IMG/VR virus record: IMGVR_UViG_3300031994_000065
Span: 1 to 64,000 of that record
From: a virus
Lineage: Duplodnaviria; Caudoviricetes
Reading direction: 5' to 3' (one strand)
DNA length: 64,000 bases
Of the stretch, positions 1-64,000 are shown in pieces. The translations under genes were made by a program, and so were the position numbers. The notes beneath the pieces are model-generated. The model made no database searches and was not told where the DNA came from. It saw nothing but the letters and a program-made list of their open reading frames with translations. Numbering within the stretch: position 1 is the stretch's first letter; every line of letters begins with the position of its first letter.

Positions 1-1150
1 GAAGAAAGCGGAAGAGGTTAAGCCAAAGGAAGAGTTAAAACCAGGAGCAATCGCTGATACTTATGTTAACGGAATTAAGCAAGCCAGTATAACCACTTTC
101 AAAGGTGGAGAATACTACAACGATGTTACCAAGGTTTGCCCAGAAATCAAAGCATATATTACCGGAAAAGGCGATATTGCGTCAGTATTCAAAGCAATCG
201 GATTCGATAAAATTCCGTCTGTTGATACTCCGCTCACCGTTGAGCAACAGCAAAAACTTGGATTCCGTGAATTCAACAGAAATCGTACAGTTCAACATTT
301 CTTGGTCGATGTTGATTTTTGGAGAGATGGCAAAACTCCTGTTGAAGTTTGGTGTGAGACTCAGAAACTTGACAACACGCCTCCTCCTCAGCTTGTTAGC
401 GAGAACGAGAAACCGAAAACTGAAGAAAAACCTGGGGCTCCAGCATCGCAACCGGCGAAGGCAAAGACTCCCAAACCCAAGAAAGGTACTTACGAGTATT
501 ACATGGACAAAGCTTCCAAGGCTCCTGAGAAGGGAGATTTCTTCCATCATAGTAGAGGTTATTGGTTGAAGAAAGCGGAAGAGGTTAAGCCAAAGGAAGA
601 GTTAAAACCAGGAGCAATCGCTGATACTTATGTTAACGGAATTAAGCAAGCCAGTATAACCACTTTCAAAGGTGGAGAATACTACAACGATGTCACCAAG
701 GTTTGCCCAGAAATCAAAGCGTACATCACTGGAAAAGGTGATATTGCGTCAGTATTCAAAGCAATCGGATTCGATAAAATTCCGAGTACAGACACGCTTC
801 TCACCGTTGAGCAACAGCAAAAACTTGGATTCCGTGAATTCAACAGAAATCGTACAGTTCAACATTTCTTGGTCGATGTTGATTTTTGGAGAGATGGCAA
901 AACTCCTGTTGAAGTTTGGTGTGAGACTCAGAAACTTGACAACACGCCTCCTCCTCAGCTTGTTAGCGAGAACGAGAAACCGAAAACTGAAGAAAAACCT
1001 GGGGCTCCAGCATCGAAACCGGAGAAGGCAAAGGTTCCCAAACCCAAGAAAGGTACTTACGAGTATTACATGGATAAAGCTTCCAGGGCTGGCGGACCAG
1101 GTTTGTTCAAACATAGCAAGGATTATTGGTTGAAGAAAGCGGAAGAGGTT
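1..1150 (+). repeat. In-frame tandem repeat, period 567 bp (189 aa)
   Basis: gaagaaagcggaagaggttaagcc starts at 1, 568 and 1132; the first two units are nearly identical at DNA level. Confidence 0.95.
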
Positions 1151-3007
1151 AAGCCGAAGGAACTTAAAGATGAAGAAGCTGGTAAATTAGCATCATCTTC
1201 CGACGCTGCGATTAAAGCTGAAATTCTCAGTCGATATGGAATTGACAAACTTACTGAGAATGCAACCCAAGAAGACATCGATGCTGTAGTCAAGAATCTC
1301 AACATCGAGTTCGATGATAAGCTTAACGTCAAAGGAATCAATATCCCTGATGAATTGAAGATAAATGATTTCAATGACCCCGATAAGTACAAGAAACAAT
1401 TCAAACAACTTCAACTCTATTTTGATCTTGGAGGAAAGAACCCTGACGGTAAAACTCTCGATGAATTGATTAAAGAGGAGAAGGAAAAGAAATCACACGA
1501 AAAACCCGGTCATCCCGCTAAGGTTGAAACTTCTAAATCTCAGGAGAAACCTAAGCCGATTGCCGAACCCAAGAAAGAAGTAAAACCGTCTTATACCAAG
1601 ATTCAAAAACCAAGGACTCAGGATAAACCAGGAACCGTAGTAGAAACACCACAATTCGCCACAAAAGAAGACATTCTTAAACGGTACGGTCTTGACAAGT
1701 TACAAGGCGACACTGCAACCCAAGAAGACATCGATGCTGTAGTCAAGAATCTAAACATCGAGTTCGATGAACTTCAAAACGTCAAAGGAATCAACATTCC
1801 GGATGAACTGAAGATTACCGATTATAACGACCCGAATAAGTACAAGAAACAATATTTGCAAATCCAAAAATATCTTGAATTGGGTGGTAAGACTCCCGAA
1901 GGTAAAACTTTGGAAGAACTTATGAAAGAACCGTTAAAGCAGAGCGAGAAACCTGATAAACCGATTAGTGGCAATACTTCACAGATTGGAGAAAAACCTG
2001 GACAACCCGCTGAAAGTCAAGACGGTAAACCCAAAAAGTTCAAGAAAGGTACTTACGAGTATTACATGGACAAAGCTTCCAAGGCTCCTGAGAAGGGAGA
2101 TTTCTTCCATCATAGTAGAGGTTATTGGTTGAAGAAAGCGGAAGAGGTTAAGCCGAACGATGTTGCTCCTCCTAAGAGAATTGTGGATTTAACTACACCT
2201 ACTGTTGTTAAAGGTGTAACGCAAGCAAATATCTCTACGTTCCAAGGAGGCGAGTATTTCAATGATATTGACAAAGTAACCGATGAAGCTAAAGCTTATG
2301 TCAGAGGTGAAGGTTCTCTTGAAGATGTTGCTAAATCAATCGGTTTCGATAAGATTCCGTCTGATGATACTCCGCTCACCGTTGAGCAACAACAAATGCT
2401 CGGATTCCGTGAATATAACCCAATTAGAACATGGGCGCATTATACGACAGATTCTAGTATTTGGAGTAGCGGAAGTGAACCAATGACTTCAGTAGAAAGA
2501 TGGATGAAATACGAGCATGGACTTGATATTACTAAACTTCAACATCAAGTTCCATTAACTCCAGAAACATCACCTGTTAGTAAATCTACAGACATTAAAC
2601 CTCCGACTATAGAAACGCGTGTTAACGAAGAATCTAAAACTGGTTCCGTTTTGAAAGAGATAAAAGAACTCACGGAAAAGAAGGAAGAGACACAAAGTCA
2701 ACAGATGTGGAATCGTATGGTTGAACTGTTGCAAGCAATCGCTAATAATACCTCTGGAATTGATAAAGGATTTGAATCTCTCAGTCAGGCTGGTAGAGAT
2801 ACAAACGCGGTAATCTTTGAACGAGGTGGTAGCACAAAGAATCCGAATGATTATCCTAGACAACCATATCTTGGTCGTCAAAGATGGGATAATGATAGAC
2901 TTTCCGATGAAACACGTCGTTCTATGACTTCACTCGAAAGTAGTCCTGAACACAAACTCCAAGAAAAGATAGCTGCTGGTGGAGAATTTAGACGACGTGC
3001 AGGTTAA
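2..3007 (+). CDS. Large repetitive virion/tail-associated protein, 5'-truncated by the window edge
   Basis: Frame is open from base 2 (KKAEEVKPKEELKPGA...) to TAA at 3007. Built from three kinds of repeated modules separated by K/P/E-rich linkers; sits in a structural gene block. Confidence 0.6.
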   Translation, partial: KKAEEVKPKEELKPGAIADTYVNGIKQASITTFKGGEYYNDVTKVCPEIKAYITGKGDIASVFKAIGFDKIPSVDTPLTVEQQQKLGFREFNRNRTVQHFLVDVDFWRDGKTPVEVWCETQKLDNTPPPQLVSENEKPKTEEKPGAPASQPAKAKTPKPKKGTYEYYMDKASKAPEKGDFFHHSRGYWLKKAEEVKPKEELKPGAIADTYVNGIKQASITTFKGGEYYNDVTKVCPEIKAYITGKGDIASVFKAIGFDKIPSTDTLLTVEQQQKLGFREFNRNRTVQHFLVDVDFWRDGKTPVEVWCETQKLDNTPPPQLVSENEKPKTEEKPGAPASKPEKAKVPKPKKGTYEYYMDKASRAGGPGLFKHSKDYWLKKAEEVKPKELKDEEAGKLASSSDAAIKAEILSRYGIDKLTENATQEDIDAVVKNLNIEFDDKLNVKGINIPDELKINDFNDPDKYKKQFKQLQLYFDLGGKNPDGKTLDELIKEEKEKKSHEKPGHPAKVETSKSQEKPKPIAEPKKEVKPSYTKIQKPRTQDKPGTVVETPQFATKEDILKRYGLDKLQGDTATQEDIDAVVKNLNIEFDELQNVKGINIPDELKITDYNDPNKYKKQYLQIQKYLELGGKTPEGKTLEELMKEPLKQSEKPDKPISGNTSQIGEKPGQPAESQDGKPKKFKKGTYEYYMDKASKAPEKGDFFHHSRGYWLKKAEEVKPNDVAPPKRIVDLTTPTVVKGVTQANISTFQGGEYFNDIDKVTDEAKAYVRGEGSLEDVAKSIGFDKIPSDDTPLTVEQQQMLGFREYNPIRTWAHYTTDSSIWSSGSEPMTSVERWMKYEHGLDITKLQHQVPLTPETSPVSKSTDIKPPTIETRVNEESKTGSVLKEIKELTEKKEETQSQQMWNRMVELLQAIANNTSGIDKGFESLSQAGRDTNAVIFERGGSTKNPNDYPRQPYLGRQRWDNDRLSDETRRSMTSLESSPEHKLQEKIAAGGEFRRRAG

Positions 3008-3016
3008 CGCGAAACT

Positions 3017-3053
3017 AAAGGTAGTGAGTAATTTTTCTACTCACTACCTTTTT
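3017..3053 (+). terminator. Rho-independent terminator
   Basis: aaaggtagtgagta / tactcactaccttt 14-bp stem followed by a T-run, just after the stop at 3007. Confidence 0.85.
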
Positions 3054-3089
3054 AACCGCGTTAATATCGGTTCGAAAATGACTGCTAAT

Positions 3090-3101
3090 GACACACTTCT
3101 A
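3090..3101 (+). promoter_or_regulatory. Late promoter RACA-N6-TA
   Basis: GACA-cacttc-TA directly before the RBS of the 3117 gene. Confidence 0.7.
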
Positions 3102-3116
3102 AAGGAGGTTTGAAAA

Positions 3117-5033
3117 ATGGAAACCAAATTTAAGATAACTACCAGATCAAAGATTAACGCCAGAAGTGGACCAGGAACTACATTTGATTACGTTGGAACG
3201 TGTAAAGCTTGGGAAACCATTGATGTCATTGGTGTAGAGAAGGACGTTTCTGGAGTCAACTGGTATAAGATAAAAGAGGGATGTTACATTTGCAGCAAAT
3301 TTTGTGATGTTGGTGTGTCACATCCGGACGAAAACTCAAAAAAAAGTGCTGGAAAAAAGACAAATAGAATGCGTATTGTGAGCACACAGGACAACAGTAT
3401 TTCTTCTAATCCGCTTGGAGGAATAATTACAAATGCTGGTGGAGGAATAGGTAATGCTCTAGATAATTTCTTGAACCAATCTTTTGGTGCGAGTGAATCG
3501 ACGGAAATGATTATGAAAAGACGAATTTTTGCCACTCCATATCAGTTTCTCGGAACTACCGATATTAAAGGAGATCCTGAATCTCCTAATACTGGAGTTG
3601 GTAGAATGTATACGTCAAATATCTTGAGAGAGGCTCCTATACTTTCTATAATGCCGTGTAAACCAAATTATCTTCCTGGTCTTAGCACAGATCAACAGAC
3701 TCAAATAACCAAAGCCATTTACGATATGGTATCTGAATCAACAACTGATTTGATGAAAGCTTTGGGACAAGAAGTGATTGATGATGTTGAAACAAAATAC
3801 TTCTCTACTGATGTCGATTATGTGGAATATATCAAATATGTCAACTTATTATGTAGAGGAGCAGCGTTGTTTATGGGAATTGGAGAACAGCTTGTTCCTG
3901 GAACTACTATCCCATATAAGGAGTATAATTGGTCAAATTGGACTCTGCCAGATGGACAAACTAAGCGTACAGAAAATGTATTAGAAGGTACAATGGTTGA
4001 TGGATTACCCGGTAGTGAAACTCTCGGAAAAATTGGTGGAGCTATTAAATCAAAGGTTGATGATATTGGGCGAGAATATGATGAAATGAGCGAAGCATTT
4101 AAGAATGGTGATAAAGGTTCTTGGCTAGAAGACCCTCAATTTATGGAAAAGATCAGCACTGCTCGGTATTATGTCGACTTCTACGTTACTCCTTCCACTT
4201 CTTATTCCGAATCTTTCAGTAACCGCACAGAACAATCTGCATTTGCTAATGCTTTGAATAAAGGTTCCGATATGCTAAAGGAGATAGTTTTTGCAATGGG
4301 AGCTAATGCGTTGGATTCTTCCGTTTTAACTGAATCTATGGCTAATATAGCTGGTTCTGTTAGAAAAGATATGGAACGTTTATCTGGGGGTAAAGATAAT
4401 TTGTTTTCTCGTCTTATAATGGACGCTCAAACAATCTTAAGTGGAGCGAATATTATATTCCCTGAAATTTGGCATAGTTCTGAACGCAATCAAAGTTATC
4501 GAGCTGAGATTAAACTTGTTAGTCCTTATGGAACTACTGAAGCTATCTATTTGAATACATTGGTTCCGATGTTTCACATTCTAGCATTCACTCTTCCAAG
4601 ACAGGCGTCTGTGAATGCATATAGTGCTCCTTTCCTGATAAAGGCTCATATCAATAAATGGTTTTCATGTGAGATGGGAATAATTGATTCTTGTGAAATT
4701 CAGAAAGGCGGATGGAATGTTAACGGGTTTCCTTCAGAGATTACGATAAATCTGAGCTTTAAGGACTTATACTCCGCATTACCAATATCTAAGATTGATA
4801 ATTTCAAGTCTGCTTATAAGTTTGCATTGAATCAATCCCTTATGGAATACATGTCTGTATCATGTGGGTTAAACATGAAGACTTCAGAAATGAGAAAGAA
4901 GTACGATATGCTTACATCATTACTTAAAAACATGCCCACAGATTATATTGATTCAACTTACGAGGGAGCCAGACAGGCTGGTATCAATAAGTTAGCAAGT
5001 ATACTTGGTAATTTTGGTGGTGGAAAAGTTTGA
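3117..5033 (+). CDS. Baseplate/tail-tube initiator (T4 gp48/gp54-like fold) with N-terminal SH3b-like domain
   Basis: N-terminus INARSGPGTTFDYVG...WYKI is SH3b-like. C-terminal IIFPEIW...SYRAEIKLVSPYG...PFLIKA...GIIDS...FPSEITINLSFKDLY resembles tube-fold baseplate proteins. Confidence 0.6.
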   Translation: METKFKITTRSKINARSGPGTTFDYVGTCKAWETIDVIGVEKDVSGVNWYKIKEGCYICSKFCDVGVSHPDENSKKSAGKKTNRMRIVSTQDNSISSNPLGGIITNAGGGIGNALDNFLNQSFGASESTEMIMKRRIFATPYQFLGTTDIKGDPESPNTGVGRMYTSNILREAPILSIMPCKPNYLPGLSTDQQTQITKAIYDMVSESTTDLMKALGQEVIDDVETKYFSTDVDYVEYIKYVNLLCRGAALFMGIGEQLVPGTTIPYKEYNWSNWTLPDGQTKRTENVLEGTMVDGLPGSETLGKIGGAIKSKVDDIGREYDEMSEAFKNGDKGSWLEDPQFMEKISTARYYVDFYVTPSTSYSESFSNRTEQSAFANALNKGSDMLKEIVFAMGANALDSSVLTESMANIAGSVRKDMERLSGGKDNLFSRLIMDAQTILSGANIIFPEIWHSSERNQSYRAEIKLVSPYGTTEAIYLNTLVPMFHILAFTLPRQASVNAYSAPFLIKAHINKWFSCEMGIIDSCEIQKGGWNVNGFPSEITINLSFKDLYSALPISKIDNFKSAYKFALNQSLMEYMSVSCGLNMKTSEMRKKYDMLTSLLKNMPTDYIDSTYEGARQAGINKLASILGNFGGGKV

Positions 5034-5707
5034 AAAAGCAAGAAGAATACAATTCTCGTTTTGGAAATATCCCGTCAGAAGAAGATGAACGTGTGAATTA
5101 TCTTTTGAAGTCACTGAATTTCAAGAGAGACGATTTCAGTTTCATAGATAAAATGTATCGTCTGTTAAAGTCGATCTCTTATAACACTTACAAGTTTACA
5201 CTTTATCTAACTCCGGAAGCGTGTCCGAGACCCAGATATTCTAAGAAGTTTCATTCGTTCTATGTGAAGGGCGCTAAAGAAAATCAGCAACTCTTTCGTG
5301 AGATAGTCGATGCTGTTGGTGGATTGCCAACTATTACAACTGCAACGAAGATAAAGATTGTCAGTTTTCTTCCCACTCCGTCATCAATGAATAGGTTTGA
5401 GAAATACTTTGCTGAGTTAGGTTTAGTTCACGCTCTTTCGATCCCAGATTGGGATAATTTGGCTAAAACATACTGCGATATGATACAGAATAACCTTCTA
5501 ATTAACGATAGTTTAATTTGGAGTGGAAAATCTGTGAAGTGTTACTCCATTAAGCCGAGAATTGAGATGGAAGTTAGTTACGCTGAAGCATACGACTGTA
5601 CTTTCAATAGAAAGAGAATACAATCATCTCGGCAATATAACGAATCGATTCAGAATAGATTTGAAACCGAACTCGACACTGTTCTTGAATTGATTAAAAG
5701 GAGGTGA
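5030..5707 (+). CDS. RusA-like Holliday junction resolvase
   Basis: PEACPRPR and PDWDNLAKTYCDMI...DSLI match the RusA PDxDNxxKxxxD signature; TTG start overlaps the upstream stop. Confidence 0.7.
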   Translation: MKKQEEYNSRFGNIPSEEDERVNYLLKSLNFKRDDFSFIDKMYRLLKSISYNTYKFTLYLTPEACPRPRYSKKFHSFYVKGAKENQQLFREIVDAVGGLPTITTATKIKIVSFLPTPSSMNRFEKYFAELGLVHALSIPDWDNLAKTYCDMIQNNLLINDSLIWSGKSVKCYSIKPRIEMEVSYAEAYDCTFNRKRIQSSRQYNESIQNRFETELDTVLELIKRR

Positions 5708-5964
5708 ATTCTGAATTGTATCTGAATGTTTATAATACCTTCTTCGATAAGATATTTGAGATGTTGGAAGAAGAGGGTTGTGAGCCATCTGCGCAGAAGG
5801 ATGAATGGTATATTACGTTTAAGGTAAGTGGCGATAGTCAGTTTGAAGAAGTTAAGGAACGAATCGATAGAATAAGTTTGCAAACATTCGGAAAGACTGA
5901 TAAGCGACGCAGAGTTAGAATCAGGAGATATAAACAAAAATGCACAGTGAACTTTATTTGTTGA
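5704..5964 (+). CDS. Hypothetical protein
   Basis: 86-aa ORF, GTG start overlapping the upstream stop, ends at a terminator. Confidence 0.55.
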   Translation: MNSELYLNVYNTFFDKIFEMLEEEGCEPSAQKDEWYITFKVSGDSQFEEVKERIDRISLQTFGKTDKRRRVRIRRYKQKCTVNFIC

Positions 5965-5966
5965 AA

Positions 5967-6002
5967 ATAGGGTGTACCTGAAATGAATCAGGTACACCCT
6001 AT
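5967..6002. terminator. Bidirectional terminator
   Basis: atagggtgtacctga / tcaggtacaccctat perfect inverted repeat between convergent genes. Confidence 0.8.
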
Positions 6003-6009
6003 GAACGTC

Positions 6010-7437
6010 TTAATCATTTTTAGAGGCGTTGTACATAATCGCACGTTTAATATCGCTTTCAGTTGGAGTAATCAATTTAATGCTGTAGGCGCATTCGAGT
6101 GCGGTAAACATACCAAGTGCTTCAGCAAATGCTTGTTCGAGAACTTCCTCTGAATCGATGTTTGTAGTCGATGTTGAAGCTATTGCAGGTTTAGCACTGT
6201 TTCTCGCAAAGTCAATGTAACTGAGATCTTCGTTTTCGCCTGTAAGGAAAGAGTCATAGATATTCAGAGCAGCAGACGGAATAATTCTACGTTCCGCATT
6301 AGTTTGGTTACGGATTGCTGCCGCACCTGCAATTGCTCCAGCTCCTTCTTTGACCGCACTTTGGTAACAGCGCATTGTAAGGCTTTTGAGCAAAGAACTT
6401 TGAAGTTCAATTCTTCCATTCATTGCCCATTTCTGCATGACACCGAAACGTTGAGCATTTTCTTTGACCTCTTTATCTTTGTCGTCATCTTTATTATCAG
6501 CAGTATCTGAACTATCTTCTTTGTCAGTTTTATCCGGTTTGGCTTCTCCACCATTGGCTTCATCTTTAGTGGCAGTAGCTCCTGAGTCGGCAGCCGCAGC
6601 ACCGGAATCTGATGTCGATGAAGTATCAGCATCACCATTATTGATAGTCCTGGGAAGTTCTTCTGGAATTTCCTGTTTAGCTTTCGCTGATTTTATTTCT
6701 TCCTTCAATGCAGTTTGGAATGCTTGGTCTTTTTCATGAGAAAGTTCTTCGTCTTTAACAACTTCGAGAACTTTATCCTTTACCAACTCGGAAATATCTT
6801 CGACATTCATAGACGAAATGTTCTTATCAATCATTTCTTCATCTTCTGTGTCAATGGACAAATCGAGTTTGGTTTCTTCTACATTAGCAGGATTGGTTTC
6901 TTTCTCAAGTTTAACTTTCTTTTTGGACGCAACTTTCTTACCAGATTCCATACACATATCGTACAGTTTTTTGAGATATTCGGAACCTGTGGCTTGTGCA
7001 GTTTCTTTGAGATATTGTAAACCTCCGAGAGATTTGATGTAGCTATGGCACATATAACGTATACCATTAGAACATTCTTCGACAAGTTCTTTATCCCAAA
7101 TCCCTTTAGGTTTACCAAATTCGTCAGGTGTAGGTCTGAGAGATTCAGTTACGAGTTTAGTGAAATATTCCCTGAAGATAAGTTCTGGGAATAATGTATA
7201 AGCTTCATTTACCAAATTGCGTACCACAAATGGAACGAGGTTGGCTCTTCGATGGAAATCCTTCCGTTCATTTTCCGCATATGAAGCATCTCTAATATCG
7301 TCGTAAAAATTTTCAAACGCTATCGCTTTTTTGATGCGTTGGTGATCTTTGTTTCTTTTAGATACATCAGCAGCATCAGGTCGTCTAATATTAGAGTTAC
7401 CTGTACGGAAGGGAGTAACGAAATGTTTTAAAGCCAT
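6010..7437 (-). CDS. Putative virion structural protein
   Basis: 475 aa with an acidic low-complexity linker; RBS AAGGAGTG and a late promoter upstream. Confidence 0.6.
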   Translation of the reverse strand: MALKHFVTPFRTGNSNIRRPDAADVSKRNKDHQRIKKAIAFENFYDDIRDASYAENERKDFHRRANLVPFVVRNLVNEAYTLFPELIFREYFTKLVTESLRPTPDEFGKPKGIWDKELVEECSNGIRYMCHSYIKSLGGLQYLKETAQATGSEYLKKLYDMCMESGKKVASKKKVKLEKETNPANVEETKLDLSIDTEDEEMIDKNISSMNVEDISELVKDKVLEVVKDEELSHEKDQAFQTALKEEIKSAKAKQEIPEELPRTINNGDADTSSTSDSGAAAADSGATATKDEANGGEAKPDKTDKEDSSDTADNKDDDKDKEVKENAQRFGVMQKWAMNGRIELQSSLLKSLTMRCYQSAVKEGAGAIAGAAAIRNQTNAERRIIPSAALNIYDSFLTGENEDLSYIDFARNSAKPAIASTSTTNIDSEEVLEQAFAEALGMFTALECAYSIKLITPTESDIKRAIMYNASKND

Positions 7438-7460
7438 CTTATATCACTCCTTCATGTTTT

Positions 7461-7472
7461 TACAGCTTTGTC
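7461..7472 (-). promoter_or_regulatory. Late promoter RACA-N6-TA
   Basis: Minus strand GACA-aagctg-TA. Confidence 0.7.
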
Positions 7473-7473
7473 C

Positions 7474-10359
7474 TCAGAGTACGTCTATCTCTATCATTGG
7501 TTCTGACTTACCTTCAGTTATCTTGTAATAGATATTGATATATTCCGGTACATAATCAAGCATCGTATCGTAGTATTCTTGAATATTCTCGTTATTGACA
7601 ATCGGTTCGAGTTTCTGAATTTCCAAAGGATAATCATTGATTCCTTTGAAGATGATATACTCGATTTTATCACGAAAATCGTTCTCTAAACTCCTCATAA
7701 GATTGGAATTGTAATAACTGTTATTACCGAAGTTATCGAATCCATTTCTGAGATAATTCAAGATGTATTCTTTGATGTCTTTTAAGAGATTTTCGATATC
7801 GGTTGTATAGTATGGTTTGATAGCAAATCTAAGACGAACATTGATATTGTCAAGATACACGCGTTTGTCATCGATTTCTTCGAACTCGAATGTCTTATTT
7901 GGATCGACGAATACTTTACCAACTCCATCTTCATCATCTTCGTTTGGATTGATATATGAAGCATTTCTGAGTTCTAAAGCTCCAAGTTCATTTGCGGAGG
8001 CATCAACAGCGTAATGTCTGGATTTTCCATAAGTATTGTAGAACTTGATGTCTATAGAGAAGTTATTCGTGAGCTTATCTATCTCCGCGTTAAGGTATTC
8101 ATATATCGAAGTGATATTGGAGATGAAAGTTTTGAACGTATCTGGATCTTTAACGTAATTCGCTTTAATCATAGGAACCGAAGATACACGATAATTGTAA
8201 TCGCTTTCATCTTTAAGATTGATGAATTGATTGTATGAGAGATTGGATCGAATCATATTAAGCGGTTTAATCAAATCCATCTTATTGGTGTCGCTTGTGT
8301 ATTTATTGGTTAACGTGTATCTTTTCATGATTCCTCTGGAAGAATATTTGTGGTCTTCGTTTTCTTGTGAGTCATATTGGTAGAATGTATACAGGTTCAC
8401 AGTGAGATTGCTACTCGGAATGTATTTTTCATCCAAGTCTTCATTGGTTACTATGTGTTTGACAGAATTAAGAACTCGCATCTTGTTATTTGAACTAACG
8501 AAATCGTCTGTTTTGATTGAACCTTCGAAGATATAATATTGATTAGTAAATCCTTTCAGTTCAAATTCAATATAGCAGGTTTCAGTTCCTTTGTCAGTGA
8601 ATACCATGATTACTCCGATACGATGATGGTCGATATATTGCTTACCATCCCATTCATTGGTAATAACTCGCATGGAACTAGTGACTCTCGTATCATCTTT
8701 GACTTCAGTAACACATGTTTCAAGATCGGTTGTAGTAGGTAACAAATTTATCGTGAACTTATATTCGTTTTCTCCGAGAATTGCATTGCGGTAAACCGAT
8801 AATCCAGAGACCATAAACTGAACAAATGAGTTTTGGTTTATATTCTCGGTATCCATGTGTACTACTTCATCAACTGAATTCAGATACATTCCGACATTAA
8901 CTGGACGAGATGAGAAAATCATCAAAAATGGATTTGTGTAAATGAAATCATCTTCGTATTCATCGAGATCATTGTGTATACTGAGATTATTATCGATTTC
9001 GAGACTTCCTTTGAATATATCGGAGTACCGGTATATTTTGCCGGCTTTAATTACGCACCGATATGTTTCAGGATAGTATTTATCAATTCCGTCCTCATTA
9101 ATCATCAATTCACATGTGTTGGTGGGTAATACAACGTTATTAGCATCTGTCAATAATGTAAACGCGTTAAATAAACGAATCAATGAGTCGTCTCTTCGTT
9201 TCATAAACATAATTCGAGTATTACCAGCATCTACCATTTTCTTGAAGTATAACGCTAAGTCGTTATCGGTTGTATAAGACAAGACTGTTGATTGAGCTGT
9301 CACAACCATATCGCGGAATTCTTCCATAGTTGGAGAATTTTTTCCTCCGCGGCTATCACCCGCACATTGTCCAAAAAGAATCAATCCGTTATTTTCTGCA
9401 TATTTTTGTGCCGTTGTGATGATATTGATATTATCACCGGTGTATGACCTGAAGTTTCCTTTAGCACCATCAGTAGTATAGATGACTACTCTAATAGTAG
9501 AGTTAAATTCTGGCATGAAGAATCTCTCATCGTTAGAGAAAGATATTCTCAGAGTTCCTTCATCCGGCATTGTGTAAAAACAGAACGGGTCAGATTCTTT
9601 CGGAGTATTCTCCATTTTCTTAATCATTTGAACTTCATTTGCTGTAGCACTCGGAGCTTGATAGAATGCTTCAAATCCTGCGACTAAAACATCTTCTCCA
9701 AGATCAAAGTCGAACGAACAGAAATTGATTTTGTCGTTTGAGGTAATTACCTCTTCGTATTCTCTAGATTCCATTTGACGTAATTCAACTAATAACGCAA
9801 CGAAGTTTTCTCTATTATACATCTGAACTTTCGTTCTAATGTATTGATTCTTGATTGTGGAAAATGACAATTTTTCATCCATCATGTATTGAGCTGTATG
9901 GATATAACCATCTTTCGTGTTCTTTGACGTAATCAAAATATCATATTCCAGACTGAATTTCATATCGTCTATAACGAATTGAGTATTCTTATCGATGTGG
10001 AATGTAATCATTCCATTTACGTAAGTGCCATTTTCAAGAATATCTTCTTCGTTCAGAATCACTATAAATGGCATTGAAGCCGCATTCGCGAAATAACTAT
10101 CGAGTTGATATATAGCTGCCATAAGGTACAGCGATTCAATATTCTCTGCAGCGTTAGCAAAGCACTCTTTGAATACAATAGATGTGCTATTGAGTCCATC
10201 TTCTCCAAGTATACTAAGTGTTTCGGTTATGTAACCAAACAGACCTATTTGAGCTATATTGATTTCATCCGCAGCTAAGTATTTCGGAGCGATTTCTGAA
10301 GTAAGAAATTCTTTGATTCTATACAGACTGGTGTAATTCTTAGTAGCCAATTTATTCAC
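7474..10359 (-). CDS. Baseplate wedge protein (T4 gp6-like)
   Basis: 961 aa. N-terminal GLFGYITETLS...ESLYLMAAIY and C-terminal KDIKEYILNYL...YNSNLMRSLE resemble jumbo-phage wedge subunits; located among baseplate genes. Confidence 0.6.
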   Translation of the reverse strand: MNKLATKNYTSLYRIKEFLTSEIAPKYLAADEINIAQIGLFGYITETLSILGEDGLNSTSIVFKECFANAAENIESLYLMAAIYQLDSYFANAASMPFIVILNEEDILENGTYVNGMITFHIDKNTQFVIDDMKFSLEYDILITSKNTKDGYIHTAQYMMDEKLSFSTIKNQYIRTKVQMYNRENFVALLVELRQMESREYEEVITSNDKINFCSFDFDLGEDVLVAGFEAFYQAPSATANEVQMIKKMENTPKESDPFCFYTMPDEGTLRISFSNDERFFMPEFNSTIRVVIYTTDGAKGNFRSYTGDNINIITTAQKYAENNGLILFGQCAGDSRGGKNSPTMEEFRDMVVTAQSTVLSYTTDNDLALYFKKMVDAGNTRIMFMKRRDDSLIRLFNAFTLLTDANNVVLPTNTCELMINEDGIDKYYPETYRCVIKAGKIYRYSDIFKGSLEIDNNLSIHNDLDEYEDDFIYTNPFLMIFSSRPVNVGMYLNSVDEVVHMDTENINQNSFVQFMVSGLSVYRNAILGENEYKFTINLLPTTTDLETCVTEVKDDTRVTSSMRVITNEWDGKQYIDHHRIGVIMVFTDKGTETCYIEFELKGFTNQYYIFEGSIKTDDFVSSNNKMRVLNSVKHIVTNEDLDEKYIPSSNLTVNLYTFYQYDSQENEDHKYSSRGIMKRYTLTNKYTSDTNKMDLIKPLNMIRSNLSYNQFINLKDESDYNYRVSSVPMIKANYVKDPDTFKTFISNITSIYEYLNAEIDKLTNNFSIDIKFYNTYGKSRHYAVDASANELGALELRNASYINPNEDDEDGVGKVFVDPNKTFEFEEIDDKRVYLDNINVRLRFAIKPYYTTDIENLLKDIKEYILNYLRNGFDNFGNNSYYNSNLMRSLENDFRDKIEYIIFKGINDYPLEIQKLEPIVNNENIQEYYDTMLDYVPEYINIYYKITEGKSEPMIEIDVL

Positions 10360-10365
10360 CTGCCT

Positions 10366-12600
10366 TTATATAAATGATGAAGCTACAGCCAATCCTGTCT
10401 GTAACAAGTTAGTTTTCCCTAATGATGAGAATATACCGCCCATATCATTCTCGGGAGGTTTACGAAATCTAAGCTTATATGTAGCTGCTCCATCTTGTCC
10501 GGTATAATACTCGATAAATGGAGGACCTACCATAGTTCCGTAAGGACCTTCTGCTCCCTTAAGATGAATCGGTATATAAGAGAAATCTCTTCCCGCTTGA
10601 GAGTTTCGATTGAATTCTGCCAATATAAGCGGATCCATATCTCGTTTAAATGAGTAAGCATATTGAATTGAAATATCCGGAGTTTTTACCATATCTGAAT
10701 CTTTGAGACTAAATGAGCTTGAAGGATAATTGGTAGGGAAAACTCCCCAATATTTCGACCAGAAGATTATGTCTTCACCAGTCATATCGGTGAGAATGTA
10801 GTAGCATGAAGCTGCATAATCTAATACTCCGTCTTTGATACATTGATCTACAGGTCCATACTCTCCACGTGACACGCCATTCATGTAGTATAACCAAATC
10901 AAGTGAAGAAAAGAAATTGACAGATGATTGTCATCTACATAACTGATACTGAAATTTCCTGACGTGAGAGATTTGATTGCATCTTTAGCATACATTATCT
11001 TCCACTTTGTAAATGTTTCACCATGTTCCTTCGTGTCAATACTGGTGTCTTGTATATCGATTGACCTAGCCGTATTGTGTATAATCGGAATGAAATCATG
11101 ATTGCCTGATAAAGCTGGAGTGAGAGATTTAGCTATTGTGCTGTGACGCTTAATAGCTTCTGCAAAGAAAGCAGCATCACTACTTGAAGCAATACCTTTA
11201 CTAACTTCACTGGTAGAATTTCCCTCGAACAAGTTTAAAGCAGGTCGTGTCATAAAGACATGACCTTGTGAACCCACGAGATGATAATCCGGATGAGTCT
11301 TTCTATAACGGTTGAAATTGATAAACCAGTCTATTCTCTCAATATTGAGGTCGAGATTCGTTTTGACTTTATTGATAGATTCTTTGAAGTCATCGTAGAT
11401 ATTTTCATACAAATCCGTGTTGAATTTGACCTCTTCCGGAATTTGATGCGAATTCAATACTGGTGTACGATAATCTATGTTTTCTCTTTCTTCGTTGGTT
11501 AATAGCGGAGTGCTGTAATCGAGGTCTTCTCGATTATCATTCTTTAGTAATGGAGTAGAAAAATCGAGATTTTGAGCATCGGTATAGTAATAAGCCCCAG
11601 CTTGCTCTCTGAATGAATCGTATGAAAACGACCGCATTTTGATGGTTCTACCAAATACATCTTTGTCTTCAAACATTGCTCTACCTACAGCGTTGTTTTT
11701 AACAACTTCACCATTAGCACAACCGAGATAGTTGAAATAATTCACTGAAGCGATGTACGAAGATCTGAAACTTCCGGTCCAAAAAAAGCTATTTGAATTA
11801 TTGGTATTCCAGACACTTCCGGTCAAAAAATTGCTATTTGAATTATTGGTATTCCAGGTACTTCCAATCCAAGTCAATGGGTTTACTAATTCACCAAAGA
11901 AAGTACCGGTCCATATTCCAGCCAATCCATATTTTTCAATAGCTGCAAGAACGTCTTCAAATGAACCCATATCCCATGCGCCATAAAGTTGTCCGAGAAG
12001 TGCTTCAATATCAAATCCGACGACGAACTTCAGTCTACTGAAAAATGAACCGAATAACGCATCTATTGCATTATCAAGAAGATTTTCGAGTATAGAACCA
12101 TCAAATAGAGAATCTATTGTGCTATCGTTAAGTGTTTTACCGAGAACTCCACCACCCACATCGATTCCGAAACTGGAAGCAATGCTACCGATTTTAGTTT
12201 CTCCAGTAATACCACCAATACTTCCGAGGCCACCGACTGAACCCGGCTGACCAAAACATCCACCACCGGTTGTTAGCGCGATACCTGCAACTTGACCAAT
12301 ACTCAAACTATTATCGGTTATAGATGTCAATCCTCCAAGACCACCGCTGGCGAATTGTTTCAAATCCAGCAACTTCATTTTCTTAGCTTTTACCAAGAAC
12401 TCTATATCTCGGTCGATTTCAAAATCTCTGGCTTTTAACCAACCGCTTGAACCCACGTAATACCAAGTTCCTTCAGGTCTTCTTTCGACTCCATTAATGC
12501 GGATTTTATCTCCTGCGTGAAGTTTGTCGATTGGTGCACCCAAAGAACTGGGAAGATTTCTTGTAACACAGTCTCGTACGATTGTGCCTTCTATTAACAT
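10366..12600 (-). CDS. Tail-tube initiator/baseplate protein with N-terminal SH3-like domain
   Basis: Likely start MLIEG at 12600 after GGAGGTG. C-terminal HVFMTRPALNL...FSISYVDD...HLIWLYY...LDYAASCYY...GVFPTNYP is tube-fold-like. Confidence 0.6.
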   Translation of the reverse strand: MLIEGTIVRDCVTRNLPSSLGAPIDKLHAGDKIRINGVERRPEGTWYYVGSSGWLKARDFEIDRDIEFLVKAKKMKLLDLKQFASGGLGGLTSITDNSLSIGQVAGIALTTGGGCFGQPGSVGGLGSIGGITGETKIGSIASSFGIDVGGGVLGKTLNDSTIDSLFDGSILENLLDNAIDALFGSFFSRLKFVVGFDIEALLGQLYGAWDMGSFEDVLAAIEKYGLAGIWTGTFFGELVNPLTWIGSTWNTNNSNSNFLTGSVWNTNNSNSFFWTGSFRSSYIASVNYFNYLGCANGEVVKNNAVGRAMFEDKDVFGRTIKMRSFSYDSFREQAGAYYYTDAQNLDFSTPLLKNDNREDLDYSTPLLTNEERENIDYRTPVLNSHQIPEEVKFNTDLYENIYDDFKESINKVKTNLDLNIERIDWFINFNRYRKTHPDYHLVGSQGHVFMTRPALNLFEGNSTSEVSKGIASSSDAAFFAEAIKRHSTIAKSLTPALSGNHDFIPIIHNTARSIDIQDTSIDTKEHGETFTKWKIMYAKDAIKSLTSGNFSISYVDDNHLSISFLHLIWLYYMNGVSRGEYGPVDQCIKDGVLDYAASCYYILTDMTGEDIIFWSKYWGVFPTNYPSSSFSLKDSDMVKTPDISIQYAYSFKRDMDPLILAEFNRNSQAGRDFSYIPIHLKGAEGPYGTMVGPPFIEYYTGQDGAATYKLRFRKPPENDMGGIFSSLGKTNLLQTGLAVASSFI

Positions 12601-12632
12601 TGATTTCACCTCCATTGTTACTGGCGTTTGAT

Positions 12633-12644
12633 TATAGTTTTGTC
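12633..12644 (-). promoter_or_regulatory. Late promoter RACA-N6-TA
   Basis: Minus strand GACA-aaacta-TA. Confidence 0.7.
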
Positions 12645-12673
12645 TTTCGGGCATATCTGTATGGGTTTTTGGA

Positions 12674-12683
12674 TATATATTAT
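12674..12683 (+). promoter_or_regulatory. Early promoter motif TATATATTAT
   Basis: Exact motif upstream of the 12759 gene. Confidence 0.65.
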
Positions 12684-12758
12684 TCACTCGAATCTGAATC
12701 AAGAATATGAGCGATACTCTAACAAAATAGCTTTTATATGATGAGAGGAGTCGTTTAT

Positions 12759-12995
12759 ATGATTGAGAAGGTATTCGATTTAGCGTTACTCATTGGTCAT
12801 TACTATTTGACGAAAGAGGAGCGCGAAGAACGTCGCAAACAGAAGGAGAGAGAAGAGCGTCGCTTGGCAGAGCGCGAATATGAACAATCTCCACAAAAAG
12901 GCAACGAATTCTCTTATTCTGTCAAGATGGAAAACTGTGAAAATTGTAGTATTACGATTAGTAACTCTGTAGAGTATCACTATTATCACGAATAA
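12759..12995 (+). CDS. Small hypothetical early protein
   Basis: RBS gagaggag, ATG at 12759, own early promoter and own terminator. Confidence 0.65.
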   Translation: MIEKVFDLALLIGHYYLTKEEREERRKQKEREERRLAEREYEQSPQKGNEFSYSVKMENCENCSITISNSVEYHYYHE

Positions 12996-13004
12996 ACTAA
13001 ACTG

Positions 13005-13042
13005 AGAAATCGGCTTTCCTGTGCCAGCCGGTTTCTTTTTTG
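13005..13042 (+). terminator. Rho-independent terminator
   Basis: agaaatcggct / agccggtttct stem followed by a T-run. Confidence 0.75.
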
Positions 13043-13058
13043 GCGTTTTATTGCTAAA

Positions 13059-13070
13059 AACAAACAAGTA
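13059..13070 (+). promoter_or_regulatory. Late promoter RACA-N6-TA
   Basis: AACA-aacaag-TA before the RBS of the 13101 gene. Confidence 0.7.
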
Positions 13071-13100
13071 ATACTCTAACGAATAAGGAGGTGTGATGGG

Positions 13101-14702
13101 ATGGGTATTGCACGAGATATTTTCGAAATCTGTGACCAAGGACTTATGGATTTGGAAGACACTTTTCTGAAAAGATTTGATGACGCTGATAAAAATGCGG
13201 GGTCTTTATCTCGTAAAGCAGCAGACGGAACGTTACAGTTTCCTCTCTTGGTTTCTAGAGCAATCAGCTTCGAAACTGCACAGAAGATAGCGAAAGCTAC
13301 CGAAACTAATGCAGCTTCGTTTGCTCAGATAGTTCTTACTATGAATCCAGAAATGGACACTGCTAACGATAAAGGTGCTGCTGAATATATCAGACGTTTT
13401 CACACTAATGCTGATACTAAAGACGATGTGTTTGGTCAAGCAGTTCATTTTGTCAATTCTCGTGACGCAGCTAATGAATCTTGTATACTTACGCAAGTAT
13501 ACGTGACCTCAGATGCCGGGTTACAGATTGTCAAAGAAGAGCTTACTGAATATGGTATAGATTGGCGTTCTGGAAGTTTGAATTCTGTAGTTGCTGCAAA
13601 GTATGTCAAGGACAATCAATTTCATAAGGAATATACACCTTCTGAAATTCATCAGATTGTTCAAGAAAAACTTGACGCGATTACTGAAGCTAAACAAAGA
13701 CGATCAACTAAAACATGGTACGATAGCGCCAGTAAGCAAAAGGTTGAATCCGAATGGGGAAAACGACCAGAAGGTGATAATTGGGCACCTTTTGATAAAG
13801 ATACAGATTTAACTGGGTATACCGACGCTGATGCCAGCAAAATCAAATTTATCAAATATACCAGACCTTCTGATAACTCGAACTCTACTGAACATACTAA
13901 TTCTAAAAAAGGCAAGAAAAAGGAATTTCAGCAAAAATCCCAACACGAATTCAAGAATAATATCGTTGTGACCCAACGTGTAGAACGCGACAAGAATGAG
14001 ATTGCAGCCGGAAGACAGGTTGTCATGAGAGATTTGCTTATGAATAATGAAGTGAAGAAAGCGAACGAGCTTGCTCCGACACTTCTTCACATTCGAGTAA
14101 TTGCTCGTGACAAAAGCAAAAAGTCAGATGGTGGAGCTTATTACGTTGATTTTGTTGTTGGTGTTAAAGCCACGATGCATCCGATAAATTCGGAAGAGAT
14201 GGTGAATGAAGTAACTAATGCCTGTCGTTATCACGATGAACTTTTTAGATTCATCAGATGGACTACTGGCGAAATCAATTTCTTCTCCGATTTTCTTCTG
14301 AATCTTAAGGATAGTAAAGAAGCTGTAAGCCAAGAACAGGGTGGTGGTTCACCTTGGTGGAACCGTCTTCAACGTATGCGCGTTATCGCTAACTTCAAAG
14401 CACGTGTCTTTATGAAAAATCGAATTCTGCCAAATGCTTCTATTGCAATAACGCAACAGGAAGTTGATTATATCAAGAATACCTTTGGGTTCAATCTTAT
14501 GGAACCGAGATTCGCTGAAGACGTTATGAATCGTTACTATTTGCTGTGCTTTATCGTTGTTGATGAATCTACAGAGATAGTGCATTTCAAATATGACGGT
14601 CAGAAATCTTTCGACACTCTTTCGTTCAGTGGATTGCAGAAAGAGAATTCGGATGCCGCAAGGAATTTCCGTGATATTCTCAAAGCAGTTCAGCGTGTCT
14701 AG
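13101..14702 (+). CDS. Putative virion (head) structural protein
   Basis: 533 aa, RBS aaggaggtg, late promoter, first gene of a structural operon. Confidence 0.55.
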   Translation: MGIARDIFEICDQGLMDLEDTFLKRFDDADKNAGSLSRKAADGTLQFPLLVSRAISFETAQKIAKATETNAASFAQIVLTMNPEMDTANDKGAAEYIRRFHTNADTKDDVFGQAVHFVNSRDAANESCILTQVYVTSDAGLQIVKEELTEYGIDWRSGSLNSVVAAKYVKDNQFHKEYTPSEIHQIVQEKLDAITEAKQRRSTKTWYDSASKQKVESEWGKRPEGDNWAPFDKDTDLTGYTDADASKIKFIKYTRPSDNSNSTEHTNSKKGKKKEFQQKSQHEFKNNIVVTQRVERDKNEIAAGRQVVMRDLLMNNEVKKANELAPTLLHIRVIARDKSKKSDGGAYYVDFVVGVKATMHPINSEEMVNEVTNACRYHDELFRFIRWTTGEINFFSDFLLNLKDSKEAVSQEQGGGSPWWNRLQRMRVIANFKARVFMKNRILPNASIAITQQEVDYIKNTFGFNLMEPRFAEDVMNRYYLLCFIVVDESTEIVHFKYDGQKSFDTLSFSGLQKENSDAARNFRDILKAVQRV

Positions 14703-14715
14703 GAGGTGACAAGAG

Positions 14716-15699
14716 ATGTATGACGAACCGTTAGAAGCTGTTAATATTCTTAGAGCGAATACTCCGATAGAGGAGCAATATGACCTTACGATGTTATTGG
14801 AAGCGGCAAAGCCTCAAGTACACAGTTCGTTACTGGGGACTTTGTATAAACAGATTAACGAATTTCGTAAGGTTAACTATGAAATCATTGATGCTTCTCG
14901 TGGAGATTTCAAAAACTTGAGCTTTTATGATGAACTCGAAAAGACTCACACATTTTTGAAGGATGAAATCAAAGTTGGAGAAGAATTGGACATCATTGAC
15001 ACAGCTAAACATAACGTTATCAAAATGAAGAAATCTTTTGAAGAAGGTTACAAGTTGGAGTCGGATGTAGTAATTCTTCTATATGAAACAACTGTACATG
15101 CCATTGTCGATGCGACTTCTGTGCTGATTACTGTAACAGCAACTTCGGTCGTTAGGACTAAGGAGGCATGTTCGAGACATTCGTTGAATATGCTTAAACG
15201 ATTTAACAAAGCGGTTGAAAAGGGAAGTTTGCAAAAAGCTTTACATGCCGCTAATGAACAAGCATTTTTCGACAGTGGAGCGATGACCATTGCTAAAGAA
15301 GAAGTTTTAGCTACGGCATTATCCGCTTTGGTTGGAGCCGGTTTGATTCTGGCTTTTATACCGATTATTAGGGAACTGGTTTTTTACTTCTATTATACAC
15401 GAATGAAGATCTCTGACTACCTCGACCAGCTCTCAATGTATATTAAGATCAACGAGGTAGAAGTTCGGAACAATCCGAAATTTGACGAAGCCAAGAAGAA
15501 AGACATTATCGAGAAGCAAAATAAATGGATTGAGCGTTTGGATTCTCTTTCTGACAAGATTCGGGTAAACCAATCTCGCGGAGAAAAAGAAGCCAAGGAA
15601 CAGATCAAGGAAGAAAATGCGAAGATAACTGTTCGCAAGGTGAAAGATGACGTGGCGTCTACTGAACCCACGCAAGCACCTCAAGGCTTCGATTTCTAA
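14716..15699 (+). CDS. Putative virion structural protein
   Basis: 327 aa, RBS aggaggtg; one hydrophobic segment and a C-terminal coiled coil. Confidence 0.55.
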   Translation: MYDEPLEAVNILRANTPIEEQYDLTMLLEAAKPQVHSSLLGTLYKQINEFRKVNYEIIDASRGDFKNLSFYDELEKTHTFLKDEIKVGEELDIIDTAKHNVIKMKKSFEEGYKLESDVVILLYETTVHAIVDATSVLITVTATSVVRTKEACSRHSLNMLKRFNKAVEKGSLQKALHAANEQAFFDSGAMTIAKEEVLATALSALVGAGLILAFIPIIRELVFYFYYTRMKISDYLDQLSMYIKINEVEVRNNPKFDEAKKKDIIEKQNKWIERLDSLSDKIRVNQSRGEKEAKEQIKEENAKITVRKVKDDVASTEPTQAPQGFDF

Positions 15700-15731
15700 T
15701 TACAACCTCTCAGATAAGGGGGGGTATTCTA

Positions 15732-16172
15732 ATGATGTTTGTAAACGGAAGTTTCAAAAATTTTGAAAATGTTATGGAACGATTTGGTGACTCTTCTAAT
15801 GCAATAACCGATATCGACCAACTGATTAACATCGGTCACGAATTGAAAGCTCATTCTAATAAGAAAGTTTCTAATATCGGGCATTCCATCGTAGATACTT
15901 TCTCTATGGACAGCTCTTCAAAATCTTACGGTGTCGCGTTATTAGACTTGCTCGGAAAGATACTTGGTTTCTTACCGTCAGTAATTGGGGGCGGAATTAT
16001 TGCCGCAGGTGTATCTGTTGGTGTCATAATGATTCTTCTCTCAGTGGCGGCAGGGGTAGTGCTTATTCTTATTGGTGCTGGAATAACTGTTACTATAAGT
16101 CCCACGGAACGAGCTAAGTTTGCCAAGAGTATCAAACGTTCTGTGAACAAACAAAAAAATCTTTCCTCATAG
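15732..16172 (+). CDS. Membrane protein
   Basis: 146 aa with a ~45-residue hydrophobic hairpin (ILGFLPSVIGGGIIAAGVSVGVIMILLSVAAGVVLILIGAGITV) and a basic C-terminus. Confidence 0.55.
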   Translation: MMFVNGSFKNFENVMERFGDSSNAITDIDQLINIGHELKAHSNKKVSNIGHSIVDTFSMDSSSKSYGVALLDLLGKILGFLPSVIGGGIIAAGVSVGVIMILLSVAAGVVLILIGAGITVTISPTERAKFAKSIKRSVNKQKNLSS

Positions 16173-16192
16173 GAATATGGGGGTGGTAAATA

Positions 16193-17545
16193 ATGTTTGG
16201 ATTTATGAGGACATCTCCTACTGGAGATAACATCAACTACAATGACTACACGTTCGAAGGCGATGGTCATCTGTACGCATTCCAAGAAGCATTCCATGAT
16301 TTAATACAAATAGACGGAATGCTTGCTGTTATGAATACTCACGGTGTAAATGTTTTCTCAGAGGCGTATCGTAAGGGTGGAATGGCTGCAACTCAAGAAG
16401 CTATTGAAAACCTTAGAAATTCTGTTGTATTAGAAGGATTTTTCGGTAATATGAAAGCGCGCTTGGTTAGTCTTCTGAAAAAGCTCAAAGAAAAGATCAA
16501 AGCCTTCTTCCATTCCGCGATACAATATTTCGATGCGTTTTTTAAAAGCGACAAAGCATTTGCTGAGAAATACGAAGATGAGCTGAGAAAGAAAGATTCG
16601 GAAGGGAAACTTCAAGGTTTTAAGTACGAAATGTATACTTATAAGAAACTTGATGGTGGAATTTCGAATATTAATGGATTTTGGGAACGTATGAAATCTA
16701 TAGCTATTAAAAAGGCGCGACATGAACATGTCGATCTTGCTATTAAAGAATCTTACGGGATGAATTGTAATGTAAGTTGGATAGACGCACTACTCGTTCT
16801 GACAGAATCATCTAAGAATAAAAAGAAAAATGATGACCAAGATGTAAAAAGTTCTAGCGAGGAAAAACCTGGGGGAAGCCCTGGTGCAAAACGTGATCAA
16901 TACTATAATCCTGATCAATCCCGTGCTGATCAAAGTAATCTTCATTATTATGACGATGATGATGAGAGAACCGCTTATTCTCACAATGATGACGATGATG
17001 ATGACGATGATGATCTTCCTGATGAATACTGGGTGGTTAATAAAGATAAAGAGTCTGATGATAAAGAGTCTGATGATGATTTACCTCCGGAACAATTGGA
17101 GGCTAAGCGAATTACGAAAGCTCAACGTAGGGCAATCAGGCAATTTTGCATATGGGAAATTGGAAGATTTAGCGATACTGGAGAAGGTGCTTTTGATACA
17201 CAAGTCAAGAAATCATTGCGCGATGGGAAGACTTCCCCAAAGGATATTGAGCCTAATATTGGTGACATGATAGATACGCTTAAGAACTCAAACAAACAAC
17301 TTGGTGATATTAAAGACATTATGAACACATTCCAAAACGATTTTGATGAAGAAATCGACATTGTAAATGGAATGGACAAATCAGATAACAATAATGCTAT
17401 TCGTATTCGTAACCACGTTGAAGTATTTACTATCGCAAAAAATGTATTCATGGAATATTTCAATTTAGTAAAGGACGTAATGATCGAGCGAAACAACACA
17501 TATAAACGGTGTTTGAGCGCTGCGCTCCATTATAATGCTAAATGA
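16193..17545 (+). CDS. Internal head protein, paralog family member 1
   Basis: VLEGFFGNMKARLVSLLKKLKEKIKAFF motif is shared with the next three genes; acidic central insert. Confidence 0.6.
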   Translation: MFGFMRTSPTGDNINYNDYTFEGDGHLYAFQEAFHDLIQIDGMLAVMNTHGVNVFSEAYRKGGMAATQEAIENLRNSVVLEGFFGNMKARLVSLLKKLKEKIKAFFHSAIQYFDAFFKSDKAFAEKYEDELRKKDSEGKLQGFKYEMYTYKKLDGGISNINGFWERMKSIAIKKARHEHVDLAIKESYGMNCNVSWIDALLVLTESSKNKKKNDDQDVKSSSEEKPGGSPGAKRDQYYNPDQSRADQSNLHYYDDDDERTAYSHNDDDDDDDDDLPDEYWVVNKDKESDDKESDDDLPPEQLEAKRITKAQRRAIRQFCIWEIGRFSDTGEGAFDTQVKKSLRDGKTSPKDIEPNIGDMIDTLKNSNKQLGDIKDIMNTFQNDFDEEIDIVNGMDKSDNNNAIRIRNHVEVFTIAKNVFMEYFNLVKDVMIERNNTYKRCLSAALHYNAK

Positions 17546-17574
17546 ATTAGTAGAATGCACAATTGAATACTTTC

Positions 17575-17586
17575 AACAACAAGATA
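17575..17586 (+). promoter_or_regulatory. Late promoter RACA-N6-TA
   Basis: AACA-acaaga-TA. Confidence 0.7.
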
Positions 17587-17610
17587 AAATTGATAAGGAG
17601 TTGAAATCCC

Positions 17611-18870
17611 ATGATGATGTGGAACAAAGGGAAACCTGTTGGTCATGGTTATGGTTTTAACCCTTCTGATTATACGGTTGAAAATGATGGGCTCCTTGCA
17701 GCTTTTGAAGAAGCGTATCATGACATTGCCGTTATTGAGGGGATTGAAGCCAGAGCTAATTCAAGACTCGTTAATATGTATTCCAGAGCATATCATGAAA
17801 ACGGCGGACCGGAGATTGCTCAAGAGTCGGTTTCCAAATTCATGAAAACGCCTGTTATGGAAGGTTTTTTGGGAGATATAAAGAAGAAATTGATTAGTCT
17901 TCTGGAAAAGCTCAAAGAAAAGATCAAAGCCTTCTTCCATTCCGCGATGCAATATTTCGATGCGTTTTTTAAAAGCGAAGCGAAATTTGTCGAAAAGTAC
18001 AAGGAGGAGGTTACTGGTAAAACTCTCACAAACTTCAAATACGATCTCTATGACTGGAATATTGATGTCGATTTTGGAAAAACATGGAAAGATATCATGA
18101 ATAAAGCTATAGATTTAGCTGAAAAAGGTGGAGTGGCTATTGCTTACGAAGCGCTCAGATTTTTTAGCAACGATTGGGTTGCGGCGCTAGAAGCAAAAAC
18201 AACCCGACGAAACCGCAACTCTAATCCGACCCCTCCTCCCGACCCTCCTCCTCAAGGCGGTGGTGACAGCGGTGACGGCGGCGGTGGTGACAGCGGTGAC
18301 GGCGGCGGTGGTGACAGCGGTGACGGCGGCGGTGGTGACAGCGGTGACGGCGGCGGTGGTGACAGCGGTGACGGCGGCGGTGGTGACAGCGGCTCTACTA
18401 ATGCACGTCCCAAAGCTGAGAGCATCACGTCTACACAGAAGAAAAATATTATGCTCGAAATTTACGCGTTCCTTGTAGGTAATTCAAACTCGAAAAGCAC
18501 GGAGTCTTTCAGGAAGGCCTTGAGAAAAAAATTACAGGGTAATCGTGAAGAGCCGAAAGAAACCAAGTCCCCTGACATGTCTAAAATAATCAAAGCTCTT
18601 GAAGATTATAAAGAGACGCTTGACAACATTGAAGAAGCCAAAGACACTTTATTGTCTGAATTTGACGATGAAATCGATTTGATCAAGTCTAAAGATATTG
18701 AAGACGAGAATAACAAGACAGGTGCGTCTAATAGAATCAAAGTGTTTACAATCGCTAAAGATGCTTACATGACGTATTTTGACGTATACAAGGATTGTAT
18801 TAAAGCCCGTGCCTCTCAGTATAAATCATGTTTCTCAGCTGCACTGCACTATACTGAACCTGAAGACTAA
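17611..18870 (+). CDS. Internal head protein, paralog family member 2
   Basis: VMEGFLGDIKKKLISLLEKLKEKIKAFF; Pro/GGDSGD insert. Confidence 0.6.
   Translation: MMMWNKGKPVGHGYGFNPSDYTVENDGLLAAFEEAYHDIAVIEGIEARANSRLVNMYSRAYHENGGPEIAQESVSKFMKTPVMEGFLGDIKKKLISLLEKLKEKIKAFFHSAMQYFDAFFKSEAKFVEKYKEEVTGKTLTNFKYDLYDWNIDVDFGKTWKDIMNKAIDLAEKGGVAIAYEALRFFSNDWVAALEAKTTRRNRNSNPTPPPDPPPQGGGDSGDGGGGDSGDGGGGDSGDGGGGDSGDGGGGDSGDGGGGDSGSTNARPKAESITSTQKKNIMLEIYAFLVGNSNSKSTESFRKALRKKLQGNREEPKETKSPDMSKIIKALEDYKETLDNIEEAKDTLLSEFDDEIDLIKSKDIEDENNKTGASNRIKVFTIAKDAYMTYFDVYKDCIKARASQYKSCFSAALHYTEPED
18256..18393 (+). repeat. Coding tandem repeat, 24 bp x ~5.7 (GGGDSGDG)
   Basis: ggcggtggtgacagcggtgacggc repeated in frame with no spacers. 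Confidence 0.95.
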
Positions 18871-18888
18871 ATGAAAGGAGGAATTGTA

Positions 18889-20079
18889 ATGAGATTTTTT
18901 GGAAACGCTAGACCTATTGGTTCTGGTAATACATTTGATGTTCCGCATGACGGTCTCGCTTTCGCAATGCACGAATCTTTCTGTGATCTGGAAATTTATT
19001 TTGGTGATTCCGAAGTTATGATGGCAAATATGTACGAAAACTGGATTATGGACACTAAACACAGTGCAACTCAGAAAGTTGTTATGTACGAAGGCGTCAT
19101 TGCTAGTGCTTGGAAGAAAATCAAAGATTTTTTTATCTCCATCGGAAAAAAGATAAAATCGTGGTTTAATTCCGTTGTCAAGTTTTTCCGTGCTATGTTC
19201 TCTAGCAATGCGAGTTTCATCAAGAAATATAAAGAATACATTAAAGGCAAAGAAGACAAAGATTTTGAGTTTGAAGCTCATGCTTGGAATCTCCACCCTA
19301 TGAAGCAAGTTAGAGACGACAGTAACACTTTTAGTGATTCGATCGATTTCGATAAACTTGTGGAAAAAATTGCTAAAAAGGCAGGTGGAAACGCTGCTAC
19401 AGGTGGAAACGCTGCTACAGGTGGAAACGCTGCTACAGGTGGAAACGCTGCTACACAAGCAGAGGAAAGTTGGCGCATCGTTCGAGAATCTGGAGACAGC
19501 GACGACGCCGCTTGGGGTGGTACCGACGATGAAGTCAAAAAACTGAAAAAATCTATCGACGCACGAATGTTTAAAAGTTTGAAAGGCGAAAGTGCCACTG
19601 GGACAACAACGATCTCTAAATTCAAAACAGCACTTAAGAAAGCTATCACAAATGGTGAAAAGAAATCTTGTAAAGGTTTTGGTTCAAAAAACACTTTTTC
19701 CCGTGATGAAATGATTCGATGGGTTGAAGATGAAAAGACCATTATTAGTGAAATAGAAGAAAATGCGAATGCTATTTCCGAAGACGCAGATTCGTATGCT
19801 GAAAAAGTATCGAACTTGATCGATAACGTTAATAAAGAACAGTATGATGTTGATGCATATAGAAGAGGTGTAAACGGAGCCGCGTCTGTCGCCAAATACG
19901 CTTTGTCATATCAAACGGCGGCTGCCTCAATAACGAAAGAGATGTATCAAGAAATCGTGGATGAATGCCGTAGCATTTTGGGGCAGTTCGTGCGTTATAG
20001 TGTAAAAGAATCTGGAAGCGGTTATCGTCATACCAAAAATAATGTTTCATTGATGGAAACATGGGTCAGAGGATGGTAA
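18889..20079 (+). CDS. Internal head protein, paralog family member 3
   Basis: MYEGVIASAWKKIKDFFISIGKKIKSWF; RBS aaggagga precedes ATG at 18889. Confidence 0.6.
   Translation: MRFFGNARPIGSGNTFDVPHDGLAFAMHESFCDLEIYFGDSEVMMANMYENWIMDTKHSATQKVVMYEGVIASAWKKIKDFFISIGKKIKSWFNSVVKFFRAMFSSNASFIKKYKEYIKGKEDKDFEFEAHAWNLHPMKQVRDDSNTFSDSIDFDKLVEKIAKKAGGNAATGGNAATGGNAATGGNAATQAEESWRIVRESGDSDDAAWGGTDDEVKKLKKSIDARMFKSLKGESATGTTTISKFKTALKKAITNGEKKSCKGFGSKNTFSRDEMIRWVEDEKTIISEIEENANAISEDADSYAEKVSNLIDNVNKEQYDVDAYRRGVNGAASVAKYALSYQTAAASITKEMYQEIVDECRSILGQFVRYSVKESGSGYRHTKNNVSLMETWVRGW
19384..19455 (+). repeat. Coding tandem repeat, 18 bp x 4 (GGNAAT)
   Basis: ggtggaaacgctgctaca repeated four times in frame. 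Confidence 0.95.
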
Positions 20080-20105
20080 ACCACTTAACGACGCAGTGAA
20101 TAAAA

Positions 20106-20137
20106 GGACACACAGATAATGTACTGTGTGTCCTTTG
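20106..20137 (+). terminator. Terminator-like hairpin containing a late promoter (GACA-cacaga-TA, 20107-20118)
   Basis: ggacacacag / ctgtgtgtcc 10-bp stem followed by ttt. Confidence 0.6.
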
Positions 20138-20163
20138 TGACGTTAAAGAAAGGAGGAATAGGA

Positions 20164-22842
20164 ATGTTTAAATTCAAAAACACAGAACCTTCAATTATAA
20201 ACTCATCCGTGTTTAATGTTGCTGAACCTTCTGGTGGTATAGCGACAATCAATTTGTTTATTGATAACACTGAAGATGATTCGTATAGAACAATGGCTGA
20301 ATCAATGAGTGCATTATATCATGCGGTATCATGTAACGATATGGAAATTGCTCTTGAAGGTTTAGGAGATATGTTAAAATCAGCCTGTGAGTTTTTCAAA
20401 ACGATCATTAAGAAAATCGCTGCATTTATCAAGAATACGTTTTACTACCTTATGTCATATGTGACAGATTTCGAGAAATTCATCGATAGATACAAAGAAA
20501 ATATTCAAAACTTCAAGGAGTTTGAGGTTAATGGATATACATATACTATTGACAGTCAACCCATAGACAGTTCGGGAATAACGAATATCATTAATCAATA
20601 TAACAAGAATATCAAAACTATCAACAGCAAGGAGTATAGTGATATTCAAACAATGATTTCCAAAGAAATGGGTAAAGAGTCATTAGGGAAACTTCGTAGC
20701 ACACTATGTGGAAAAACGTCTGGATTTATTAGGCCGGAGAAATTTATTGATGAAATGAATAAACGATTTCGCAATGGAAAAACTTCCACAAGCAACATCA
20801 AAGTCAATTCTGGAACAGTGAATAGTTTTATCGATGAATTTAAAAGATGCAAAGCGATGTTACCGGATGTTAAAGAAGATGGTTATAACGTACAGAGTGT
20901 CTTAGATGACATGGAAAAATTCTTCTATAGTCTACCCAAATATGAATATGTCGATTCTGATGATAAACGCATAAAGCATTATAAGTTATCGACAGATCTC
21001 AAAAAAGGCGATTTTACAGCGGATGAATCGGATGAAGAAGGATATTCCACAGAGTATTACAAAAAACTCACTGCTTATTACAACTTCTGCTATAGGATGT
21101 GTAGAGAGATAGCTGGTATGTATACGAAAGCATATACTACAAAAATCGAAGCCATAAAAGAAGCCATCAGTTTCTATACATCAGTTATTAGAAAAGCGAT
21201 CAGTCCATTTAATGAAAGAGAGACAGATAGTGTTAAATCTTCTAAAGAGTCAGTATCGATAATTCAAGATGGTTATACTGACTGGATGACTGAATATGGT
21301 TTGAACGCATTTAAAGGTGAAGAATTATCGACACATGAGAGAATAAAAGCGTTCAATGAACTCAAGGCTATAGTTAAAACAACGAATACATCTTTTAAGT
21401 CAGAAATACAATATGGTGGCGAAAATTGTGTTGCTATTTTCAAGGCTGCAGGTCGTGGAGATGCAGAGAAAGATGCTAAAAATGCTGTCAGACTTGCCAA
21501 TTCCAAATCAAAAGATTTTGTGTATAGTATACCCAAACCGAGTTTTTTCAATAAAGGGATTCTTGTGAATTACATTTGGGTTTATGCTAAGCATAAAAAG
21601 AAGATGAAACTTCAAGAATCAGTCGGAATTATTCCTGCTATGGAAAATCTTCCTAAAATTCATGTTGGAGATGTCGACGACTATTCGATTCAAGCTATGG
21701 AAGCGATGCATGAGATTGAAGTTGCTAAATGGGATGCTCATTTCCGTGAATATCTCGATGAAATTGATGTTTTGGCCGAAGGTTATCGTCGCGGCTACAT
21801 TCTCATGGAAGATGTAGAAGTGAAGGAGAAATCAGGACAAGATGCAAAAGAATCCACATTCTCCAAGATAATTGAGTTCATCCACACTATCATTGCAAAG
21901 TTTATGGATAAAGCATCTAATCTTTTTAACTCTAATCAAGAATGGTTTGATAAATACTCGGGCAAACTTAATGAAGTTAATGCTGAAGCATATGATAATA
22001 TTAAGATTACGATGCTTGCATATCATAAACAAAATAAGTACGATATACCTAGAACCAGCGTGTCACCAGATGATGCAAGACTTGGCACTGAGAAATTCAA
22101 AACACTTGGAGAAGTTGCCGAATTGATGTACCCCGGAATTTGCAAATTATCTGCCACGAAAGATATTACTGAAGGCACGAAGATATATTTCCGAGGTGGT
22201 TCGAATACAGTTGAAACGTATTCAAATGGTGCAGATGTTAAGAAGCAAGTTACAATGATGGTGGAATGGTGTAAAGAATATACTGATACATGCCATCACA
22301 TAAAAGATCAGATTGATAAAATGACCGAAGAAATGGAAAAGATGGATAAAGCTTACGAAGCATCAAAAGAAGCGTCATATTCTTACGTTCTTTCTGAACA
22401 AGCATTATTGGAAGAAACTGGTCTGGCTTGGTTACCGTTTATTGATTCTAAAGGTAATGCTAAATTCCTTGTGCTCAAAGAAGCAGAAGGTGATGCGAAT
22501 AAAGAAAAGGCTAATAAGGAGAAGAAAGAAGGACAAGACGCTGCTAAAGCTGCTGGTGCAACTGTTGCTAATGATGATAAGAAAGAAACAAAACCTGAGA
22601 CTGAAGAGGAAAGAAAAGCTCGTGAGAAAAAAGAAGCTGATGATAAGAAAGCTAAAGACGATAAAATTTCTAGAGCTCTTGCTGCTAAATACTATTATCA
22701 GGTTAAAGTTAAGGTTGCTACAGCAATGCTCACAATAGCTGAAGAGCGTTTCGTGTCATATATCAAAACATTACGTAATGTAGTTGCTTTGGCTCACATT
22801 GCTGCAGATAAAGCCGAGAAACCCGATAAAGCAAAAAAATGA
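20164..22842 (+). CDS. Internal head protein, paralog family member 4 (two family domains)
   Basis: ALEGLGDMLKSACEFFKTIIKKI and a second KESTFSKIIEFIHTIIAKF module; RBS aaggagga before ATG at 20164. Confidence 0.55.
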   Translation: MFKFKNTEPSIINSSVFNVAEPSGGIATINLFIDNTEDDSYRTMAESMSALYHAVSCNDMEIALEGLGDMLKSACEFFKTIIKKIAAFIKNTFYYLMSYVTDFEKFIDRYKENIQNFKEFEVNGYTYTIDSQPIDSSGITNIINQYNKNIKTINSKEYSDIQTMISKEMGKESLGKLRSTLCGKTSGFIRPEKFIDEMNKRFRNGKTSTSNIKVNSGTVNSFIDEFKRCKAMLPDVKEDGYNVQSVLDDMEKFFYSLPKYEYVDSDDKRIKHYKLSTDLKKGDFTADESDEEGYSTEYYKKLTAYYNFCYRMCREIAGMYTKAYTTKIEAIKEAISFYTSVIRKAISPFNERETDSVKSSKESVSIIQDGYTDWMTEYGLNAFKGEELSTHERIKAFNELKAIVKTTNTSFKSEIQYGGENCVAIFKAAGRGDAEKDAKNAVRLANSKSKDFVYSIPKPSFFNKGILVNYIWVYAKHKKKMKLQESVGIIPAMENLPKIHVGDVDDYSIQAMEAMHEIEVAKWDAHFREYLDEIDVLAEGYRRGYILMEDVEVKEKSGQDAKESTFSKIIEFIHTIIAKFMDKASNLFNSNQEWFDKYSGKLNEVNAEAYDNIKITMLAYHKQNKYDIPRTSVSPDDARLGTEKFKTLGEVAELMYPGICKLSATKDITEGTKIYFRGGSNTVETYSNGADVKKQVTMMVEWCKEYTDTCHHIKDQIDKMTEEMEKMDKAYEASKEASYSYVLSEQALLEETGLAWLPFIDSKGNAKFLVLKEAEGDANKEKANKEKKEGQDAAKAAGATVANDDKKETKPETEEERKAREKKEADDKKAKDDKISRALAAKYYYQVKVKVATAMLTIAEERFVSYIKTLRNVVALAHIAADKAEKPDKAKK

Positions 22843-22847
22843 TGATT

Positions 22848-22882
22848 AAAGAGAAGAATCTAAATCCAAGATTCTTCTCTTT
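22848..22882. terminator. Bidirectional terminator
   Basis: aaagagaagaatct / agattcttctcttt inverted repeat between convergent genes. Confidence 0.8.
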
Positions 22883-22892
22883 GACCCCGTTT

Positions 22893-24329
22893 TTAACCAA
22901 CTCCGGGAAGCCCCTTCCCACCAGTAACTCCACCCGATGTGGATTGAACCAATAACGGTGACGGAACAACTTGAGTTTCAATCGCGCGTTTGATTGCGTC
23001 GTCTATAGGTTCTTTCTTAACCATATAGATATTTGCTGTTAATGTCAACTGCTCGCCGTTGCGATTGAAGATGAAATCCGTTTTTCTTATTCTGTAATAC
23101 CCGCTGTAATTTGGATCGATGTTGGAATCGAGATAATGTAGGATAAATTCCTTATTGGGGGTTAGCGCCCACATATATGGATCAAACACAGTCATCCGGA
23201 CCGTGATGTTTCCTTCTTGTATATCGTTAGCGTATTGAGTCTGCATATAAGGATTCGCGTTAGCGTTGTTATCGACTCGCGTGTTTCCTTTACCACGTTG
23301 CTCTCCAGTCCCTTCAATATGAGTTGGAGCGTTGGTCTTTGCATTTAATGCGGTCAAGTTATTCCCCATTATGTGGTCATTGATTGCCGCAGGATTATGC
23401 ATTGTAACACGATGTGGGTCAGGGAAAATGTAATACTCTTTTCGTTCATCACAGGTTGTAGTACCAGACAGCCAACTTTCTGACAGTTTCGTTTTATTGA
23501 CAGTGAATATAGTAGTCGGGTACTCACCTTCTTCAACACAGTCTGGATGTCCAGTCTTATTCATGATATATACACAGCGGTAATCGAAAAAAGTTAACGT
23601 ACCAGTTTGATGCATTCCGTATATATCAGAAAGATACTGGAATAAATTCAACAGGTTTTGAGGTTGAATAATGCATTGGTCTATCGGATCTTTGTTATCT
23701 GACGGACTCATGAGTATTGCATCGAATCCGTTCTTAGATAACATATCCGCACAGATTGTAGGAATATCTGTATTTGAATAAACTTTGTTAACTACGTTCT
23801 TGCTGTTGACCAAATCTCTCTCGACGTAGAAATAGTAGCTTACACGTTCTCTCACGTCTGCCGGCATATTTTTACCGCCAAGATCATTAACGCTTCCACC
23901 AGCGGCAGCAATATTCTGTAAATCATTCACGGTCATATTGTAAATAGCCGCATCCATAAACGGAACGTTGCTTGCGATTACCGGAATGAAAATCGTGTCG
24001 AATACTGTTTCGCTACTGACGGGTTCAGTACGAGAACCGGAACCTGACACGTCATAACCTTCACATCTGAGAGCGATATGGAATTTGACCTCATTTCGAC
24101 GAACTTCAATGAATTCTTTGACTTTTGGATTGACGACGAAATGGATCATAAGCATCGGGTACAAATTATTGTCGTAATCTTTGCCGATATACATCTCGCT
24201 TATTGAACCTGGGACCATATCAACAGGTCCTTCAAGTTCCGGTGCCAATAACTCAAATTTTGAGATACGGTAACGATAGAGTTTATGAGACATCGCAGCG
24301 ACTTCTTTTTCGTACAGCTCTTTTACCAT
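22893..24329 (-). CDS. Baseplate hub protein (T4 gp27-like)
   Basis: 478 aa; IGKDYDNNLYP...IQPQNLLNLFQYLSDIYG...FFDYRCVYI and a C-terminal beta-barrel pattern (LTPNKEF...SGYYRI...F) fit the hub fold. Confidence 0.5.
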   Translation of the reverse strand: MVKELYEKEVAAMSHKLYRYRISKFELLAPELEGPVDMVPGSISEMYIGKDYDNNLYPMLMIHFVVNPKVKEFIEVRRNEVKFHIALRCEGYDVSGSGSRTEPVSSETVFDTIFIPVIASNVPFMDAAIYNMTVNDLQNIAAAGGSVNDLGGKNMPADVRERVSYYFYVERDLVNSKNVVNKVYSNTDIPTICADMLSKNGFDAILMSPSDNKDPIDQCIIQPQNLLNLFQYLSDIYGMHQTGTLTFFDYRCVYIMNKTGHPDCVEEGEYPTTIFTVNKTKLSESWLSGTTTCDERKEYYIFPDPHRVTMHNPAAINDHIMGNNLTALNAKTNAPTHIEGTGEQRGKGNTRVDNNANANPYMQTQYANDIQEGNITVRMTVFDPYMWALTPNKEFILHYLDSNIDPNYSGYYRIRKTDFIFNRNGEQLTLTANIYMVKKEPIDDAIKRAIETQVVPSPLLVQSTSGGVTGGKGLPGVG

Positions 24330-24372
24330 TCAAATCTCCTCCTTTACAAAAAAGTTAGAGAGCATAAATTTT

Positions 24373-24442
24373 GGGAAAAAGAATCCGCACCGCATTTGTT
24401 GAATGCGGCGTCCGATACCGTAATACGGCGCGGACTCTTTTT
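24373..24442 (-). terminator. Three-way-junction 3' element/terminator (copy A)
   Basis: Outer stem AAGAGUCCGC/GCGGAUUCUU encloses two hairpins, then UUUUU; homologous to 33363-33426. Confidence 0.7.
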
Positions 24443-24446
24443 GGTT

Positions 24447-24875
24447 TTAAGCTTCGACGAGATTGATGTGGATCAATTTTTGCGAATTGTTGAAATCGTC
24501 AATCATTTTTTCAAAGCGGGTTTTAACAACCGGTTTTTCGACGAGTTCGAAATACCAGCGTTCGAAACCGTTGTCGATTGACGGGGTCGCATAAAACGCG
24601 TTGAGTTTCTCGATCGCTGTTTCCAGCGAATCAACGCGCATGTCAACGACCGGTCCCAAAGCCGCTTTGGACAGTGTTACCTGTCCTTTGCTTTTCCAGA
24701 GAGGGTTGACGCTGAAGTAACGCGCTTTTCTCGTGGCGAAGCAGGGGAACCAGTTGCCGTTGTCGTTTTCCGCAATGATTGCAACATCGAGTTGTTTGGC
24801 TTTGTTGTCGTGCAGGTCGACAAAACCATTCAACATTGCGAACGTTGCGATTGCGATTGCCGAAGTCTTTTCCAT
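24447..24875 (-). CDS. Early cassette cargo A, hypothetical protein
   Basis: ATG at 24875 spaced from AAGGAGG; flanked by a conserved leader and 3' element. Confidence 0.7.
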   Translation of the reverse strand: MEKTSAIAIATFAMLNGFVDLHDNKAKQLDVAIIAENDNGNWFPCFATRKARYFSVNPLWKSKGQVTLSKAALGPVVDMRVDSLETAIEKLNAFYATPSIDNGFERWYFELVEKPVVKTRFEKMIDDFNNSQKLIHINLVEA

Positions 24876-24879
24876 GATA

Positions 24880-24993
24880 AACATCCTCCTTAAAGATGTG
24901 GATCGTAGGTTTTCGTCAATTTAGTACAAGAGAACTCCTACTAAACTCTCATACACCACGATAATATATATTCATAGGTGGGGGCGATGTCAG
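24880..24993 (-). promoter_or_regulatory. Early promoter (CTGACA-N17-TATATATTAT) plus structured leader, copy A
   Basis: Near-identical to 33163-33275 and 34004-34117. Confidence 0.85.
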
Positions 24994-25042
24994 ATCGGAA
25001 AATTAGGTATATTGCTATAATACATGAAAAAGATAGATAACA

Positions 25043-25066
25043 AAGGAGGGAACTAAACCCCTCCTT
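25043..25066 (-). terminator. Terminator hairpin
   Basis: aaggaggg / ccctcctt inverted repeat at the end of the nuclease gene. Confidence 0.6.
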
Positions 25067-26195
25067 AAAATAATGATTTTTTCGAACGTGCAGAATATTG
25101 ATTCAGTTCGACGACATTAATTGGACTCATCTCGAAATATTTAGAATTCAGATTTTTCAATGCGTCATTCTCATACTTATCCACAAGCTGTTTCGTTATG
25201 TTGAGTTGTTGCGGTTCTGAGACCATGCCAAGTTGTCTGTCTAAATCGACGCACATGATACTGTTAGCAATTCGCTCTTTGTTATCATCATTAGGACCGT
25301 CTTTGATTGCCATTATAAGGTGTTCTAATCCAATTATTTCAGCTTCACTTATATCCAGCTCTTTGAACAATTTGTGTAATCTCTTGTATATGGTTTTCCA
25401 TCCACAACCTTTGATCTTTCCGATACCGCGACGTTTATCTCCAACTATGGCAAGAATGAAAGTAATCAGGTATGCAGGAAGTTTGTGTGAATTCTTTATA
25501 TCGTGTTTCTCTCTGATGATGGTAAAAAGATTCTCTTTGGTTACTATGTAACTTTCGTCACCTTTTGGATACATAACCAAGAAGTTCTTGTTGACGTATT
25601 GCAAATCGTATTCGTCTCTGGTTATCAAAATATTCAATTGACCATCGAGTGCTTTAGAGTTGCATAACAACAGAGGAACGAGAGAACTTTCGAGTCTATT
25701 TGATGTTACCAAATATACACCTTCCACATAACCCACTATGGTTCTGAGAGCTTTGATGACAGACTCCAGAACCATATTAGTTGCCTCGTAGTTTGGATTG
25801 TCGGTGTAATCGTAAATGAATCTCTCGCGATAGTGTTTAAGAAACATCGTATTATTCAGTGTCGTGTATTTATCGTATTCATTCATGAATAGAACGATAT
25901 TAGTCTTGATTCTGTTTTTGGTAAAGAATCGACGATAATGCCCGGCAAGATTCAGAATGTTACTGATAATGGAAAAATGAAAGTTCTTGGTTTCAGTTTT
26001 ATCCATAGAAAGAATGAATTCTTCTACGGTTTGGTTATGTATGCAATGAATAATTGATTCGAGATTGATGAATATATTTACTCGATCTATTACTTCTCTA
26101 ATACCAACAGAACCAAATAGAAGATTCATTTTTTCGAACTTAATCTTGTGAGCATTGAATATCTTATCAATCGTTTCAGATGAACTTGAAATCAT
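25065..26195 (-). CDS. RNase H / 5'-3' flap exonuclease (T4 RNase H-like)
   Basis: NIFINLESII N-terminal PIN-like motif, ITRDEYDLQY, and helix-3-turn-helix GDKRRGIGKIKGCGWKT. Confidence 0.7.
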   Translation of the reverse strand: MISSSSETIDKIFNAHKIKFEKMNLLFGSVGIREVIDRVNIFINLESIIHCIHNQTVEEFILSMDKTETKNFHFSIISNILNLAGHYRRFFTKNRIKTNIVLFMNEYDKYTTLNNTMFLKHYRERFIYDYTDNPNYEATNMVLESVIKALRTIVGYVEGVYLVTSNRLESSLVPLLLCNSKALDGQLNILITRDEYDLQYVNKNFLVMYPKGDESYIVTKENLFTIIREKHDIKNSHKLPAYLITFILAIVGDKRRGIGKIKGCGWKTIYKRLHKLFKELDISEAEIIGLEHLIMAIKDGPNDDNKERIANSIMCVDLDRQLGMVSEPQQLNITKQLVDKYENDALKNLNSKYFEMSPINVVELNQYSARSKKSLF

Positions 26196-26270
26196 TTCAA
26201 TCCCTTCTTCAGATAAAAAATATTGGGCGGGAAAGGTTCCCGCCCTTAACGTGTGTTTCCTTGTCAGATT

Positions 26271-27158
26271 TTATTTCGTCGTGATGTGTTCGATGATTTC
26301 GCGGATGTCACTGCCGCCATTGCCGAGTTCGCGCAAACGTGCGACTCGGTACATCACATTGCTGCCTTGCTGAGCTGTATCGAGCAGAATGACACGGTAA
26401 GCTCTGTTGTGCAAGAACAGCGCACTCAGAACGGCGTCCGGGTTGAGTTCGATATAGCAAAATGCTCTGCCGTTTTTGTCGCGTTTCTGAGACTCGTTCA
26501 CTACGAGTTTGCTCGTATCGACAAACGGTTTGACAAGCTCTTTCAATTTTGCATCCAAACGAACGTGTGCGCCACGCGCTTTGCCGCCGAGCAATTCGAG
26601 TTCGATGTCGTTAGCCGAGCGACCATTCACGACAAGATGTTCCATCTTCGGAAAGATGAGATACATCTTGGGAATGTCGTTCAGTACTGCAGCGCCATCC
26701 CCGAAATAGATGTAGCGGTAACCGTGATGCTCGAAGTATTTTTCGAAATACGTCGAAATGTCGCGACTCGTGAACGTGAAGATCGACCCACTGGGATCGA
26801 GTCCGAGACGATTGTCGTTCGCGCGGTTCCCAATGACACATCCGCCTTCGTAGTTATACAAACCATTCGGATCGCTCACGTCGGATTGTGGACGAGTGAA
26901 AGGTTTACCACCTCCGTCTTTCGGACGTTGCGGTTGCGGATTCGGCTGACGCTGTTCGCGCTGTTGTTGACGCGGTTGATGTACTTGCTGCTTGGGTTTC
27001 GGAGTAGGTTCAGGTTTAACCACCGGCTCTGCCTCCTCTTCTTTTTCGAATTCGTCGTTGTCTTCAAACGGATCGGGCAATTTGCTCGCTGCCGATTTGA
27101 CCGTGCTTTCTTCGCCGACTGCACGGTACAAGCGAATTTCCTCGCTGCTTACTTCCAT
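26271..27158 (-). CDS. Hypothetical early protein
   Basis: 295 aa, RBS AAGGAGG, early motif at 27203-27212, own terminator at 26226-26246; P/Q-rich linker. Confidence 0.7.
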   Translation of the reverse strand: MEVSSEEIRLYRAVGEESTVKSAASKLPDPFEDNDEFEKEEEAEPVVKPEPTPKPKQQVHQPRQQQREQRQPNPQPQRPKDGGGKPFTRPQSDVSDPNGLYNYEGGCVIGNRANDNRLGLDPSGSIFTFTSRDISTYFEKYFEHHGYRYIYFGDGAAVLNDIPKMYLIFPKMEHLVVNGRSANDIELELLGGKARGAHVRLDAKLKELVKPFVDTSKLVVNESQKRDKNGRAFCYIELNPDAVLSALFLHNRAYRVILLDTAQQGSNVMYRVARLRELGNGGSDIREIIEHITTK

Positions 27159-27202
27159 GAGTAATGCGCCTCCTTCTTTAATTTGTGGTCGTAACCGAGT
27201 TT

Positions 27203-27212
27203 ATAATATATA
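27203..27212 (-). promoter_or_regulatory. Early promoter motif TATATATTAT
   Basis: Exact motif ~45 nt upstream of the start codon. Confidence 0.65.
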
Positions 27213-27287
27213 CTTAGAAATCGCGTTAAAATACAGCCACTCCTATAGTTAGTTGTGACTGCATTTATAATAGATTAGCGATTCCTT

Positions 27288-28334
27288 TTATCTGTTGACT
27301 TTTGCAAAATTTCTTTCCATAAGTGACCTAACTTGCGGAGCCCAGTTATAGTTATCCGGGCAGTAGACGGGGTTGATCGAACTGACCGTATCTAAGCCGC
27401 GTGCAAAATAACACTCATTGATAAGTTGCCCGAATGCATCGATATTTTCTTTTTTCGAGCTGTAACTTAATCCCATCATTCCGAAAAGGTTATTATCATT
27501 CAACGCCATAAATGAAGTCCCATGACCGCTTTCGAGTTGTGCAACAGCCAAAGCAAATACGGCATTGACTCCGTATGTGGATTCCATTTCGTAGAACACA
27601 TGACCTAACCCTTCGAGACCGGTTCCGGCAACAATCGATTCCAGTTCATCCATACTCAATCCACATCGTTCGGTTATTACGTCTGAAAGCGGATAAACCG
27701 GTGGAATAAGGTTGACTCTGTAATGTTCGATTTTGCCACTGCTAAGAAACGGTTTGACGTGTTCATAGTAATACGAACTGGGATAGTAATCGACTTTAAC
27801 GAATCGTTTTTCAATATATGCTGCTTCGCCGATGCAATAGAAGTTGCTGTTGTAGATTAACGGAACAATCTCGTATGTATTGTACTTGTCTAATTGTATC
27901 GGTTTGTCGTCTTCAGCAGGCTGTTTGTAACATATCGCGTCGAGTTCGTTTCGAGTGAATAACACGCCGACGATTTTTTCTGTCGAAGGCTTCTCAAATT
28001 TGTCAAGTTCGCAGTACGCTCTGTATTCGCCAGCTACTCCCCATTGTGGATTAATGGGGCTGACCGAGATAGCAGTACCACTAGGAAGCGTGCCAATGAG
28101 TCGAGCCGAAGAATCGGGTTCGGCATACATCGGAACATCTTGTGTAGAGACGCAAACCAAGTCTGCAAATTTGTCTATTTCTACAAGGGGTTCCGCTTCC
28201 GCAACGTTTGTCTGAACAATCTGTTCATCTGTCGCCGGATTGACTCGAGGATTGAAGAAGTTGTGATTGATTCCGGCTCCAATCAGCATCGCACCAGTTA
28301 CACAGATCGCCGCGATTAGATGTTTAGTATACAT
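27288..28334 (-). CDS. Glucosaminidase-family (GH73) peptidoglycan hydrolase with N-terminal signal/anchor and SH3 domain
   Basis: GLGHVFYEMESTYGVNAVFALAVAQLESGHGTS...NNLFG catalytic motif; VPMYAEPDSSARLIGTLPSG is SH3-like; hydrophobic N-terminus. Confidence 0.85.
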   Translation of the reverse strand: MYTKHLIAAICVTGAMLIGAGINHNFFNPRVNPATDEQIVQTNVAEAEPLVEIDKFADLVCVSTQDVPMYAEPDSSARLIGTLPSGTAISVSPINPQWGVAGEYRAYCELDKFEKPSTEKIVGVLFTRNELDAICYKQPAEDDKPIQLDKYNTYEIVPLIYNSNFYCIGEAAYIEKRFVKVDYYPSSYYYEHVKPFLSSGKIEHYRVNLIPPVYPLSDVITERCGLSMDELESIVAGTGLEGLGHVFYEMESTYGVNAVFALAVAQLESGHGTSFMALNDNNLFGMMGLSYSSKKENIDAFGQLINECYFARGLDTVSSINPVYCPDNYNWAPQVRSLMERNFAKVNR

Positions 28335-28362
28335 TAGTGGATTCCTCCTTTGAGATTGAGTT

Positions 28363-28374
28363 TACCACTATGTC
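28363..28374 (-). promoter_or_regulatory. Late promoter RACA-N6-TA
   Basis: Minus strand GACA-tagtgg-TA. Confidence 0.7.
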
Positions 28375-28537
28375 CGCAGCTTTTAGGAAATAACCGTATC
28401 TTATTTTGCTTAAATCAAGCAATATTTGAGTTACACCAAACCAATTATTAAAATTTCATTAAAAATGTACTGGTCAAGATATATACATCGAATCATTGCG
28501 TGTATTCTGATGTGAATATCGGCTGATTTGGGCTGAA

Positions 28538-28549
28538 GACAAAGCGATA
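28538..28549 (+). promoter_or_regulatory. Late promoter RACA-N6-TA
   Basis: GACA-aagcga-TA. Confidence 0.7.
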
Positions 28550-28577
28550 ATACACTACACAGAAAGAAGGTGAAGAA

Positions 28578-29888
28578 ATGGGTCAATTATTACGAGGACA
28601 GATGTTCGGAACAGGTTTTGAGAAGCAAATTTATCATGATAATCATTCTGAGTTCGAGCAGAAAGTCCATAGCCAGTATGCGAAATATCTCAGTGAACTT
28701 CCAATATTCACTGAATACTTTCACATAGTTAAAGCATTAACTACGGAAGATACCGGTTTGTTAAACATTGATAAATTGACTGGAGACAGCTCACCGTTCA
28801 GATACAATCTCATTAAAGATTTTCCTCTGTTTGGTCTCGAGCAGATTCTTCTCGATATCGAAGATAATGATGATGTTGGTTTACAGACAAACTACGAGGG
28901 TGAGGCAATAATTCTTCCACAAACTATAACTCCGTTACCGGATGATGCATTTATTGCAACAGCTCTTGGAAAGAAATGGTTTTTCCGTGTAATCGAAATT
29001 CATTACGACACAATTCTTGCGAAGAACTATTACAAGATTAATTTTGTGGTAAAAGGTGTCGATAATGGTTATTATTACGAGGATTATCTTAAGAAGGTAA
29101 ACGACACATTCATTTGCGTTTACGACAATTATGGAACACAAGACGCATTTCTCATAAAGGAAGAGAATTATGATATTACTAATAAGCTCCAGAAAATGGC
29201 AGATGAATTATCAAGGAAATATCTCACTTTCTTCTATAATGAGAAATATAATGCGTTGATGGTTAAGAATCCACATGGTTACAATATGCTGTATGATGCT
29301 TATGTGAATTACTTCTGTAATGAGCAATCGATATTTGCTCAGAATCCAAGAAACTTTTGGAATTATAAGTTCTATGTAGAAACCAGACCGGAATTTGAGT
29401 TCTTCTATAACGCAAACTCAATTCAATCGGTTGTCATTAACAAAGATTTGGAATTGATTCAATCACCAAGATTTATGCGGTATTATGATACTATTCCCAC
29501 TTTCACCGATTCAATATTCCAGTTCTATGGAGATTTTGACACTTCCGGAATAACGATAAGTGAACGACATATAAATCCATTTGGTAGACAGATTCATCCG
29601 TTAATACCTCAAGATTTGTTTGAAGCAATCTGCTCTAATGGAAACGTTGATACCACAAATTTGATCTACAATGTCTTGGTGAAATACATCAATAATGATA
29701 TTGAAAGTGTAGGAAAACTTTTAGGTAATTTCAATGACAAAATTCGCGTTAGACCCACATACTTGGATTATGTCTTGATACCTCTATTCCTGTACATTCT
29801 TTATCAATACAAGAAGTCTGTTACCAAGACAAACAATAATTATGTTGAGAATGAACAGCTTCGACAAAAACTTAAAATCTCACACTGA
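28578..29888 (+). CDS. Virion structural protein, probably neck/head-closure
   Basis: SPFRYNLIKDFPLFG...EGEAIILPQTITPLPDDAF...FRVIEI is a beta-rich motif recalled from phiKZ-like virion proteins; late promoter. Confidence 0.5.
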   Translation: MGQLLRGQMFGTGFEKQIYHDNHSEFEQKVHSQYAKYLSELPIFTEYFHIVKALTTEDTGLLNIDKLTGDSSPFRYNLIKDFPLFGLEQILLDIEDNDDVGLQTNYEGEAIILPQTITPLPDDAFIATALGKKWFFRVIEIHYDTILAKNYYKINFVVKGVDNGYYYEDYLKKVNDTFICVYDNYGTQDAFLIKEENYDITNKLQKMADELSRKYLTFFYNEKYNALMVKNPHGYNMLYDAYVNYFCNEQSIFAQNPRNFWNYKFYVETRPEFEFFYNANSIQSVVINKDLELIQSPRFMRYYDTIPTFTDSIFQFYGDFDTSGITISERHINPFGRQIHPLIPQDLFEAICSNGNVDTTNLIYNVLVKYINNDIESVGKLLGNFNDKIRVRPTYLDYVLIPLFLYILYQYKKSVTKTNNNYVENEQLRQKLKISH

Positions 29889-29891
29889 AGA

Positions 29892-30233
29892 ATGGAGGAA
29901 TTTGAGATGCTTAAGACATTACGTTCACAATTGGCAACTAAAAAGGCAGATGCTTCGTTTGAAGGATTTGTCCTTGATGCTATTGAACGCGCACCTCAGA
30001 GAGATATCATGCTCGAAGAATGCGATGCTCCGGAATGTTGGCATGAAGACGACGATTACTGCGATGAAGATATTGGCAAGTTGATCGATGCTCTTCCCGA
30101 ATCCGACATCGATTTGGATAATGAAGCGATTATTCAAGGAATTATTCGTGGTCGCGACGAACAGGGTAACGAGAAAGATATGTCAGTGGAAGAATGTTGC
30201 GAGGCGTATATACCGCCCACTGAAGAAGTTTAA
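29892..30233 (+). CDS. Small acidic protein, probably virion
   Basis: 113 aa, co-transcribed; contains FEG and MLEE motifs like the head proteins. Confidence 0.55.
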   Translation: MEEFEMLKTLRSQLATKKADASFEGFVLDAIERAPQRDIMLEECDAPECWHEDDDYCDEDIGKLIDALPESDIDLDNEAIIQGIIRGRDEQGNEKDMSVEECCEAYIPPTEEV

Positions 30234-30239
30234 GAAAGG

Positions 30240-30758
30240 ATGAAACTAATGGAAACTGATATGACTACATTCGTAGACAAGAAACTTGTAAAAGTTACAG
30301 ATCGTGGTCCGATTATGCCGCTCGGTGGAATCTATGGACCCACTCTTCCTCAGATTATGACCGTTAAAACGATTGCGATTCTCTTGCAAAAGGGTTATCA
30401 CGTTACGGAAATTCTGAATAATAAGTCTGAAGTTAAACTCAGTCTTTCGAACTACAATGTCGACATCAATGGCGATGGTGGTGAAGGTCTTAAAAAGGTT
30501 AAGAAACCTGATGAAGATATTAAGCCTCTGCCGAAGAAAAATGCCAAAGTCGAAACTCCTGCGCCTGAAGCAAAAACTGAAAAACCTGCTGAAAAAGAAT
30601 CGGTTAAAGTTGAGACTGCCGTCGTTGAGAATAAGATTACCGTATCAGCGGCTGGAGGTAAGGCTGAAGCCGATTCTAAAAGGAATGGTAATGACGCTGG
30701 AGGTCTTATGAGTACCAAAAAAAATAAGCCTAAGGCGGACGAACTTACCTCTAAGTAA
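30240..30758 (+). CDS. Hypothetical protein with K/E/P-rich tail
   Basis: 172-aa ORF ending before a terminator. Confidence 0.6.
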   Translation: MKLMETDMTTFVDKKLVKVTDRGPIMPLGGIYGPTLPQIMTVKTIAILLQKGYHVTEILNNKSEVKLSLSNYNVDINGDGGEGLKKVKKPDEDIKPLPKKNAKVETPAPEAKTEKPAEKESVKVETAVVENKITVSAAGGKAEADSKRNGNDAGGLMSTKKNKPKADELTSK

Positions 30759-30777
30759 TTTGGGATTAAAACGAGAA

Positions 30778-30822
30778 AAAAAAACCGGGGAGCAATCTGA
30801 TAGAATTTGCTCCCCGGTTTAA
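30778..30822. terminator. Bidirectional terminator
   Basis: aaaccggggagcaa / ttgctccccggttt stem, with an A-run on the left. Confidence 0.85.
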
Positions 30823-30847
30823 CCGTTTTTTGAACTGCTGCTACTGA

Positions 30848-31027
30848 TTAGCGGCGAGTTCCACAAGTGCTATTGTCACCCATGGTCGTCACCTCCTTTC
30901 AGTAACAGGAGGGTGGTTTTACGTTTCATTTACCTCCCCCCACATTTATTAGATTTAAGTCGCAGCTACTAATTTCACTGCGTCTTATACCTATATAATA
31001 TATATTTTCGATTCTAAGATATGTCTA
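30848..31027 (-). other. Small early transcription unit carrying only two micro-ORFs (30876-30929, 17 aa; 30848-30883, 11 aa)
   Basis: TAGACA-N17-TATATATTAT at 31027-30995; RBS GGGGGAGG and AAAGGAGGTG; terminator at 30778-30822. Confidence 0.5.
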
Positions 31028-32414
31028 AATCGATTTCTCCAGTTCTACTGACAGAAATACCTTCAATTGTCGATTCCAAAACCGTTTTGGTTCTGTAGAA
31101 TGTGATTCTCCGTACAGGCATCTTCGGCAATTTTCTTTCTCTGGAACGTAAGAAAATGTCAGATATATGAATGAAGTAATTCTTGTGAACATCGTTATCA
31201 AACATTTTCACCATAGTTACGATTGACTTTTCTTCGTCTCGATACACATGAACCGGGATATATATCGTATCTTTCATCTTCACTGCTACTTTGAATGCAG
31301 TATCTCGCTCAATATCGTCATTGTCTCCACATATGTAATATCCGTCTATGATGCCTCTGCGGTCCATTTCCAATACATCGTGCGCAACACTGGTTCCCTC
31401 TTTAATTGGTGGGAATCCAAAATTTTCGACCATGTTTAACAGAGCCATATCACATATCTTATTGACGATGCGATAATTGCTTAAGAATTGATGGATTTCT
31501 TCATCGGAGAAATTTCGAAAGTTTGAAGGTCTGGCTAAGAAACCGAAATCATTCATATTACTGAGATTAATTCCATTAGTAGCCCAATCTCTTGGATTTA
31601 GAAGTTCATCTTTCATTCGCCAGTCATATTCGCTAGTGAGTGGCCATTGGTCATCATCCGGTTTACTTTGTCTAATAACAAAGTCAATATCGTCACACAT
31701 CTTAGTGATTATCGGAGCATCAATATGCTTCTTGATTTCACCAAATGCATTTATTAACATATCTTTGTTAGCAACTCGCCGAATCTTTTCTAACATATTG
31801 GCGTCGTACACCGATTTTGTATAGAAAAAATTTCTGGTTATGTCGTAGCAAAGTTTCAGGTCTGTGTCATAGACGTAATCCGAAATTCTTGTGGTGTTAA
31901 ATCGTCCGTTCAGAATATAATCTTTATCGAGATAATTCTGAGCGGATTTCTTAATAGCTTGGTTTATTGCGTCATTTAATCTGTCACTAAACTGACATGA
32001 ATGATGTTGATGCGCTGGATCTACCAGTTGATTCCTGAAGATATTAGACCATTTATCAAATGTGAGCACACCTTCAGCATAATCAGTCGCGTTCATTATG
32101 ACGTGTTTTTCTTCCATTGTGATGGTTGGGGCTTCTAAGTAATCTATAGAAGACGATTCTGCTGCGATAATATCTTTATCTGCGTATGGTTTAAATGCCG
32201 AATATTTCTTCAGTTTGACTTTCATGTTGTATTGTTTGGCGAGTCTGTTTATATTCGCAGCTAATTGCTTACGCTTTTTTGGTGGGCATGTATGGAAGTA
32301 CGCAATCGCACTACGGACGTGATTTTCGTCGGGCATTGGAAAAGCTCTATCTTCCGGAAGACCGAACTGATCTGCGGGGAGTTCTTTTCTTTGAGCACTA
32401 GAAAGTTTAGGCAT
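31014..32414 (-). CDS. DUF6582-like N-terminal domain protein, putative virion protein
   Basis: MPKLSSAQRKELPADQFGLPEDRAFPMPDENHVRSAIAYF is a recognisable small phage domain; late promoter upstream. Confidence 0.6.
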   Translation of the reverse strand: MPKLSSAQRKELPADQFGLPEDRAFPMPDENHVRSAIAYFHTCPPKKRKQLAANINRLAKQYNMKVKLKKYSAFKPYADKDIIAAESSSIDYLEAPTITMEEKHVIMNATDYAEGVLTFDKWSNIFRNQLVDPAHQHHSCQFSDRLNDAINQAIKKSAQNYLDKDYILNGRFNTTRISDYVYDTDLKLCYDITRNFFYTKSVYDANMLEKIRRVANKDMLINAFGEIKKHIDAPIITKMCDDIDFVIRQSKPDDDQWPLTSEYDWRMKDELLNPRDWATNGINLSNMNDFGFLARPSNFRNFSDEEIHQFLSNYRIVNKICDMALLNMVENFGFPPIKEGTSVAHDVLEMDRRGIIDGYYICGDNDDIERDTAFKVAVKMKDTIYIPVHVYRDEEKSIVTMVKMFDNDVHKNYFIHISDIFLRSRERKLPKMPVRRITFYRTKTVLESTIEGISVSRTGEIDLDIS

Positions 32415-32431
32415 CGTTTATCACCTCTTTT

Positions 32432-32443
32432 TAGTGCTTTGTC
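32432..32443 (-). promoter_or_regulatory. Late promoter RACA-N6-TA
   Basis: Minus strand GACA-aagcac-TA. Confidence 0.7.
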
Positions 32444-32510
32444 GCGAGGGGTAAAAATAGGTGAAATTCGGAGAAAAAAAAACCACGCGGTTTTGCGTGG
32501 CTGAATTGTT

Positions 32511-33158
32511 TCAATATGCGAAAGTCATAGGAATACCCATGTCTTTCAACATGTTGAAACAGCTGATGAAACCTTCTCTTGGTTTGAGATACTCAAACCG
32601 AAAGAAGACTTTCCAATTTTCGCCGTAGCGTTTCTTGTAAACTTTTTCCGCTTCTCCGGATTCGAAATTCGTGACGTAGTTTTCGTACGCCTTTTTCGAA
32701 ATCCAGAACCCCACGATTTTTTGCGGAGCGACAAACGCCTCGGTGTAGGCGCTGTATTCGTCGTCGAGTTTTTCATAGTCGTCAACGATGAACTCCTCAC
32801 GAATTGATGGGTAACGCTTCCCATCAATCGTGTAGCTCCCGCAATCAACGGAGGCCATTAACGACGTTTCGCCTTTCACATAAACGCCTATTACGCCGAG
32901 TCCTCCGTTCATGAGCCTAGATTCAGGCCCGGGTTTCGAGCAACTTATCTCGGCTCCGGTGCCAAGAATGGTCAACAGTTTTTCGAGTGCGACCGCAGGC
33001 GACTGCGATCTGTTGACAGCGTTGAGGCCGTGCGCCCAGACCACTCCGTCAGTTCCTCTCGGAACATGACGTGATTTGAGCGCCTTAGCGTTTTCGAACG
33101 CCTTTCTCTCCTCGTCGTTCAAATCATCTGATTTCACACCATTGACGTAAATGCTCAT
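32511..33158 (-). CDS. Early cassette cargo B, hypothetical protein
   Basis: ATG at 33158 spaced from AAGGAGG; terminator at ~32474-32502. Confidence 0.7.
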   Translation of the reverse strand: MSIYVNGVKSDDLNDEERKAFENAKALKSRHVPRGTDGVVWAHGLNAVNRSQSPAVALEKLLTILGTGAEISCSKPGPESRLMNGGLGVIGVYVKGETSLMASVDCGSYTIDGKRYPSIREEFIVDDYEKLDDEYSAYTEAFVAPQKIVGFWISKKAYENYVTNFESGEAEKVYKKRYGENWKVFFRFEYLKPREGFISCFNMLKDMGIPMTFAY

Positions 33159-33162
33159 TTCA

Positions 33163-33275
33163 AACATCCTCCTTAAAGATGTGGATCGTAGGTTTTCGCA
33201 ATTTAGTACAAGAGAACTCCTACTAAACTCCTATACACCACGATAATATATACTTATGGGAGAGGGTAATGTCGG
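33163..33275 (-). promoter_or_regulatory. Early promoter (CCGACA-N17-TATATATTAT) plus structured leader, copy B
   Basis: Leader differs from copies A and C by a few bases. Confidence 0.85.
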
Positions 33276-33292
33276 AACGTAAAAAGGAGAAA

Positions 33293-33330
33293 AAGCCAGA
33301 ACCTATTAAGGTTCTGGCTTTGTCACGCTT
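33293..33330 (-). repeat. Terminator-like hairpin duplicated at 34338-34374
   Basis: aagccagaacc-N6/N5-ggttctggctttgtcacgctt occurs at both sites. Confidence 0.85.
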
Positions 33331-33362
33331 CTTGTTGTGGGAGGTAAAAAATATCTCCTTGA

Positions 33363-33426
33363 GGGAAAAAGAATCTGTGCCGCAAATGTGTGCGGTGTCT
33401 GTGCCGATTTACGACACAGATTCTTT
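33363..33426 (-). terminator. Three-way-junction 3' element/terminator (copy C)
   Basis: Homolog of 24373-24442 with compensatory CGC/GCG to UGU/ACA changes. Confidence 0.7.
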
Positions 33427-33432
33427 CGTGAA

Positions 33433-33999
33433 TCATTTCCAGCCTTTTGCGCAGATAACCTTCGGAATATATTTCCAATACTGCACCGATTGCGCGCAGG
33501 TGTAAAGACGTATTGTCTTGTCAGCCCAACACACAAGCTTTCCATTGTTATATGGAAGTAGTATTGTTTCATATAAACTGATAGTGTTTTTGTCGCGTTT
33601 GAAACTGCGCCCGTTGAAATGGAAGTCTTGATGGCTACCATTACAACAAGAGATGAGTGTGTACTCTCCCTTGTCGAATTTGTTCGCCATCGAGAAATGA
33701 TTTTCTTTCTTGCCTTCGATAATGAATTCTGCGAATCCTCCGTGAACGCAAGCAACCAGCCCCTGATCTGTTACTAACGGGACTGCTTCCATCTGGACGG
33801 CGAACCTTTTCAAGAATGACCATATGGTCAATTTCTTTCCAGTATCCGCGTATCTCACATCGGTGTACAACGACGCAGTTCCGTTTTTGACTTTGAAGTA
33901 CGCGATAACGTACATCGCGCCGAACAGAATTGCCCCTCCTGTGAGACCCCAAATGACGTTAATAACGGAGACGATCGAATTTACCAGAGCGTTTTTCAT
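33433..33999 (-). CDS. Early cassette cargo C, membrane-anchored hypothetical protein
   Basis: N-terminal TM segment (VINVIWGLTGGAILFGAMYVIAYF); ATG at 33999. Confidence 0.7.
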   Translation of the reverse strand: MKNALVNSIVSVINVIWGLTGGAILFGAMYVIAYFKVKNGTASLYTDVRYADTGKKLTIWSFLKRFAVQMEAVPLVTDQGLVACVHGGFAEFIIEGKKENHFSMANKFDKGEYTLISCCNGSHQDFHFNGRSFKRDKNTISLYETILLPYNNGKLVCWADKTIRLYTCAQSVQYWKYIPKVICAKGWK

Positions 34000-34003
34000 T
34001 TCA

Positions 34004-34117
34004 AACATCCTCCTTAAAGATGTGGATCGTAGGTTTTCGTCAATTTAGTACAAGAGAACTCCTACTAAACTCTCATACACCACGATAATATATACTTAGG
34101 AGGGTGGGCGATGTCAG
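34004..34117 (-). promoter_or_regulatory. Early promoter (CTGACA-N17-TATATATTAT) plus structured leader, copy C
   Basis: Leader is identical to copy A. Confidence 0.85.
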
Positions 34118-34138
34118 ATTGAAAAATTATATCGTGTC

Positions 34139-34150
34139 AACATATCATTA
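34139..34150 (+). promoter_or_regulatory. Late promoter with no downstream CDS
   Basis: AACA-tatcat-TA pointing into the structured region. Confidence 0.6.
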
Positions 34151-34328
34151 GATGCATCTATAATACTAATGTGCGGGCAATAGCTCCACTTTAAGGGAAG
34201 ATAGGTTATTGGTGACAAACGCCTAAGTTGTACTCGGCTTATATAGTAGACTTCGGATTAACCCGCCTCGAAGTCGCCGCGTAACAGAATTGGCGGCTAG
34301 GCCTATCTTCCTGGGAGTCGTTTTTTTT
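34150..34328 (+). ncRNA. Candidate ~180-nt multi-branched non-coding RNA, family unknown
   Basis: GGAAGAUAGG (34196-34205) pairs perfectly with CCUAUCUUCC (34302-34311) and closes four hairpins; U8 at 34321-34328; G-U pairs favour the + strand; no ORF. Confidence 0.65.
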
Positions 34329-34385
34329 GCGGACAATAAGCCAGAACCTTGTAGGTTCTGGCTTTGTCACGCTTTTTGTAGTTTG

Positions 34386-36671
34386 TCAGATTGAAATCAT
34401 CGGTACGGTTTTGTGATGCCACGATTCGTGTTCTTTGCGTTTGCAGTGTGGGCATTCGTTTTTTATAATACCGGTATAACCACAGACCGGGTCGCGGTCG
34501 ACAGGGTGGTTCACACTGAAATATCCCATATTTGCATCGTGCATGGCTCGTACAAGTTTTTCAAAAGCTTCTACATTTTGGAGAGGATCCCCATTGTACT
34601 CAATATAGCTTATCGCGCCAGCATCACATTTTTCATGGTATGGTGCTTCGATACGAATTTTATCGATAGCTCGTATCTTATAATACACAGGAACATGGAA
34701 ACTGTTCGTGATGTACAATCTATCGGTGACACCACGTATGATTCCATAATCTTTGCGATTCGCTTTTTGAAATGTATTTGCTGTCCCTTCGGCTGGAGTT
34801 GAAAAGGTTGACCAATTCATTTTTTCTTCAACTTTAAACTTGTCGGTTTTGTCACGAAGATGTTGGACGATTTCCAATCCGAACCGTTGCGAATCCTCAT
34901 TCTCTCCATGATGTTTTCCTGTTAATGCTATTAAAGTTTCTGCAAGACCACAGAATCCAATAGAAAGGGTAGCATTTTTCAAAACTTTTCGTATAGTATC
35001 ATTTGGCGATAATTCATCGCTTCCCATCCAAACGCCTTGACCCATCAAAAACGGAAAATTGAAAACGTGTTTATCTGCAATAATTTGAAAACGGTAAAGA
35101 AGATAATCGTGACTAAGTTGAATATAGTGATCGTATATCTCGTAGAAACGTTTTATGATCTCTTCTTGTGGTGCGTTGTTTCCAAGTTGACGTTTTGCTT
35201 CGAGTGCAAATTTTGGAAGATTAAGAGTCACAAAACTAAAATTTCCTCTTCCACCAGTTTCTTCAGGTCCATTCACATTTCCGATAACACGGGTACGGCA
35301 TCCCATCGTTGCAGCGTATGTATTATAATTTCCTGGTTTATAATACTTCAAGTTAAAAGTGGCATCACACGATACAAAGTTCGGGTACAACCTCTTAGCA
35401 CTCACTTCACATGCACGCTTAAATAAGTCGTAATTTGGATCGCCTGGGTTGAAATTGATTCCTGATTTAATCTGAAAAATCGAAATTGGAAATAGTGGAG
35501 ATTCTCCCTTTCCCATTCCAGCATCAATAGCGTTGAGAGTTTCTCTTATTGCCAATCGTCCCTCTGGAGAAGTATCCATACCAAAGTTGATAGAACTGAA
35601 CGGAACTTGCCCGCCTGACCTAGCGTGTAAGCTATTAAAATTATACACCATTGCTTCCATAGCTTGACGTGTCTCTTCTTCAGTGGCATCTTTTGCTATT
35701 TCATAAATTGAATGAAGACCATCCCATTCGTTTCGCTCGACTTCCATGAAAACTTTACAGAAAACTCTCCATATTTCTTCTATGGTTTCCCAATAATCAC
35801 TAGAATTCTTAATGTCTTTATCTTCGACGTAATGTATCTTTGTTCTATCGAATTCTTCTTTGACTTCTTTACTAACCGTGTGCTTGTCGTACATGTTCGA
35901 TGTCACAAATTGTCCAAATTCAACCGTTTTAGATATAATTTCTTTCACGAATGTTTTTCTGATCCCTTCAGCCATCGCATAATCTTCTGCATTTAGTGAC
36001 TGGCCTCCGAAACAGTCGTTCTGGTCTGATTGAATTGCCACACATGCTAAAGCTGCATATGATCGAATAGAGCCTGGTTCTCTTATATGACCATGACCTG
36101 TTGAAAACCCACCGTGAAACAGTTTCAGTAGATCAATTTGACAACAATTCAACGTTATCATTGAGAAATCGTTATCGTGTTCATGAATGAAATGTTGACG
36201 ATGTGCTTCAGCAAATTCTTTTGGTTGGGTATTAAGCGCGAATTCTTTTGCTCCATCTGATCCAAGTTTAAGCATTATGCCCATTGGACCATCAGTGTTA
36301 ATATTTGCATTTTCCCTCTTATCGTCCATCGCTGAGGCATCAGTAAACAAAATGTCTTTATAAGTTTGCATGAGATTCTTCTTCGATTCCCGACGAAGCA
36401 TATGTTTATATCTGTAACAAATATACTTCTTGGCTATCTCGAAAAATCCGTGTTGCATAAGACGACGTTCCACGACATCTTGAATATCTTCGACTGATAT
36501 TTCAGTACGATCACCAATATCGGACTCTATCTGTTCAATGATATTCTCAAGATCGCGTTCGGTCATTTGTTCGACGGAAGCGTTGTTAGCTCCAACAATC
36601 GCTTTGTAAATTTTCGATCGGTCGTATGAAACCAACGAACCGTCGCGTTTGATAACGCGTTCAAGATTCAT
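34386..36671 (-). CDS. nrdD: Anaerobic (class III) ribonucleoside-triphosphate reductase with ATP cone, lacking the C-terminal glycyl-radical segment
   Basis: VIKRDG ATP cone, TLNCCQID, ARSGGQVPFSSINFG, MGCRTR, GNFSFVTLNL, STPAEG, C-terminal CxxC pair; no RITGY-type motif. Confidence 0.93.
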   Translation of the reverse strand: MNLERVIKRDGSLVSYDRSKIYKAIVGANNASVEQMTERDLENIIEQIESDIGDRTEISVEDIQDVVERRLMQHGFFEIAKKYICYRYKHMLRRESKKNLMQTYKDILFTDASAMDDKRENANINTDGPMGIMLKLGSDGAKEFALNTQPKEFAEAHRQHFIHEHDNDFSMITLNCCQIDLLKLFHGGFSTGHGHIREPGSIRSYAALACVAIQSDQNDCFGGQSLNAEDYAMAEGIRKTFVKEIISKTVEFGQFVTSNMYDKHTVSKEVKEEFDRTKIHYVEDKDIKNSSDYWETIEEIWRVFCKVFMEVERNEWDGLHSIYEIAKDATEEETRQAMEAMVYNFNSLHARSGGQVPFSSINFGMDTSPEGRLAIRETLNAIDAGMGKGESPLFPISIFQIKSGINFNPGDPNYDLFKRACEVSAKRLYPNFVSCDATFNLKYYKPGNYNTYAATMGCRTRVIGNVNGPEETGGRGNFSFVTLNLPKFALEAKRQLGNNAPQEEIIKRFYEIYDHYIQLSHDYLLYRFQIIADKHVFNFPFLMGQGVWMGSDELSPNDTIRKVLKNATLSIGFCGLAETLIALTGKHHGENEDSQRFGLEIVQHLRDKTDKFKVEEKMNWSTFSTPAEGTANTFQKANRKDYGIIRGVTDRLYITNSFHVPVYYKIRAIDKIRIEAPYHEKCDAGAISYIEYNGDPLQNVEAFEKLVRAMHDANMGYFSVNHPVDRDPVCGYTGIIKNECPHCKRKEHESWHHKTVPMISI

Positions 36672-36743
36672 AAGCGTTACCTCCTTTGAATTAGTTTAAG
36701 GGTAAGTTGAGGAAGAGATTCGAATCTCTTCCTCATTTTGAGT

Positions 36744-37346
36744 TTATTTGTAATTCTTTCTGAATTCTGGGAGATACCAAAGAGCTTTTCCTCTGAGAAC
36801 GTCTCCACCGCGAGAACCGTCTATTGCATGAGGATTAAACTTTGGGGATTCTGAAGTTTCAAGATATTCCAAATCCCAGCGTTCACAAGTTGATTTCGGT
36901 CCATATTGTTCATGACACCACAAACCATCTTCATTATCTGCAGCTTCTCCATGTGTCATTACATGACCTGGATTGATTGTGAGCCATAATCCTTCAGCTA
37001 CTGCACAAACAGCCAAAGCCATACTTTCAATCTGTGCAGCGGTTGGAGGATTCGGACCTAAGTCTTTGGTATCCGCATATACCGCACAACATATTGTGAT
37101 GTTGATAGCTCCACTGTTACGTTTGTATGTTCCGGCGATAACATCAGCAAAATTATCTGTACTGGCATAATATTTGCCATTCTTATCGATATTGATATGG
37201 TAGTCGTCAGACTTATTATCGTACCAACCAGCAGTCCAGTGGAGATAAATCTTTGGTTCTCTACCAAGTGCTTTTGCTTTATCCCAAACTTCTTCTCGGG
37301 CAGCAGAAGCGAGTTGATAGATTTCTTTAAGTGTAACTTCACGCAT
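36744..37346 (-). CDS. N-acetylmuramoyl-L-alanine amidase (Amidase_2 type), candidate endolysin
   Basis: IYLHWTAG...DYHINID...VMTHGEAA Zn-binding motifs; late promoter at 37364-37375. Confidence 0.85.
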   Translation of the reverse strand: MREVTLKEIYQLASAAREEVWDKAKALGREPKIYLHWTAGWYDNKSDDYHINIDKNGKYYASTDNFADVIAGTYKRNSGAINITICCAVYADTKDLGPNPPTAAQIESMALAVCAVAEGLWLTINPGHVMTHGEAADNEDGLWCHEQYGPKSTCERWDLEYLETSESPKFNPHAIDGSRGGDVLRGKALWYLPEFRKNYK

Positions 37347-37363
37347 TTTCGTTCACCTACCTT

Positions 37364-37375
37364 TATGAGATTGTC
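37364..37375 (-). promoter_or_regulatory. Late promoter RACA-N6-TA
   Basis: Minus strand GACA-atctca-TA. Confidence 0.7.
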
Positions 37376-37441
37376 TTGAATATTAAGAGGTTAGAAATGA
37401 AAAAAAAATCTCGCCCATATGAGCGAGACCGCAGCGGAGCG

Positions 37442-37930
37442 TTATTGCTCCAAGAGTTCATTGAGATAAACGACATCTTCAAACGAAAGATTGTTTTCCT
37501 TGATTATGGCGCGAGCCCAGTTGATGTAGCCGCCGAAGCAATACTGATCGTCAAAATAGTAGCGAATACCGTTGATGTCGACATACTCGCATTCTATTTC
37601 ATCATCGAGCGTTTTGAACCATTGGCTTCCGACACTGATGCGGTTGGCGCGTTCGATCCGGGTAGGATTCGTTGCTCCATTGCAAATTATTTCGGCCGCC
37701 TGTTTCGGTGTTACGATGTCAACATCAAAGATGCCAACCTCGTGCCAATCATCGCTCACAACAGCATACTTTTTGTAATATGCCGTGCTGATGTAGTAAT
37801 GCGGATGACTATGGCACTCATGGAAGTTCGGGCACCGGGATCCGATGCACTCACCATCGAAATCCTCTGGTTCAGTGCATTGAAAGTTGAGTATTTGACC
37901 CAGCTCGTATCCGAAATCGTCTGTGGTCAT
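37442..37930 (-). CDS. Early cassette cargo D, acidic Cys/His-rich hypothetical protein
   Basis: RBS AAGGAGGG; terminator at 37399-37428; N-terminal Cys/His cluster. Confidence 0.7.
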   Translation of the reverse strand: MTTDDFGYELGQILNFQCTEPEDFDGECIGSRCPNFHECHSHPHYYISTAYYKKYAVVSDDWHEVGIFDVDIVTPKQAAEIICNGATNPTRIERANRISVGSQWFKTLDDEIECEYVDINGIRYYFDDQYCFGGYINWARAIIKENNLSFEDVVYLNELLEQ

Positions 37931-37932
37931 TC

Positions 37933-38039
37933 CAAATCCCTCCTTAAGGGATCGTAGGTTTTTTCATCTTAGTAGTGAGCTGCCTACTTAACTCTTCTAC
38001 GCGTATATAATATATAAATGTGGGTGGGGGTGATGTCGG
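37933..38039 (-). promoter_or_regulatory. Early promoter (CCGACA-N17-TATATATTAT) plus type-2 structured leader, copy D
   Basis: Identical to copy E from ggatcgtagg to the promoter. Confidence 0.85.
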
Positions 38040-38040
38040 A

Positions 38041-38245
38041 TTGAAATTAAACCCTTCTTAAAAAAGGTAATTCGATTCCGATGATGAATCATATAAGGAG
38101 GCAAACATCATGAAATTTGGTGGTATTACACTTGGTGGTCGGAACATTATCGTACCAACCAGCAGTCCAGTGGAGATAAATCTTTGGTTCTCTACTAAAT
38201 GCTTTTGCTTTACCCCATACTTCTTCTCGGGTATTGCGAGGTTGG
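38041..38245 (+). pseudogene. Chimeric duplication relic: 5' end of the 38978 gene fused to an amidase-gene fragment
   Basis: 38041-38151 matches 38906-39031 and 38146-38231 matches 37215-37300; joined at ATTATC microhomology. Confidence 0.85.
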
Positions 38246-38304
38246 AAAACAAAAAAAAATCACGCCCGTATAATGAGCGTGACCGGTGAGCGTGACGTGA
38301 CCAG

Positions 38305-38790
38305 TTAGAAGAACCATCCCATTTTGCGGGCGGTTTCGCGGAAACGTTCCCAATTTTCGTCGCGGATCGTTGATACCGCTTTGTCTTTGACGCTTTCTAC
38401 AATCGCATCGTAGACATCGCAGTCCCACTTATCGGGCAACTTGATCTCATCGTCCCAATCCCAGTTCTCAATAAATGTGATCTGGTTGCGGCGGATGATG
38501 TCATCATGGCCTGATTCCGGCGGAAAGATCTCGTAGTACTCATCGTACATTTCGTCGAGCTTCGACGAGCTGTAATAGTCGAGATGATACGTCGAAACGA
38601 ACGCCTTCACGTCCATCTCATCTGAGATGAGCGCTTGGAAATCATCGAGATAATCCGAATGGACCGTCTCGAAAAACTCCCAGTTTTTCGCATAACGTTG
38701 ATCGTATGGGAGCACTTTCTTGACCATCTTGTCCTTGAGAGAGTCAAGAAGCGCCCTTTCTCTCACGTCGAGGTCGCTGTACTTAATCAC
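38305..38790 (-). CDS. Early cassette cargo E, acidic hypothetical protein
   Basis: GTG start after TAAGGAG; D/E/W/Y-rich 161 aa; terminator at 38251-38283. Confidence 0.7.
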   Translation of the reverse strand: MIKYSDLDVRERALLDSLKDKMVKKVLPYDQRYAKNWEFFETVHSDYLDDFQALISDEMDVKAFVSTYHLDYYSSSKLDEMYDEYYEIFPPESGHDDIIRRNQITFIENWDWDDEIKLPDKWDCDVYDAIVESVKDKAVSTIRDENWERFRETARKMGWFF

Positions 38791-38794
38791 TCTA

Positions 38795-38904
38795 CCATCT
38801 CCTTACGAGGCGAGGATCGTAGGTTTTTTCATCTTAGTAGTGAGCTGCCTACTTAACTCTTCTACGCGTATATAATATATAAATGTGGGTGGGGGTGATG
38901 TCGG
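38795..38904 (-). promoter_or_regulatory. Early promoter plus type-2 structured leader, copy E
   Basis: Identical core to copy D. Confidence 0.85.
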
Positions 38905-38924
38905 ATTGAAATTAAACCTCTCTT

Positions 38925-38936
38925 AACAAGAAGGTA
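38925..38936 (+). promoter_or_regulatory. Late promoter RACA-N6-TA
   Basis: AACA-agaagg-TA; degraded in the duplicated copy near 38059. Confidence 0.7.
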
Positions 38937-38977
38937 ATCCGATTCTAATGATGAATCATATAAGGAGGCAAAACATC

Positions 38978-39541
38978 ATGAAATTTGGTGGTATCACCCT
39001 TGGTGGGAAACTTGGTGGTTGGAACATTATCAACCAACCTGCAACTTCACTTCCTCAGGCTCTCGCCTCGGCAAAGCCCATTTTGTTTGGGTCGACATTT
39101 ACCCCGATTTGGCTCGTTGCGGATCAGATTGTGAATGGTACTAACTATTTGCTGGTCGCAGAGGCAGTTAGTACTACCTTGAAGACAATCAAAAGAATCG
39201 TCGGTATTATCGTTAACATTCCGGCTGGTTCGTTTGATGGTGAAGGCGCGAAAGTCGTCGAGGTTATCGAAGATGACGAGCTTGTCGAAGGAACCGATCC
39301 CGAAGATAAAGTCAAGGAATACTTCGACTCGATTATCGAACCTGCAGGCGAAAAACTCACTGGCGTCGGTATTACACCCGTTCTTTACATGGGCAAGAAA
39401 GTTACCAAAGGCGTCAATCACGTTGTCGTTGCTCAACGCCGCATGATTTCTTCAGACGCGGATCCGGAAGCTCTCATCATTGAGTTCAATGTCTTCAATG
39501 GAAAAGCAACTCTCTACTCAATGGAAAAAATTGGTGTGTGA
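38978..39541 (+). CDS. Hypothetical protein with two internal repeats (Firmicutes-type GGW family)
   Basis: FGSTFTPIWLVADQIVNGTNYLLV and TGVGITPVLYMGKKVTKGVNHVVV; RBS taaggagg. Confidence 0.65.
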   Translation: MKFGGITLGGKLGGWNIINQPATSLPQALASAKPILFGSTFTPIWLVADQIVNGTNYLLVAEAVSTTLKTIKRIVGIIVNIPAGSFDGEGAKVVEVIEDDELVEGTDPEDKVKEYFDSIIEPAGEKLTGVGITPVLYMGKKVTKGVNHVVVAQRRMISSDADPEALIIEFNVFNGKATLYSMEKIGV

Positions 39542-39612
39542 CTAAAATAGTTCTAACGAACGAAAACGAACAAATAACCCCGAGATGGATTCAATTCCAT
39601 TCTCGGGGTTCG

Positions 39613-40401
39613 TCACGCTTTTTGTTCCGGTGTAATTTTGATTTTCTCTCGTTGTTCTTTTTCGGTCAAATCATCATTCGCAAGTCTTTCAATTAGTTCA
39701 AAGAACGCACCATAATCTTTGTTCTCAATCTTGATATAGTGAAAGTCACGTTGTTTCATCAATGCTTCATCTTTGAGTTTTTCTTTGACTTTATCAACGT
39801 CTTGAATTTTGTGGTGCATGTTCGGATTATCTCCACCATCCTTAATCTCAACTTCGAGCATTAACGATGGAATGAATACATCCGGAAAGTAAAAATGTTT
39901 CTTACCTTCATACTCGTATTCATAAACGTGAGGAGATGGCATAATAATATCAGTAGACGGAAATTGCAGAAACGTATCCATCATTTTGCAGAAGTCTTCC
40001 TCAAAGGTTCCTGTATAAGTCAACACTCCACCATCTGAATGCATGTATCGTCCACTAATAGATCGATTCGCCAACATCTTCTTCTGTACATCGGGATTGT
40101 CAAGAATACATTCTTTACCATAAACTTTCTTCATTCGAGCCTTAGCAATTTTAACATACTCTTGTTTGCAAGCATCACTACAGAACGCATTGTATTTATT
40201 GGTTCTGACATTCCACTCTGTTGGCTTCTTACATATCATACATTTACGAGGTTCACCATTGTGTTCTCTTAAATAAATGAATTCTCCCGGATTCTGGTTT
40301 TCTGGTATAAGATCATCATGCTCTTTCTCTACGTGAATTATCATGTTTTCCTTAGAGCCCACAATCTTTTCTTTACATACAGGGCATTTCTTGTAATCCA
40401 T
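39613..40401 (-). CDS. Zn-finger plus PD-(D/E)xK (TnsA-like) nuclease, possibly T4 gp4-like head completion nuclease
   Basis: CPVC...HVEKEH C2H2 finger; YFPDVFIPSLMLEVEIKDGG nuclease motif; late promoter. Confidence 0.6.
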   Translation of the reverse strand: MDYKKCPVCKEKIVGSKENMIIHVEKEHDDLIPENQNPGEFIYLREHNGEPRKCMICKKPTEWNVRTNKYNAFCSDACKQEYVKIAKARMKKVYGKECILDNPDVQKKMLANRSISGRYMHSDGGVLTYTGTFEEDFCKMMDTFLQFPSTDIIMPSPHVYEYEYEGKKHFYFPDVFIPSLMLEVEIKDGGDNPNMHHKIQDVDKVKEKLKDEALMKQRDFHYIKIENKDYGAFFELIERLANDDLTEKEQREKIKITPEQKA

Positions 40402-40426
40402 ATGAATTCACCTCCAATGTTTGTTT

Positions 40427-40438
40427 TAGCATTCTGTC
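40427..40438 (-). promoter_or_regulatory. Late promoter RACA-N6-TA
   Basis: Minus strand GACA-gaatgc-TA. Confidence 0.7.
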
Positions 40439-40510
40439 GCTTTGATAAATAACTGACGCTACTAAAAACTAAATTCTTCACCAGTATTTAAAAGAAAGTA
40501 GAGGTGATGA

Positions 40511-40924
40511 ATGATGCCTTCGTTTTACAAAGATAACAAAGAGCTTGATTTTGACCTTGACGGATTTGGTAGACAGAAAGTTTTGACAGAAGCGGAATCA
40601 GCATACAGACAAATTCTCTTATTACTGTTTTTACGTCCGGGAGATTATCCCTCGTTACCTGAAATGGGAATCAATATCTCGAGAGAGATTCGTTATAAGA
40701 ATATGGATTACGTTTTAGGTACAACCCTCAAAGAGAAGATTGTCGATCAAATACGCAAATATGCTCCACAGGTAGACATGGTGGACATGAATATCTGGAA
40801 TTCTCGTTATAAAGGTGAGTATTACGTTATTCTCGACTTCGAATTGCAAGCCGAAAGAACCATCAGTATAGCGATGACTAGAAAGTCAACTTCTCTACTC
40901 GATATAAAGGTCGAATTCAATTAA
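40511..40924 (+). CDS. Baseplate wedge gp25-like (sheath initiator)
   Basis: QILLLLFLRPGDYPSLPEMGINI matches the GPW/gp25 motif; 137 aa. Confidence 0.7.
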   Translation: MMPSFYKDNKELDFDLDGFGRQKVLTEAESAYRQILLLLFLRPGDYPSLPEMGINISREIRYKNMDYVLGTTLKEKIVDQIRKYAPQVDMVDMNIWNSRYKGEYYVILDFELQAERTISIAMTRKSTSLLDIKVEFN

Positions 40925-40937
40925 GGAGGAAGAGTAA

Positions 40938-42569
40938 ATGGCAGAGAAAAAAGGAGCTCTTGATGGTATGGACATCAGTAAGCTCAGAAAACAAGCCGCT
41001 GGAAGTTTCGAATCTGATAAGTCTGGTGATAAAGATAAAATCAGAACTAACCCGGCGACTACAGAAAACTCAGAAATTTTCCAGTGGGATGACGAGCAAG
41101 GTAAAATGGAAAAGGCTGAAACTTCAAGTATCCCCAACATCGGAGAACTTCGTGAACACAAAGCTGACGAATCTACTAAACCGGCTGAAATTGCTAATAT
41201 CGAAGATCCGATGGCGAAAGCTCGCGCTAACGAAAAGGCTATCACTAAAGAAGAACTTGGTGGCGGTATCATCATTGAAGAAAAACCCAAAGAACCGGAA
41301 GGGTTGACAGTCGGTCCTATGGCAGAAGGCTCAGACATCCAGCAACATGTCAAAGAAGCTGAGAAAATGCTTGACGACATGGGTGAAGTTGCAAAGAAAC
41401 GTATGGCTATTGAAGGCAAAGGTCGTAAAGCAGTCAATACAGTTGTCGAAATCCTTATGGATAAAACCGGTATGCGTAGCGTCGAATTCACTAATGAAGA
41501 ACGTGAAAAGCTTCGTGTATCTAAGAAGATTAAAGTTGTGCAAGTTGATGAGCATAAACTCAAATCCGTTAAGATGACTAAGCCGAAAGCTATTCGCCAG
41601 AAGACTTTGATTGAAAAAGCTTTCAGTAGACAATTCGCTCCGTTCGTTGCGGCGGCGTCTGGTTATGTTGGTAAAATGCGCAATCTTTCCAGTATCGAAA
41701 TTATTAACTTGATTACCATAGATGAACGCGAAAATATGAATTCTGCTGAAAAACTCAGTCAGAAAGCAAGTCTTGTTTGGTCGAAACTCGTCGAATGTAG
41801 CACTGGCGAATTTAAGAGCTTTGATGATTTTGCTAAGAATACCGCGGAAATCGATCTTCCGGTCTTTATCTATGCTCTTACACGCGCTACTTATCCCGAC
41901 AAAGAAACACTTCTTATGAATTGCGGAAATCCTGAATGTACGAGAAAAGTCCGTGATGAAAACGGCAGAATCGTTACACGTCCGAATCAATTCAACCACG
42001 AATATTCTAATACGGAAATTCTCTTAGTCGATCGCATTTCAGACAAACTCAAAGATGAAGCCGAGCGTATTTATCAGGCGTCATTTACTATCGAAGACGC
42101 ACTTAAGGCTCGCGAAGAAGCTGTCATCAACAAATCTTTCAGATTTGCACTTGGCGAAGACGAAGATATCATTATCGATGTTTATTGCCCGAGTATTTAC
42201 GACGTTATCGAAAACTTTGAACGTAAGATTGAAAGTTCACAGTATGTCGAAGACGAAGTTTATGAAGGTTTGATTACGACAGCCAGATATATTCGTAGCA
42301 TTGCTCTTAAGAATGACGAAACTGGTGATTATGACATGTTTGATGATGCGGTTACGATTATTGATATTCTCGCCCGCATGAATCAAGAAATTCTCGAAGT
42401 CGTTCAGCAATGCATCACGGATAACATCTTCGAATACATGTATCGTTATGGCTTCAAAGCTTCGTCTGTGGTTTGCCCGATTTGCGGACACGCATTCACA
42501 GAAGACGTTGTTATCAGTATCGAGAGGCTCCTTTTTCTGGAGGCTCAACGCCATATGATAAACGAATAA
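40938..42569 (+). CDS. Baseplate hub/tail assembly chaperone (T4 gp26-like)
   Basis: C-terminal CGNPEC and CPICGH pairs and an acidic N-terminal extension; follows the gp25-like gene. Confidence 0.5.
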   Translation: MAEKKGALDGMDISKLRKQAAGSFESDKSGDKDKIRTNPATTENSEIFQWDDEQGKMEKAETSSIPNIGELREHKADESTKPAEIANIEDPMAKARANEKAITKEELGGGIIIEEKPKEPEGLTVGPMAEGSDIQQHVKEAEKMLDDMGEVAKKRMAIEGKGRKAVNTVVEILMDKTGMRSVEFTNEEREKLRVSKKIKVVQVDEHKLKSVKMTKPKAIRQKTLIEKAFSRQFAPFVAAASGYVGKMRNLSSIEIINLITIDERENMNSAEKLSQKASLVWSKLVECSTGEFKSFDDFAKNTAEIDLPVFIYALTRATYPDKETLLMNCGNPECTRKVRDENGRIVTRPNQFNHEYSNTEILLVDRISDKLKDEAERIYQASFTIEDALKAREEAVINKSFRFALGEDEDIIIDVYCPSIYDVIENFERKIESSQYVEDEVYEGLITTARYIRSIALKNDETGDYDMFDDAVTIIDILARMNQEILEVVQQCITDNIFEYMYRYGFKASSVVCPICGHAFTEDVVISIERLLFLEAQRHMINE

Positions 42570-42585
42570 AGGATTATGTTCGTTA

Positions 42586-42778
42586 CTTGGAGGAAACTTT
42601 AGAATTATTCAAGTCTGATATTGGTTCCGTTCCTAATCTTATGGAATTGCCGTTTAGGGTTATCACAATATTGCGTGAAGCTAGAATCGAAAGATATAAG
42701 GCTGAAGCTAAGCGACAAGAAGAAATTCGCAAGAAACAAGAACGAGAGCAAATACGTAATCAGATATTGAAGAAATGA
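42586..42778 (+). CDS. Small tail-assembly-chaperone-like ORF (gp51/gpT-like); start uncertain
   Basis: VPNLMELPFRVITILREARIERYKAE; lies in the -1 frame of the upstream gene, open from 42473. Confidence 0.45.
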
Positions 42779-43149
42779 TAAAGTTTCCTCCCTTGTCACG
42801 TGGAGGGTTGAGCGAAATGGATAGATGTGAGCTTTTCGCCCAATTAACGAAATCTAATGATGAAAGTTGTACTTTATTCGAAGAGATACTCGATGAATTC
42901 TTTGATGAATACAGTTTTTTGTATGGAGCTATAAAGCACAATGGATTCATTGATAACGTTAATATGCGGTGTCTCGATAATCAAAAATCAAAACTAGAAA
43001 TTGAAGTAATACTAACTAAAGACATAGTGTCCGATTTCTTCATTGATAAAGTCGGAAGTTTCTTAAATGAAAAATTTGCTGGCGATTGTAGCTTGAATGT
43101 ATCTGCGGTCTGTACTGACACGGTGTTAATCATATTCAAGAAGAGGTGA
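42775..43149 (+). CDS. Hypothetical protein
   Basis: 124-aa ORF overlapping both neighbours (translational coupling). Confidence 0.55.
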   Translation: MIKFPPLSRGGLSEMDRCELFAQLTKSNDESCTLFEEILDEFFDEYSFLYGAIKHNGFIDNVNMRCLDNQKSKLEIEVILTKDIVSDFFIDKVGSFLNEKFAGDCSLNVSAVCTDTVLIIFKKR

Positions 43150-43154
43150 ACACT

Positions 43155-44732
43155 ATGCAACTGAATCTGATGGACGTTGAAAAATTCGTAAAAATTAATC
43201 CGACCATGATTAAGGAAGTCACTAATCCGATATTCTTGGATAGAAACAAGACTCCCACATATGACGGATTGCTTTCGACAGAAATATTTGGAAACACGAC
43301 CAAAGAACGATCCAGAAAATTTGGATTTATCTCATTAGGTGGATATTATTTCCAACCTATAATCTATAAGAATATCCGAAGACTTGACCGACGGATTGAT
43401 GGAATTTGTTCCGGGAGAATTAATGTAGTAATACAGAAAGACGGAACTATGGTTGAAGATCCCGAGAAAGGTCAAACAGGAATGGATTTTCTCTATAAGA
43501 ACTGGGAGAAAATCCATTACAAGAAGAATGAATCTGCAGAACACAACGATCGTGTCGATGTGTTGGAGAATCATAAGAAAAACGAGGTATTCACCAATAT
43601 GTGGTTAGTATGTCCTGCGATGTACCGAGACATCAATATGCAAGACATAGATACCAGAAAGATTGGAGCGGATACAGTTAACGGAATATATTCTAAATTG
43701 ATTCGATTGACTGCAATGCTAAAACAAGATGCTTCGTTTACTCCGGTAATGCATAACACACGCTATATGATTCAAATGACTCTAATCGAAATATACGACT
43801 ATTTCAAGAACTTGATTGAGAAGAAGAATGGAATGGTTCGAAAATCTTTGCTTGGAAAAAATGTTGATTATGGTGCAAGATTGGTTATTACATCTCCTAA
43901 CTACAATTCCAATTCTTATAAAGATACCGAAGTTGACTTTTTCCACGCAGGAGTTCCGTTGGCTAACTGCTGTTCGTTATTTACACCATTTATCCTCGGA
44001 TGGGTTCGAAATTTTCTCCAAAGAGAACTTGAGTTTATCGGAACGAAATATCCTATTGAGAATAAGGGCAAACTCGCTTTTGAACCACTTAAAGACCCAA
44101 TGTCGTATTACAACGATGAAATGATTCGTAAGATGATGGAAACGTTCATTTATTCTTTCAGCGGAAGATTTCAAACTATCGAAATCCCGCACACTAACAT
44201 GGATAAAGTTCATTACGATTTGAAGTTTATGGGTCAAAAATATGAGCAAACAGGAGAACCCAGTCCAATATTCAATCGTCCGTTTACATTGACCGATTTA
44301 TTCTTCTTAGCTGCGGTAAATGTGTGTGAAGATAAACATGTGTATATCACGCGTTATCCAATGACTGATACGATGGGAACGTTTCCGACAGGAATAAATG
44401 TTCTCAGCACACTCAGAACGATACCGATTGAACTTGATGGGAAGTTGTATAAGAAATATCCGGTAATAGATTTGAGTCTAAGTCCGGATGAAATAGCTTC
44501 CCAATTCGTTGATACTCTTAGATTCCAAAATGTGTTTTTGAAAGCGATGAATGGTGACTATGACGGTGATACTGTCTCAATTAAGGGTGTTTTTAGCCAG
44601 TCAGCAAATCAAGAAGCAGAACGTATAATGCATTCGAAAATTTATGTTCTGAATATGGCTGGTCAAAGCGTGAGAACAACTACAAATGAAACGATTCAAA
44701 CGCTGTACTCAATGACGAAATTCAAAGAATGA
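43155..44732 (+). CDS. Phage multisubunit RNA polymerase beta'-like subunit (N-terminal part with catalytic motif)
   Basis: DGLLSTEIFG (cf. GLFCERIFG), LLGKNVDYGARLVI (cf. LLGKRVDYSGRSVI), MNGDYDGD (cf. NADFDGD). Confidence 0.92.
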   Translation: MQLNLMDVEKFVKINPTMIKEVTNPIFLDRNKTPTYDGLLSTEIFGNTTKERSRKFGFISLGGYYFQPIIYKNIRRLDRRIDGICSGRINVVIQKDGTMVEDPEKGQTGMDFLYKNWEKIHYKKNESAEHNDRVDVLENHKKNEVFTNMWLVCPAMYRDINMQDIDTRKIGADTVNGIYSKLIRLTAMLKQDASFTPVMHNTRYMIQMTLIEIYDYFKNLIEKKNGMVRKSLLGKNVDYGARLVITSPNYNSNSYKDTEVDFFHAGVPLANCCSLFTPFILGWVRNFLQRELEFIGTKYPIENKGKLAFEPLKDPMSYYNDEMIRKMMETFIYSFSGRFQTIEIPHTNMDKVHYDLKFMGQKYEQTGEPSPIFNRPFTLTDLFFLAAVNVCEDKHVYITRYPMTDTMGTFPTGINVLSTLRTIPIELDGKLYKKYPVIDLSLSPDEIASQFVDTLRFQNVFLKAMNGDYDGDTVSIKGVFSQSANQEAERIMHSKIYVLNMAGQSVRTTTNETIQTLYSMTKFKE

Positions 44733-44835
44733 CCCTTACTTATTTACCGCGTGCAGTAAAATATATAAGGGCTGGCGTATCTAAGGCAGAGATTCTAGTC
44801 TCTGCCTAAATAGCCGCTTAAAGGGAGGTGATGAT

Positions 44836-45102
44836 ATGAGAGTAAGACCTGTCGTTGGTGAAGTCTACAAACATTTCAAAGGTAAGGACTATAAAGTCAT
44901 TGCCGTTAATGTGCGTAACTCCAACGAAAACGACACAAAGACTTATGTTATTTACGAAGCTTTGTACGAAAATCATCCGGTGTTCTTTAGAACGACAGAT
45001 GAATTCGTGTCTCCAGTGGACAAGGAAAAATATCCGGATGCCACACAAGAATTCCGTTTTGAGAAAGTTAACCGTGTAGAGGATGAAATCGTATGGGATT
45101 GA
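44836..45102 (+). CDS. DUF1653 family protein
   Basis: GEVYKHFKGKDYKV...YVIYEALY...RTTDEFVSPVDKEKYPDATQEFRFEKV. Confidence 0.85.
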   Translation: MRVRPVVGEVYKHFKGKDYKVIAVNVRNSNENDTKTYVIYEALYENHPVFFRTTDEFVSPVDKEKYPDATQEFRFEKVNRVEDEIVWD

Positions 45103-45359
45103 TTGTCTGCAAACAAGATTTTCAAACTAAGCGAATCCGCCCTTATGGAATTGAATCAACTACATACTCAGAACTTCGTAAAGGTGATTTGTTTATGGTT
45201 AAAAGCTCAGGAACTAATTGTGTTTGTAAGGCCGAAGAAGATGCAACTAAATATCCTGATGGTTCGATAAGCGTCAAACACGGTTTCGTAGTTCTTTCAA
45301 TTATTGGCAAAGATTCTATTAAGGAGGTTACAACCTATGGCGAAAGAGATAGAGCGTAA
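45093..45359 (+). CDS. Hypothetical protein
   Basis: 88-aa ORF overlapping both neighbours; RBS gaggatg. Confidence 0.55.
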   Translation: MGLIVCKQDFQTKRIRPYGIESTTYSELRKGDLFMVKSSGTNCVCKAEEDATKYPDGSISVKHGFVVLSIIGKDSIKEVTTYGERDRA

Positions 45360-45993
45360 ATACCTCGTCGACAAAGAAAAATTTGATGCATCGTTGCGTA
45401 CTGGAATTTGGACTCATTATCCATCAAAACAAGGATACATCAAAATCGACACTGCTTCTGAACCTAATATTTCTCAGGTGAGAGTTTCTATTACGGGTCA
45501 TGAAGAATATGAAACACTCAAGAAATTCGATCCCGAAGGGAAAGTTTACCGAGCTCCGAGAGCATATCTCAACATAAAAGGACCAGTGTTCGATAGTTGT
45601 GTTCGTGATGAATTTGAGTACGAAATTCCTGTTGAAGAAGCGTTTGAGATTTTCAGTCGTTGTGCACACAAGATTTTCAAGGAACGTTATAAAGCGACGA
45701 TAGATGGAATCGAGTGGGCGGTTGATGTATTCAAGCTCGATAATGATGGTTTGATAATCGCAGAGACGGAAATTGAGTCACCAAAAGTTGTGATAAAGAA
45801 ACCTGAATGGATTGGAAAAGAAGTCACATATCTCCCACAATATTACAACGTCTCGCTTTCACAGTATCCTTATAACTGTTATGATTTCGAGAAATTGTCG
45901 AAAATAGAGAACAAAAAAATTGCGAAGGTTAAATGTAGTTCTTGCCCTCGCTATCGGAAATGTGGAAGTTCTAATTACGACGAGCCGCGCTAA
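45337..45993 (+). CDS. CYTH-domain (triphosphate tunnel metalloenzyme) protein
   Basis: MAKEIERKYLV ExExK motif, QGYI, RDEFEYEIP, KERY, WAVDVF...AETE, PEWIGKEVT. Confidence 0.88.
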   Translation: MAKEIERKYLVDKEKFDASLRTGIWTHYPSKQGYIKIDTASEPNISQVRVSITGHEEYETLKKFDPEGKVYRAPRAYLNIKGPVFDSCVRDEFEYEIPVEEAFEIFSRCAHKIFKERYKATIDGIEWAVDVFKLDNDGLIIAETEIESPKVVIKKPEWIGKEVTYLPQYYNVSLSQYPYNCYDFEKLSKIENKKIAKVKCSSCPRYRKCGSSNYDEPR

Positions 45994-46005
45994 ATCAGAA
46001 ATTTT

Positions 46006-46040
46006 AGAGGTACCGAGATTTGAATCTCTCGGTACCTCTT
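46006..46040. terminator. Bidirectional terminator
   Basis: agaggtaccgaga / tctcggtacctct inverted repeat between convergent genes. Confidence 0.75.
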
Positions 46041-47079
46041 ATAACACGAGTTTTGCTTGACGAATATCGATATGGTCTCTTGTGGTTCCCAAATCTTTTT
46101 CTCCCGGATATTGGTTGTAGAACAGATTGATTGACTTGCAGTATTCTCTCACCGGTTTGATCGATTTGAAAAACTCGATGGGTTTATCGGTATCTGCGTA
46201 TATATTCAAATTGAGATTATCGATAAATCCAATATGAAGTATTCGTTTGATTACGCCGAGAAATCCAGCTCCATTAACCGCCGAGTATAATTTGTTTGTT
46301 TTATCCGCATTATTGAGATGATAATAACACCCAAGAATGTCGAATATTCCCTCCGTGATATTGCAATCAATGTCATTTGCCATCAAGTCATACATTCCAG
46401 GAATTATGTAGAGTTTAGAACCCCAGTTACCACTATTCTTAAATACGGGGTAATTGATGTATCTATGCTCGTTTTTCTTAGTATCCCGGAATATGATGTA
46501 AGAACTGTCAGCGGATAAAAATCCGACATAGTCATCTTCGAGTTTTTGAGCTACACGTATCGGCAGGTTAACTCCGAAACCATTGATGTCAAGAAAGTCT
46601 TTGAGTGAAAGTATAATCTTCAGATTGACACAATCTTGATATGTCAATTCAATACCGAGACGATTTTCGATGTATTTAAGTTTGTCAATGTGTCTACAAG
46701 TTTTGTAGAATGGAACGATACTCTTTTTGGAACCATGAATTATATAATGAGATTCAGTTCGAGCTTTCGAATCCATAAATCTCTTATTATGATTCCAAAC
46801 CGCACTTAACAAACTCAAATCTGTTACCCCAGCGGCACGTAAGAAATCCGAATTCACCCAGTGACCTTCGCTACAGCTCGAAAAACAGTAGTAAGATACT
46901 GGTTTGTTTCCTTCGATATTAACGTAACAATGCACACTGTCTTGATGTTTGAGGCTGTCGCCACATATTGGGCAACGGATTATCACGTGAGTATGAGCAC
47001 TGTTTTCTTTGGCAAACGGAGTCTTCAGAAGAACTTGTTTAAGTTTCGCAAGAGCATTAATCTCGTTTATATCAATCAT
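46039..47079 (-). CDS. DNA primase (Zn finger plus TOPRIM)
   Basis: RCPICGDS...HCY...YCF Zn finger; ITEGIFDIL and YADTD TOPRIM motifs; KDLG. Confidence 0.85.
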   Translation of the reverse strand: MIDINEINALAKLKQVLLKTPFAKENSAHTHVIIRCPICGDSLKHQDSVHCYVNIEGNKPVSYYCFSSCSEGHWVNSDFLRAAGVTDLSLLSAVWNHNKRFMDSKARTESHYIIHGSKKSIVPFYKTCRHIDKLKYIENRLGIELTYQDCVNLKIILSLKDFLDINGFGVNLPIRVAQKLEDDYVGFLSADSSYIIFRDTKKNEHRYINYPVFKNSGNWGSKLYIIPGMYDLMANDIDCNITEGIFDILGCYYHLNNADKTNKLYSAVNGAGFLGVIKRILHIGFIDNLNLNIYADTDKPIEFFKSIKPVREYCKSINLFYNQYPGEKDLGTTRDHIDIRQAKLVL

Positions 47080-47156
47080 AATAATACCTCCTTTAGAAAA
47101 ACGTGTAAAAACGGGTAAAAAGGAACAGCAAACGTAGTTCACTGCTCCCCTAACGC

Positions 47157-48734
47157 CTAAATGTTGTTGACGAATTTGAGATATTCTGCCGCGAGTATTT
47201 CGTTCTCGATCTCGATTGGTTCATCGAGCATGTCTTGCATGTCATAATCGACATAAGTCCAATTCGTATTGATTATCTTGCTGAGAAGTGTAATCACCGG
47301 ACTCCCGTTCTTTTCATCGAGTAATGAGGGATATTTCTTTTCCATGAGTTCCTGATATACCGATGACGAGGTTACCTTCTCAAGAAATTTTGAATTACGA
47401 ATGACTCTAGCCGACGATTTTCCATGAGCATTCGCGGTTATCAACTGGTCCATGTATATATTGCCGTTCGCTTCCAGCATTTTCTTCATGATGACCATGA
47501 GCTGAATGTACTGCTCCCTTTTGACGAAGTTCAAATCACGAAACCCACCGAACCATTTCGCGAAGAAGTAAAAGACCAATTCTTTGGAAAGATTGTTGAA
47601 ATCGTGATGCTCTTTGTAGAATTCGAGTTCCTTATCTGTGATCTTTATCTTCATTTTCGCCTTGATGCGTTCGAGTGTGTCGGCGATATTGACTTGAGAG
47701 AACAGAATCATGAAAGTATCAATTTTCGTCGTGTACATTTCCATCTTATCAAGTCCGGACAATCCTTCGGGTTCTTTTTCCGTAGATACCGCAAGGAAAT
47801 CCATTTTCAAGTCTTCTTTAGAATGGAATGCAAGTTGATACTTCAAAACTACCGAATTGTAGCTGATGATGTTCCCGTTGAACCGGTAGCTGAACACGGT
47901 GTCGGTTATAAGATTCTTGTGGAACAAATCTTCGATGAATGTTTCCACTGAAGAACCTAACGCCTCATGCTTTCCGTACATCGCACGATCCGGTTTTGAA
48001 TAGCTATTGACGCGAGACGCAATTGTGTGATGAAGTTTGCCGAGTATATTGACATCCTCTATGAGAATTGGATTTACAAACAGCGGCTCGAAATATTTGT
48101 ACAGATTCAATTTCGCTTCATCTTTGTTATAGAACGTCTTTATGTAATGCATGATAACGGGAATCGCAAATTTGATTGCCACCGAAATTCTCATCAATAT
48201 CTCCGCGTGATGTTCATTGAATTGCATTACCGGAGCATAAGATTTGTTTGATGTCTTTTTCGTTTTGACATCGGTGGTTAAATCGACCCGATAATTATCC
48301 ATGCTCATTCTCTTAATCTTTTCGCACATAGAATCAGAGAACAAGATTTTTTGGATTGCTTTTATCATCGATTCGCGTTTCAATTCGGTGATGTGTTTGG
48401 CGTCAATCATATATTTCAGCTTCATGTACGCCATTATGAGCTCTTTATCTTCGTCGTAGAACTTCAGAAAATAGTTGATATACAACGAAATCACATCGAG
48501 CTGTTTGTAGTACGCTTCCTTCAGACTTATGTCAAAGAAATTGTACTCGTGAATTATGTCGCGTCCGAATATCTTATCAAACGCGATGAAAAGAACCTTG
48601 CCTTGATGTCCCGCGTAGATATCTTGGTCTTCAGGTTTCCACAAGTCTACCGGGATGACACCTTCTGGAACCGGCATAAGTATTGCTTCACCGATTACAT
48701 TGTTTTTGCGCTCAGCACGCTTAATTAACTTCAT
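47157..48734 (-). CDS. Sigma-like promoter-specificity subunit of non-virion RNAP (AR9 gp226-like)
   Basis: IAFDKIFGRDII matches IAFDKLFGRDDI, and ASRV...D, IISY..VV.K and EGLSGLDKME match AR9 gp226 as I recall it; two genes from the chaperonin, as in AR9 (gp226/gp228). Confidence 0.75.
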   Translation of the reverse strand: MKLIKRAERKNNVIGEAILMPVPEGVIPVDLWKPEDQDIYAGHQGKVLFIAFDKIFGRDIIHEYNFFDISLKEAYYKQLDVISLYINYFLKFYDEDKELIMAYMKLKYMIDAKHITELKRESMIKAIQKILFSDSMCEKIKRMSMDNYRVDLTTDVKTKKTSNKSYAPVMQFNEHHAEILMRISVAIKFAIPVIMHYIKTFYNKDEAKLNLYKYFEPLFVNPILIEDVNILGKLHHTIASRVNSYSKPDRAMYGKHEALGSSVETFIEDLFHKNLITDTVFSYRFNGNIISYNSVVLKYQLAFHSKEDLKMDFLAVSTEKEPEGLSGLDKMEMYTTKIDTFMILFSQVNIADTLERIKAKMKIKITDKELEFYKEHHDFNNLSKELVFYFFAKWFGGFRDLNFVKREQYIQLMVIMKKMLEANGNIYMDQLITANAHGKSSARVIRNSKFLEKVTSSSVYQELMEKKYPSLLDEKNGSPVITLLSKIINTNWTYVDYDMQDMLDEPIEIENEILAAEYLKFVNNI

Positions 48735-48769
48735 GCTCTCACTTCCCCTTCTTTAATAGATTCGGATGG

Positions 48770-48779
48770 ATAATATATA
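48770..48779 (-). promoter_or_regulatory. Early promoter motif TATATATTAT
   Basis: Exact motif upstream of the sigma-like gene. Confidence 0.65.
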
Positions 48780-48786
48780 CCCGAAT

Positions 48787-49602
48787 TTATTTTCGACGAG
48801 AACTTCCTCCGATTTTAGGTTTTCCAGTGATTTTCCCGCGGGAATTTCGATGTTCATTAGAGCCAGAAGTGTGAGTAAGTCCTTTAATGGTTCTGACCGC
48901 AGAGCTGATTTTCTTTTTGACCGCTTTCTTGGTTCTAGAATAATCCGTCTCCCTCACTTTTCGTGTAAGTGAAGTCGCGTCCATTTTCTTACCACGTTCA
49001 CCAGACAATTCGGACATTATCGAATCGAATGTTCTAATGGTTGCTGCAAAATTCTCTTGATTAAATTCACGAGAATTTCGTTTGACAAAGTACCGCTGGG
49101 AGAATTGCGTCTGCGTCATTATATGATGAATCGCGTAGAATATGCTTTTATCCCACAATAACAACAAATTTGGATTCTTTTCGTTGGGTTTATTTCCAAG
49201 AACTTCATTTCCAAGTTTATCGCTTAACCAACTGATCAACAAATTGTTTTTATTGTACGCGTAAGCATATGTGAAAACGAAACTGGGACAGTTTGAGAAG
49301 AATTCAACTTGCCAATCCTTCAAAGACATGTGAGTTTTCTCGGGGTCTTCCACAGTTTCAAAAAAGTGAATAACTACGTCGTAATCCATACTTCTGGTGT
49401 CTGACGGCACAAGAAGATGATAGTAAAACGACGTATCACTTTCCCGGAATATAGTAACTGGTATTTTCTTTTTAAGCTTCTTTGTAACCCCTTCGTAACG
49501 TCTTTCGAATCCATAACGTACTGCTCCGAGAGCTAAAGCTGAAGAACTTCCGCCGCTGGGATTCTTGTAGAAGTTGCGAAGGGTTATTGGTCCCTTTTCC
49601 AC
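48787..49602 (-). CDS. Hypothetical protein
   Basis: 271 aa, GTG start after AAGGAG; NCPSFVFTYAY core and a basic C-terminus. Confidence 0.65.
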   Translation of the reverse strand: MEKGPITLRNFYKNPSGGSSSALALGAVRYGFERRYEGVTKKLKKKIPVTIFRESDTSFYYHLLVPSDTRSMDYDVVIHFFETVEDPEKTHMSLKDWQVEFFSNCPSFVFTYAYAYNKNNLLISWLSDKLGNEVLGNKPNEKNPNLLLLWDKSIFYAIHHIMTQTQFSQRYFVKRNSREFNQENFAATIRTFDSIMSELSGERGKKMDATSLTRKVRETDYSRTKKAVKKKISSAVRTIKGLTHTSGSNEHRNSRGKITGKPKIGGSSRRK

Positions 49603-49705
49603 ATTGCGTCTCTCCTTTCAGAAAAAAGCGCGAGAAGAACCTAATGCAGGATCCCTCTCCAATACATTAGGTTCATGTAATTGATGTGATTATTCAGTAT
49701 CGCAG

Positions 49706-51475
49706 TTATTTGCTGTCTGTGTGTTCAACCGTTGGAATCTGAGAAATGTATTGATTTGCCGTCATAAGAGTCAGACAAATGTTAATTGCGCCTTTAAGAA
49801 TTTCGATGTCAGTTTGTGCTGAATTGATTATATTTTCGGAAAATTCTCCGGTTATCAAATCATAACATTTATCATCTCCGGCAATACATATCATTCCAAT
49901 CTCTTTCAATTTTTCTTTCAGGTTGTCATCAAGCACGTCGTAACCGTCTGAATCATATTTATTCGCAAATACTTCCATGAGAGTATCAAAGAATGCATTA
50001 GCGATTGCTTTATAAGCAGATTCGAGTTTGTCGTCGAGATTATTAGTTCGTGCCATGAGACAATTGGCCGCATAACAAATGATGACATTGCCACCGATAT
50101 TATATCCGTGAGTTGCAACTGATTCACAAGCTCTTGTAGCATCTTCTGCCGCATCAAACTTGAGAGTCATTTCAATTTCGTTTTCTGCTCCTACGGTAAC
50201 TTCGGTGATTCTACGTCTGAGACGTTGTATTCTGTTTCGCAATGCAACTAATGAAGCTGATTGGATTCTGCGGTTGAGATTTTCTCCGACTTCACGTTCA
50301 TATTCGGCAGAAAGATTATAGAACACCAATGACATCCGTTCTTTATCCATTCTCGGATAACCATCGATAATGGTATATTCGTTACGGTATGTCTCGATAG
50401 AATCAACTTTGCCTATTGCACGTTTAAGAATTTCATCGTCGAAGTGTTCTTCAGATGTAACTACGTCAACCATTTTATTGAAATCGGACGCAGTTATCGG
50501 ATTCGAACCACAGAGCAATGCGAAGTCCATATACTCATTACGTTGAAATGCGTTTACATTCAAGCATCTCATGTAGCGAATGGACAAATGTTTTTTCTGT
50601 TTTGCTCGCATAAGTTGCAAATCCATATCGACATCTCGTTTTACCATATCCAAGAAGTTCTGACTATAACTCGGAGCTACAATTATAACTTCTTTTGGGT
50701 TATGGATATCTTCATCTTGTTGATGCGCCAGCTGTTCGAGACGATGAATCATATTGTAGTGGTACGGTTCTATTGCCATATCAAAACAGATGATGTAGAC
50801 ATCTCTTCCAACAAAACCAGATGGTTGATTGTGGAAGATATTGTCGATCATATAGTAATGATTTGCCTTATAACCGTTGATATGTTTAACGGTTGTTTCA
50901 GTAGACCAGATCGGGGAACGTCTTACATTAAACGCGCTGTTCGGTTCTTTCTTGTAAGCCTCTTTAATCATTTCGGCAAACTTAGTATCGCCGTTAGTGG
51001 AGATGTAAGCAGTTTTATACATCACATCAGGAAGCTCTTTTTCCGATGGATGTTTTGCGTGTTCTTGAATGAATTCGACGATATTGTTTATCGCAGTTTT
51101 GTAAGTTTCGTTTAGTTCTCTTGGTCTTATGAACTTTCCATTGTTTGTTTTGGTAAGCCATTTAGCGAATTTCCATGCCGCTACGACCGCTGATGATGAA
51201 CCGTCACCAACAGTTGCAACCATTCTATGGCTGATAGTTTGAATGACATTCATCACATTATTTGCGAAAATGTCCTCGGGTGCAAAGCGAATACGTTGCA
51301 GTGTATGGAATCCGTCCTTAGACGCCACTAACGGACCCATCTCTTCGATAATCGAAGTGTTCGCACAAGGTCCAAGAGTTTTACTTACCGTTTTGCCGGC
51401 AAACTCAAGAACCTCGAGAACCATATTCTTATAATCGGTTGCACTGATGACATTACTTTTGGTAATGGCCTTCAT
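49706..51475 (-). CDS. GroEL-like phage chaperonin
   Basis: KTLGP, SKDGFHT, VGDGSSSA nucleotide-binding motif, DAAEDATRA, GGNV, INSAQTDIEIL. Confidence 0.9.
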   Translation of the reverse strand: MKAITKSNVISATDYKNMVLEVLEFAGKTVSKTLGPCANTSIIEEMGPLVASKDGFHTLQRIRFAPEDIFANNVMNVIQTISHRMVATVGDGSSSAVVAAWKFAKWLTKTNNGKFIRPRELNETYKTAINNIVEFIQEHAKHPSEKELPDVMYKTAYISTNGDTKFAEMIKEAYKKEPNSAFNVRRSPIWSTETTVKHINGYKANHYYMIDNIFHNQPSGFVGRDVYIICFDMAIEPYHYNMIHRLEQLAHQQDEDIHNPKEVIIVAPSYSQNFLDMVKRDVDMDLQLMRAKQKKHLSIRYMRCLNVNAFQRNEYMDFALLCGSNPITASDFNKMVDVVTSEEHFDDEILKRAIGKVDSIETYRNEYTIIDGYPRMDKERMSLVFYNLSAEYEREVGENLNRRIQSASLVALRNRIQRLRRRITEVTVGAENEIEMTLKFDAAEDATRACESVATHGYNIGGNVIICYAANCLMARTNNLDDKLESAYKAIANAFFDTLMEVFANKYDSDGYDVLDDNLKEKLKEIGMICIAGDDKCYDLITGEFSENIINSAQTDIEILKGAINICLTLMTANQYISQIPTVEHTDSK

Positions 51476-51889
51476 TTAGTTATTACCTCCTTTAATGAGT
51501 TTATCATCGGGAAGATTATTGACTAATACATCGTAAATCTCACGATAAGTCAAATCTCCCCAGAACTTTTCGGAAGCTACCATTATTGACGGTGCCGATT
51601 TAGGGTTATCGCGCATAATCTTGAACTGATCATTCAATATGGCAACGATGAATTTTTCAGGGCTTTCATAAGTCCAATCTATCGCTGTCGAATCTTCAGT
51701 CCGTGCGACCCATTCTTCGAGAGTTTCAATAGTTTCATTTTCGTTTTCTTCAGTAATTTTGACGAAAACGATAGAACCATCGAAGCGTTTAACCATTTTG
51801 AGATAATTTCTCGCAGGCCAAATCGTACGACGAACAGGCTGACCCTTCAAAAGACACTCAACAGCTCTTCCGTAACCAAAAGTGTTCAT
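51476..51889 (-). CDS. DUF2829/Tad2-like protein with C-terminal extension
   Basis: FGYGRAVECLLKGQPVRRTIW...WVARTEDSTAIDW matches the FxxAlxxLkxGxxVxRxxW...WxxsqxDxlAxDW pattern; ATG at 51889 after AGGAGG. Confidence 0.65.
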   Translation of the reverse strand: MNTFGYGRAVECLLKGQPVRRTIWPARNYLKMVKRFDGSIVFVKITEENENETIETLEEWVARTEDSTAIDWTYESPEKFIVAILNDQFKIMRDNPKSAPSIMVASEKFWGDLTYREIYDVLVNNLPDDKLIKGGNN

Positions 51890-52129
51890 TTTTGATTCCT
51901 CCTTTATAATCTGTGCGAAAGACGTTTCATTTATATATTCTCTCCTGAAAAAGACGCGCACAAGGCAGACATTATCATGCGGAGCTTCCGAAATCCCATG
52001 TTGTCTGCCTATGTGGTGGTCACTAAGACCGTCCCCTTTAAAGATCGATAAACCACAATGATTACCCAGCAAGAATCAGGATCATTGCTCCTGATTCTTT
52101 TTACATATTTTGTATACTCGATGTTCTTT

Positions 52130-52849
52130 TTAACCATTTACGGTGTGTTCATATTTCAGTTTGAATGGTATAAACTCCACAAGATTTATCTTCTTCCGTA
52201 TGGCATGACTCACAATTCGACCTTTAAGCTGTGGAGTTGTTTCGCCGGCAGGAAGTTCGTAGTTGTATCCATATTGAGCAATCATAAATGCACTTCCATA
52301 ATATTCCGGCATATACATGACTGCACTCAATCTGTCAATATCATTATCGATGAACAAATCAATTTCTCCGATTGCACTAATGACATCGAGATATGGTCCG
52401 GTCACATATTGAATCTTTTCGTTTTTGTTAAAAGTACGAGATAAATCATACATGGTTCGAATATCTCTTTTTTCTCCATATATGATAACTCGTTTAACGA
52501 AATCTTCTCGAACCATACTAGTCAAAGCAACGTACATATCCAGAGGTGGAGATTCTTCGAACATCTGTGGAAATTTTTCATACAGTTTCCTGTAGTTCTT
52601 TTCATAATCGAACTTCTTAATCGCCAACCATTCAAGTATGTTTTTCTTCGTTCGATTCATTATGAGAACTCTGATTCGCATATCTGTCTGACATTCAAAT
52701 CTTTCGAACGATATATATGGTTCAAACTGTTTCCGAAGATTTGGAGTGTCCATTATTAAATGAAGCAAAAAAGTATTGTGATCACGAAGAATTTCGTTAT
52801 ACGGTACGAACACCGTAATTGGATTTTCGAATAACCTAGGATCTATCAT
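52130..52849 (-). CDS. Hypothetical protein, possibly degenerate HAD-like nucleotidase
   Basis: IDLFIDNDID and QYGYN resemble HAD C-terminal motifs; no clear DxD motif I. Confidence 0.4.
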   Translation of the reverse strand: MIDPRLFENPITVFVPYNEILRDHNTFLLHLIMDTPNLRKQFEPYISFERFECQTDMRIRVLIMNRTKKNILEWLAIKKFDYEKNYRKLYEKFPQMFEESPPLDMYVALTSMVREDFVKRVIIYGEKRDIRTMYDLSRTFNKNEKIQYVTGPYLDVISAIGEIDLFIDNDIDRLSAVMYMPEYYGSAFMIAQYGYNYELPAGETTPQLKGRIVSHAIRKKINLVEFIPFKLKYEHTVNG

Positions 52850-52920
52850 ATTTTCACCTTCTTTTTTGGTAAAAAAGAGCTTGGAGATGAATGAATATCT
52901 CCAAGCTCAAGTACTCGTTT

Positions 52921-53730
52921 TTAGAACGGTGAAGTTTCTTCGTTCAAGTCGGGAAGTTTGTTACTCACCGCTTTTTCAGCTTCACGCATTACCGATTCCA
53001 TGTTTTCCGTGTCGGTCTGGTTATTACCAAACAATCGTGTCGAACCTACACCGTATTTAGTAACGGGGTCGAACTTTGCATTTGTTGCTTTGCCGATTGC
53101 ATCGAGCTTACTTTCGAGTCTCGTCAAAACCATGTCAAACGCCACGCGAACGCTATGTGCTGTTGCCTTGTTAACCGCTCTAACTTGTTCTTCGAGACAC
53201 TTCACGAAGAGATGGAACTCCCCGCTATCGATTCCGTTCATGCCGTGTTTGCCGGTCTTCGGATCATAGTCTTCGATGCGGTAAGACTTCGGGAATTCAA
53301 AGTACGCGCTAACCTCGGGAATTTTATTTTCATCAAGATTGCGATGTATTGCGAAGTAATAAATTTGTTTCCCGTTGTGTTTCATGGTACCAAATCCGAC
53401 AAGGTTGTTGCCGGCTACATCGACATACGCATTTGCGTCTTTACCTTCTTCGAACGCTTTTACGATTCTCGGAACTGCGTCCAAAAGTTCGCTGACTTTA
53501 TTAGTCGGAATTGCCGATGAGACCTGACGCTCGTAATCGTATTTCTCTTTGTCGGTCTGCTCATGTTTCGGGCGAGCCGGATGAATGCGAACTGAGATGA
53601 AAATGTCGTTCCACAAATCGACTTTCAATGTGCTGTTACCGAGTCCTTCGAGATTGTAGAACTGGTAACCTTTGGTGTTAATAGAACGTTTCCCATCAAT
53701 TCCATTGGGCTGCTGATTAAATAACGCCAT
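52921..53730 (-). CDS. Putative single-stranded DNA-binding protein
   Basis: Beta-rich N-terminal domain and an acidic tail ending DLNEETSPF; strong RBS. Confidence 0.4.
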   Translation of the reverse strand: MALFNQQPNGIDGKRSINTKGYQFYNLEGLGNSTLKVDLWNDIFISVRIHPARPKHEQTDKEKYDYERQVSSAIPTNKVSELLDAVPRIVKAFEEGKDANAYVDVAGNNLVGFGTMKHNGKQIYYFAIHRNLDENKIPEVSAYFEFPKSYRIEDYDPKTGKHGMNGIDSGEFHLFVKCLEEQVRAVNKATAHSVRVAFDMVLTRLESKLDAIGKATNAKFDPVTKYGVGSTRLFGNNQTDTENMESVMREAEKAVSNKLPDLNEETSPF

Positions 53731-53920
53731 TATAGTTTCCTCCTTTATTCAGATTAAATGCTTGTGAGCTTCCAAGTAAATCGGTACTGCTAAGAAAAGT
53801 GGCGACTGGGAACGAGCTCGGCGTCTACTCGTTCCCAATCAATTACAGCTTTTCAAAAATTTTTAAAGGAGGCAAGATAACAGAAGTAAATACCAAAACT
53901 ATTACCTTACCTTCTTGTTT

Positions 53921-54544
53921 TTAGTCGATACTGATACCAATTTCTTTTTTCAAAGTGTGTTTTGCTCGAGAAGAGCGACTGCGTACGGTGATGTCGCAAT
54001 GAAGGTCAAGCACTTCACACCACCGCAGAAAATACTTCATCGATAACGGATTTGGTTTGGTAAGAGAACCTTTGAGATTAGACATGTCGTAGTCTTTATC
54101 AAACTTGCCGTAATATTCACGCATGTCGATCTGAAGTTCTTGAAGTGCCATTTTCACAATCTTCTTCAGCGGATCGTCTTCTTCCTTTATAGGTGGCGCG
54201 AACACTTTCGGGTCTGTCAAATCGATGTCTTCCGTCTGGTCTTTGAAGTTAGCACGGTCAACCATCTCCCGTTTAATCATCGTCACGTTTTTGATGTTGT
54301 TAACGGAACTCATCTCTGGGTCGTTCGCCGGTACAAATACCAGTTTACCAGAATTCTTGTAGAAATAGCCGTGCTTGATTTTTTCCTTGAGTTTACCACC
54401 ATAGATATAGCACTGACCTTCGTGTACATAGGCGTAGTCTTTCTCAAGGGTATCGTCTTCGAAATGTTTCTGAGCATCGCCTCCAACGGCGACGAATATA
54501 CCATCGATGACGATAAAATAGCTGTCTCCGCTGTTCAAGTCCAT
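53921..54544 (-). CDS. Hypothetical protein
   Basis: 207 aa, RBS AAGGAGG. Confidence 0.65.
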   Translation of the reverse strand: MDLNSGDSYFIVIDGIFVAVGGDAQKHFEDDTLEKDYAYVHEGQCYIYGGKLKEKIKHGYFYKNSGKLVFVPANDPEMSSVNNIKNVTMIKREMVDRANFKDQTEDIDLTDPKVFAPPIKEEDDPLKKIVKMALQELQIDMREYYGKFDKDYDMSNLKGSLTKPNPLSMKYFLRWCEVLDLHCDITVRSRSSRAKHTLKKEIGISID

Positions 54545-54556
54545 TAAATTACCTCC

Positions 54557-55339
54557 TTATATTATTTCACCTTCGAGACCCATGAACACATCGGTTTTCA
54601 TTCCGACGCTGGTCATACGTTCTTCTCCATTATTAGACTCTTCTAAATCCTGTATGCTAAATAACTTCTTTTTTGTTGTACGAGTCTCTTGGTTTTTGAC
54701 CACGACATGCTCGGATTCTACCTTCTTTTTGTACAGGTAGTAGAAGTTCAGCAAACTCTGAGAATATAGAAACAGATCAATTTTAGAGAGAATGTCTCTG
54801 ATAGCCTCCAGTTCATCCAAAACTAATCCACCAGTATTTGTAGATGTATTGATGCTTAACGCAGCACCTTCATATTCCACATTGTCTTTATCGGTAATAA
54901 CTGCCGGTCTCAATTCGAAGACATTATCGTCACCGACACTATCGACAAATACAATTTGGGTTTCTTCCGGAGTATAAGTTTTGAGATGTCCATGCTCTTG
55001 GTAAAATGGGTCATTGGTTTCATCATAAAGAATTTTCAACATATCGTCGAACGCTTTGACGAATATATGTTGAGTTCTCGATGTAACGTAGAGCGAACGT
55101 TTACGCCAATCAATATCCTTATCGGAATTTTTCGAGGTATTCTTTATTACCAGGAACGTAGAACCATCGATGTAGTAATTGTGTTCAGTCCATAATGAAT
55201 TTACTTCACGTTCCCAATCAATCACACCAGGTTTACCGTCCGGCTGTGTTAACAAGACGTGTAATTCCAATTTAAACGAGGAAAAATTGGCTATGGTTCT
55301 GACAATTCGCTTATCAATGTGCTTCATTTCATCGCTCAT
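54557..55339 (-). CDS. Hypothetical early protein
   Basis: 260 aa, RBS GGAGGTG, early motif at 55390-55399. Confidence 0.65.
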   Translation of the reverse strand: MSDEMKHIDKRIVRTIANFSSFKLELHVLLTQPDGKPGVIDWEREVNSLWTEHNYYIDGSTFLVIKNTSKNSDKDIDWRKRSLYVTSRTQHIFVKAFDDMLKILYDETNDPFYQEHGHLKTYTPEETQIVFVDSVGDDNVFELRPAVITDKDNVEYEGAALSINTSTNTGGLVLDELEAIRDILSKIDLFLYSQSLLNFYYLYKKKVESEHVVVKNQETRTTKKKLFSIQDLEESNNGEERMTSVGMKTDVFMGLEGEII

Positions 55340-55389
55340 ATGTCACCTCCATCTTTGATATTAACCGAGATATCCTTATTTACTAGGTG

Positions 55390-55399
55390 ATAATATATA
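55390..55399 (-). promoter_or_regulatory. Early promoter motif TATATATTAT
   Basis: Exact motif ~50 nt upstream of the start codon. Confidence 0.65.
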
Positions 55400-55474
55400 T
55401 TCGAAATAAAAGCGCAAATACAAGCCCTGGCTGCGATAGCCAAGGCTTATACTTGTCTTTTTTCGGAGGTGTAT

Positions 55475-55948
55475 TTAATGAGTTTTAAGCTGCGCTTTAG
55501 CTTTACTGATTGCATTTTTAACAGCTGCAGAATTCTTACCATGATTGCTGACGCTAGGAAGTGAACTCGTGGGTTTAGCACTCAGAGATTTTTTCGCCTT
55601 CAGTAACGCTTCATTATGGTATTTCTTATACAACTCTTTTTCAAGTTGAGATTCCATACGCCACAACGTCAAAAGCTTTTTAAACTTAGGATCTTTACGT
55701 TGACGTGCGATGGTATAAACTGCGGTGCGAGTAGCACCTTTAAGTTTCGCCTTTTTATCCAATTTGATGATAGTCTTTTCCGTCACGATGTCAGCACGAA
55801 TCAGTTCATCGGTAAAACGAGAATCTTCACAAATGGATGCAGCTTCTTCCGAACTCAATCCTTCAAGAAGAACTGCTTCAGTTATAAGAGTGGAGTCCGA
55901 TTTAGAGATAATAGGTTCTCCACCACCAAATCCTTTGAAGAATTCCAT
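55475..55948 (-). CDS. Putative virion structural protein
   Basis: ITEAVLLEG motif; late promoter GACA-tgacac-TA at 55972-55983. Confidence 0.6.
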   Translation of the reverse strand: MEFFKGFGGGEPIISKSDSTLITEAVLLEGLSSEEAASICEDSRFTDELIRADIVTEKTIIKLDKKAKLKGATRTAVYTIARQRKDPKFKKLLTLWRMESQLEKELYKKYHNEALLKAKKSLSAKPTSSLPSVSNHGKNSAAVKNAISKAKAQLKTH

Positions 55949-55971
55949 GGTTATTTCCTCCTTTTGTTTTT

Positions 55972-55983
55972 TAGTGTCATGTC
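55972..55983 (-). promoter_or_regulatory. Late promoter RACA-N6-TA
   Basis: Minus strand GACA-tgacac-TA. Confidence 0.7.
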
Positions 55984-55997
55984 AATTGCGCTCATTT

Positions 55998-56750
55998 CTA
56001 TATCCAGAATATGTTTGGTTGGTCGAGATGATAAAGGTCTTCCCATTCCTTAATCATATCATTAAGTTCATCTTCAGCACCAGACCAGTCATCGATTTTC
56101 AAATCAACTTCACCATATGCAGTTCTGAATCCGGAATAATGAATCATGTTATTATACATAAATGATTTCGCAAATAACAGAGCGAGTTTATAGAATGAAC
56201 CTCTCTGGCTCATTGGAATAGTGTGCAATTCGGGATGATGTTCGTATTTGACTTCTACTTCTATCTTGGAAGTATAAGTGTGATTGTTGTATAAACGAAC
56301 TTTATCCGGTTTGATATATTGAAAAGTCATTGGTGGGATCAATATAGAAGCCAAATCAGCAAGACTTTGTGCTTGAGCTAAATCTTGATATGATTCAACA
56401 GCTTCGAACGAACTACTCATCGATAGATTACTGAGACGATTATGAGGTCTGACAGAAGCCACACCTAATATTCTCTGAGCTTTAACCGGTGGAATTCTCA
56501 ACAGCGTGTTTATTGTCACACTGTCACCATCTATGTTAACCGGGTCTTCTCTATCTGCTACTGCGTCCGTATAAATGTCCATAATGATCTTTTCAATATA
56601 AGGCATTAACGCGGAAAATTCTGGTAGAGCTCTATCAAGTATAATGTGTTGATAAAACTCTTCATCATCGAATGGAAGTGGACGCGACGCAATTCCTAAA
56701 TCTCCTTTGAGTAATCTCAACAGATGGTTTTTATCTCGCCATGTTGCCAT
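55998..56750 (-). CDS. Neck / head-tail adaptor protein (T4 gp13-like)
   Basis: 250 aa; LKGDLG...ALPEFS...FYKLALL...K pattern; co-transcribed with the protease. Confidence 0.5.
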   Translation of the reverse strand: MATWRDKNHLLRLLKGDLGIASRPLPFDDEEFYQHIILDRALPEFSALMPYIEKIIMDIYTDAVADREDPVNIDGDSVTINTLLRIPPVKAQRILGVASVRPHNRLSNLSMSSSFEAVESYQDLAQAQSLADLASILIPPMTFQYIKPDKVRLYNNHTYTSKIEVEVKYEHHPELHTIPMSQRGSFYKLALLFAKSFMYNNMIHYSGFRTAYGEVDLKIDDWSGAEDELNDMIKEWEDLYHLDQPNIFWI

Positions 56751-56753
56751 GAT

Positions 56754-57638
56754 TTACCACCTCTTTCTTGGTTTAGAAAGATTAGAGAAGAAATCAGAAA
56801 CTTGGTTATACACGTAATCTTCCATCAGTATATTGAATCGGTCACCGGTTTCGGTGTCTTTAATCATTACCGAGCGACCATCTGGTGCAACGTTTATAGT
56901 CTCATAGCATACGTCAAATATATTCACGATGTCCTTAAATCTTTTGGATTCTTCACCCATGAACTTTCCGGCGGATTCCATTACCAAATTTTGCGCTTCT
57001 TTTTCTGAAAGCTTGTAAGTCCAATCTTCTTGAACTACATTGATTGGAGATGGTTGCTTAAGTTTGATAGGTGCAGTCGAATCTTGGTAAGCTTCAGGAT
57101 GGCTAGGTAAACATACTCTATCGTAACACACAATATGAGGTTGAGTTTTTACAATCCCTCTTCCTCCATCAACTCTGGTAATAGAAGCTAATGCTCTGAG
57201 AGAGAATGAAACTTCCATGCCTTGAAGAATATGACCTGTCATCTGTTGACCCCATTGTTTGTCGTTTAATGTAGTTACCTGACCATACAACGTGTTCCCT
57301 TTGATATTGTAAGAGTCAACCTTATGGCAAACTTTTGTCAAATCAATATTGAGAACTTTCATAGGGTCATTAGTTTGGGGGTGACCATTTTCACCAACCC
57401 AAGCTTTTTTTGCTCTAAGTTCGACAAGATGAGGAGCTTCCAACGCGGGTATCATCGCTTCACGAAGATATTGTCTTTTGTTACGATTCCAAGTATTGAA
57501 AGTTTGCAATACTGTATCTATCGTAACATAGAACATATTCGCTCTGTCGACTACCTGCTTTATATTCGGTTTTGTCCAAGGACCTTCAGATTCCATGATC
57601 ACATACGCTTCAACAGGATTCAATTTACCTGAAATCAT
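56754..57638 (-). CDS. Prohead core protease (T4 gp21-like)
   Basis: NRNKRQY, GENGHP, VCHKV, VSFSLRALAS (catalytic Ser region), YDRVCLPSHPEAY. Confidence 0.9.
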   Translation of the reverse strand: MISGKLNPVEAYVIMESEGPWTKPNIKQVVDRANMFYVTIDTVLQTFNTWNRNKRQYLREAMIPALEAPHLVELRAKKAWVGENGHPQTNDPMKVLNIDLTKVCHKVDSYNIKGNTLYGQVTTLNDKQWGQQMTGHILQGMEVSFSLRALASITRVDGGRGIVKTQPHIVCYDRVCLPSHPEAYQDSTAPIKLKQPSPINVVQEDWTYKLSEKEAQNLVMESAGKFMGEESKRFKDIVNIFDVCYETINVAPDGRSVMIKDTETGDRFNILMEDYVYNQVSDFFSNLSKPRKRW

Positions 57639-57670
57639 TGTTATCCACGTCCTTTCCTGACTGGTTATCT

Positions 57671-57718
57671 TATTCCTTTGTTTGAAAGGGCGAAAATCAC
57701 CGAAAAAACAAGGCTATA
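57671..57718. promoter_or_regulatory. Divergent pair of late promoters
   Basis: Minus AACA-aaggaa-TA (57671-57682) and plus AACA-aggcta-TA (57707-57718). Confidence 0.7.
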
Positions 57719-57759
57719 AATAAACCAAGATTTTACCATAGAAAGCGAGGTTCTCTGTT

Positions 57760-59361
57760 ATGACAGAAAAAGAGTTCAGAGCTCTGAAGGAAGACCTCAA
57801 AGGTAGCGTCGGTAAGGTCAAACATCACGTCAAACGAGTAACGGATTCTATAAGTCAAAAGCTGAAAGATGGACGAGCTAAAATTAATGCCAAATATGAA
57901 AAGGGCGTTGTGTCCACTCAGAAGAATCCGATTGTTGATAAAATGGCAGACCTTACTGCTGGATTAACCGAAAAAGATGAAGAAGAGCTCTTGAAAAACG
58001 AGGACGATACATTCAGGAAAATCCGTAAGGTAATCGTGAATGGTTCCGTTATATTAACTCCGTTTATCATCGGCATTCCCATTAAGATGATTGATACTGC
58101 GGTTCAAAACAATGTCGATATGAAGAATGCTGAAAAGTATGATAAAATCTATGAGAGAGAAATTCTTTGGACTGAAGACGAGATCAAGAAACGTAAGAAG
58201 GAAGGTAAAGATACCGAAGACTTACAGAAATATCTTGCCAATTTGAAAAAGTCCAGAGCTAAAACTCAAGCTCATATTCAGAAACTCAAAGAATCTGAGG
58301 CGGAGACTTCCAAGAAGGATAAAGCTGCTAAAGAATCTATGCGATTTATCACTGAGGGAAATAATCTTAATCCATTCGTAAGATTTACCCTCATGCAAAG
58401 AGAAGATTTCCGTTCCGATGACGATTTCGATAACGCACTGATCAGCACATTTGAACAACTTCTTTACGGAGCTACTCAAAGTGTTGATTATTACGAGAAA
58501 TTTGGATTTGATAAAGAAACTCCAGTCACAGAATCGTCAGATACCGAACCTGTAGTTGATACAGGTAAACGTAAGTCCGCTTATATCATCACTAACGGTA
58601 TCATGATGGAATCACTTTCTAAAGACAAAGAACTGATGAAAGCTTTCGAAGACCATTCTGGTTATGGTTATCAGATTAGTTTCAATAACGGTTCTTCGGA
58701 CAAATACCAATTATACGGGTTTGATTATGAGAAACTCAATTCGTCTAATACTTCAGGAATCGATTCCAAAGTGAAATCTCTTGTTGAATATATTAATGGG
58801 AAAATTGCTTATACCGATTGCAAACTGGTCATCGGCGGAAAAGATTCTTATCCTGTAATAACACTCGAGGGAATAACTCAAACCGCACAAGATGTGGTTC
58901 GAAAAGCTGTTCATACAGCTCGTAATGTTCTTCCTGAAGAAAGCCCGGTTAAAAATGCTGAACGCGCATCTGAACCTCTTGATGATGCTGTAAATAAGAT
59001 CATCAACGGCGCAAGAGATGCTCTCAGTCATGATAAGCGTGAAGAAATCATCCAAGGCAAGTACAGATTTAAACTTGTTCGTATTATTGCGAAATGTATT
59101 GCGTATGGTGGATTGGCTGTATTAATTCACCCTGCAGCTGCAGCTATCGCGTTCTTAGGAAAAATGGCGTACGATAGACACATCGACCGTAATGAACGTA
59201 GTGCAATAGTACACGATTTGGAATCTGAACTCGAAATTTGTAAAGAGAAAATCAAAGATGCTGAAGCTAAAGGTGATAACGAAAACAAATATAAACTCAT
59301 GCGTATTCGTAAATCTCTTGAGACTGAGGTCGGAAGAATCAAACTTCACCTTGATAAGTAG
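57760..59361 (+). CDS. Putative head/prohead protein
   Basis: 533 aa with KES, TEG, TES, MES and LEG motifs; late promoter; upstream of the capsid gene. Confidence 0.55.
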   Translation: MTEKEFRALKEDLKGSVGKVKHHVKRVTDSISQKLKDGRAKINAKYEKGVVSTQKNPIVDKMADLTAGLTEKDEEELLKNEDDTFRKIRKVIVNGSVILTPFIIGIPIKMIDTAVQNNVDMKNAEKYDKIYEREILWTEDEIKKRKKEGKDTEDLQKYLANLKKSRAKTQAHIQKLKESEAETSKKDKAAKESMRFITEGNNLNPFVRFTLMQREDFRSDDDFDNALISTFEQLLYGATQSVDYYEKFGFDKETPVTESSDTEPVVDTGKRKSAYIITNGIMMESLSKDKELMKAFEDHSGYGYQISFNNGSSDKYQLYGFDYEKLNSSNTSGIDSKVKSLVEYINGKIAYTDCKLVIGGKDSYPVITLEGITQTAQDVVRKAVHTARNVLPEESPVKNAERASEPLDDAVNKIINGARDALSHDKREEIIQGKYRFKLVRIIAKCIAYGGLAVLIHPAAAAIAFLGKMAYDRHIDRNERSAIVHDLESELEICKEKIKDAEAKGDNENKYKLMRIRKSLETEVGRIKLHLDK

Positions 59362-59372
59362 AGGTGACAGAT

Positions 59373-60374
59373 ATGAGTTTTAGAGCATTTTTCAACAGTA
59401 TTCTTATGGAAGCTAAGGATGATAAACCCACTGACTATTCCAAAGAAGAACCCAAAGATGATGACAAAGAAGAAGACAAGGATACTGATAAAGACGACGA
59501 TAAAAAGCCTGACGCTGGAGCGGATACAAAAACTAATGATAACAAAGATGATGATTCCACAGATTATACTGTGGAAGACGAGACGATCGGTGATGATAAT
59601 GAGGAAACCACAGATTACACCGCCGATGTTCCAGATGATGAAGATACTGGCGAAGACAAACCTGATGCCGGAACGGATACTGGTGGTACAGATGATAAAC
59701 CTACAGATTATTCTGATAATGGCGATGACGACCCGACTAATGATACTGCTGACGCTGGCGATGAAGACTCTGGAGAAAATGCTGATGACTCTGGTGGTGG
59801 AAATGAAGAAACCACAGATTATTCGGCTGGCACAGATGACGCAATGGGTGATGATGCCGATAGTGAAGGTGAAGACTCAGGAGACGATGATAAAGAAGGC
59901 AGTGATTCTGAAGAAGGAAGCTCTGATGATTCATCTAAAGAAGACAAACTTCGTAAATTCTATCTTCTAAAAGATTTCCGTGAGTTACAAGCGTTCATCA
60001 AAGATGCAGCGGATAAGATCACCGAGAAGAAACGTAATTCTTTTGAAGAAAAACAAATCGATATGCAAGTGGTCAATAACTTTAGCAAACTCGAAGATGT
60101 CGTTGGTGATTATATGGTTTTCAAGTTTGATGAAGATGATTACACCACTGCTCTATATAACTACAGAAGATTTGTCATCGCAATTGATATAAATCTGGAA
60201 TTACTTCAGAAGGTCAATGAAATCAATCAAAGGAATCGTGACAGTAAATCTTCTAATACCACAAATGAAAACAATACTGATTCCACGAAGAAACAATCTA
60301 AGCCTTCTAAATCTAAGGCTAAAACGAAGAAAACTTCAGAGAAAGACTCTGACGACGGTGAAGAACCGTCATAA
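59373..60374 (+). CDS. Very acidic scaffold/prohead-core-like protein with five TDY[ST] repeats
   Basis: KPTDYS, DSTDYT, ETTDYT, KPTDYS, ETTDYS in a D/E-rich region; immediately upstream of the MCP. Confidence 0.55.
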   Translation: MSFRAFFNSILMEAKDDKPTDYSKEEPKDDDKEEDKDTDKDDDKKPDAGADTKTNDNKDDDSTDYTVEDETIGDDNEETTDYTADVPDDEDTGEDKPDAGTDTGGTDDKPTDYSDNGDDDPTNDTADAGDEDSGENADDSGGGNEETTDYSAGTDDAMGDDADSEGEDSGDDDKEGSDSEEGSSDDSSKEDKLRKFYLLKDFRELQAFIKDAADKITEKKRNSFEEKQIDMQVVNNFSKLEDVVGDYMVFKFDEDDYTTALYNYRRFVIAIDINLELLQKVNEINQRNRDSKSSNTTNENNTDSTKKQSKPSKSKAKTKKTSEKDSDDGEEPS

Positions 60375-60376
60375 GC

Positions 60377-60388
60377 AACAAGTAGTTA
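60377..60388 (+). promoter_or_regulatory. Late promoter RACA-N6-TA
   Basis: AACA-agtagt-TA upstream of the MCP. Confidence 0.72.
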
Positions 60389-60416
60389 AAATTCACAGAG
60401 AAAGGATGTGCTTATA

Positions 60417-62261
60417 ATGTTCGAACAAAACGACATTATAGCGAGACAGGGTGCTGTAGGTCTGTTTCAACCTAATGTGGATACATCGTTCACTGATGGT
60501 TTAAAAGCGGCTATGGAAGCTGCTAGGGACACCACTCATTATAGCCCGATTCAGGATTTTAAGAACATTCTTCAGGACGATCAAGCTTTTGAAAGTTATC
60601 GTGATATTATGTTTAGCGATGTGCTTGGAGATCAGCCGATGGCAGAATCTTCCACGTATTCCTACCTTTCTGCTAATACGGAGAATAATCTTGATTTGGG
60701 ATATATGGCTCTTCACAACGAGAAGTTGGATCAGCTCATTGAAAATACCAGACAAGCGCTTTACGAAGCAAGTACTGTCGGTCAGTTGGAACCTATCGTT
60801 GCTCTCACTCTTCCGCTTATGAAAAAGGCGTACATTAAGAGTGCGTACAAAGATGCTATTCCTACATTGACTGCGGATAAGATGCTTATCAATATCGGTT
60901 ATGAAAGAGACTTCTTGAAAGACCGTGAAGGTAAGAAATATTATCTGCCTGATATTTTCTATCCTGAGAATGAAGATACATATAAAGAGGTTCTGAAAGG
61001 AACTGTCGGTAAGCCTATTTCAGATAAATTCTATCCTGAAGCTGACGGCGCCGCGTTGCCTTTTGCTGAACTGAATCTTCTTACAGAATCTGGTGGTAGT
61101 CTTGCAACTCGTGACGTTCTTGGTTACGATCTTATGATTGACCAAGTTGTCATGACCGTTCCTGTCGCCAAAACTGCAGACGACGCTATCGACGGCAAAA
61201 CTTTTGATGTGTCTGGATTCAAAGATCTGACCATTAAAGGTTTGAAGATTAAACCGCATTATCAAACTGCAACATTTACTGGCGAAGTTCGTCAGAATTC
61301 TTTGATTAAAAAGAACGACACTGCAACCGTTGATACTATTACCGGAACGATTGAGTTCTATTCTGGTAAAGTTTCGATTGCATGTACTGCCGGCTTGATA
61401 AAGAAAGTTCATTTCACCGGTCATTTGTCAAGTGCTAACAACGATGTCGGAACTGAGCTTGACCGCGAACGTAGAAATGAGCAGATTCCGATTCCTGAAC
61501 AGGAAAGATTGAATACTGGTCTCACTGTCGAAAAGATTCGCGACGAAAAGATGCTCAGTAATATCGACGTTACGGTTGAAACTGTCAGCAAACTGTCCGA
61601 CACCTGCTATCAATTCAAAGATACTAATACGAAGCTGTTCCTCGAAGATAGCTTCCAGACTGCCGTTGAAGACGTTAACGGCAGCCGCAATCCCATGGGT
61701 TACACGATTCAGTTGGCGGATTCTATTAAGTTTGAACTCCAAAAACCTGACCGTTACCTCTTGCCGCAATCCGAATGGCGTACGACTCAGCTTCGTTACT
61801 ACCTCGAGAAATATATTATCCAATTCGTGCAGAAACTTAAGAATAGTAATATCATGGTTGTTATGGTTGCAAACCCGACAATGATTAGCTATCTGCAGGA
61901 TATTCAATGGGTAGTCGATGAACGTACGAAAGTCGGTGGCGTCAAACTCGATTATAAATTTGGTGTTACGACAATCGCGGGCACTCGCGTTCATGTCATC
62001 GCCACGATGAAAGAAACCTTTGCGAAAGGATTCCGTCTGATTGGTTATCCGCTCACTCAGGAATTCATCACGTATCGTAAATACGATTACAGTTTCTTCA
62101 TCGAAAACAACTATCGCAATATGAACACTCCTCTCATTCCGAACGTCATGGTTGCTCAGCGTTATCTCAACTATGAGTATTTGCCGTTGCAATCTGAAAT
62201 GTACTTCGACGAAGTTCGTAATGACGCTCAAATTCGTATGCAAGGTTATGCTATATGCTGA
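60417..62261 (+). CDS. Major capsid protein precursor (phiKZ/AR9-type)
   Basis: ~614 aa; N-terminal propeptide ending near LYEA followed by GQLEPIVALTLPLMKK; EQERLNTGLTVEKIRD; next to protease and scaffold; own late promoter. Confidence 0.72.
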   Translation: MFEQNDIIARQGAVGLFQPNVDTSFTDGLKAAMEAARDTTHYSPIQDFKNILQDDQAFESYRDIMFSDVLGDQPMAESSTYSYLSANTENNLDLGYMALHNEKLDQLIENTRQALYEASTVGQLEPIVALTLPLMKKAYIKSAYKDAIPTLTADKMLINIGYERDFLKDREGKKYYLPDIFYPENEDTYKEVLKGTVGKPISDKFYPEADGAALPFAELNLLTESGGSLATRDVLGYDLMIDQVVMTVPVAKTADDAIDGKTFDVSGFKDLTIKGLKIKPHYQTATFTGEVRQNSLIKKNDTATVDTITGTIEFYSGKVSIACTAGLIKKVHFTGHLSSANNDVGTELDRERRNEQIPIPEQERLNTGLTVEKIRDEKMLSNIDVTVETVSKLSDTCYQFKDTNTKLFLEDSFQTAVEDVNGSRNPMGYTIQLADSIKFELQKPDRYLLPQSEWRTTQLRYYLEKYIIQFVQKLKNSNIMVVMVANPTMISYLQDIQWVVDERTKVGGVKLDYKFGVTTIAGTRVHVIATMKETFAKGFRLIGYPLTQEFITYRKYDYSFFIENNYRNMNTPLIPNVMVAQRYLNYEYLPLQSEMYFDEVRNDAQIRMQGYAIC

Positions 62262-62311
62262 TATTAGTGCCTTAATCTCTACGGGGACAGGTGCGTGAAA
62301 AAGAGCTCTAC

Positions 62312-62343
62312 GGGACAAAGGGTTAAAATAAACCCTTTGTCCC
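62312..62343 (+). promoter_or_regulatory. 13-bp hairpin containing a late promoter (GACA-aagggt-TA, 62314-62325)
   Basis: gggacaaagggtt / aaccctttgtccc. Confidence 0.6.
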
Positions 62344-62385
62344 TAATAGCGTCTTTATTTGGGTAAAGAGAAAGGAATGATAAAA

Positions 62386-63834
62386 ATGAACGATAGATCG
62401 ACGTTACTCCAAGGCTCTTGTCTTTATAACTTAGACACGAATGCCTATCCTATAATCATCGACCATCCTGATTATCGTTATCTGTGCAGGTTGATTCAAG
62501 ACATCCAACTTAATGTCGGTTCTGATTCTGCAGACCAGAAACCTAAACCGATGTATTATATTGGACAACTTACCGAAGATCTGAACAGTATGCGAACTGT
62601 GCTTCGACGGATGTTCGGAGTAAGCTTTGACATCACCATTGTGGATAATTGTGGCTCAAGTGAATTTTTCGGATGCAATGTTTATCCGAGCGAAAGAAGT
62701 TGCAATATCATCGCTGATAGAATACTTGAAAAAGAAGTTGCTACCACTAAGATTCTTAAAGAGGTTTGGCTTAATACCACAGAATGGCAACTTGACTTAG
62801 ACAGCAGAATCTTCTACGACAATCATATTGGATTCAACGCTGCGGAGATAACCACTTTGATTTTTTTCAATATCGAGAATGTCGTCTTTAATCTTCGTAT
62901 AGCTGAAAGAACCAACTATATCCTCAGCTCATTGCTTGATACTAAATCTCTGCTGGCTACGAAATTGGTTAGAGCTTCTATATGCAAGAAAGTTTTCATT
63001 ATTCCGTTAATCATAGCATGTAGATTCAAGAGTTATCCGTACCACAATCGCAATTTCTTAGAAGGTTCTTGTCTCACTAGAAATACCAGTGGACATCTTA
63101 TGACGATTTATAATAACATGGTTCGGAAGATGATAGTTGCTGTTGGTAATAGCCAAGTCGATGTTCCGATTAAACGGATGGATGAGGATATTACTCAGGC
63201 GGTAAATTGGTTCTTTGCATGTGTGGAAGAAATGAAATTTTCTACAAGAATGCTTAGTGAAGCAATGGACAAACTTTTGCGAATTGAAATCAGTCCGTAT
63301 GTCAAAAATATCATTTCCGGTATTATGATGAATATTGGAGACTATAATCGCAAACAAATCATTACGAAAGAAAGTGCGGTTCCACATGTTCAGGAGATGT
63401 TTGCGAAGAATAACAAAGCAATCGAATTTCGAATGAAGCAATATAAGGCTGCCGCTAATAAGAAAATTACTGCACAAGTCGACCAAGCTATCAAAGAAGG
63501 TTTATTTGATTTAATTGATAACATTGGAAATATGAAACGAATCAGTCAGAGGGAGATTGATATGATTCGTGTGCAGGGTCAAAAGGTTCAGAACGCGGAT
63601 GACAAAATGTTTGTACTTGATAATCTTCACTCTAAACTCGAAGTTGTTGATGCTTCTCTCTCCATATTGGAAAGTGGCGATAAAGAGAAGATGAAAAAGG
63701 TCAAAATGAGCAAAGCACAGTTACTTGACCAAAAGAAACAACTTGATGCAATACGTGAAGAAATCATCAAACGCCAAGTAGACGACTCGAAAGTTTCATT
63801 AATTATTGGTTATCCAAAAGGATACGAAGGTTAA
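62386..63834 (+). CDS. Putative virion structural protein
   Basis: ~482 aa, RBS aaagga, late promoter; C-terminal coiled coil. Confidence 0.55.
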   Translation: MNDRSTLLQGSCLYNLDTNAYPIIIDHPDYRYLCRLIQDIQLNVGSDSADQKPKPMYYIGQLTEDLNSMRTVLRRMFGVSFDITIVDNCGSSEFFGCNVYPSERSCNIIADRILEKEVATTKILKEVWLNTTEWQLDLDSRIFYDNHIGFNAAEITTLIFFNIENVVFNLRIAERTNYILSSLLDTKSLLATKLVRASICKKVFIIPLIIACRFKSYPYHNRNFLEGSCLTRNTSGHLMTIYNNMVRKMIVAVGNSQVDVPIKRMDEDITQAVNWFFACVEEMKFSTRMLSEAMDKLLRIEISPYVKNIISGIMMNIGDYNRKQIITKESAVPHVQEMFAKNNKAIEFRMKQYKAAANKKITAQVDQAIKEGLFDLIDNIGNMKRISQREIDMIRVQGQKVQNADDKMFVLDNLHSKLEVVDASLSILESGDKEKMKKVKMSKAQLLDQKKQLDAIREEIIKRQVDDSKVSLIIGYPKGYEG

Positions 63835-64000
63835 TGAATACTGAAGAACATGGGCGAAAATTTTACACTAACATTCTCACTAATGGGGATGTGTATAGAG
63901 GGATTGTAACGGTCAATTGTCATAAGTATAAACAGTACGTAGAGAAATCGACACGTATGTTGTATATTATAGACTCATTCACCGACAATCTCTCGTTTCT

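Follow-up and report, generated by a model that had tools for sequence, protein, structure and literature searches.

The window considered here is a 64,000-nucleotide stretch of DNA (positions 1 to 64,000 of IMG/VR virus record IMGVR_UViG_3300031994_000065) and forms part of an 81,294-base record with a CheckV completeness of 32%. Because a record of this length is only 32% complete, we assign the source to a jumbo phage. The 81-kb record encodes virion proteins and endolysins, and a split RNA polymerase protein at 43146-44732 matches phrog_2986, annotated as RNA polymerase beta subunit (E = 5e-96), and also the beta' chains 7s00_d and 7s01_d of the AR9 non-virion RNA polymerase (E = 1e-6). 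A sequence search of the phage for a gp226-like promoter-specificity subunit gave no confirmed candidate. Sheep and goat gut metagenomes contain the window DNA, and by its sequence we classify the phage as an uncultured AR9-like jumbo phage of the sheep and goat rumen. The NrdD protein of the window is closest to Selenomonadaceae proteins (∼60% identity), and Selenomonadaceae are the likely hosts of the AR9-like rumen phages.

The predicted RNA locus sits in an accessory region, among orphan early cassette genes, and occupies the largest intergenic gap of the 81-kb record. This gap of 377 nt separates a 191-aa open reading frame (ORF) on the left (33433-34008, minus strand), for which a single homolog was found on a 585-nt contig, from nrdD on the right (34386-36671, minus strand), which is convergent with the RNA. 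A divergent early promoter and leader repeat at 34009-34098 (minus strand) is predicted to drive the 191-aa ORF from a start site near 34078; its box, TATATATTAT, lies at 34085-34094 in reverse complement. On the minus strand, the element reads TATATATTAT-CGTGGT-G, which fits the AR9 early consensus AAATATATATTAT-(6N)-G (PMC5312081). The repeat recurs at 24885-24970 (100% identity) and at 33168-33256 (97% identity). Based on this repeat and on a recurring terminator hairpin described below, the RNA module can be delimited as an extra 240 nt between the nrdD terminator and the leftward early promoter. Early promoter and leader units are present not only at these three positions but also at 37958-38057 and 38791-38947; they precede unrelated minus-strand ORFs, and their TATATATTAT-(6N)-G box is of the AR9 early type.

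Two further features of the flanks were observed. The 12-mer GTCAGATTGAAA occurs twice, at 34113-34124 and 34385-34396, 272 nt apart and flanking the whole RNA module, with the second copy overlapping the nrdD stop codon; the pair may be a recombination scar. The nrdD gene of the window is uninterrupted, whereas related loci carry an intein or LAGLIDADG insertion (L009:3149-6532; L033:975-4400): nrdD of contig L009 is a 1127-aa fused form and that of contig L033 is split around a free-standing LAGLIDADG ORF. No glycyl-radical motif able to supply the tail missing from NrdD was found in coding readings of the locus.

An AR9-type late promoter, AACA-TATCAT-TA (AACATATCATTA), lies at 34139-34150 on the plus strand. 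It fits the consensus published for AR9 late promoters, AACA-(6N)-TA/G, in which transcription begins at the last base (PMC5312081); here that base is A34150, the predicted start site. In the 81-kb record, 20 of the 65 matches to RACA-N6-TA fall in noncoding DNA (5.7% of the sequence), an approximately fivefold enrichment, and most of these noncoding matches are 0-41 nt upstream of a gene start on the same strand. The plain AACA-N6-TA motif is not enriched over the whole window (25 matches versus 46.7 expected). Because RACA-N6-TA sits upstream of genes and the AR9 consensus fits, we consider 34139-34150 to be a credible late promoter from which transcription would begin at A34150. Two diverged relatives (contigs L033 and L034, described below) retain the promoter block, CAACATATCA-N-TAGAT, and in them the leader that follows the block diverges to 77% identity. 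Consensus fit, genome-wide use upstream of genes, and the retained block together bear out the late promoter that the initial annotation had seen pointing into an ORF-free stretch. The back-to-back layout of early and late promoters recurs at 38925-38948, there driving a protein gene. These elements show that the early and late promoter grammar of AR9 is shared by rumen phages that likely infect Selenomonadaceae.

We also considered a sigma-70 reading (TTGAAA-18-TATCAT or TCAACA-16-TATAAT). The pattern fits, its second -10 box is disrupted in a variant contig (X6), and the phage promoter grammar explains the site better. A second match to RACA-N6-TA (GACAAACGCCTA, 34214-34225) falls within the first hairpin of the RNA; the diverged type does not conserve it, and it is probably due to chance.

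Downstream of the promoter, RNAfold predicts a 5' leader (34150-34194) with a hairpin at 34171-34189, followed by a domain closed by stem P1, whose 5' strand (34195-34207) pairs with a 3' strand at 34300-34312. The closing stem had been described as a 10-bp perfect repeat extendable by G-U pairs, and this is what we found: the inverted repeat 34196-34205/34302-34311 is perfect over 10 bp and is lengthened by G-U pairs to 13 bp in RNAfold. The interior domain (34208-34299) is arranged in the minimum-energy fold as four hairpins around a five-way junction: GGUG/CGCC (34211-34223), UAAGUUG/CGGCUUA (34224-34241), GACUUCGG/UCGAAGUC (34249-34275), and GCCGC/GCGGC (34276-34297), all on the plus strand. 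These are exactly the four hairpins that had been drawn from the letters.

The fold is stable for its composition. Fold z-scores of the three versions were -2.6, -3.0, and -3.3, the first computed over 171 nt of the window type against dinucleotide shuffles; the 118-nt core of the window type reached -4.7 against mononucleotide shuffles. The core ranks about 6th of 10,824 GC-corrected 120-nt windows of the 81-kb record, a rank in which the best-framed window is compared with a scan in 15-nt steps, and has a GC content of 0.49 (genome, 0.39). The plus strand of the window-type core folds at -47 kcal/mol versus -38 kcal/mol for the minus strand. The earlier claim that G-U pairs work only on the plus strand holds for the window type but does not carry over to the diverged type, in which the minus strand folds slightly better (-34.9 versus -31.3 kcal/mol for the plus strand). 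Because of this, the strand assignment leans mainly on the promoter and the terminator.

ORFs overlapping the RNA stretch span just 34-50 codons, and none is conserved, because a relative has single-base indels and the frames of L033 and L034 differ; the stretch can be called ORF-free in that sense, as first described. A coding reading was tried with a 37-codon minus-strand ORF (34223-34336) and with a 36-codon ORF called in L033, neither of which is conserved.

The 3' side of P1 leads into a single-stranded tail (34313-34339, plus strand) made up of GGGAGUCG, U8 (34321-34328), and GCGGACAAUAA. This layout is kept in L033, L034, and L009 as seven nt, U5, and ACAGACAACCA. It is followed by a terminator (34340-34379, plus strand), which consists of the hairpin GCCAGAACC/GGUUCUGGC (34340-34362) and a U-rich run and is shared with the convergent nrdD; the hairpin recurs at 33295-33318. 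In four sequences, the terminator stem has 10 predicted pairs, 2 of them with compensatory double changes. L033, L034, and L009 have a U-rich run (UUUAUU...) 3' of the hairpin on the RNA strand, not on the nrdD strand. AR9 polymerases stop strongly at predicted intrinsic terminators (PMC5312081). An RNA of ∼180 nt ending in U8 had been proposed at the outset; U8 is indeed present at 34321-34328, but the 3' end is likely the hairpin terminator at 34340-34362, not necessarily U8, for a predicted length of ∼175-220 nt. In metatranscriptome run X8, a single contig was found, which covers 34371-34500, outside the RNA stretch.

Close variants came from contigs of other runs aligned to the stretch (X contigs). 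One of them, X6, is ∼90% identical over 34127-34499 and differs at ∼10% of core positions versus ∼3% in the adjacent end of nrdD. Of its changes within stems, six are compatible (single-sided) and two break pairs, a balance that does not reach significance, and the fold of X6 is equaled by 21% of randomly mutated cores. Among the changes listed, none falls in 34257-34279 in X3, X4, or X6. Clear constraint on the window type is not evident. Several details of the initial description are present in the window but not retained beyond it. In the 5' hairpin (34171-34189), two of the three X6 changes break pairs, and the diverged type lacks this hairpin. Both the palindrome UAGGCCUA (34298-34305) and the alternative pairing CCGCC/GGCGG are altered in X6 and likewise missing from the diverged type, leaving the suggested dimerization without support.

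Diverged homologs were reached via neighboring genes: NrdD led to contig L009 (77% identical), and the 131-aa ORF next to nrdD on L009 led to L033 and L034. L009 stops inside the RNA. In L033 and L034, the parts follow one another as an early promoter; ATGTCAG(A/T)TT; CAACATATCA-N-TAGAT; a leader of 21-23 nt, without a 5' hairpin; GGAAAGAUAC; an interior of 91 nt; GUAUCUUUCU; seven nt; U5; ACAGACAA; and the terminator. We refer to this as the L type. Its leader has the words AGAU and GGCAAUA in common with that of the window, and the interiors have only short words in common. The predicted L-type fold is a rod of P1, P2, and P3 ending in two hairpins, in contrast to the five-way junction of the window type, so that the four interior hairpins, although reproduced for the window, are not conserved. 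Covariance models R1 and R2, each built from one type, both fail to find the other type.

Within the L type, conservation is concentrated in the core. L033 and L034 are identical at 109 of 111 core positions (98%) and less similar outside the core (nrdD, 86.6%; neighboring ORF, 78.4%; terminator region, 79.2%; leader, 76.9%), and L009 is identical to both over its share of the core (48 of 48). Instead of selection, a recent exchange of the module could account for this 98% identity. The two core differences between L033 and L034 constitute an inverted loop: a hairpin of the form AUAAUUUAC-loop-GUAAAUUAU (L033:4925-4946; L034:1214-1235) has the loop AUCU in one and AGAU in the other on an identical stem, suggesting either an inversion at the DNA level or a template switch. 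In a more distantly related contig (L037:505-615), the early promoter and a CAACAAAATAGATC remnant abut the terminator hairpin without an RNA body. Because the promoter remnant there meets the terminator directly, the RNA behaves as a discrete module. A weak precomputed Acb2/Tad1 label on the 131-aa ORF (L009 and L033) was not reproduced by hmmscan and was not used to argue for an anti-defense context.

Covariation was sought in P1. Between the window and the L033/L034 type, pair 3 of the 10-bp core changes from G-C to A-U and pair 10 from G-C to C-G; both sides are changed and no pair is broken. The probability that four random substitutions would keep all ten pairs is 0.0067. Pairs were counted by script; MAFFT left the P1 5' strands of the two types unaligned. 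X6 has the P1 changes A-U to G-U and G-U to A-U, compatible on the plus strand only, and the truncated contig L009 keeps GUAUCUUUCU, the P1 3' strand. Covariation in homologs is therefore found for the closing stem, with its two double changes, but not for the interior helices, which differ between types. Counting the terminator, there are two compensatory double changes in each of the two elements, and because there are only two independent lineages (n = 2), the covariation rests on few events. The P1 covariation would equally fit an inverted repeat acting at the DNA level.

Searches for known families and further copies returned little. None of 4,227 Rfam models (including riboswitches, ribozymes, 6S, pRNA, Y RNA, tmRNA, and SRP) matched the window at the gathering score. 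At E values up to 10 over 34000-34400, nothing was found within the RNA (∼34150-34330), and the few matches were all outside it; L033 gave only far-subthreshold matches on the opposite strand. ARAGORN found no tRNA or tmRNA genes in the 64-kb window. These searches agree with the judgment made by eye that the RNA resembles no tRNA, tmRNA, or SRP RNA, and the Rfam covariance search recommended at that stage matched no described family. The RNA is present as a single copy in the 81-kb record. Searches with blastn against INPHARED phages gave no match, and when viral, metagenome, and genome contig collections were scanned for exact patterns, the outcome was either nothing or chance matches in unrelated GC-rich DNA. 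The terminator hairpin is common to 18 viral loci, none of which has the RNA. Three distant jumbo relatives found via NrdD (48-66% identical; records of 193-238 kb) had no R1 or R2 match, and 14 intein-type nrdD loci in Selenomonadaceae assemblies had no module, early promoter, or late promoter downstream. In 141 Selenomonadaceae-family genomes, R1 gave one match (E = 0.02 per genome), inside a probable coding region and due to a 15-mer shared by chance, and R2 gave none; we therefore see no host-derived or prophage copy among these genomes. The RNA matches no described family; in AR9, both the promoter grammar and the concept of a noncoding late gene have precedents.

Taken at the level of sequence, the locus is probably a genuine, narrowly distributed late noncoding RNA of a new family. 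The type and conservation of the promoter, selection for P1 pairing, constraint on the L-type core, the noncoding nature of the stretch, and the orientation of the terminator are all conclusions drawn from sequence comparison. On these grounds, we hold the existence of a genuine, selected RNA gene here to be somewhat better than an even proposition. That it is a stand-alone late gene read by the phage non-virion RNA polymerase and yielding a compact, P1-clamped domain is, in our estimate, marginally above even. In this model, the non-virion polymerase would start at A34150 from the AACA-N6-TA promoter, transcribe rightwards, and stop at the hairpin 34340-34362, possibly in part at U8, giving an RNA of ∼175-220 nt. 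P1 would clamp the compact domain, preceded by a short 5' leader and followed by the U-rich single-stranded tail and the terminator. Such an RNA would be expected to accumulate late in infection and may act in trans as a stable, structured molecule bound to a protein partner, with the clamp and the conserved flanks providing a common frame and the interior being clade specific.

If the RNA gene is genuine, binding to a protein is its most plausible mode of action, at a confidence that falls a little short of even. Protein binding is favored because sequence conservation in the L type spans the entire core, not its stems alone, and because the leader, the obvious base-pairing seed, evolves fastest. 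Of the roles suggested initially, a protein sponge is possible; a packaging-type RNA and a 6S-like RNA polymerase decoy have no Rfam match and found no support. A more specific version, which we consider distinctly unlikely, is a clade-specific clamped cassette: a fixed frame of promoter, P1, tail, and terminator would hold an interior of ∼90 nt that is swapped or remodeled between clades and nearly frozen within one. An interior that differs in this way between clades yet is 98% identical within one, against flanks at ∼80%, would be expected of a specificity determinant that coevolves with a partner, for example, an RNA decoy or an anti-defense or immunity RNA.

The rival that survives best, though still unlikely, is that the role of the late promoter is to direct convergent antisense transcripts against nrdD (and, in the relatives, against nrdD and the 131-aa ORF), shutting these genes down late through transcriptional interference or 3'-end duplexes, with the fold being a 5' stabilizer or an attenuator ahead of a leaky terminator. 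The RNA does converge on nrdD and has the terminator hairpin in common with it, and a U-tract followed by a second hairpin could work as a two-step attenuator; in AR9, late promoters drive antisense transcripts, mostly seen late in infection (PMC5312081). The placement of the U-rich run on the RNA strand in L033, L034, and L009, however, argues for a stop before the coding region, and near identity of the 111-nt L-type core exceeds what a stabilizer would need.

We give a still lower probability to a trans-acting small RNA that would act by base pairing, with the single-stranded leader or U-rich tail as the seed or chaperone site and the core merely stabilizing the molecule. Chaperone-dependent small RNAs typically have a U-rich linker, a terminator hairpin, and a U tail in this order, and the RNA has this layout as well as leader and tail words common to both types. 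Against this, a duplex-energy scan of 72 translation-start regions of the 81-kb record, a crude method, gave a best energy of -66.8 kcal/mol versus a shuffled mean of -64.2 kcal/mol, not beyond controls, and the leader diverges fastest between L033 and L034, the opposite of how a seed behaves.

Similarly improbable is a DNA-level element without an RNA role, in which the 10-bp inverted repeats would delimit a small mobile or recombination module or would serve as a protein-binding or origin-like site. P1 covariation keeps inverted-repeat symmetry on both strands, presence of the module varies between relatives, the 12-mer GTCAGATTGAAA at 34113 and 34385 brackets it in the window, and the loop inversion between L033 and L034 is a DNA-level event. 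Yet the 81-kb record has one copy and none elsewhere, the repeats have no target-site duplication beside them, and the second, bracketing copy of the 12-mer is absent from L033 and L034. Such an element would also leave the conserved late promoter and the strand-specific terminator tail unexplained. Least probable is a nonfunctional spacer between terminator and promoter that folds by chance: the window-type variant does keep pace with its flanks in evolutionary rate, structure is not significantly preserved by its changes, and the interior is not conserved between the two types, but P1 covaries, the L-type core is 98% identical against flanks at 77-87%, the late promoter is conserved, and the fold is an outlier in the genome-wide scan.

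The predicted late RNA gene can be compared with several known systems. AR9 is alike in its late AACA-(6N)-TA promoters with the start at the last base and its early TATATATTAT-(6N)-G promoters (Lavysh et al. 2017, PMC5312081). AR9 also has one late noncoding gene, a tRNA, and late antisense transcripts (PMC5312081), and the tRNA gene is thus a precedent for a late noncoding gene. The differences are that the RNA here is not a tRNA and has no INPHARED counterpart by blastn. AR9 promoters are read from uracil-containing DNA, and those of this phage may be as well. Y RNAs, including the bacterial and phage YrlA type, similarly have paired 5' and 3' ends that form a conserved stem closing a variable multihelix interior, and a U-rich 3' part. 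Unlike them, the RNA here has no Rfam match and no Ro-binding stem sequence visible by eye; Ro60/TROVE (PF05731) and RtcB are absent from the 81-kb record (∼32% of the genome). The phi29 pRNA and 6S RNA are of similar size, noncoding, and phage encoded or phage used. pRNA is a three-way junction with loops that pair between molecules, and 6S RNA forms an extended rod interrupted by a central bubble. The fold predicted here has neither shape, Rfam gives no match to either RNA, and the putative dimerization palindrome is not conserved. In retrons, the terminal inverted repeats (a1/a2) of the msr-msd RNA close a set of hairpins as P1 does, but here antisense nrdD follows on the RNA strand, and no reverse transcriptase (PF00078) is present in the 81-kb record.

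Proteins account for most of what is known about jumbo phages that encode multisubunit RNA polymerases of their own; few structured noncoding RNAs have been described from such phages and, to our knowledge, none from uncultured rumen relatives of AR9. With its predicted late promoter, covarying clamped fold, and defined terminator, the locus is a compact test case, and natural variants (two interior types and one relative without the RNA) could be used to find the partner and role of the RNA. The early and late AR9 promoter grammar helps to annotate expression timing in metagenomic phages. Should the RNA prove to be a decoy or specificity RNA, late regulation or counter-defense in jumbo phages would gain an RNA layer.

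Two other folded regions emerged from the same scan. At 53731-53920 (minus strand), which ranks 6th in the fold scan, a late-promoter match (AACAAGAAGGTA, 53919-53908) is separated by 177 nt from the downstream gene start at 53730. In this leader, CCUCCUUU is complementary to the AAAGGAGG ribosome-binding site of the gene, and a GGGAACGAG/CUCGUUCCC hairpin is followed by a U-rich run; the region may be a late 5'-untranslated-region attenuator. After GC correction, the 81-kb scan gives its strongest fold, on both strands, at 32455-32634, in the intergenic region 32415-32510 and the start of a 218-aa gene.

Follow-up and report, generated by a model that had tools for sequence, protein, structure and literature searches.

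The gene at 47157-48734, on the minus strand of the 64,000-nucleotide stretch analysed here (the window; positions 1 to 64,000 of IMG/VR record IMGVR_UViG_3300031994_000065), encodes a 525 amino acid protein that is a genuine homologue of gp226, the sigma-like promoter-specificity subunit of the non-virion RNA polymerase (nvRNAP) of phage AR9. This assignment is supported by sequence, fold, genomic context and a cognate promoter. At the position of AR9 Val206 the protein carries an alanine, Ala251. We regard it as probable that the protein serves as the sigma-like subunit of an AR9-type nvRNAP in an uncultured jumbo phage, most likely one with thymine DNA, that Ala251 represents one state of a relaxed site, and that any tolerance of thymine would be a property of the whole remodelled pocket. 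The alanine alone, judged from the sequences compared below, is no evidence of a thymine switch of the engineered kind.

A gp226 homologue and its promoters

In the Bacillus phages AR9 and PBS1, gp226 is the promoter-specificity subunit of the nvRNAP, and in AR9 it recognises uracil at late promoters (PDB 7S01, 7UM0, 7UM1; PMC9209446, PMC5449584). The 525 amino acid protein, whose residues 240-253 read SRVNSYSKPDRAMY, was placed in this family by tblastn, BLASTP, profile and fold comparisons. Single-sequence searches with phmmer against PDB sequences, a Pfam scan and a PHROGs scan returned no match, and homology was detectable only by tblastn against phage genomes and by a family profile. Across 50,697 phage records, tblastn matched AR9/PBS1-type Bacillus phages only, with 23-25% identity over 83-85% of the protein; BLASTP against AR9 gp226 itself gave an E-value of 1e-16, covering residues 43-476. 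The family profile, built from 77 uncultured homologues with AR9 and all cultured phages left out, matched chain A of PDB 7S01 with an E-value of 9.8e-56, laying profile positions 21-497 onto chain residues 9-462.

The AlphaFold (AF2) model of the protein, with a pLDDT of 85.9, leads to the same family. Its best Foldseek match is 7S01_A, which is AR9 gp226 (E-value 2.7e-17), followed by phiKZ gp68. A full-length VIA-align superposition on AR9 gp226 gave a Z-score of 27.8 with 455 aligned of 463 residues, at an rmsd of 12.9 that is explained by a difference in domain orientation; the C-terminal domain alone aligned with a Z-score of 16.6 and an rmsd of 2.9. By this comparison, the two-domain gp226 fold is present. 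The initial annotation had called the gene a gp226-like sigma subunit, an identification that the profile match, the full-length Z-score and the AR9 gene order described next all uphold.

The source record in IMG/VR is a fragment, 81,294 bp long and approximately 32% complete. AR9 matches were found for 29 of its 71 ORFs, arranged in syntenic blocks. Upstream of the sigma gene, and like it on the minus strand, are a homologue of AR9 gp227 (48787-49602; tblastn to AR9, E-value 7e-23), present in all eight uncultured genomes examined, and a GroEL-like chaperonin homologous to AR9 gp228 (49706-51475, minus strand; tblastn E-value 6e-37). The syntenic downstream neighbour is a homologue of the AR9 gp225 DNA primase (46039-47142, minus strand; tblastn E-value 4e-26). 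The resulting order, GroEL-gp227-gp226-primase, matches that of AR9. An AR9-type early (virion RNAP) promoter core, TATATATTAT, lies at 48770-48779 on the minus strand, 43 nt upstream of the ATG of the sigma gene. AR9 g226 is preceded by the same core, annotated there as an early promoter, and the present genome contains nine copies of it on the minus strand. Given this core, the sigma gene would probably be transcribed early from an AR9-type virion-RNAP promoter. Homologues of the nvRNAP core subunits gp105, gp89, gp154 and gp270 were not found on the 81-kb, approximately 32% complete record, where the sole AR9-type RNAP core homologue is that of virion-RNAP gp145 and an anaerobic ribonucleotide reductase is the one gene of nucleotide metabolism detected. 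The sigma protein is predicted to join a split beta/beta' core of the kind encoded in relatives.

Promoters of the type this enzyme would use were examined by scanning the 75 nt that precede each gene for all 4-mer + N6 + 2-mer gapped motifs. GACA-N6-TA ranked first, with 15 occurrences observed against 0.8 expected, and AACA-N6-TA was likewise enriched. The same scan applied to AR9, as a positive control, returned the published AACA-N6-TA as its top motif, with GACA unenriched there. Genome-wide counts showed no enrichment of AACA-N6-TA or GACA-N6-TA, the former being depleted, so that these motifs are informative only by their position relative to gene starts. Of 25 RACA-N6-TAA sites, 21 are located 12-75 nt ahead of a gene start on the same strand (p 2.7e-29), and the base following TA, which was left unconstrained in the search, is A in 21 of 23 sites. 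The non-template base at -11 is G in 13 cases, A in six, C in four and T in none. For instance, AACA-N6-TA(A) occurs on the plus strand at 60377-60388, 31 nt ahead of the gene for the major capsid protein (60408-62261), and at 13059-13070, 42 nt upstream of the gene at 13101-14702. GACA-N6-TA(A) occurs on the minus strand at 7461-7472 (35 nt upstream of gene 6010-7437), 28363-28374 (40 nt upstream of gene 27288-28334), 32432-32443 (29 nt upstream of gene 31014-32414) and 55972-55983 (35 nt upstream of gene 55475-55948). The GACA-type promoters mentioned in the initial annotation are thus borne out, both by their enrichment and by their placement. The scan implies a late promoter of AR9 type, with T/U at -10, G at -9, T/U at -8 and mostly C at -11 of the template strand, and the holoenzyme would direct late transcription from such [G>A]ACA-N6-TAA promoters.

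AR9 rejects thymine at -11, because the backbone of the DNA itself is packed against base atoms C5 and C6 there (AR9 paper; PMC9209446, PMC5449584). Because the packing is against DNA, the clash of a methyl group at -11 would be beyond relief by any protein substitution. Template C at -11, i.e. GACA, is preferred in this genome (G000) and in relatives G001, G003 and G008; G010, G013, G018 and G023 use AACA. That C at this position would avoid a methyl group there is therefore put forward as an idea and not as a rule. No correlation was seen between residue 206 and the -11 base; G at -11 tracks clade instead.

Thymine or uracil in the phage DNA

No gene for ThyA, ThyX or dUTPase was found on the 81-kb record, an absence that is uninformative because the record is only about 32% complete. 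A scan of IMG/VR for relatives yielded 136 gp226-family loci, many of them on contigs of ~250 kb. Thymidylate synthase is encoded by 30 of 34 uncultured relatives, as ThyA in 10 and ThyX in 20 but never both, and by 26 of the 27 relatives that are at least 90% complete. dUTPase was found in 15 of 36 searched records, AR9 not being among the 15. In AR9, BpSp, LPJP1, S6 and phiR1-37, the five cultured gp226-bearing phages, none of the three enzymes was found; cultured phages with a detectable gp226 homologue comprise only these five lineages and closely related isolates. Fisher tests gave p values of 2e-4 and 3e-5, which overstate the independence of genomes that are kin. ThyA homologues may be hydroxymethylases, and base composition is not proven by gene content. 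AR9, BpSp, S6 and phiR1-37 have been reported as uracil-DNA phages (PMC7598289); LPJP1 falls outside this report.

The nearest near-complete relative, G001, has a sigma subunit 59% identical to the window protein, also with Ala at the 206 site. Its ThyX clears the equivalog cut-off of TIGR02170 (NCBIfam), has the RHR-X7-S motif, and has one 95% identical twin, with all other relatives at 51% identity or below. Judged from synteny with G001, ThyX would be expected ~14 kb past the end of our contig. A second, divergent ThyX-like gene occupies a rearrangement breakpoint that this record lacks. Closer relatives of the sigma protein, 64-77% identical, are found on contigs of 134 kb and 221 kb. A maximum-likelihood tree sets the five cultured phages on one side and nests the window protein deep in the Thy-encoding clan. 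Searches by tblastn of eight uncultured genomes for AR9 gp151 deoxyribonucleotidase, dCMP deaminase and kinases gave scattered weak matches only.

Thymine DNA is likely in this phage by phylogenetic bracketing, on which the case rests because the 32% fragment has no thymidylate or dUTP marker of its own. It is favoured because the relatives nearly all encode ThyA or ThyX while the five cultured phages encode neither. The marker genes to which the initial annotation had pointed (dUTPase, thymidylate synthase and a UDG inhibitor) were not found on the fragment itself, and it is the relatives that supply the positive signal. Since ThyA or ThyX is encoded almost throughout the large uncultured clade to which the phage belongs, its -10 template base is most likely T.

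Position 206 and the -10 pocket

The AR9 gp226 string given in the initial annotation proved correct: translation of KU878088 gives SRVFETKYSDVVIW, with S203, D204, V205, V206, I207 and W208, and with V206 numbered as in the literature. Ala251 (codon GCG, 47982-47984, minus strand) faces V206 in all four alignments made, namely BLASTP, MAFFT with 30 homologues, MAFFT with ~125 sequences, and a profile HMM against 7S01 chain A. The flanking columns are conserved, as N/D at 204, I/L/M at 207 and W/Y/F at 208. Residues 249-258, D-R-A-M-Y-G-K-H-E-A (47961-47990, minus strand), correspond by the model and by column conservation to helix 2.1bis with its N-cap Asp. The AF2 model has a helix at 250-258 with D249 just before it, making Ala251 the second helix residue. 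This placement fits AR9, where the -10 uracil bonds at this point to the main-chain nitrogens of V206 and I207 (AR9 paper; PMC9209446, PMC5449584). The alignment of Ala251 with V206 is confirmed, as the initial annotation had it, and in none of the alignments does the window protein have Val or Ile there.

By homology with AR9, the subunit would read the template strand, with template bases -11 to -8 inserted into a pocket between beta-N and the N-terminal end of helix 250-258, which together make it up. Each of the five related genomes searched (G001, G003, G008, G010 and G023) encodes a homologue of beta-N (gp105). R363 of beta-N, which in AR9 stacks on -10U (AR9 paper; PMC9209446, PMC5449584), is conserved in G001, G003 and G023, and the S245/Y246 groove of gp226 is conserved in the window protein. 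K375 of beta-N shows no conservation in the alignment. On the sigma side, the aromatic Y210 that AR9 stacks on -9G (AR9 paper; PMC9209446, PMC5449584) is replaced by Lys (K255). Taken together, these two points suggest that the pocket may differ more than had been assumed.

The five cultured phages share the signature T200-x-Y202-x-D204-x-V206-I207-W208-x-[Y/F]210-[L/I]211, with V206 invariant, and this uracil signature is restricted to these five tested phages. At positions 200, 202, 204, 206, 207, 208, 210 and 211, the residues of the window protein are Y, K, D, A, M, Y, K and H, respectively. Since the helix 2.1bis signature is absent, the protein stands outside the uracil-specific subgroup. 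No helix position varies more within the Thy-encoding clade than column 206 (V 26, A 19, I 11, G 11, L 10, K 10, T 9, S 8, P 7, and others), while the neighbouring columns are conserved. The residue at 206 showed no correlation with the type of thymidylate synthase encoded. Because the position varies freely among these uncultured phages, Ala251 does not stand out as a special switch and may be taken as one state of a relaxed site.

The initial annotation had read the smaller residue differently, as the reason why the enzyme might accept thymine. For Ala251 to be an adaptive opening of the -10 pocket, and the main determinant of thymine tolerance, now seems unlikely. The idea has its source in AR9, where thymine is excluded by a clash, C5 and the C-beta of V206 being 3.9 A apart, and where V206G, the only V206 substitution in the AR9 paper, lets the enzyme accept T (PMC9209446, PMC5449584). 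Alanine, however, retains the C-beta and, from the geometry stated in that paper, would still clash. The invariance of Val in the five cultured phages agrees with the idea of a switch, as does the window's own subclade (at least 57% identity), which has mostly A, S or G at the site and may locally favour small side chains; yet the same close relatives include a single P, a single K and two V. Against a switch, the promoter and its -10 base are shared by Thy-encoding relatives whose residue at the site is Val, Ile, Leu or Lys. In G008 and G010 (Val), G003 (Ile), G013 (Lys) and G023 (Gly), all Thy-encoding, xACA-N6-TA ranks among the top motifs upstream of genes and its -10 base is unchanged; AACA-N6-TA enrichment is weaker (19 observed, 4.1 expected) in G018, which has Val and a dUTPase but neither ThyA nor ThyX. 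If the Thy-encoding relatives do have thymine DNA, then Val is no barrier to T in their enzymes. The broader proposal of the initial annotation, that an AR9-like enzyme works on thymine DNA, has thus become likelier through the Thy-encoding relatives, whereas alanine as its cause loses ground to the hypervariability of the column, the retained C-beta and the other pocket residues that differ.

Two further readings do away with thymine at -10 or with the contact itself. It is quite improbable that uracil, or a different pyrimidine lacking the 5-methyl group, takes the place of thymine in this phage as it does in AR9, with the C-beta of Ala still excluding thymine and with the thymidylate synthases of the relatives saying nothing about this lineage. 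Such a reading would account for the retained C-beta, for the conserved AR9-like genome organisation and promoters, and for the failure to find thyA, thyX or dUTPase on the 81-kb fragment; that fragment, however, ends short of the expected ThyX locus, and the window protein is nested among relatives of which nearly every one that is close to complete encodes a thymidylate synthase. The cultured-phage residues T200, Y202, V206, Y/F210 and L/I211 are also absent, and tblastn found no homologue of AR9 Ugi in this record or in seven relatives, which is weak evidence given that Ugi is small and fast-evolving. We consider it very improbable that the subunit reads double-stranded or non-template DNA, as has been proposed for phiKZ gp68, so that position 251 faces no base. 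The rank of gp68 as second-best structural match, the poor conservation of Y210 and beta-N K375, and the behaviour of position 206 as a solvent-exposed, unconstrained site would all suit it. Against this, the exact AR9 geometry xACA-N6-TA is kept with -10, -9 and -8 invariant, conservation extends to the N-cap, I207 and W208, to the S245/Y246 groove and to R363 of beta-N, and gp226 is far closer in sequence and fold (Z-score 27.8) than gp68 (Z-score ~12).

The relaxed-site reading of Ala251 can be extended, more tentatively, to a picture of the whole group that is tenable but on which we would not insist. A large and wholly uncultured clade of ~250-kb phages may run the AR9 template-strand promoter system on thymine DNA, tolerating the 5-methyl group at -10 whatever the residue at 206, with some lineages, the present one among them, dodging the clash at -11 by means of template C (GACA). 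The uracil specificity of AR9, S6 and phiR1-37 would then be derived and would involve multiple residues (T200, Y202, V206, Y/F210 and L/I211).

Comparison with known systems

The window protein resembles AR9 gp226 in full-length homology, fold, gene order, early promoter core and xACA-N6-TA geometry, and it keeps the helix N-cap, equivalents of I207 and W208, and the S245/Y246 groove. It differs in having only 23% identity, an N-terminal extension of ~40 amino acids, and substitutions from AR9 to the window protein of V206 to Ala, Y210 to Lys, T200 to Tyr, Y202 to Lys and L211 to His. The promoters differ as well: AR9 has a strict A at -11, whereas G (template C) is preferred here. AR9 encodes neither ThyA nor ThyX, while the window's relatives encode one of the two, and the substrate DNA is for this reason probably thymine DNA.

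The gp226 homologues of Staphylococcus phage S6 and its relatives, Yersinia phage phiR1-37, Bacillus phage BpSp and Listeria phage LPJP1 belong to the same protein family. These cultured phages carry the signature T-x-Y-x-D-x-V-I-W-x-[Y/F]-[L/I] and have no ThyA, ThyX or dUTPase, whereas the window protein is without the signature and groups with the Thy-encoding clade. A more distant structural homologue is gp68 of Pseudomonas phage phiKZ (PDB 8QUE, 9RJS, 7OGP), the sigma-like fifth subunit of the nvRNAP of a thymine-DNA jumbo phage. It matches mainly in the C-terminal domain (Foldseek E-value 1.2e-6, Z-score ~12) and works on thymine DNA, but its identity is only ~10-12%, its promoter is of another type, and its homology is undetectable by sequence.

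No published description of Thy-encoding gp226-type phages was found in the literature. Reviews divide RNAP-encoding jumbo phages into phiKZ-like phages with thymine and a nucleus and AR9-like phages with uracil, and the uracil-dependent promoters of the latter are believed to stop the viral polymerase from using host DNA (PMC7598289; PMC13282480). Taken singly, the alanine holds little interest; the clade-level picture is moderately interesting to specialists. A clade that combines an AR9 sigma subunit, an AR9 promoter and thymidylate synthases lies outside the two-group scheme, raises the questions of how such phages avoid transcribing host DNA and of how uracil specificity arose, and offers natural variants (A, G, S, K, V and I) at the site where AR9 has Val206.

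Late and early promoter sequences in the window

The late promoter core used by AR9, AACA-N6-TA, is rarer than expected genome-wide. Over both strands of the whole window it occurs 25 times, as against 46.7 +/- 7.0 in shuffled sequences, all of which gave counts of at least 25. Despite this depletion, the occurrences are clustered upstream of genes, and the combination suggests selection against spurious late promoters within genes.

At position -11, the first base of the motif on the non-template strand, G is preferred over A in the window's own genome and in three uncultured relatives (G001, G003 and G008), in contrast to G010, G013, G018, G023 and AR9. This preference tracks clade, namely the branch of the window's gp226-like sigma subunit together with its sister group, rather than residue 206 (AR9 gp226 numbering). 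Lys occupies position 210 throughout that branch and its sister group; G018, however, also has Lys at 210 and yet uses AACA promoters. The AR9-type early promoter core, TATATATTAT, is present in nine copies on the minus strand, at 24968, 27210, 31002, 33250, 34092, 38014, 38879, 48777 and 55397, and the flanks of several of these are identical.

Residue 206 and DNA chemistry in related phages

The gp226 homologue of Listeria phage LPJP1 (MZ422438; locus L105) carries the full signature of Val at 206 and an aromatic residue at 210, and neither ThyA, ThyX nor dUTPase was found in the LPJP1 genome. From this pairing of a complete signature with a genome devoid of all three, the prediction is that LPJP1 has uracil DNA. 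Its gp226 homologue is split into two CDS in the annotation.

G018 (locus L047; 200,990 bp, rated 100% complete) is the sole complete uncultured relative in which neither ThyA nor ThyX was found. It has Val at 206 and uses AACA promoters, and it encodes both a dUTPase and a homologue of dCMP deaminase; of the genomes in this set, it is the one whose DNA chemistry is hardest to predict. G001 encodes a second, divergent ThyX-like protein of 317 aa (58781-59734, equivalent to L097:18781-19734), which scores 92.5 bits, narrowly above the TIGR02170 cut-off. Since the RHR motif is absent from this protein, its function may be something other than thymidylate synthesis.

Two different gp226-family genes, L011 (232-240 kb) and L015 (5-12 kb), occur on the single contig IMGVR_UViG_3300025000_000053 (249,853 bp), both with Pro at position 206. 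The pair could represent paralogy or, alternatively, a chimeric or concatenated assembly.

Neighboring and nucleotide metabolism genes

A minus-strand ORF of 198 aa (51476-52072), adjoining a GroEL-like gene, contains a Tad2-like (Thoeris anti-defence 2) domain, matching Pfam PF11195 narrowly above its cut-off (E 2.2e-5, 25.3 bits). A CYTH-domain protein is encoded on the plus strand at 45304-45993. Whereas AR9 has class I NrdEF/NrdI genes adjoining the primase, the window instead encodes NrdD, a ribonucleotide reductase of the anaerobic type that includes an ATP-cone (34386-36671, minus strand; E 2.9e-165), a difference that fits an anaerobic host.
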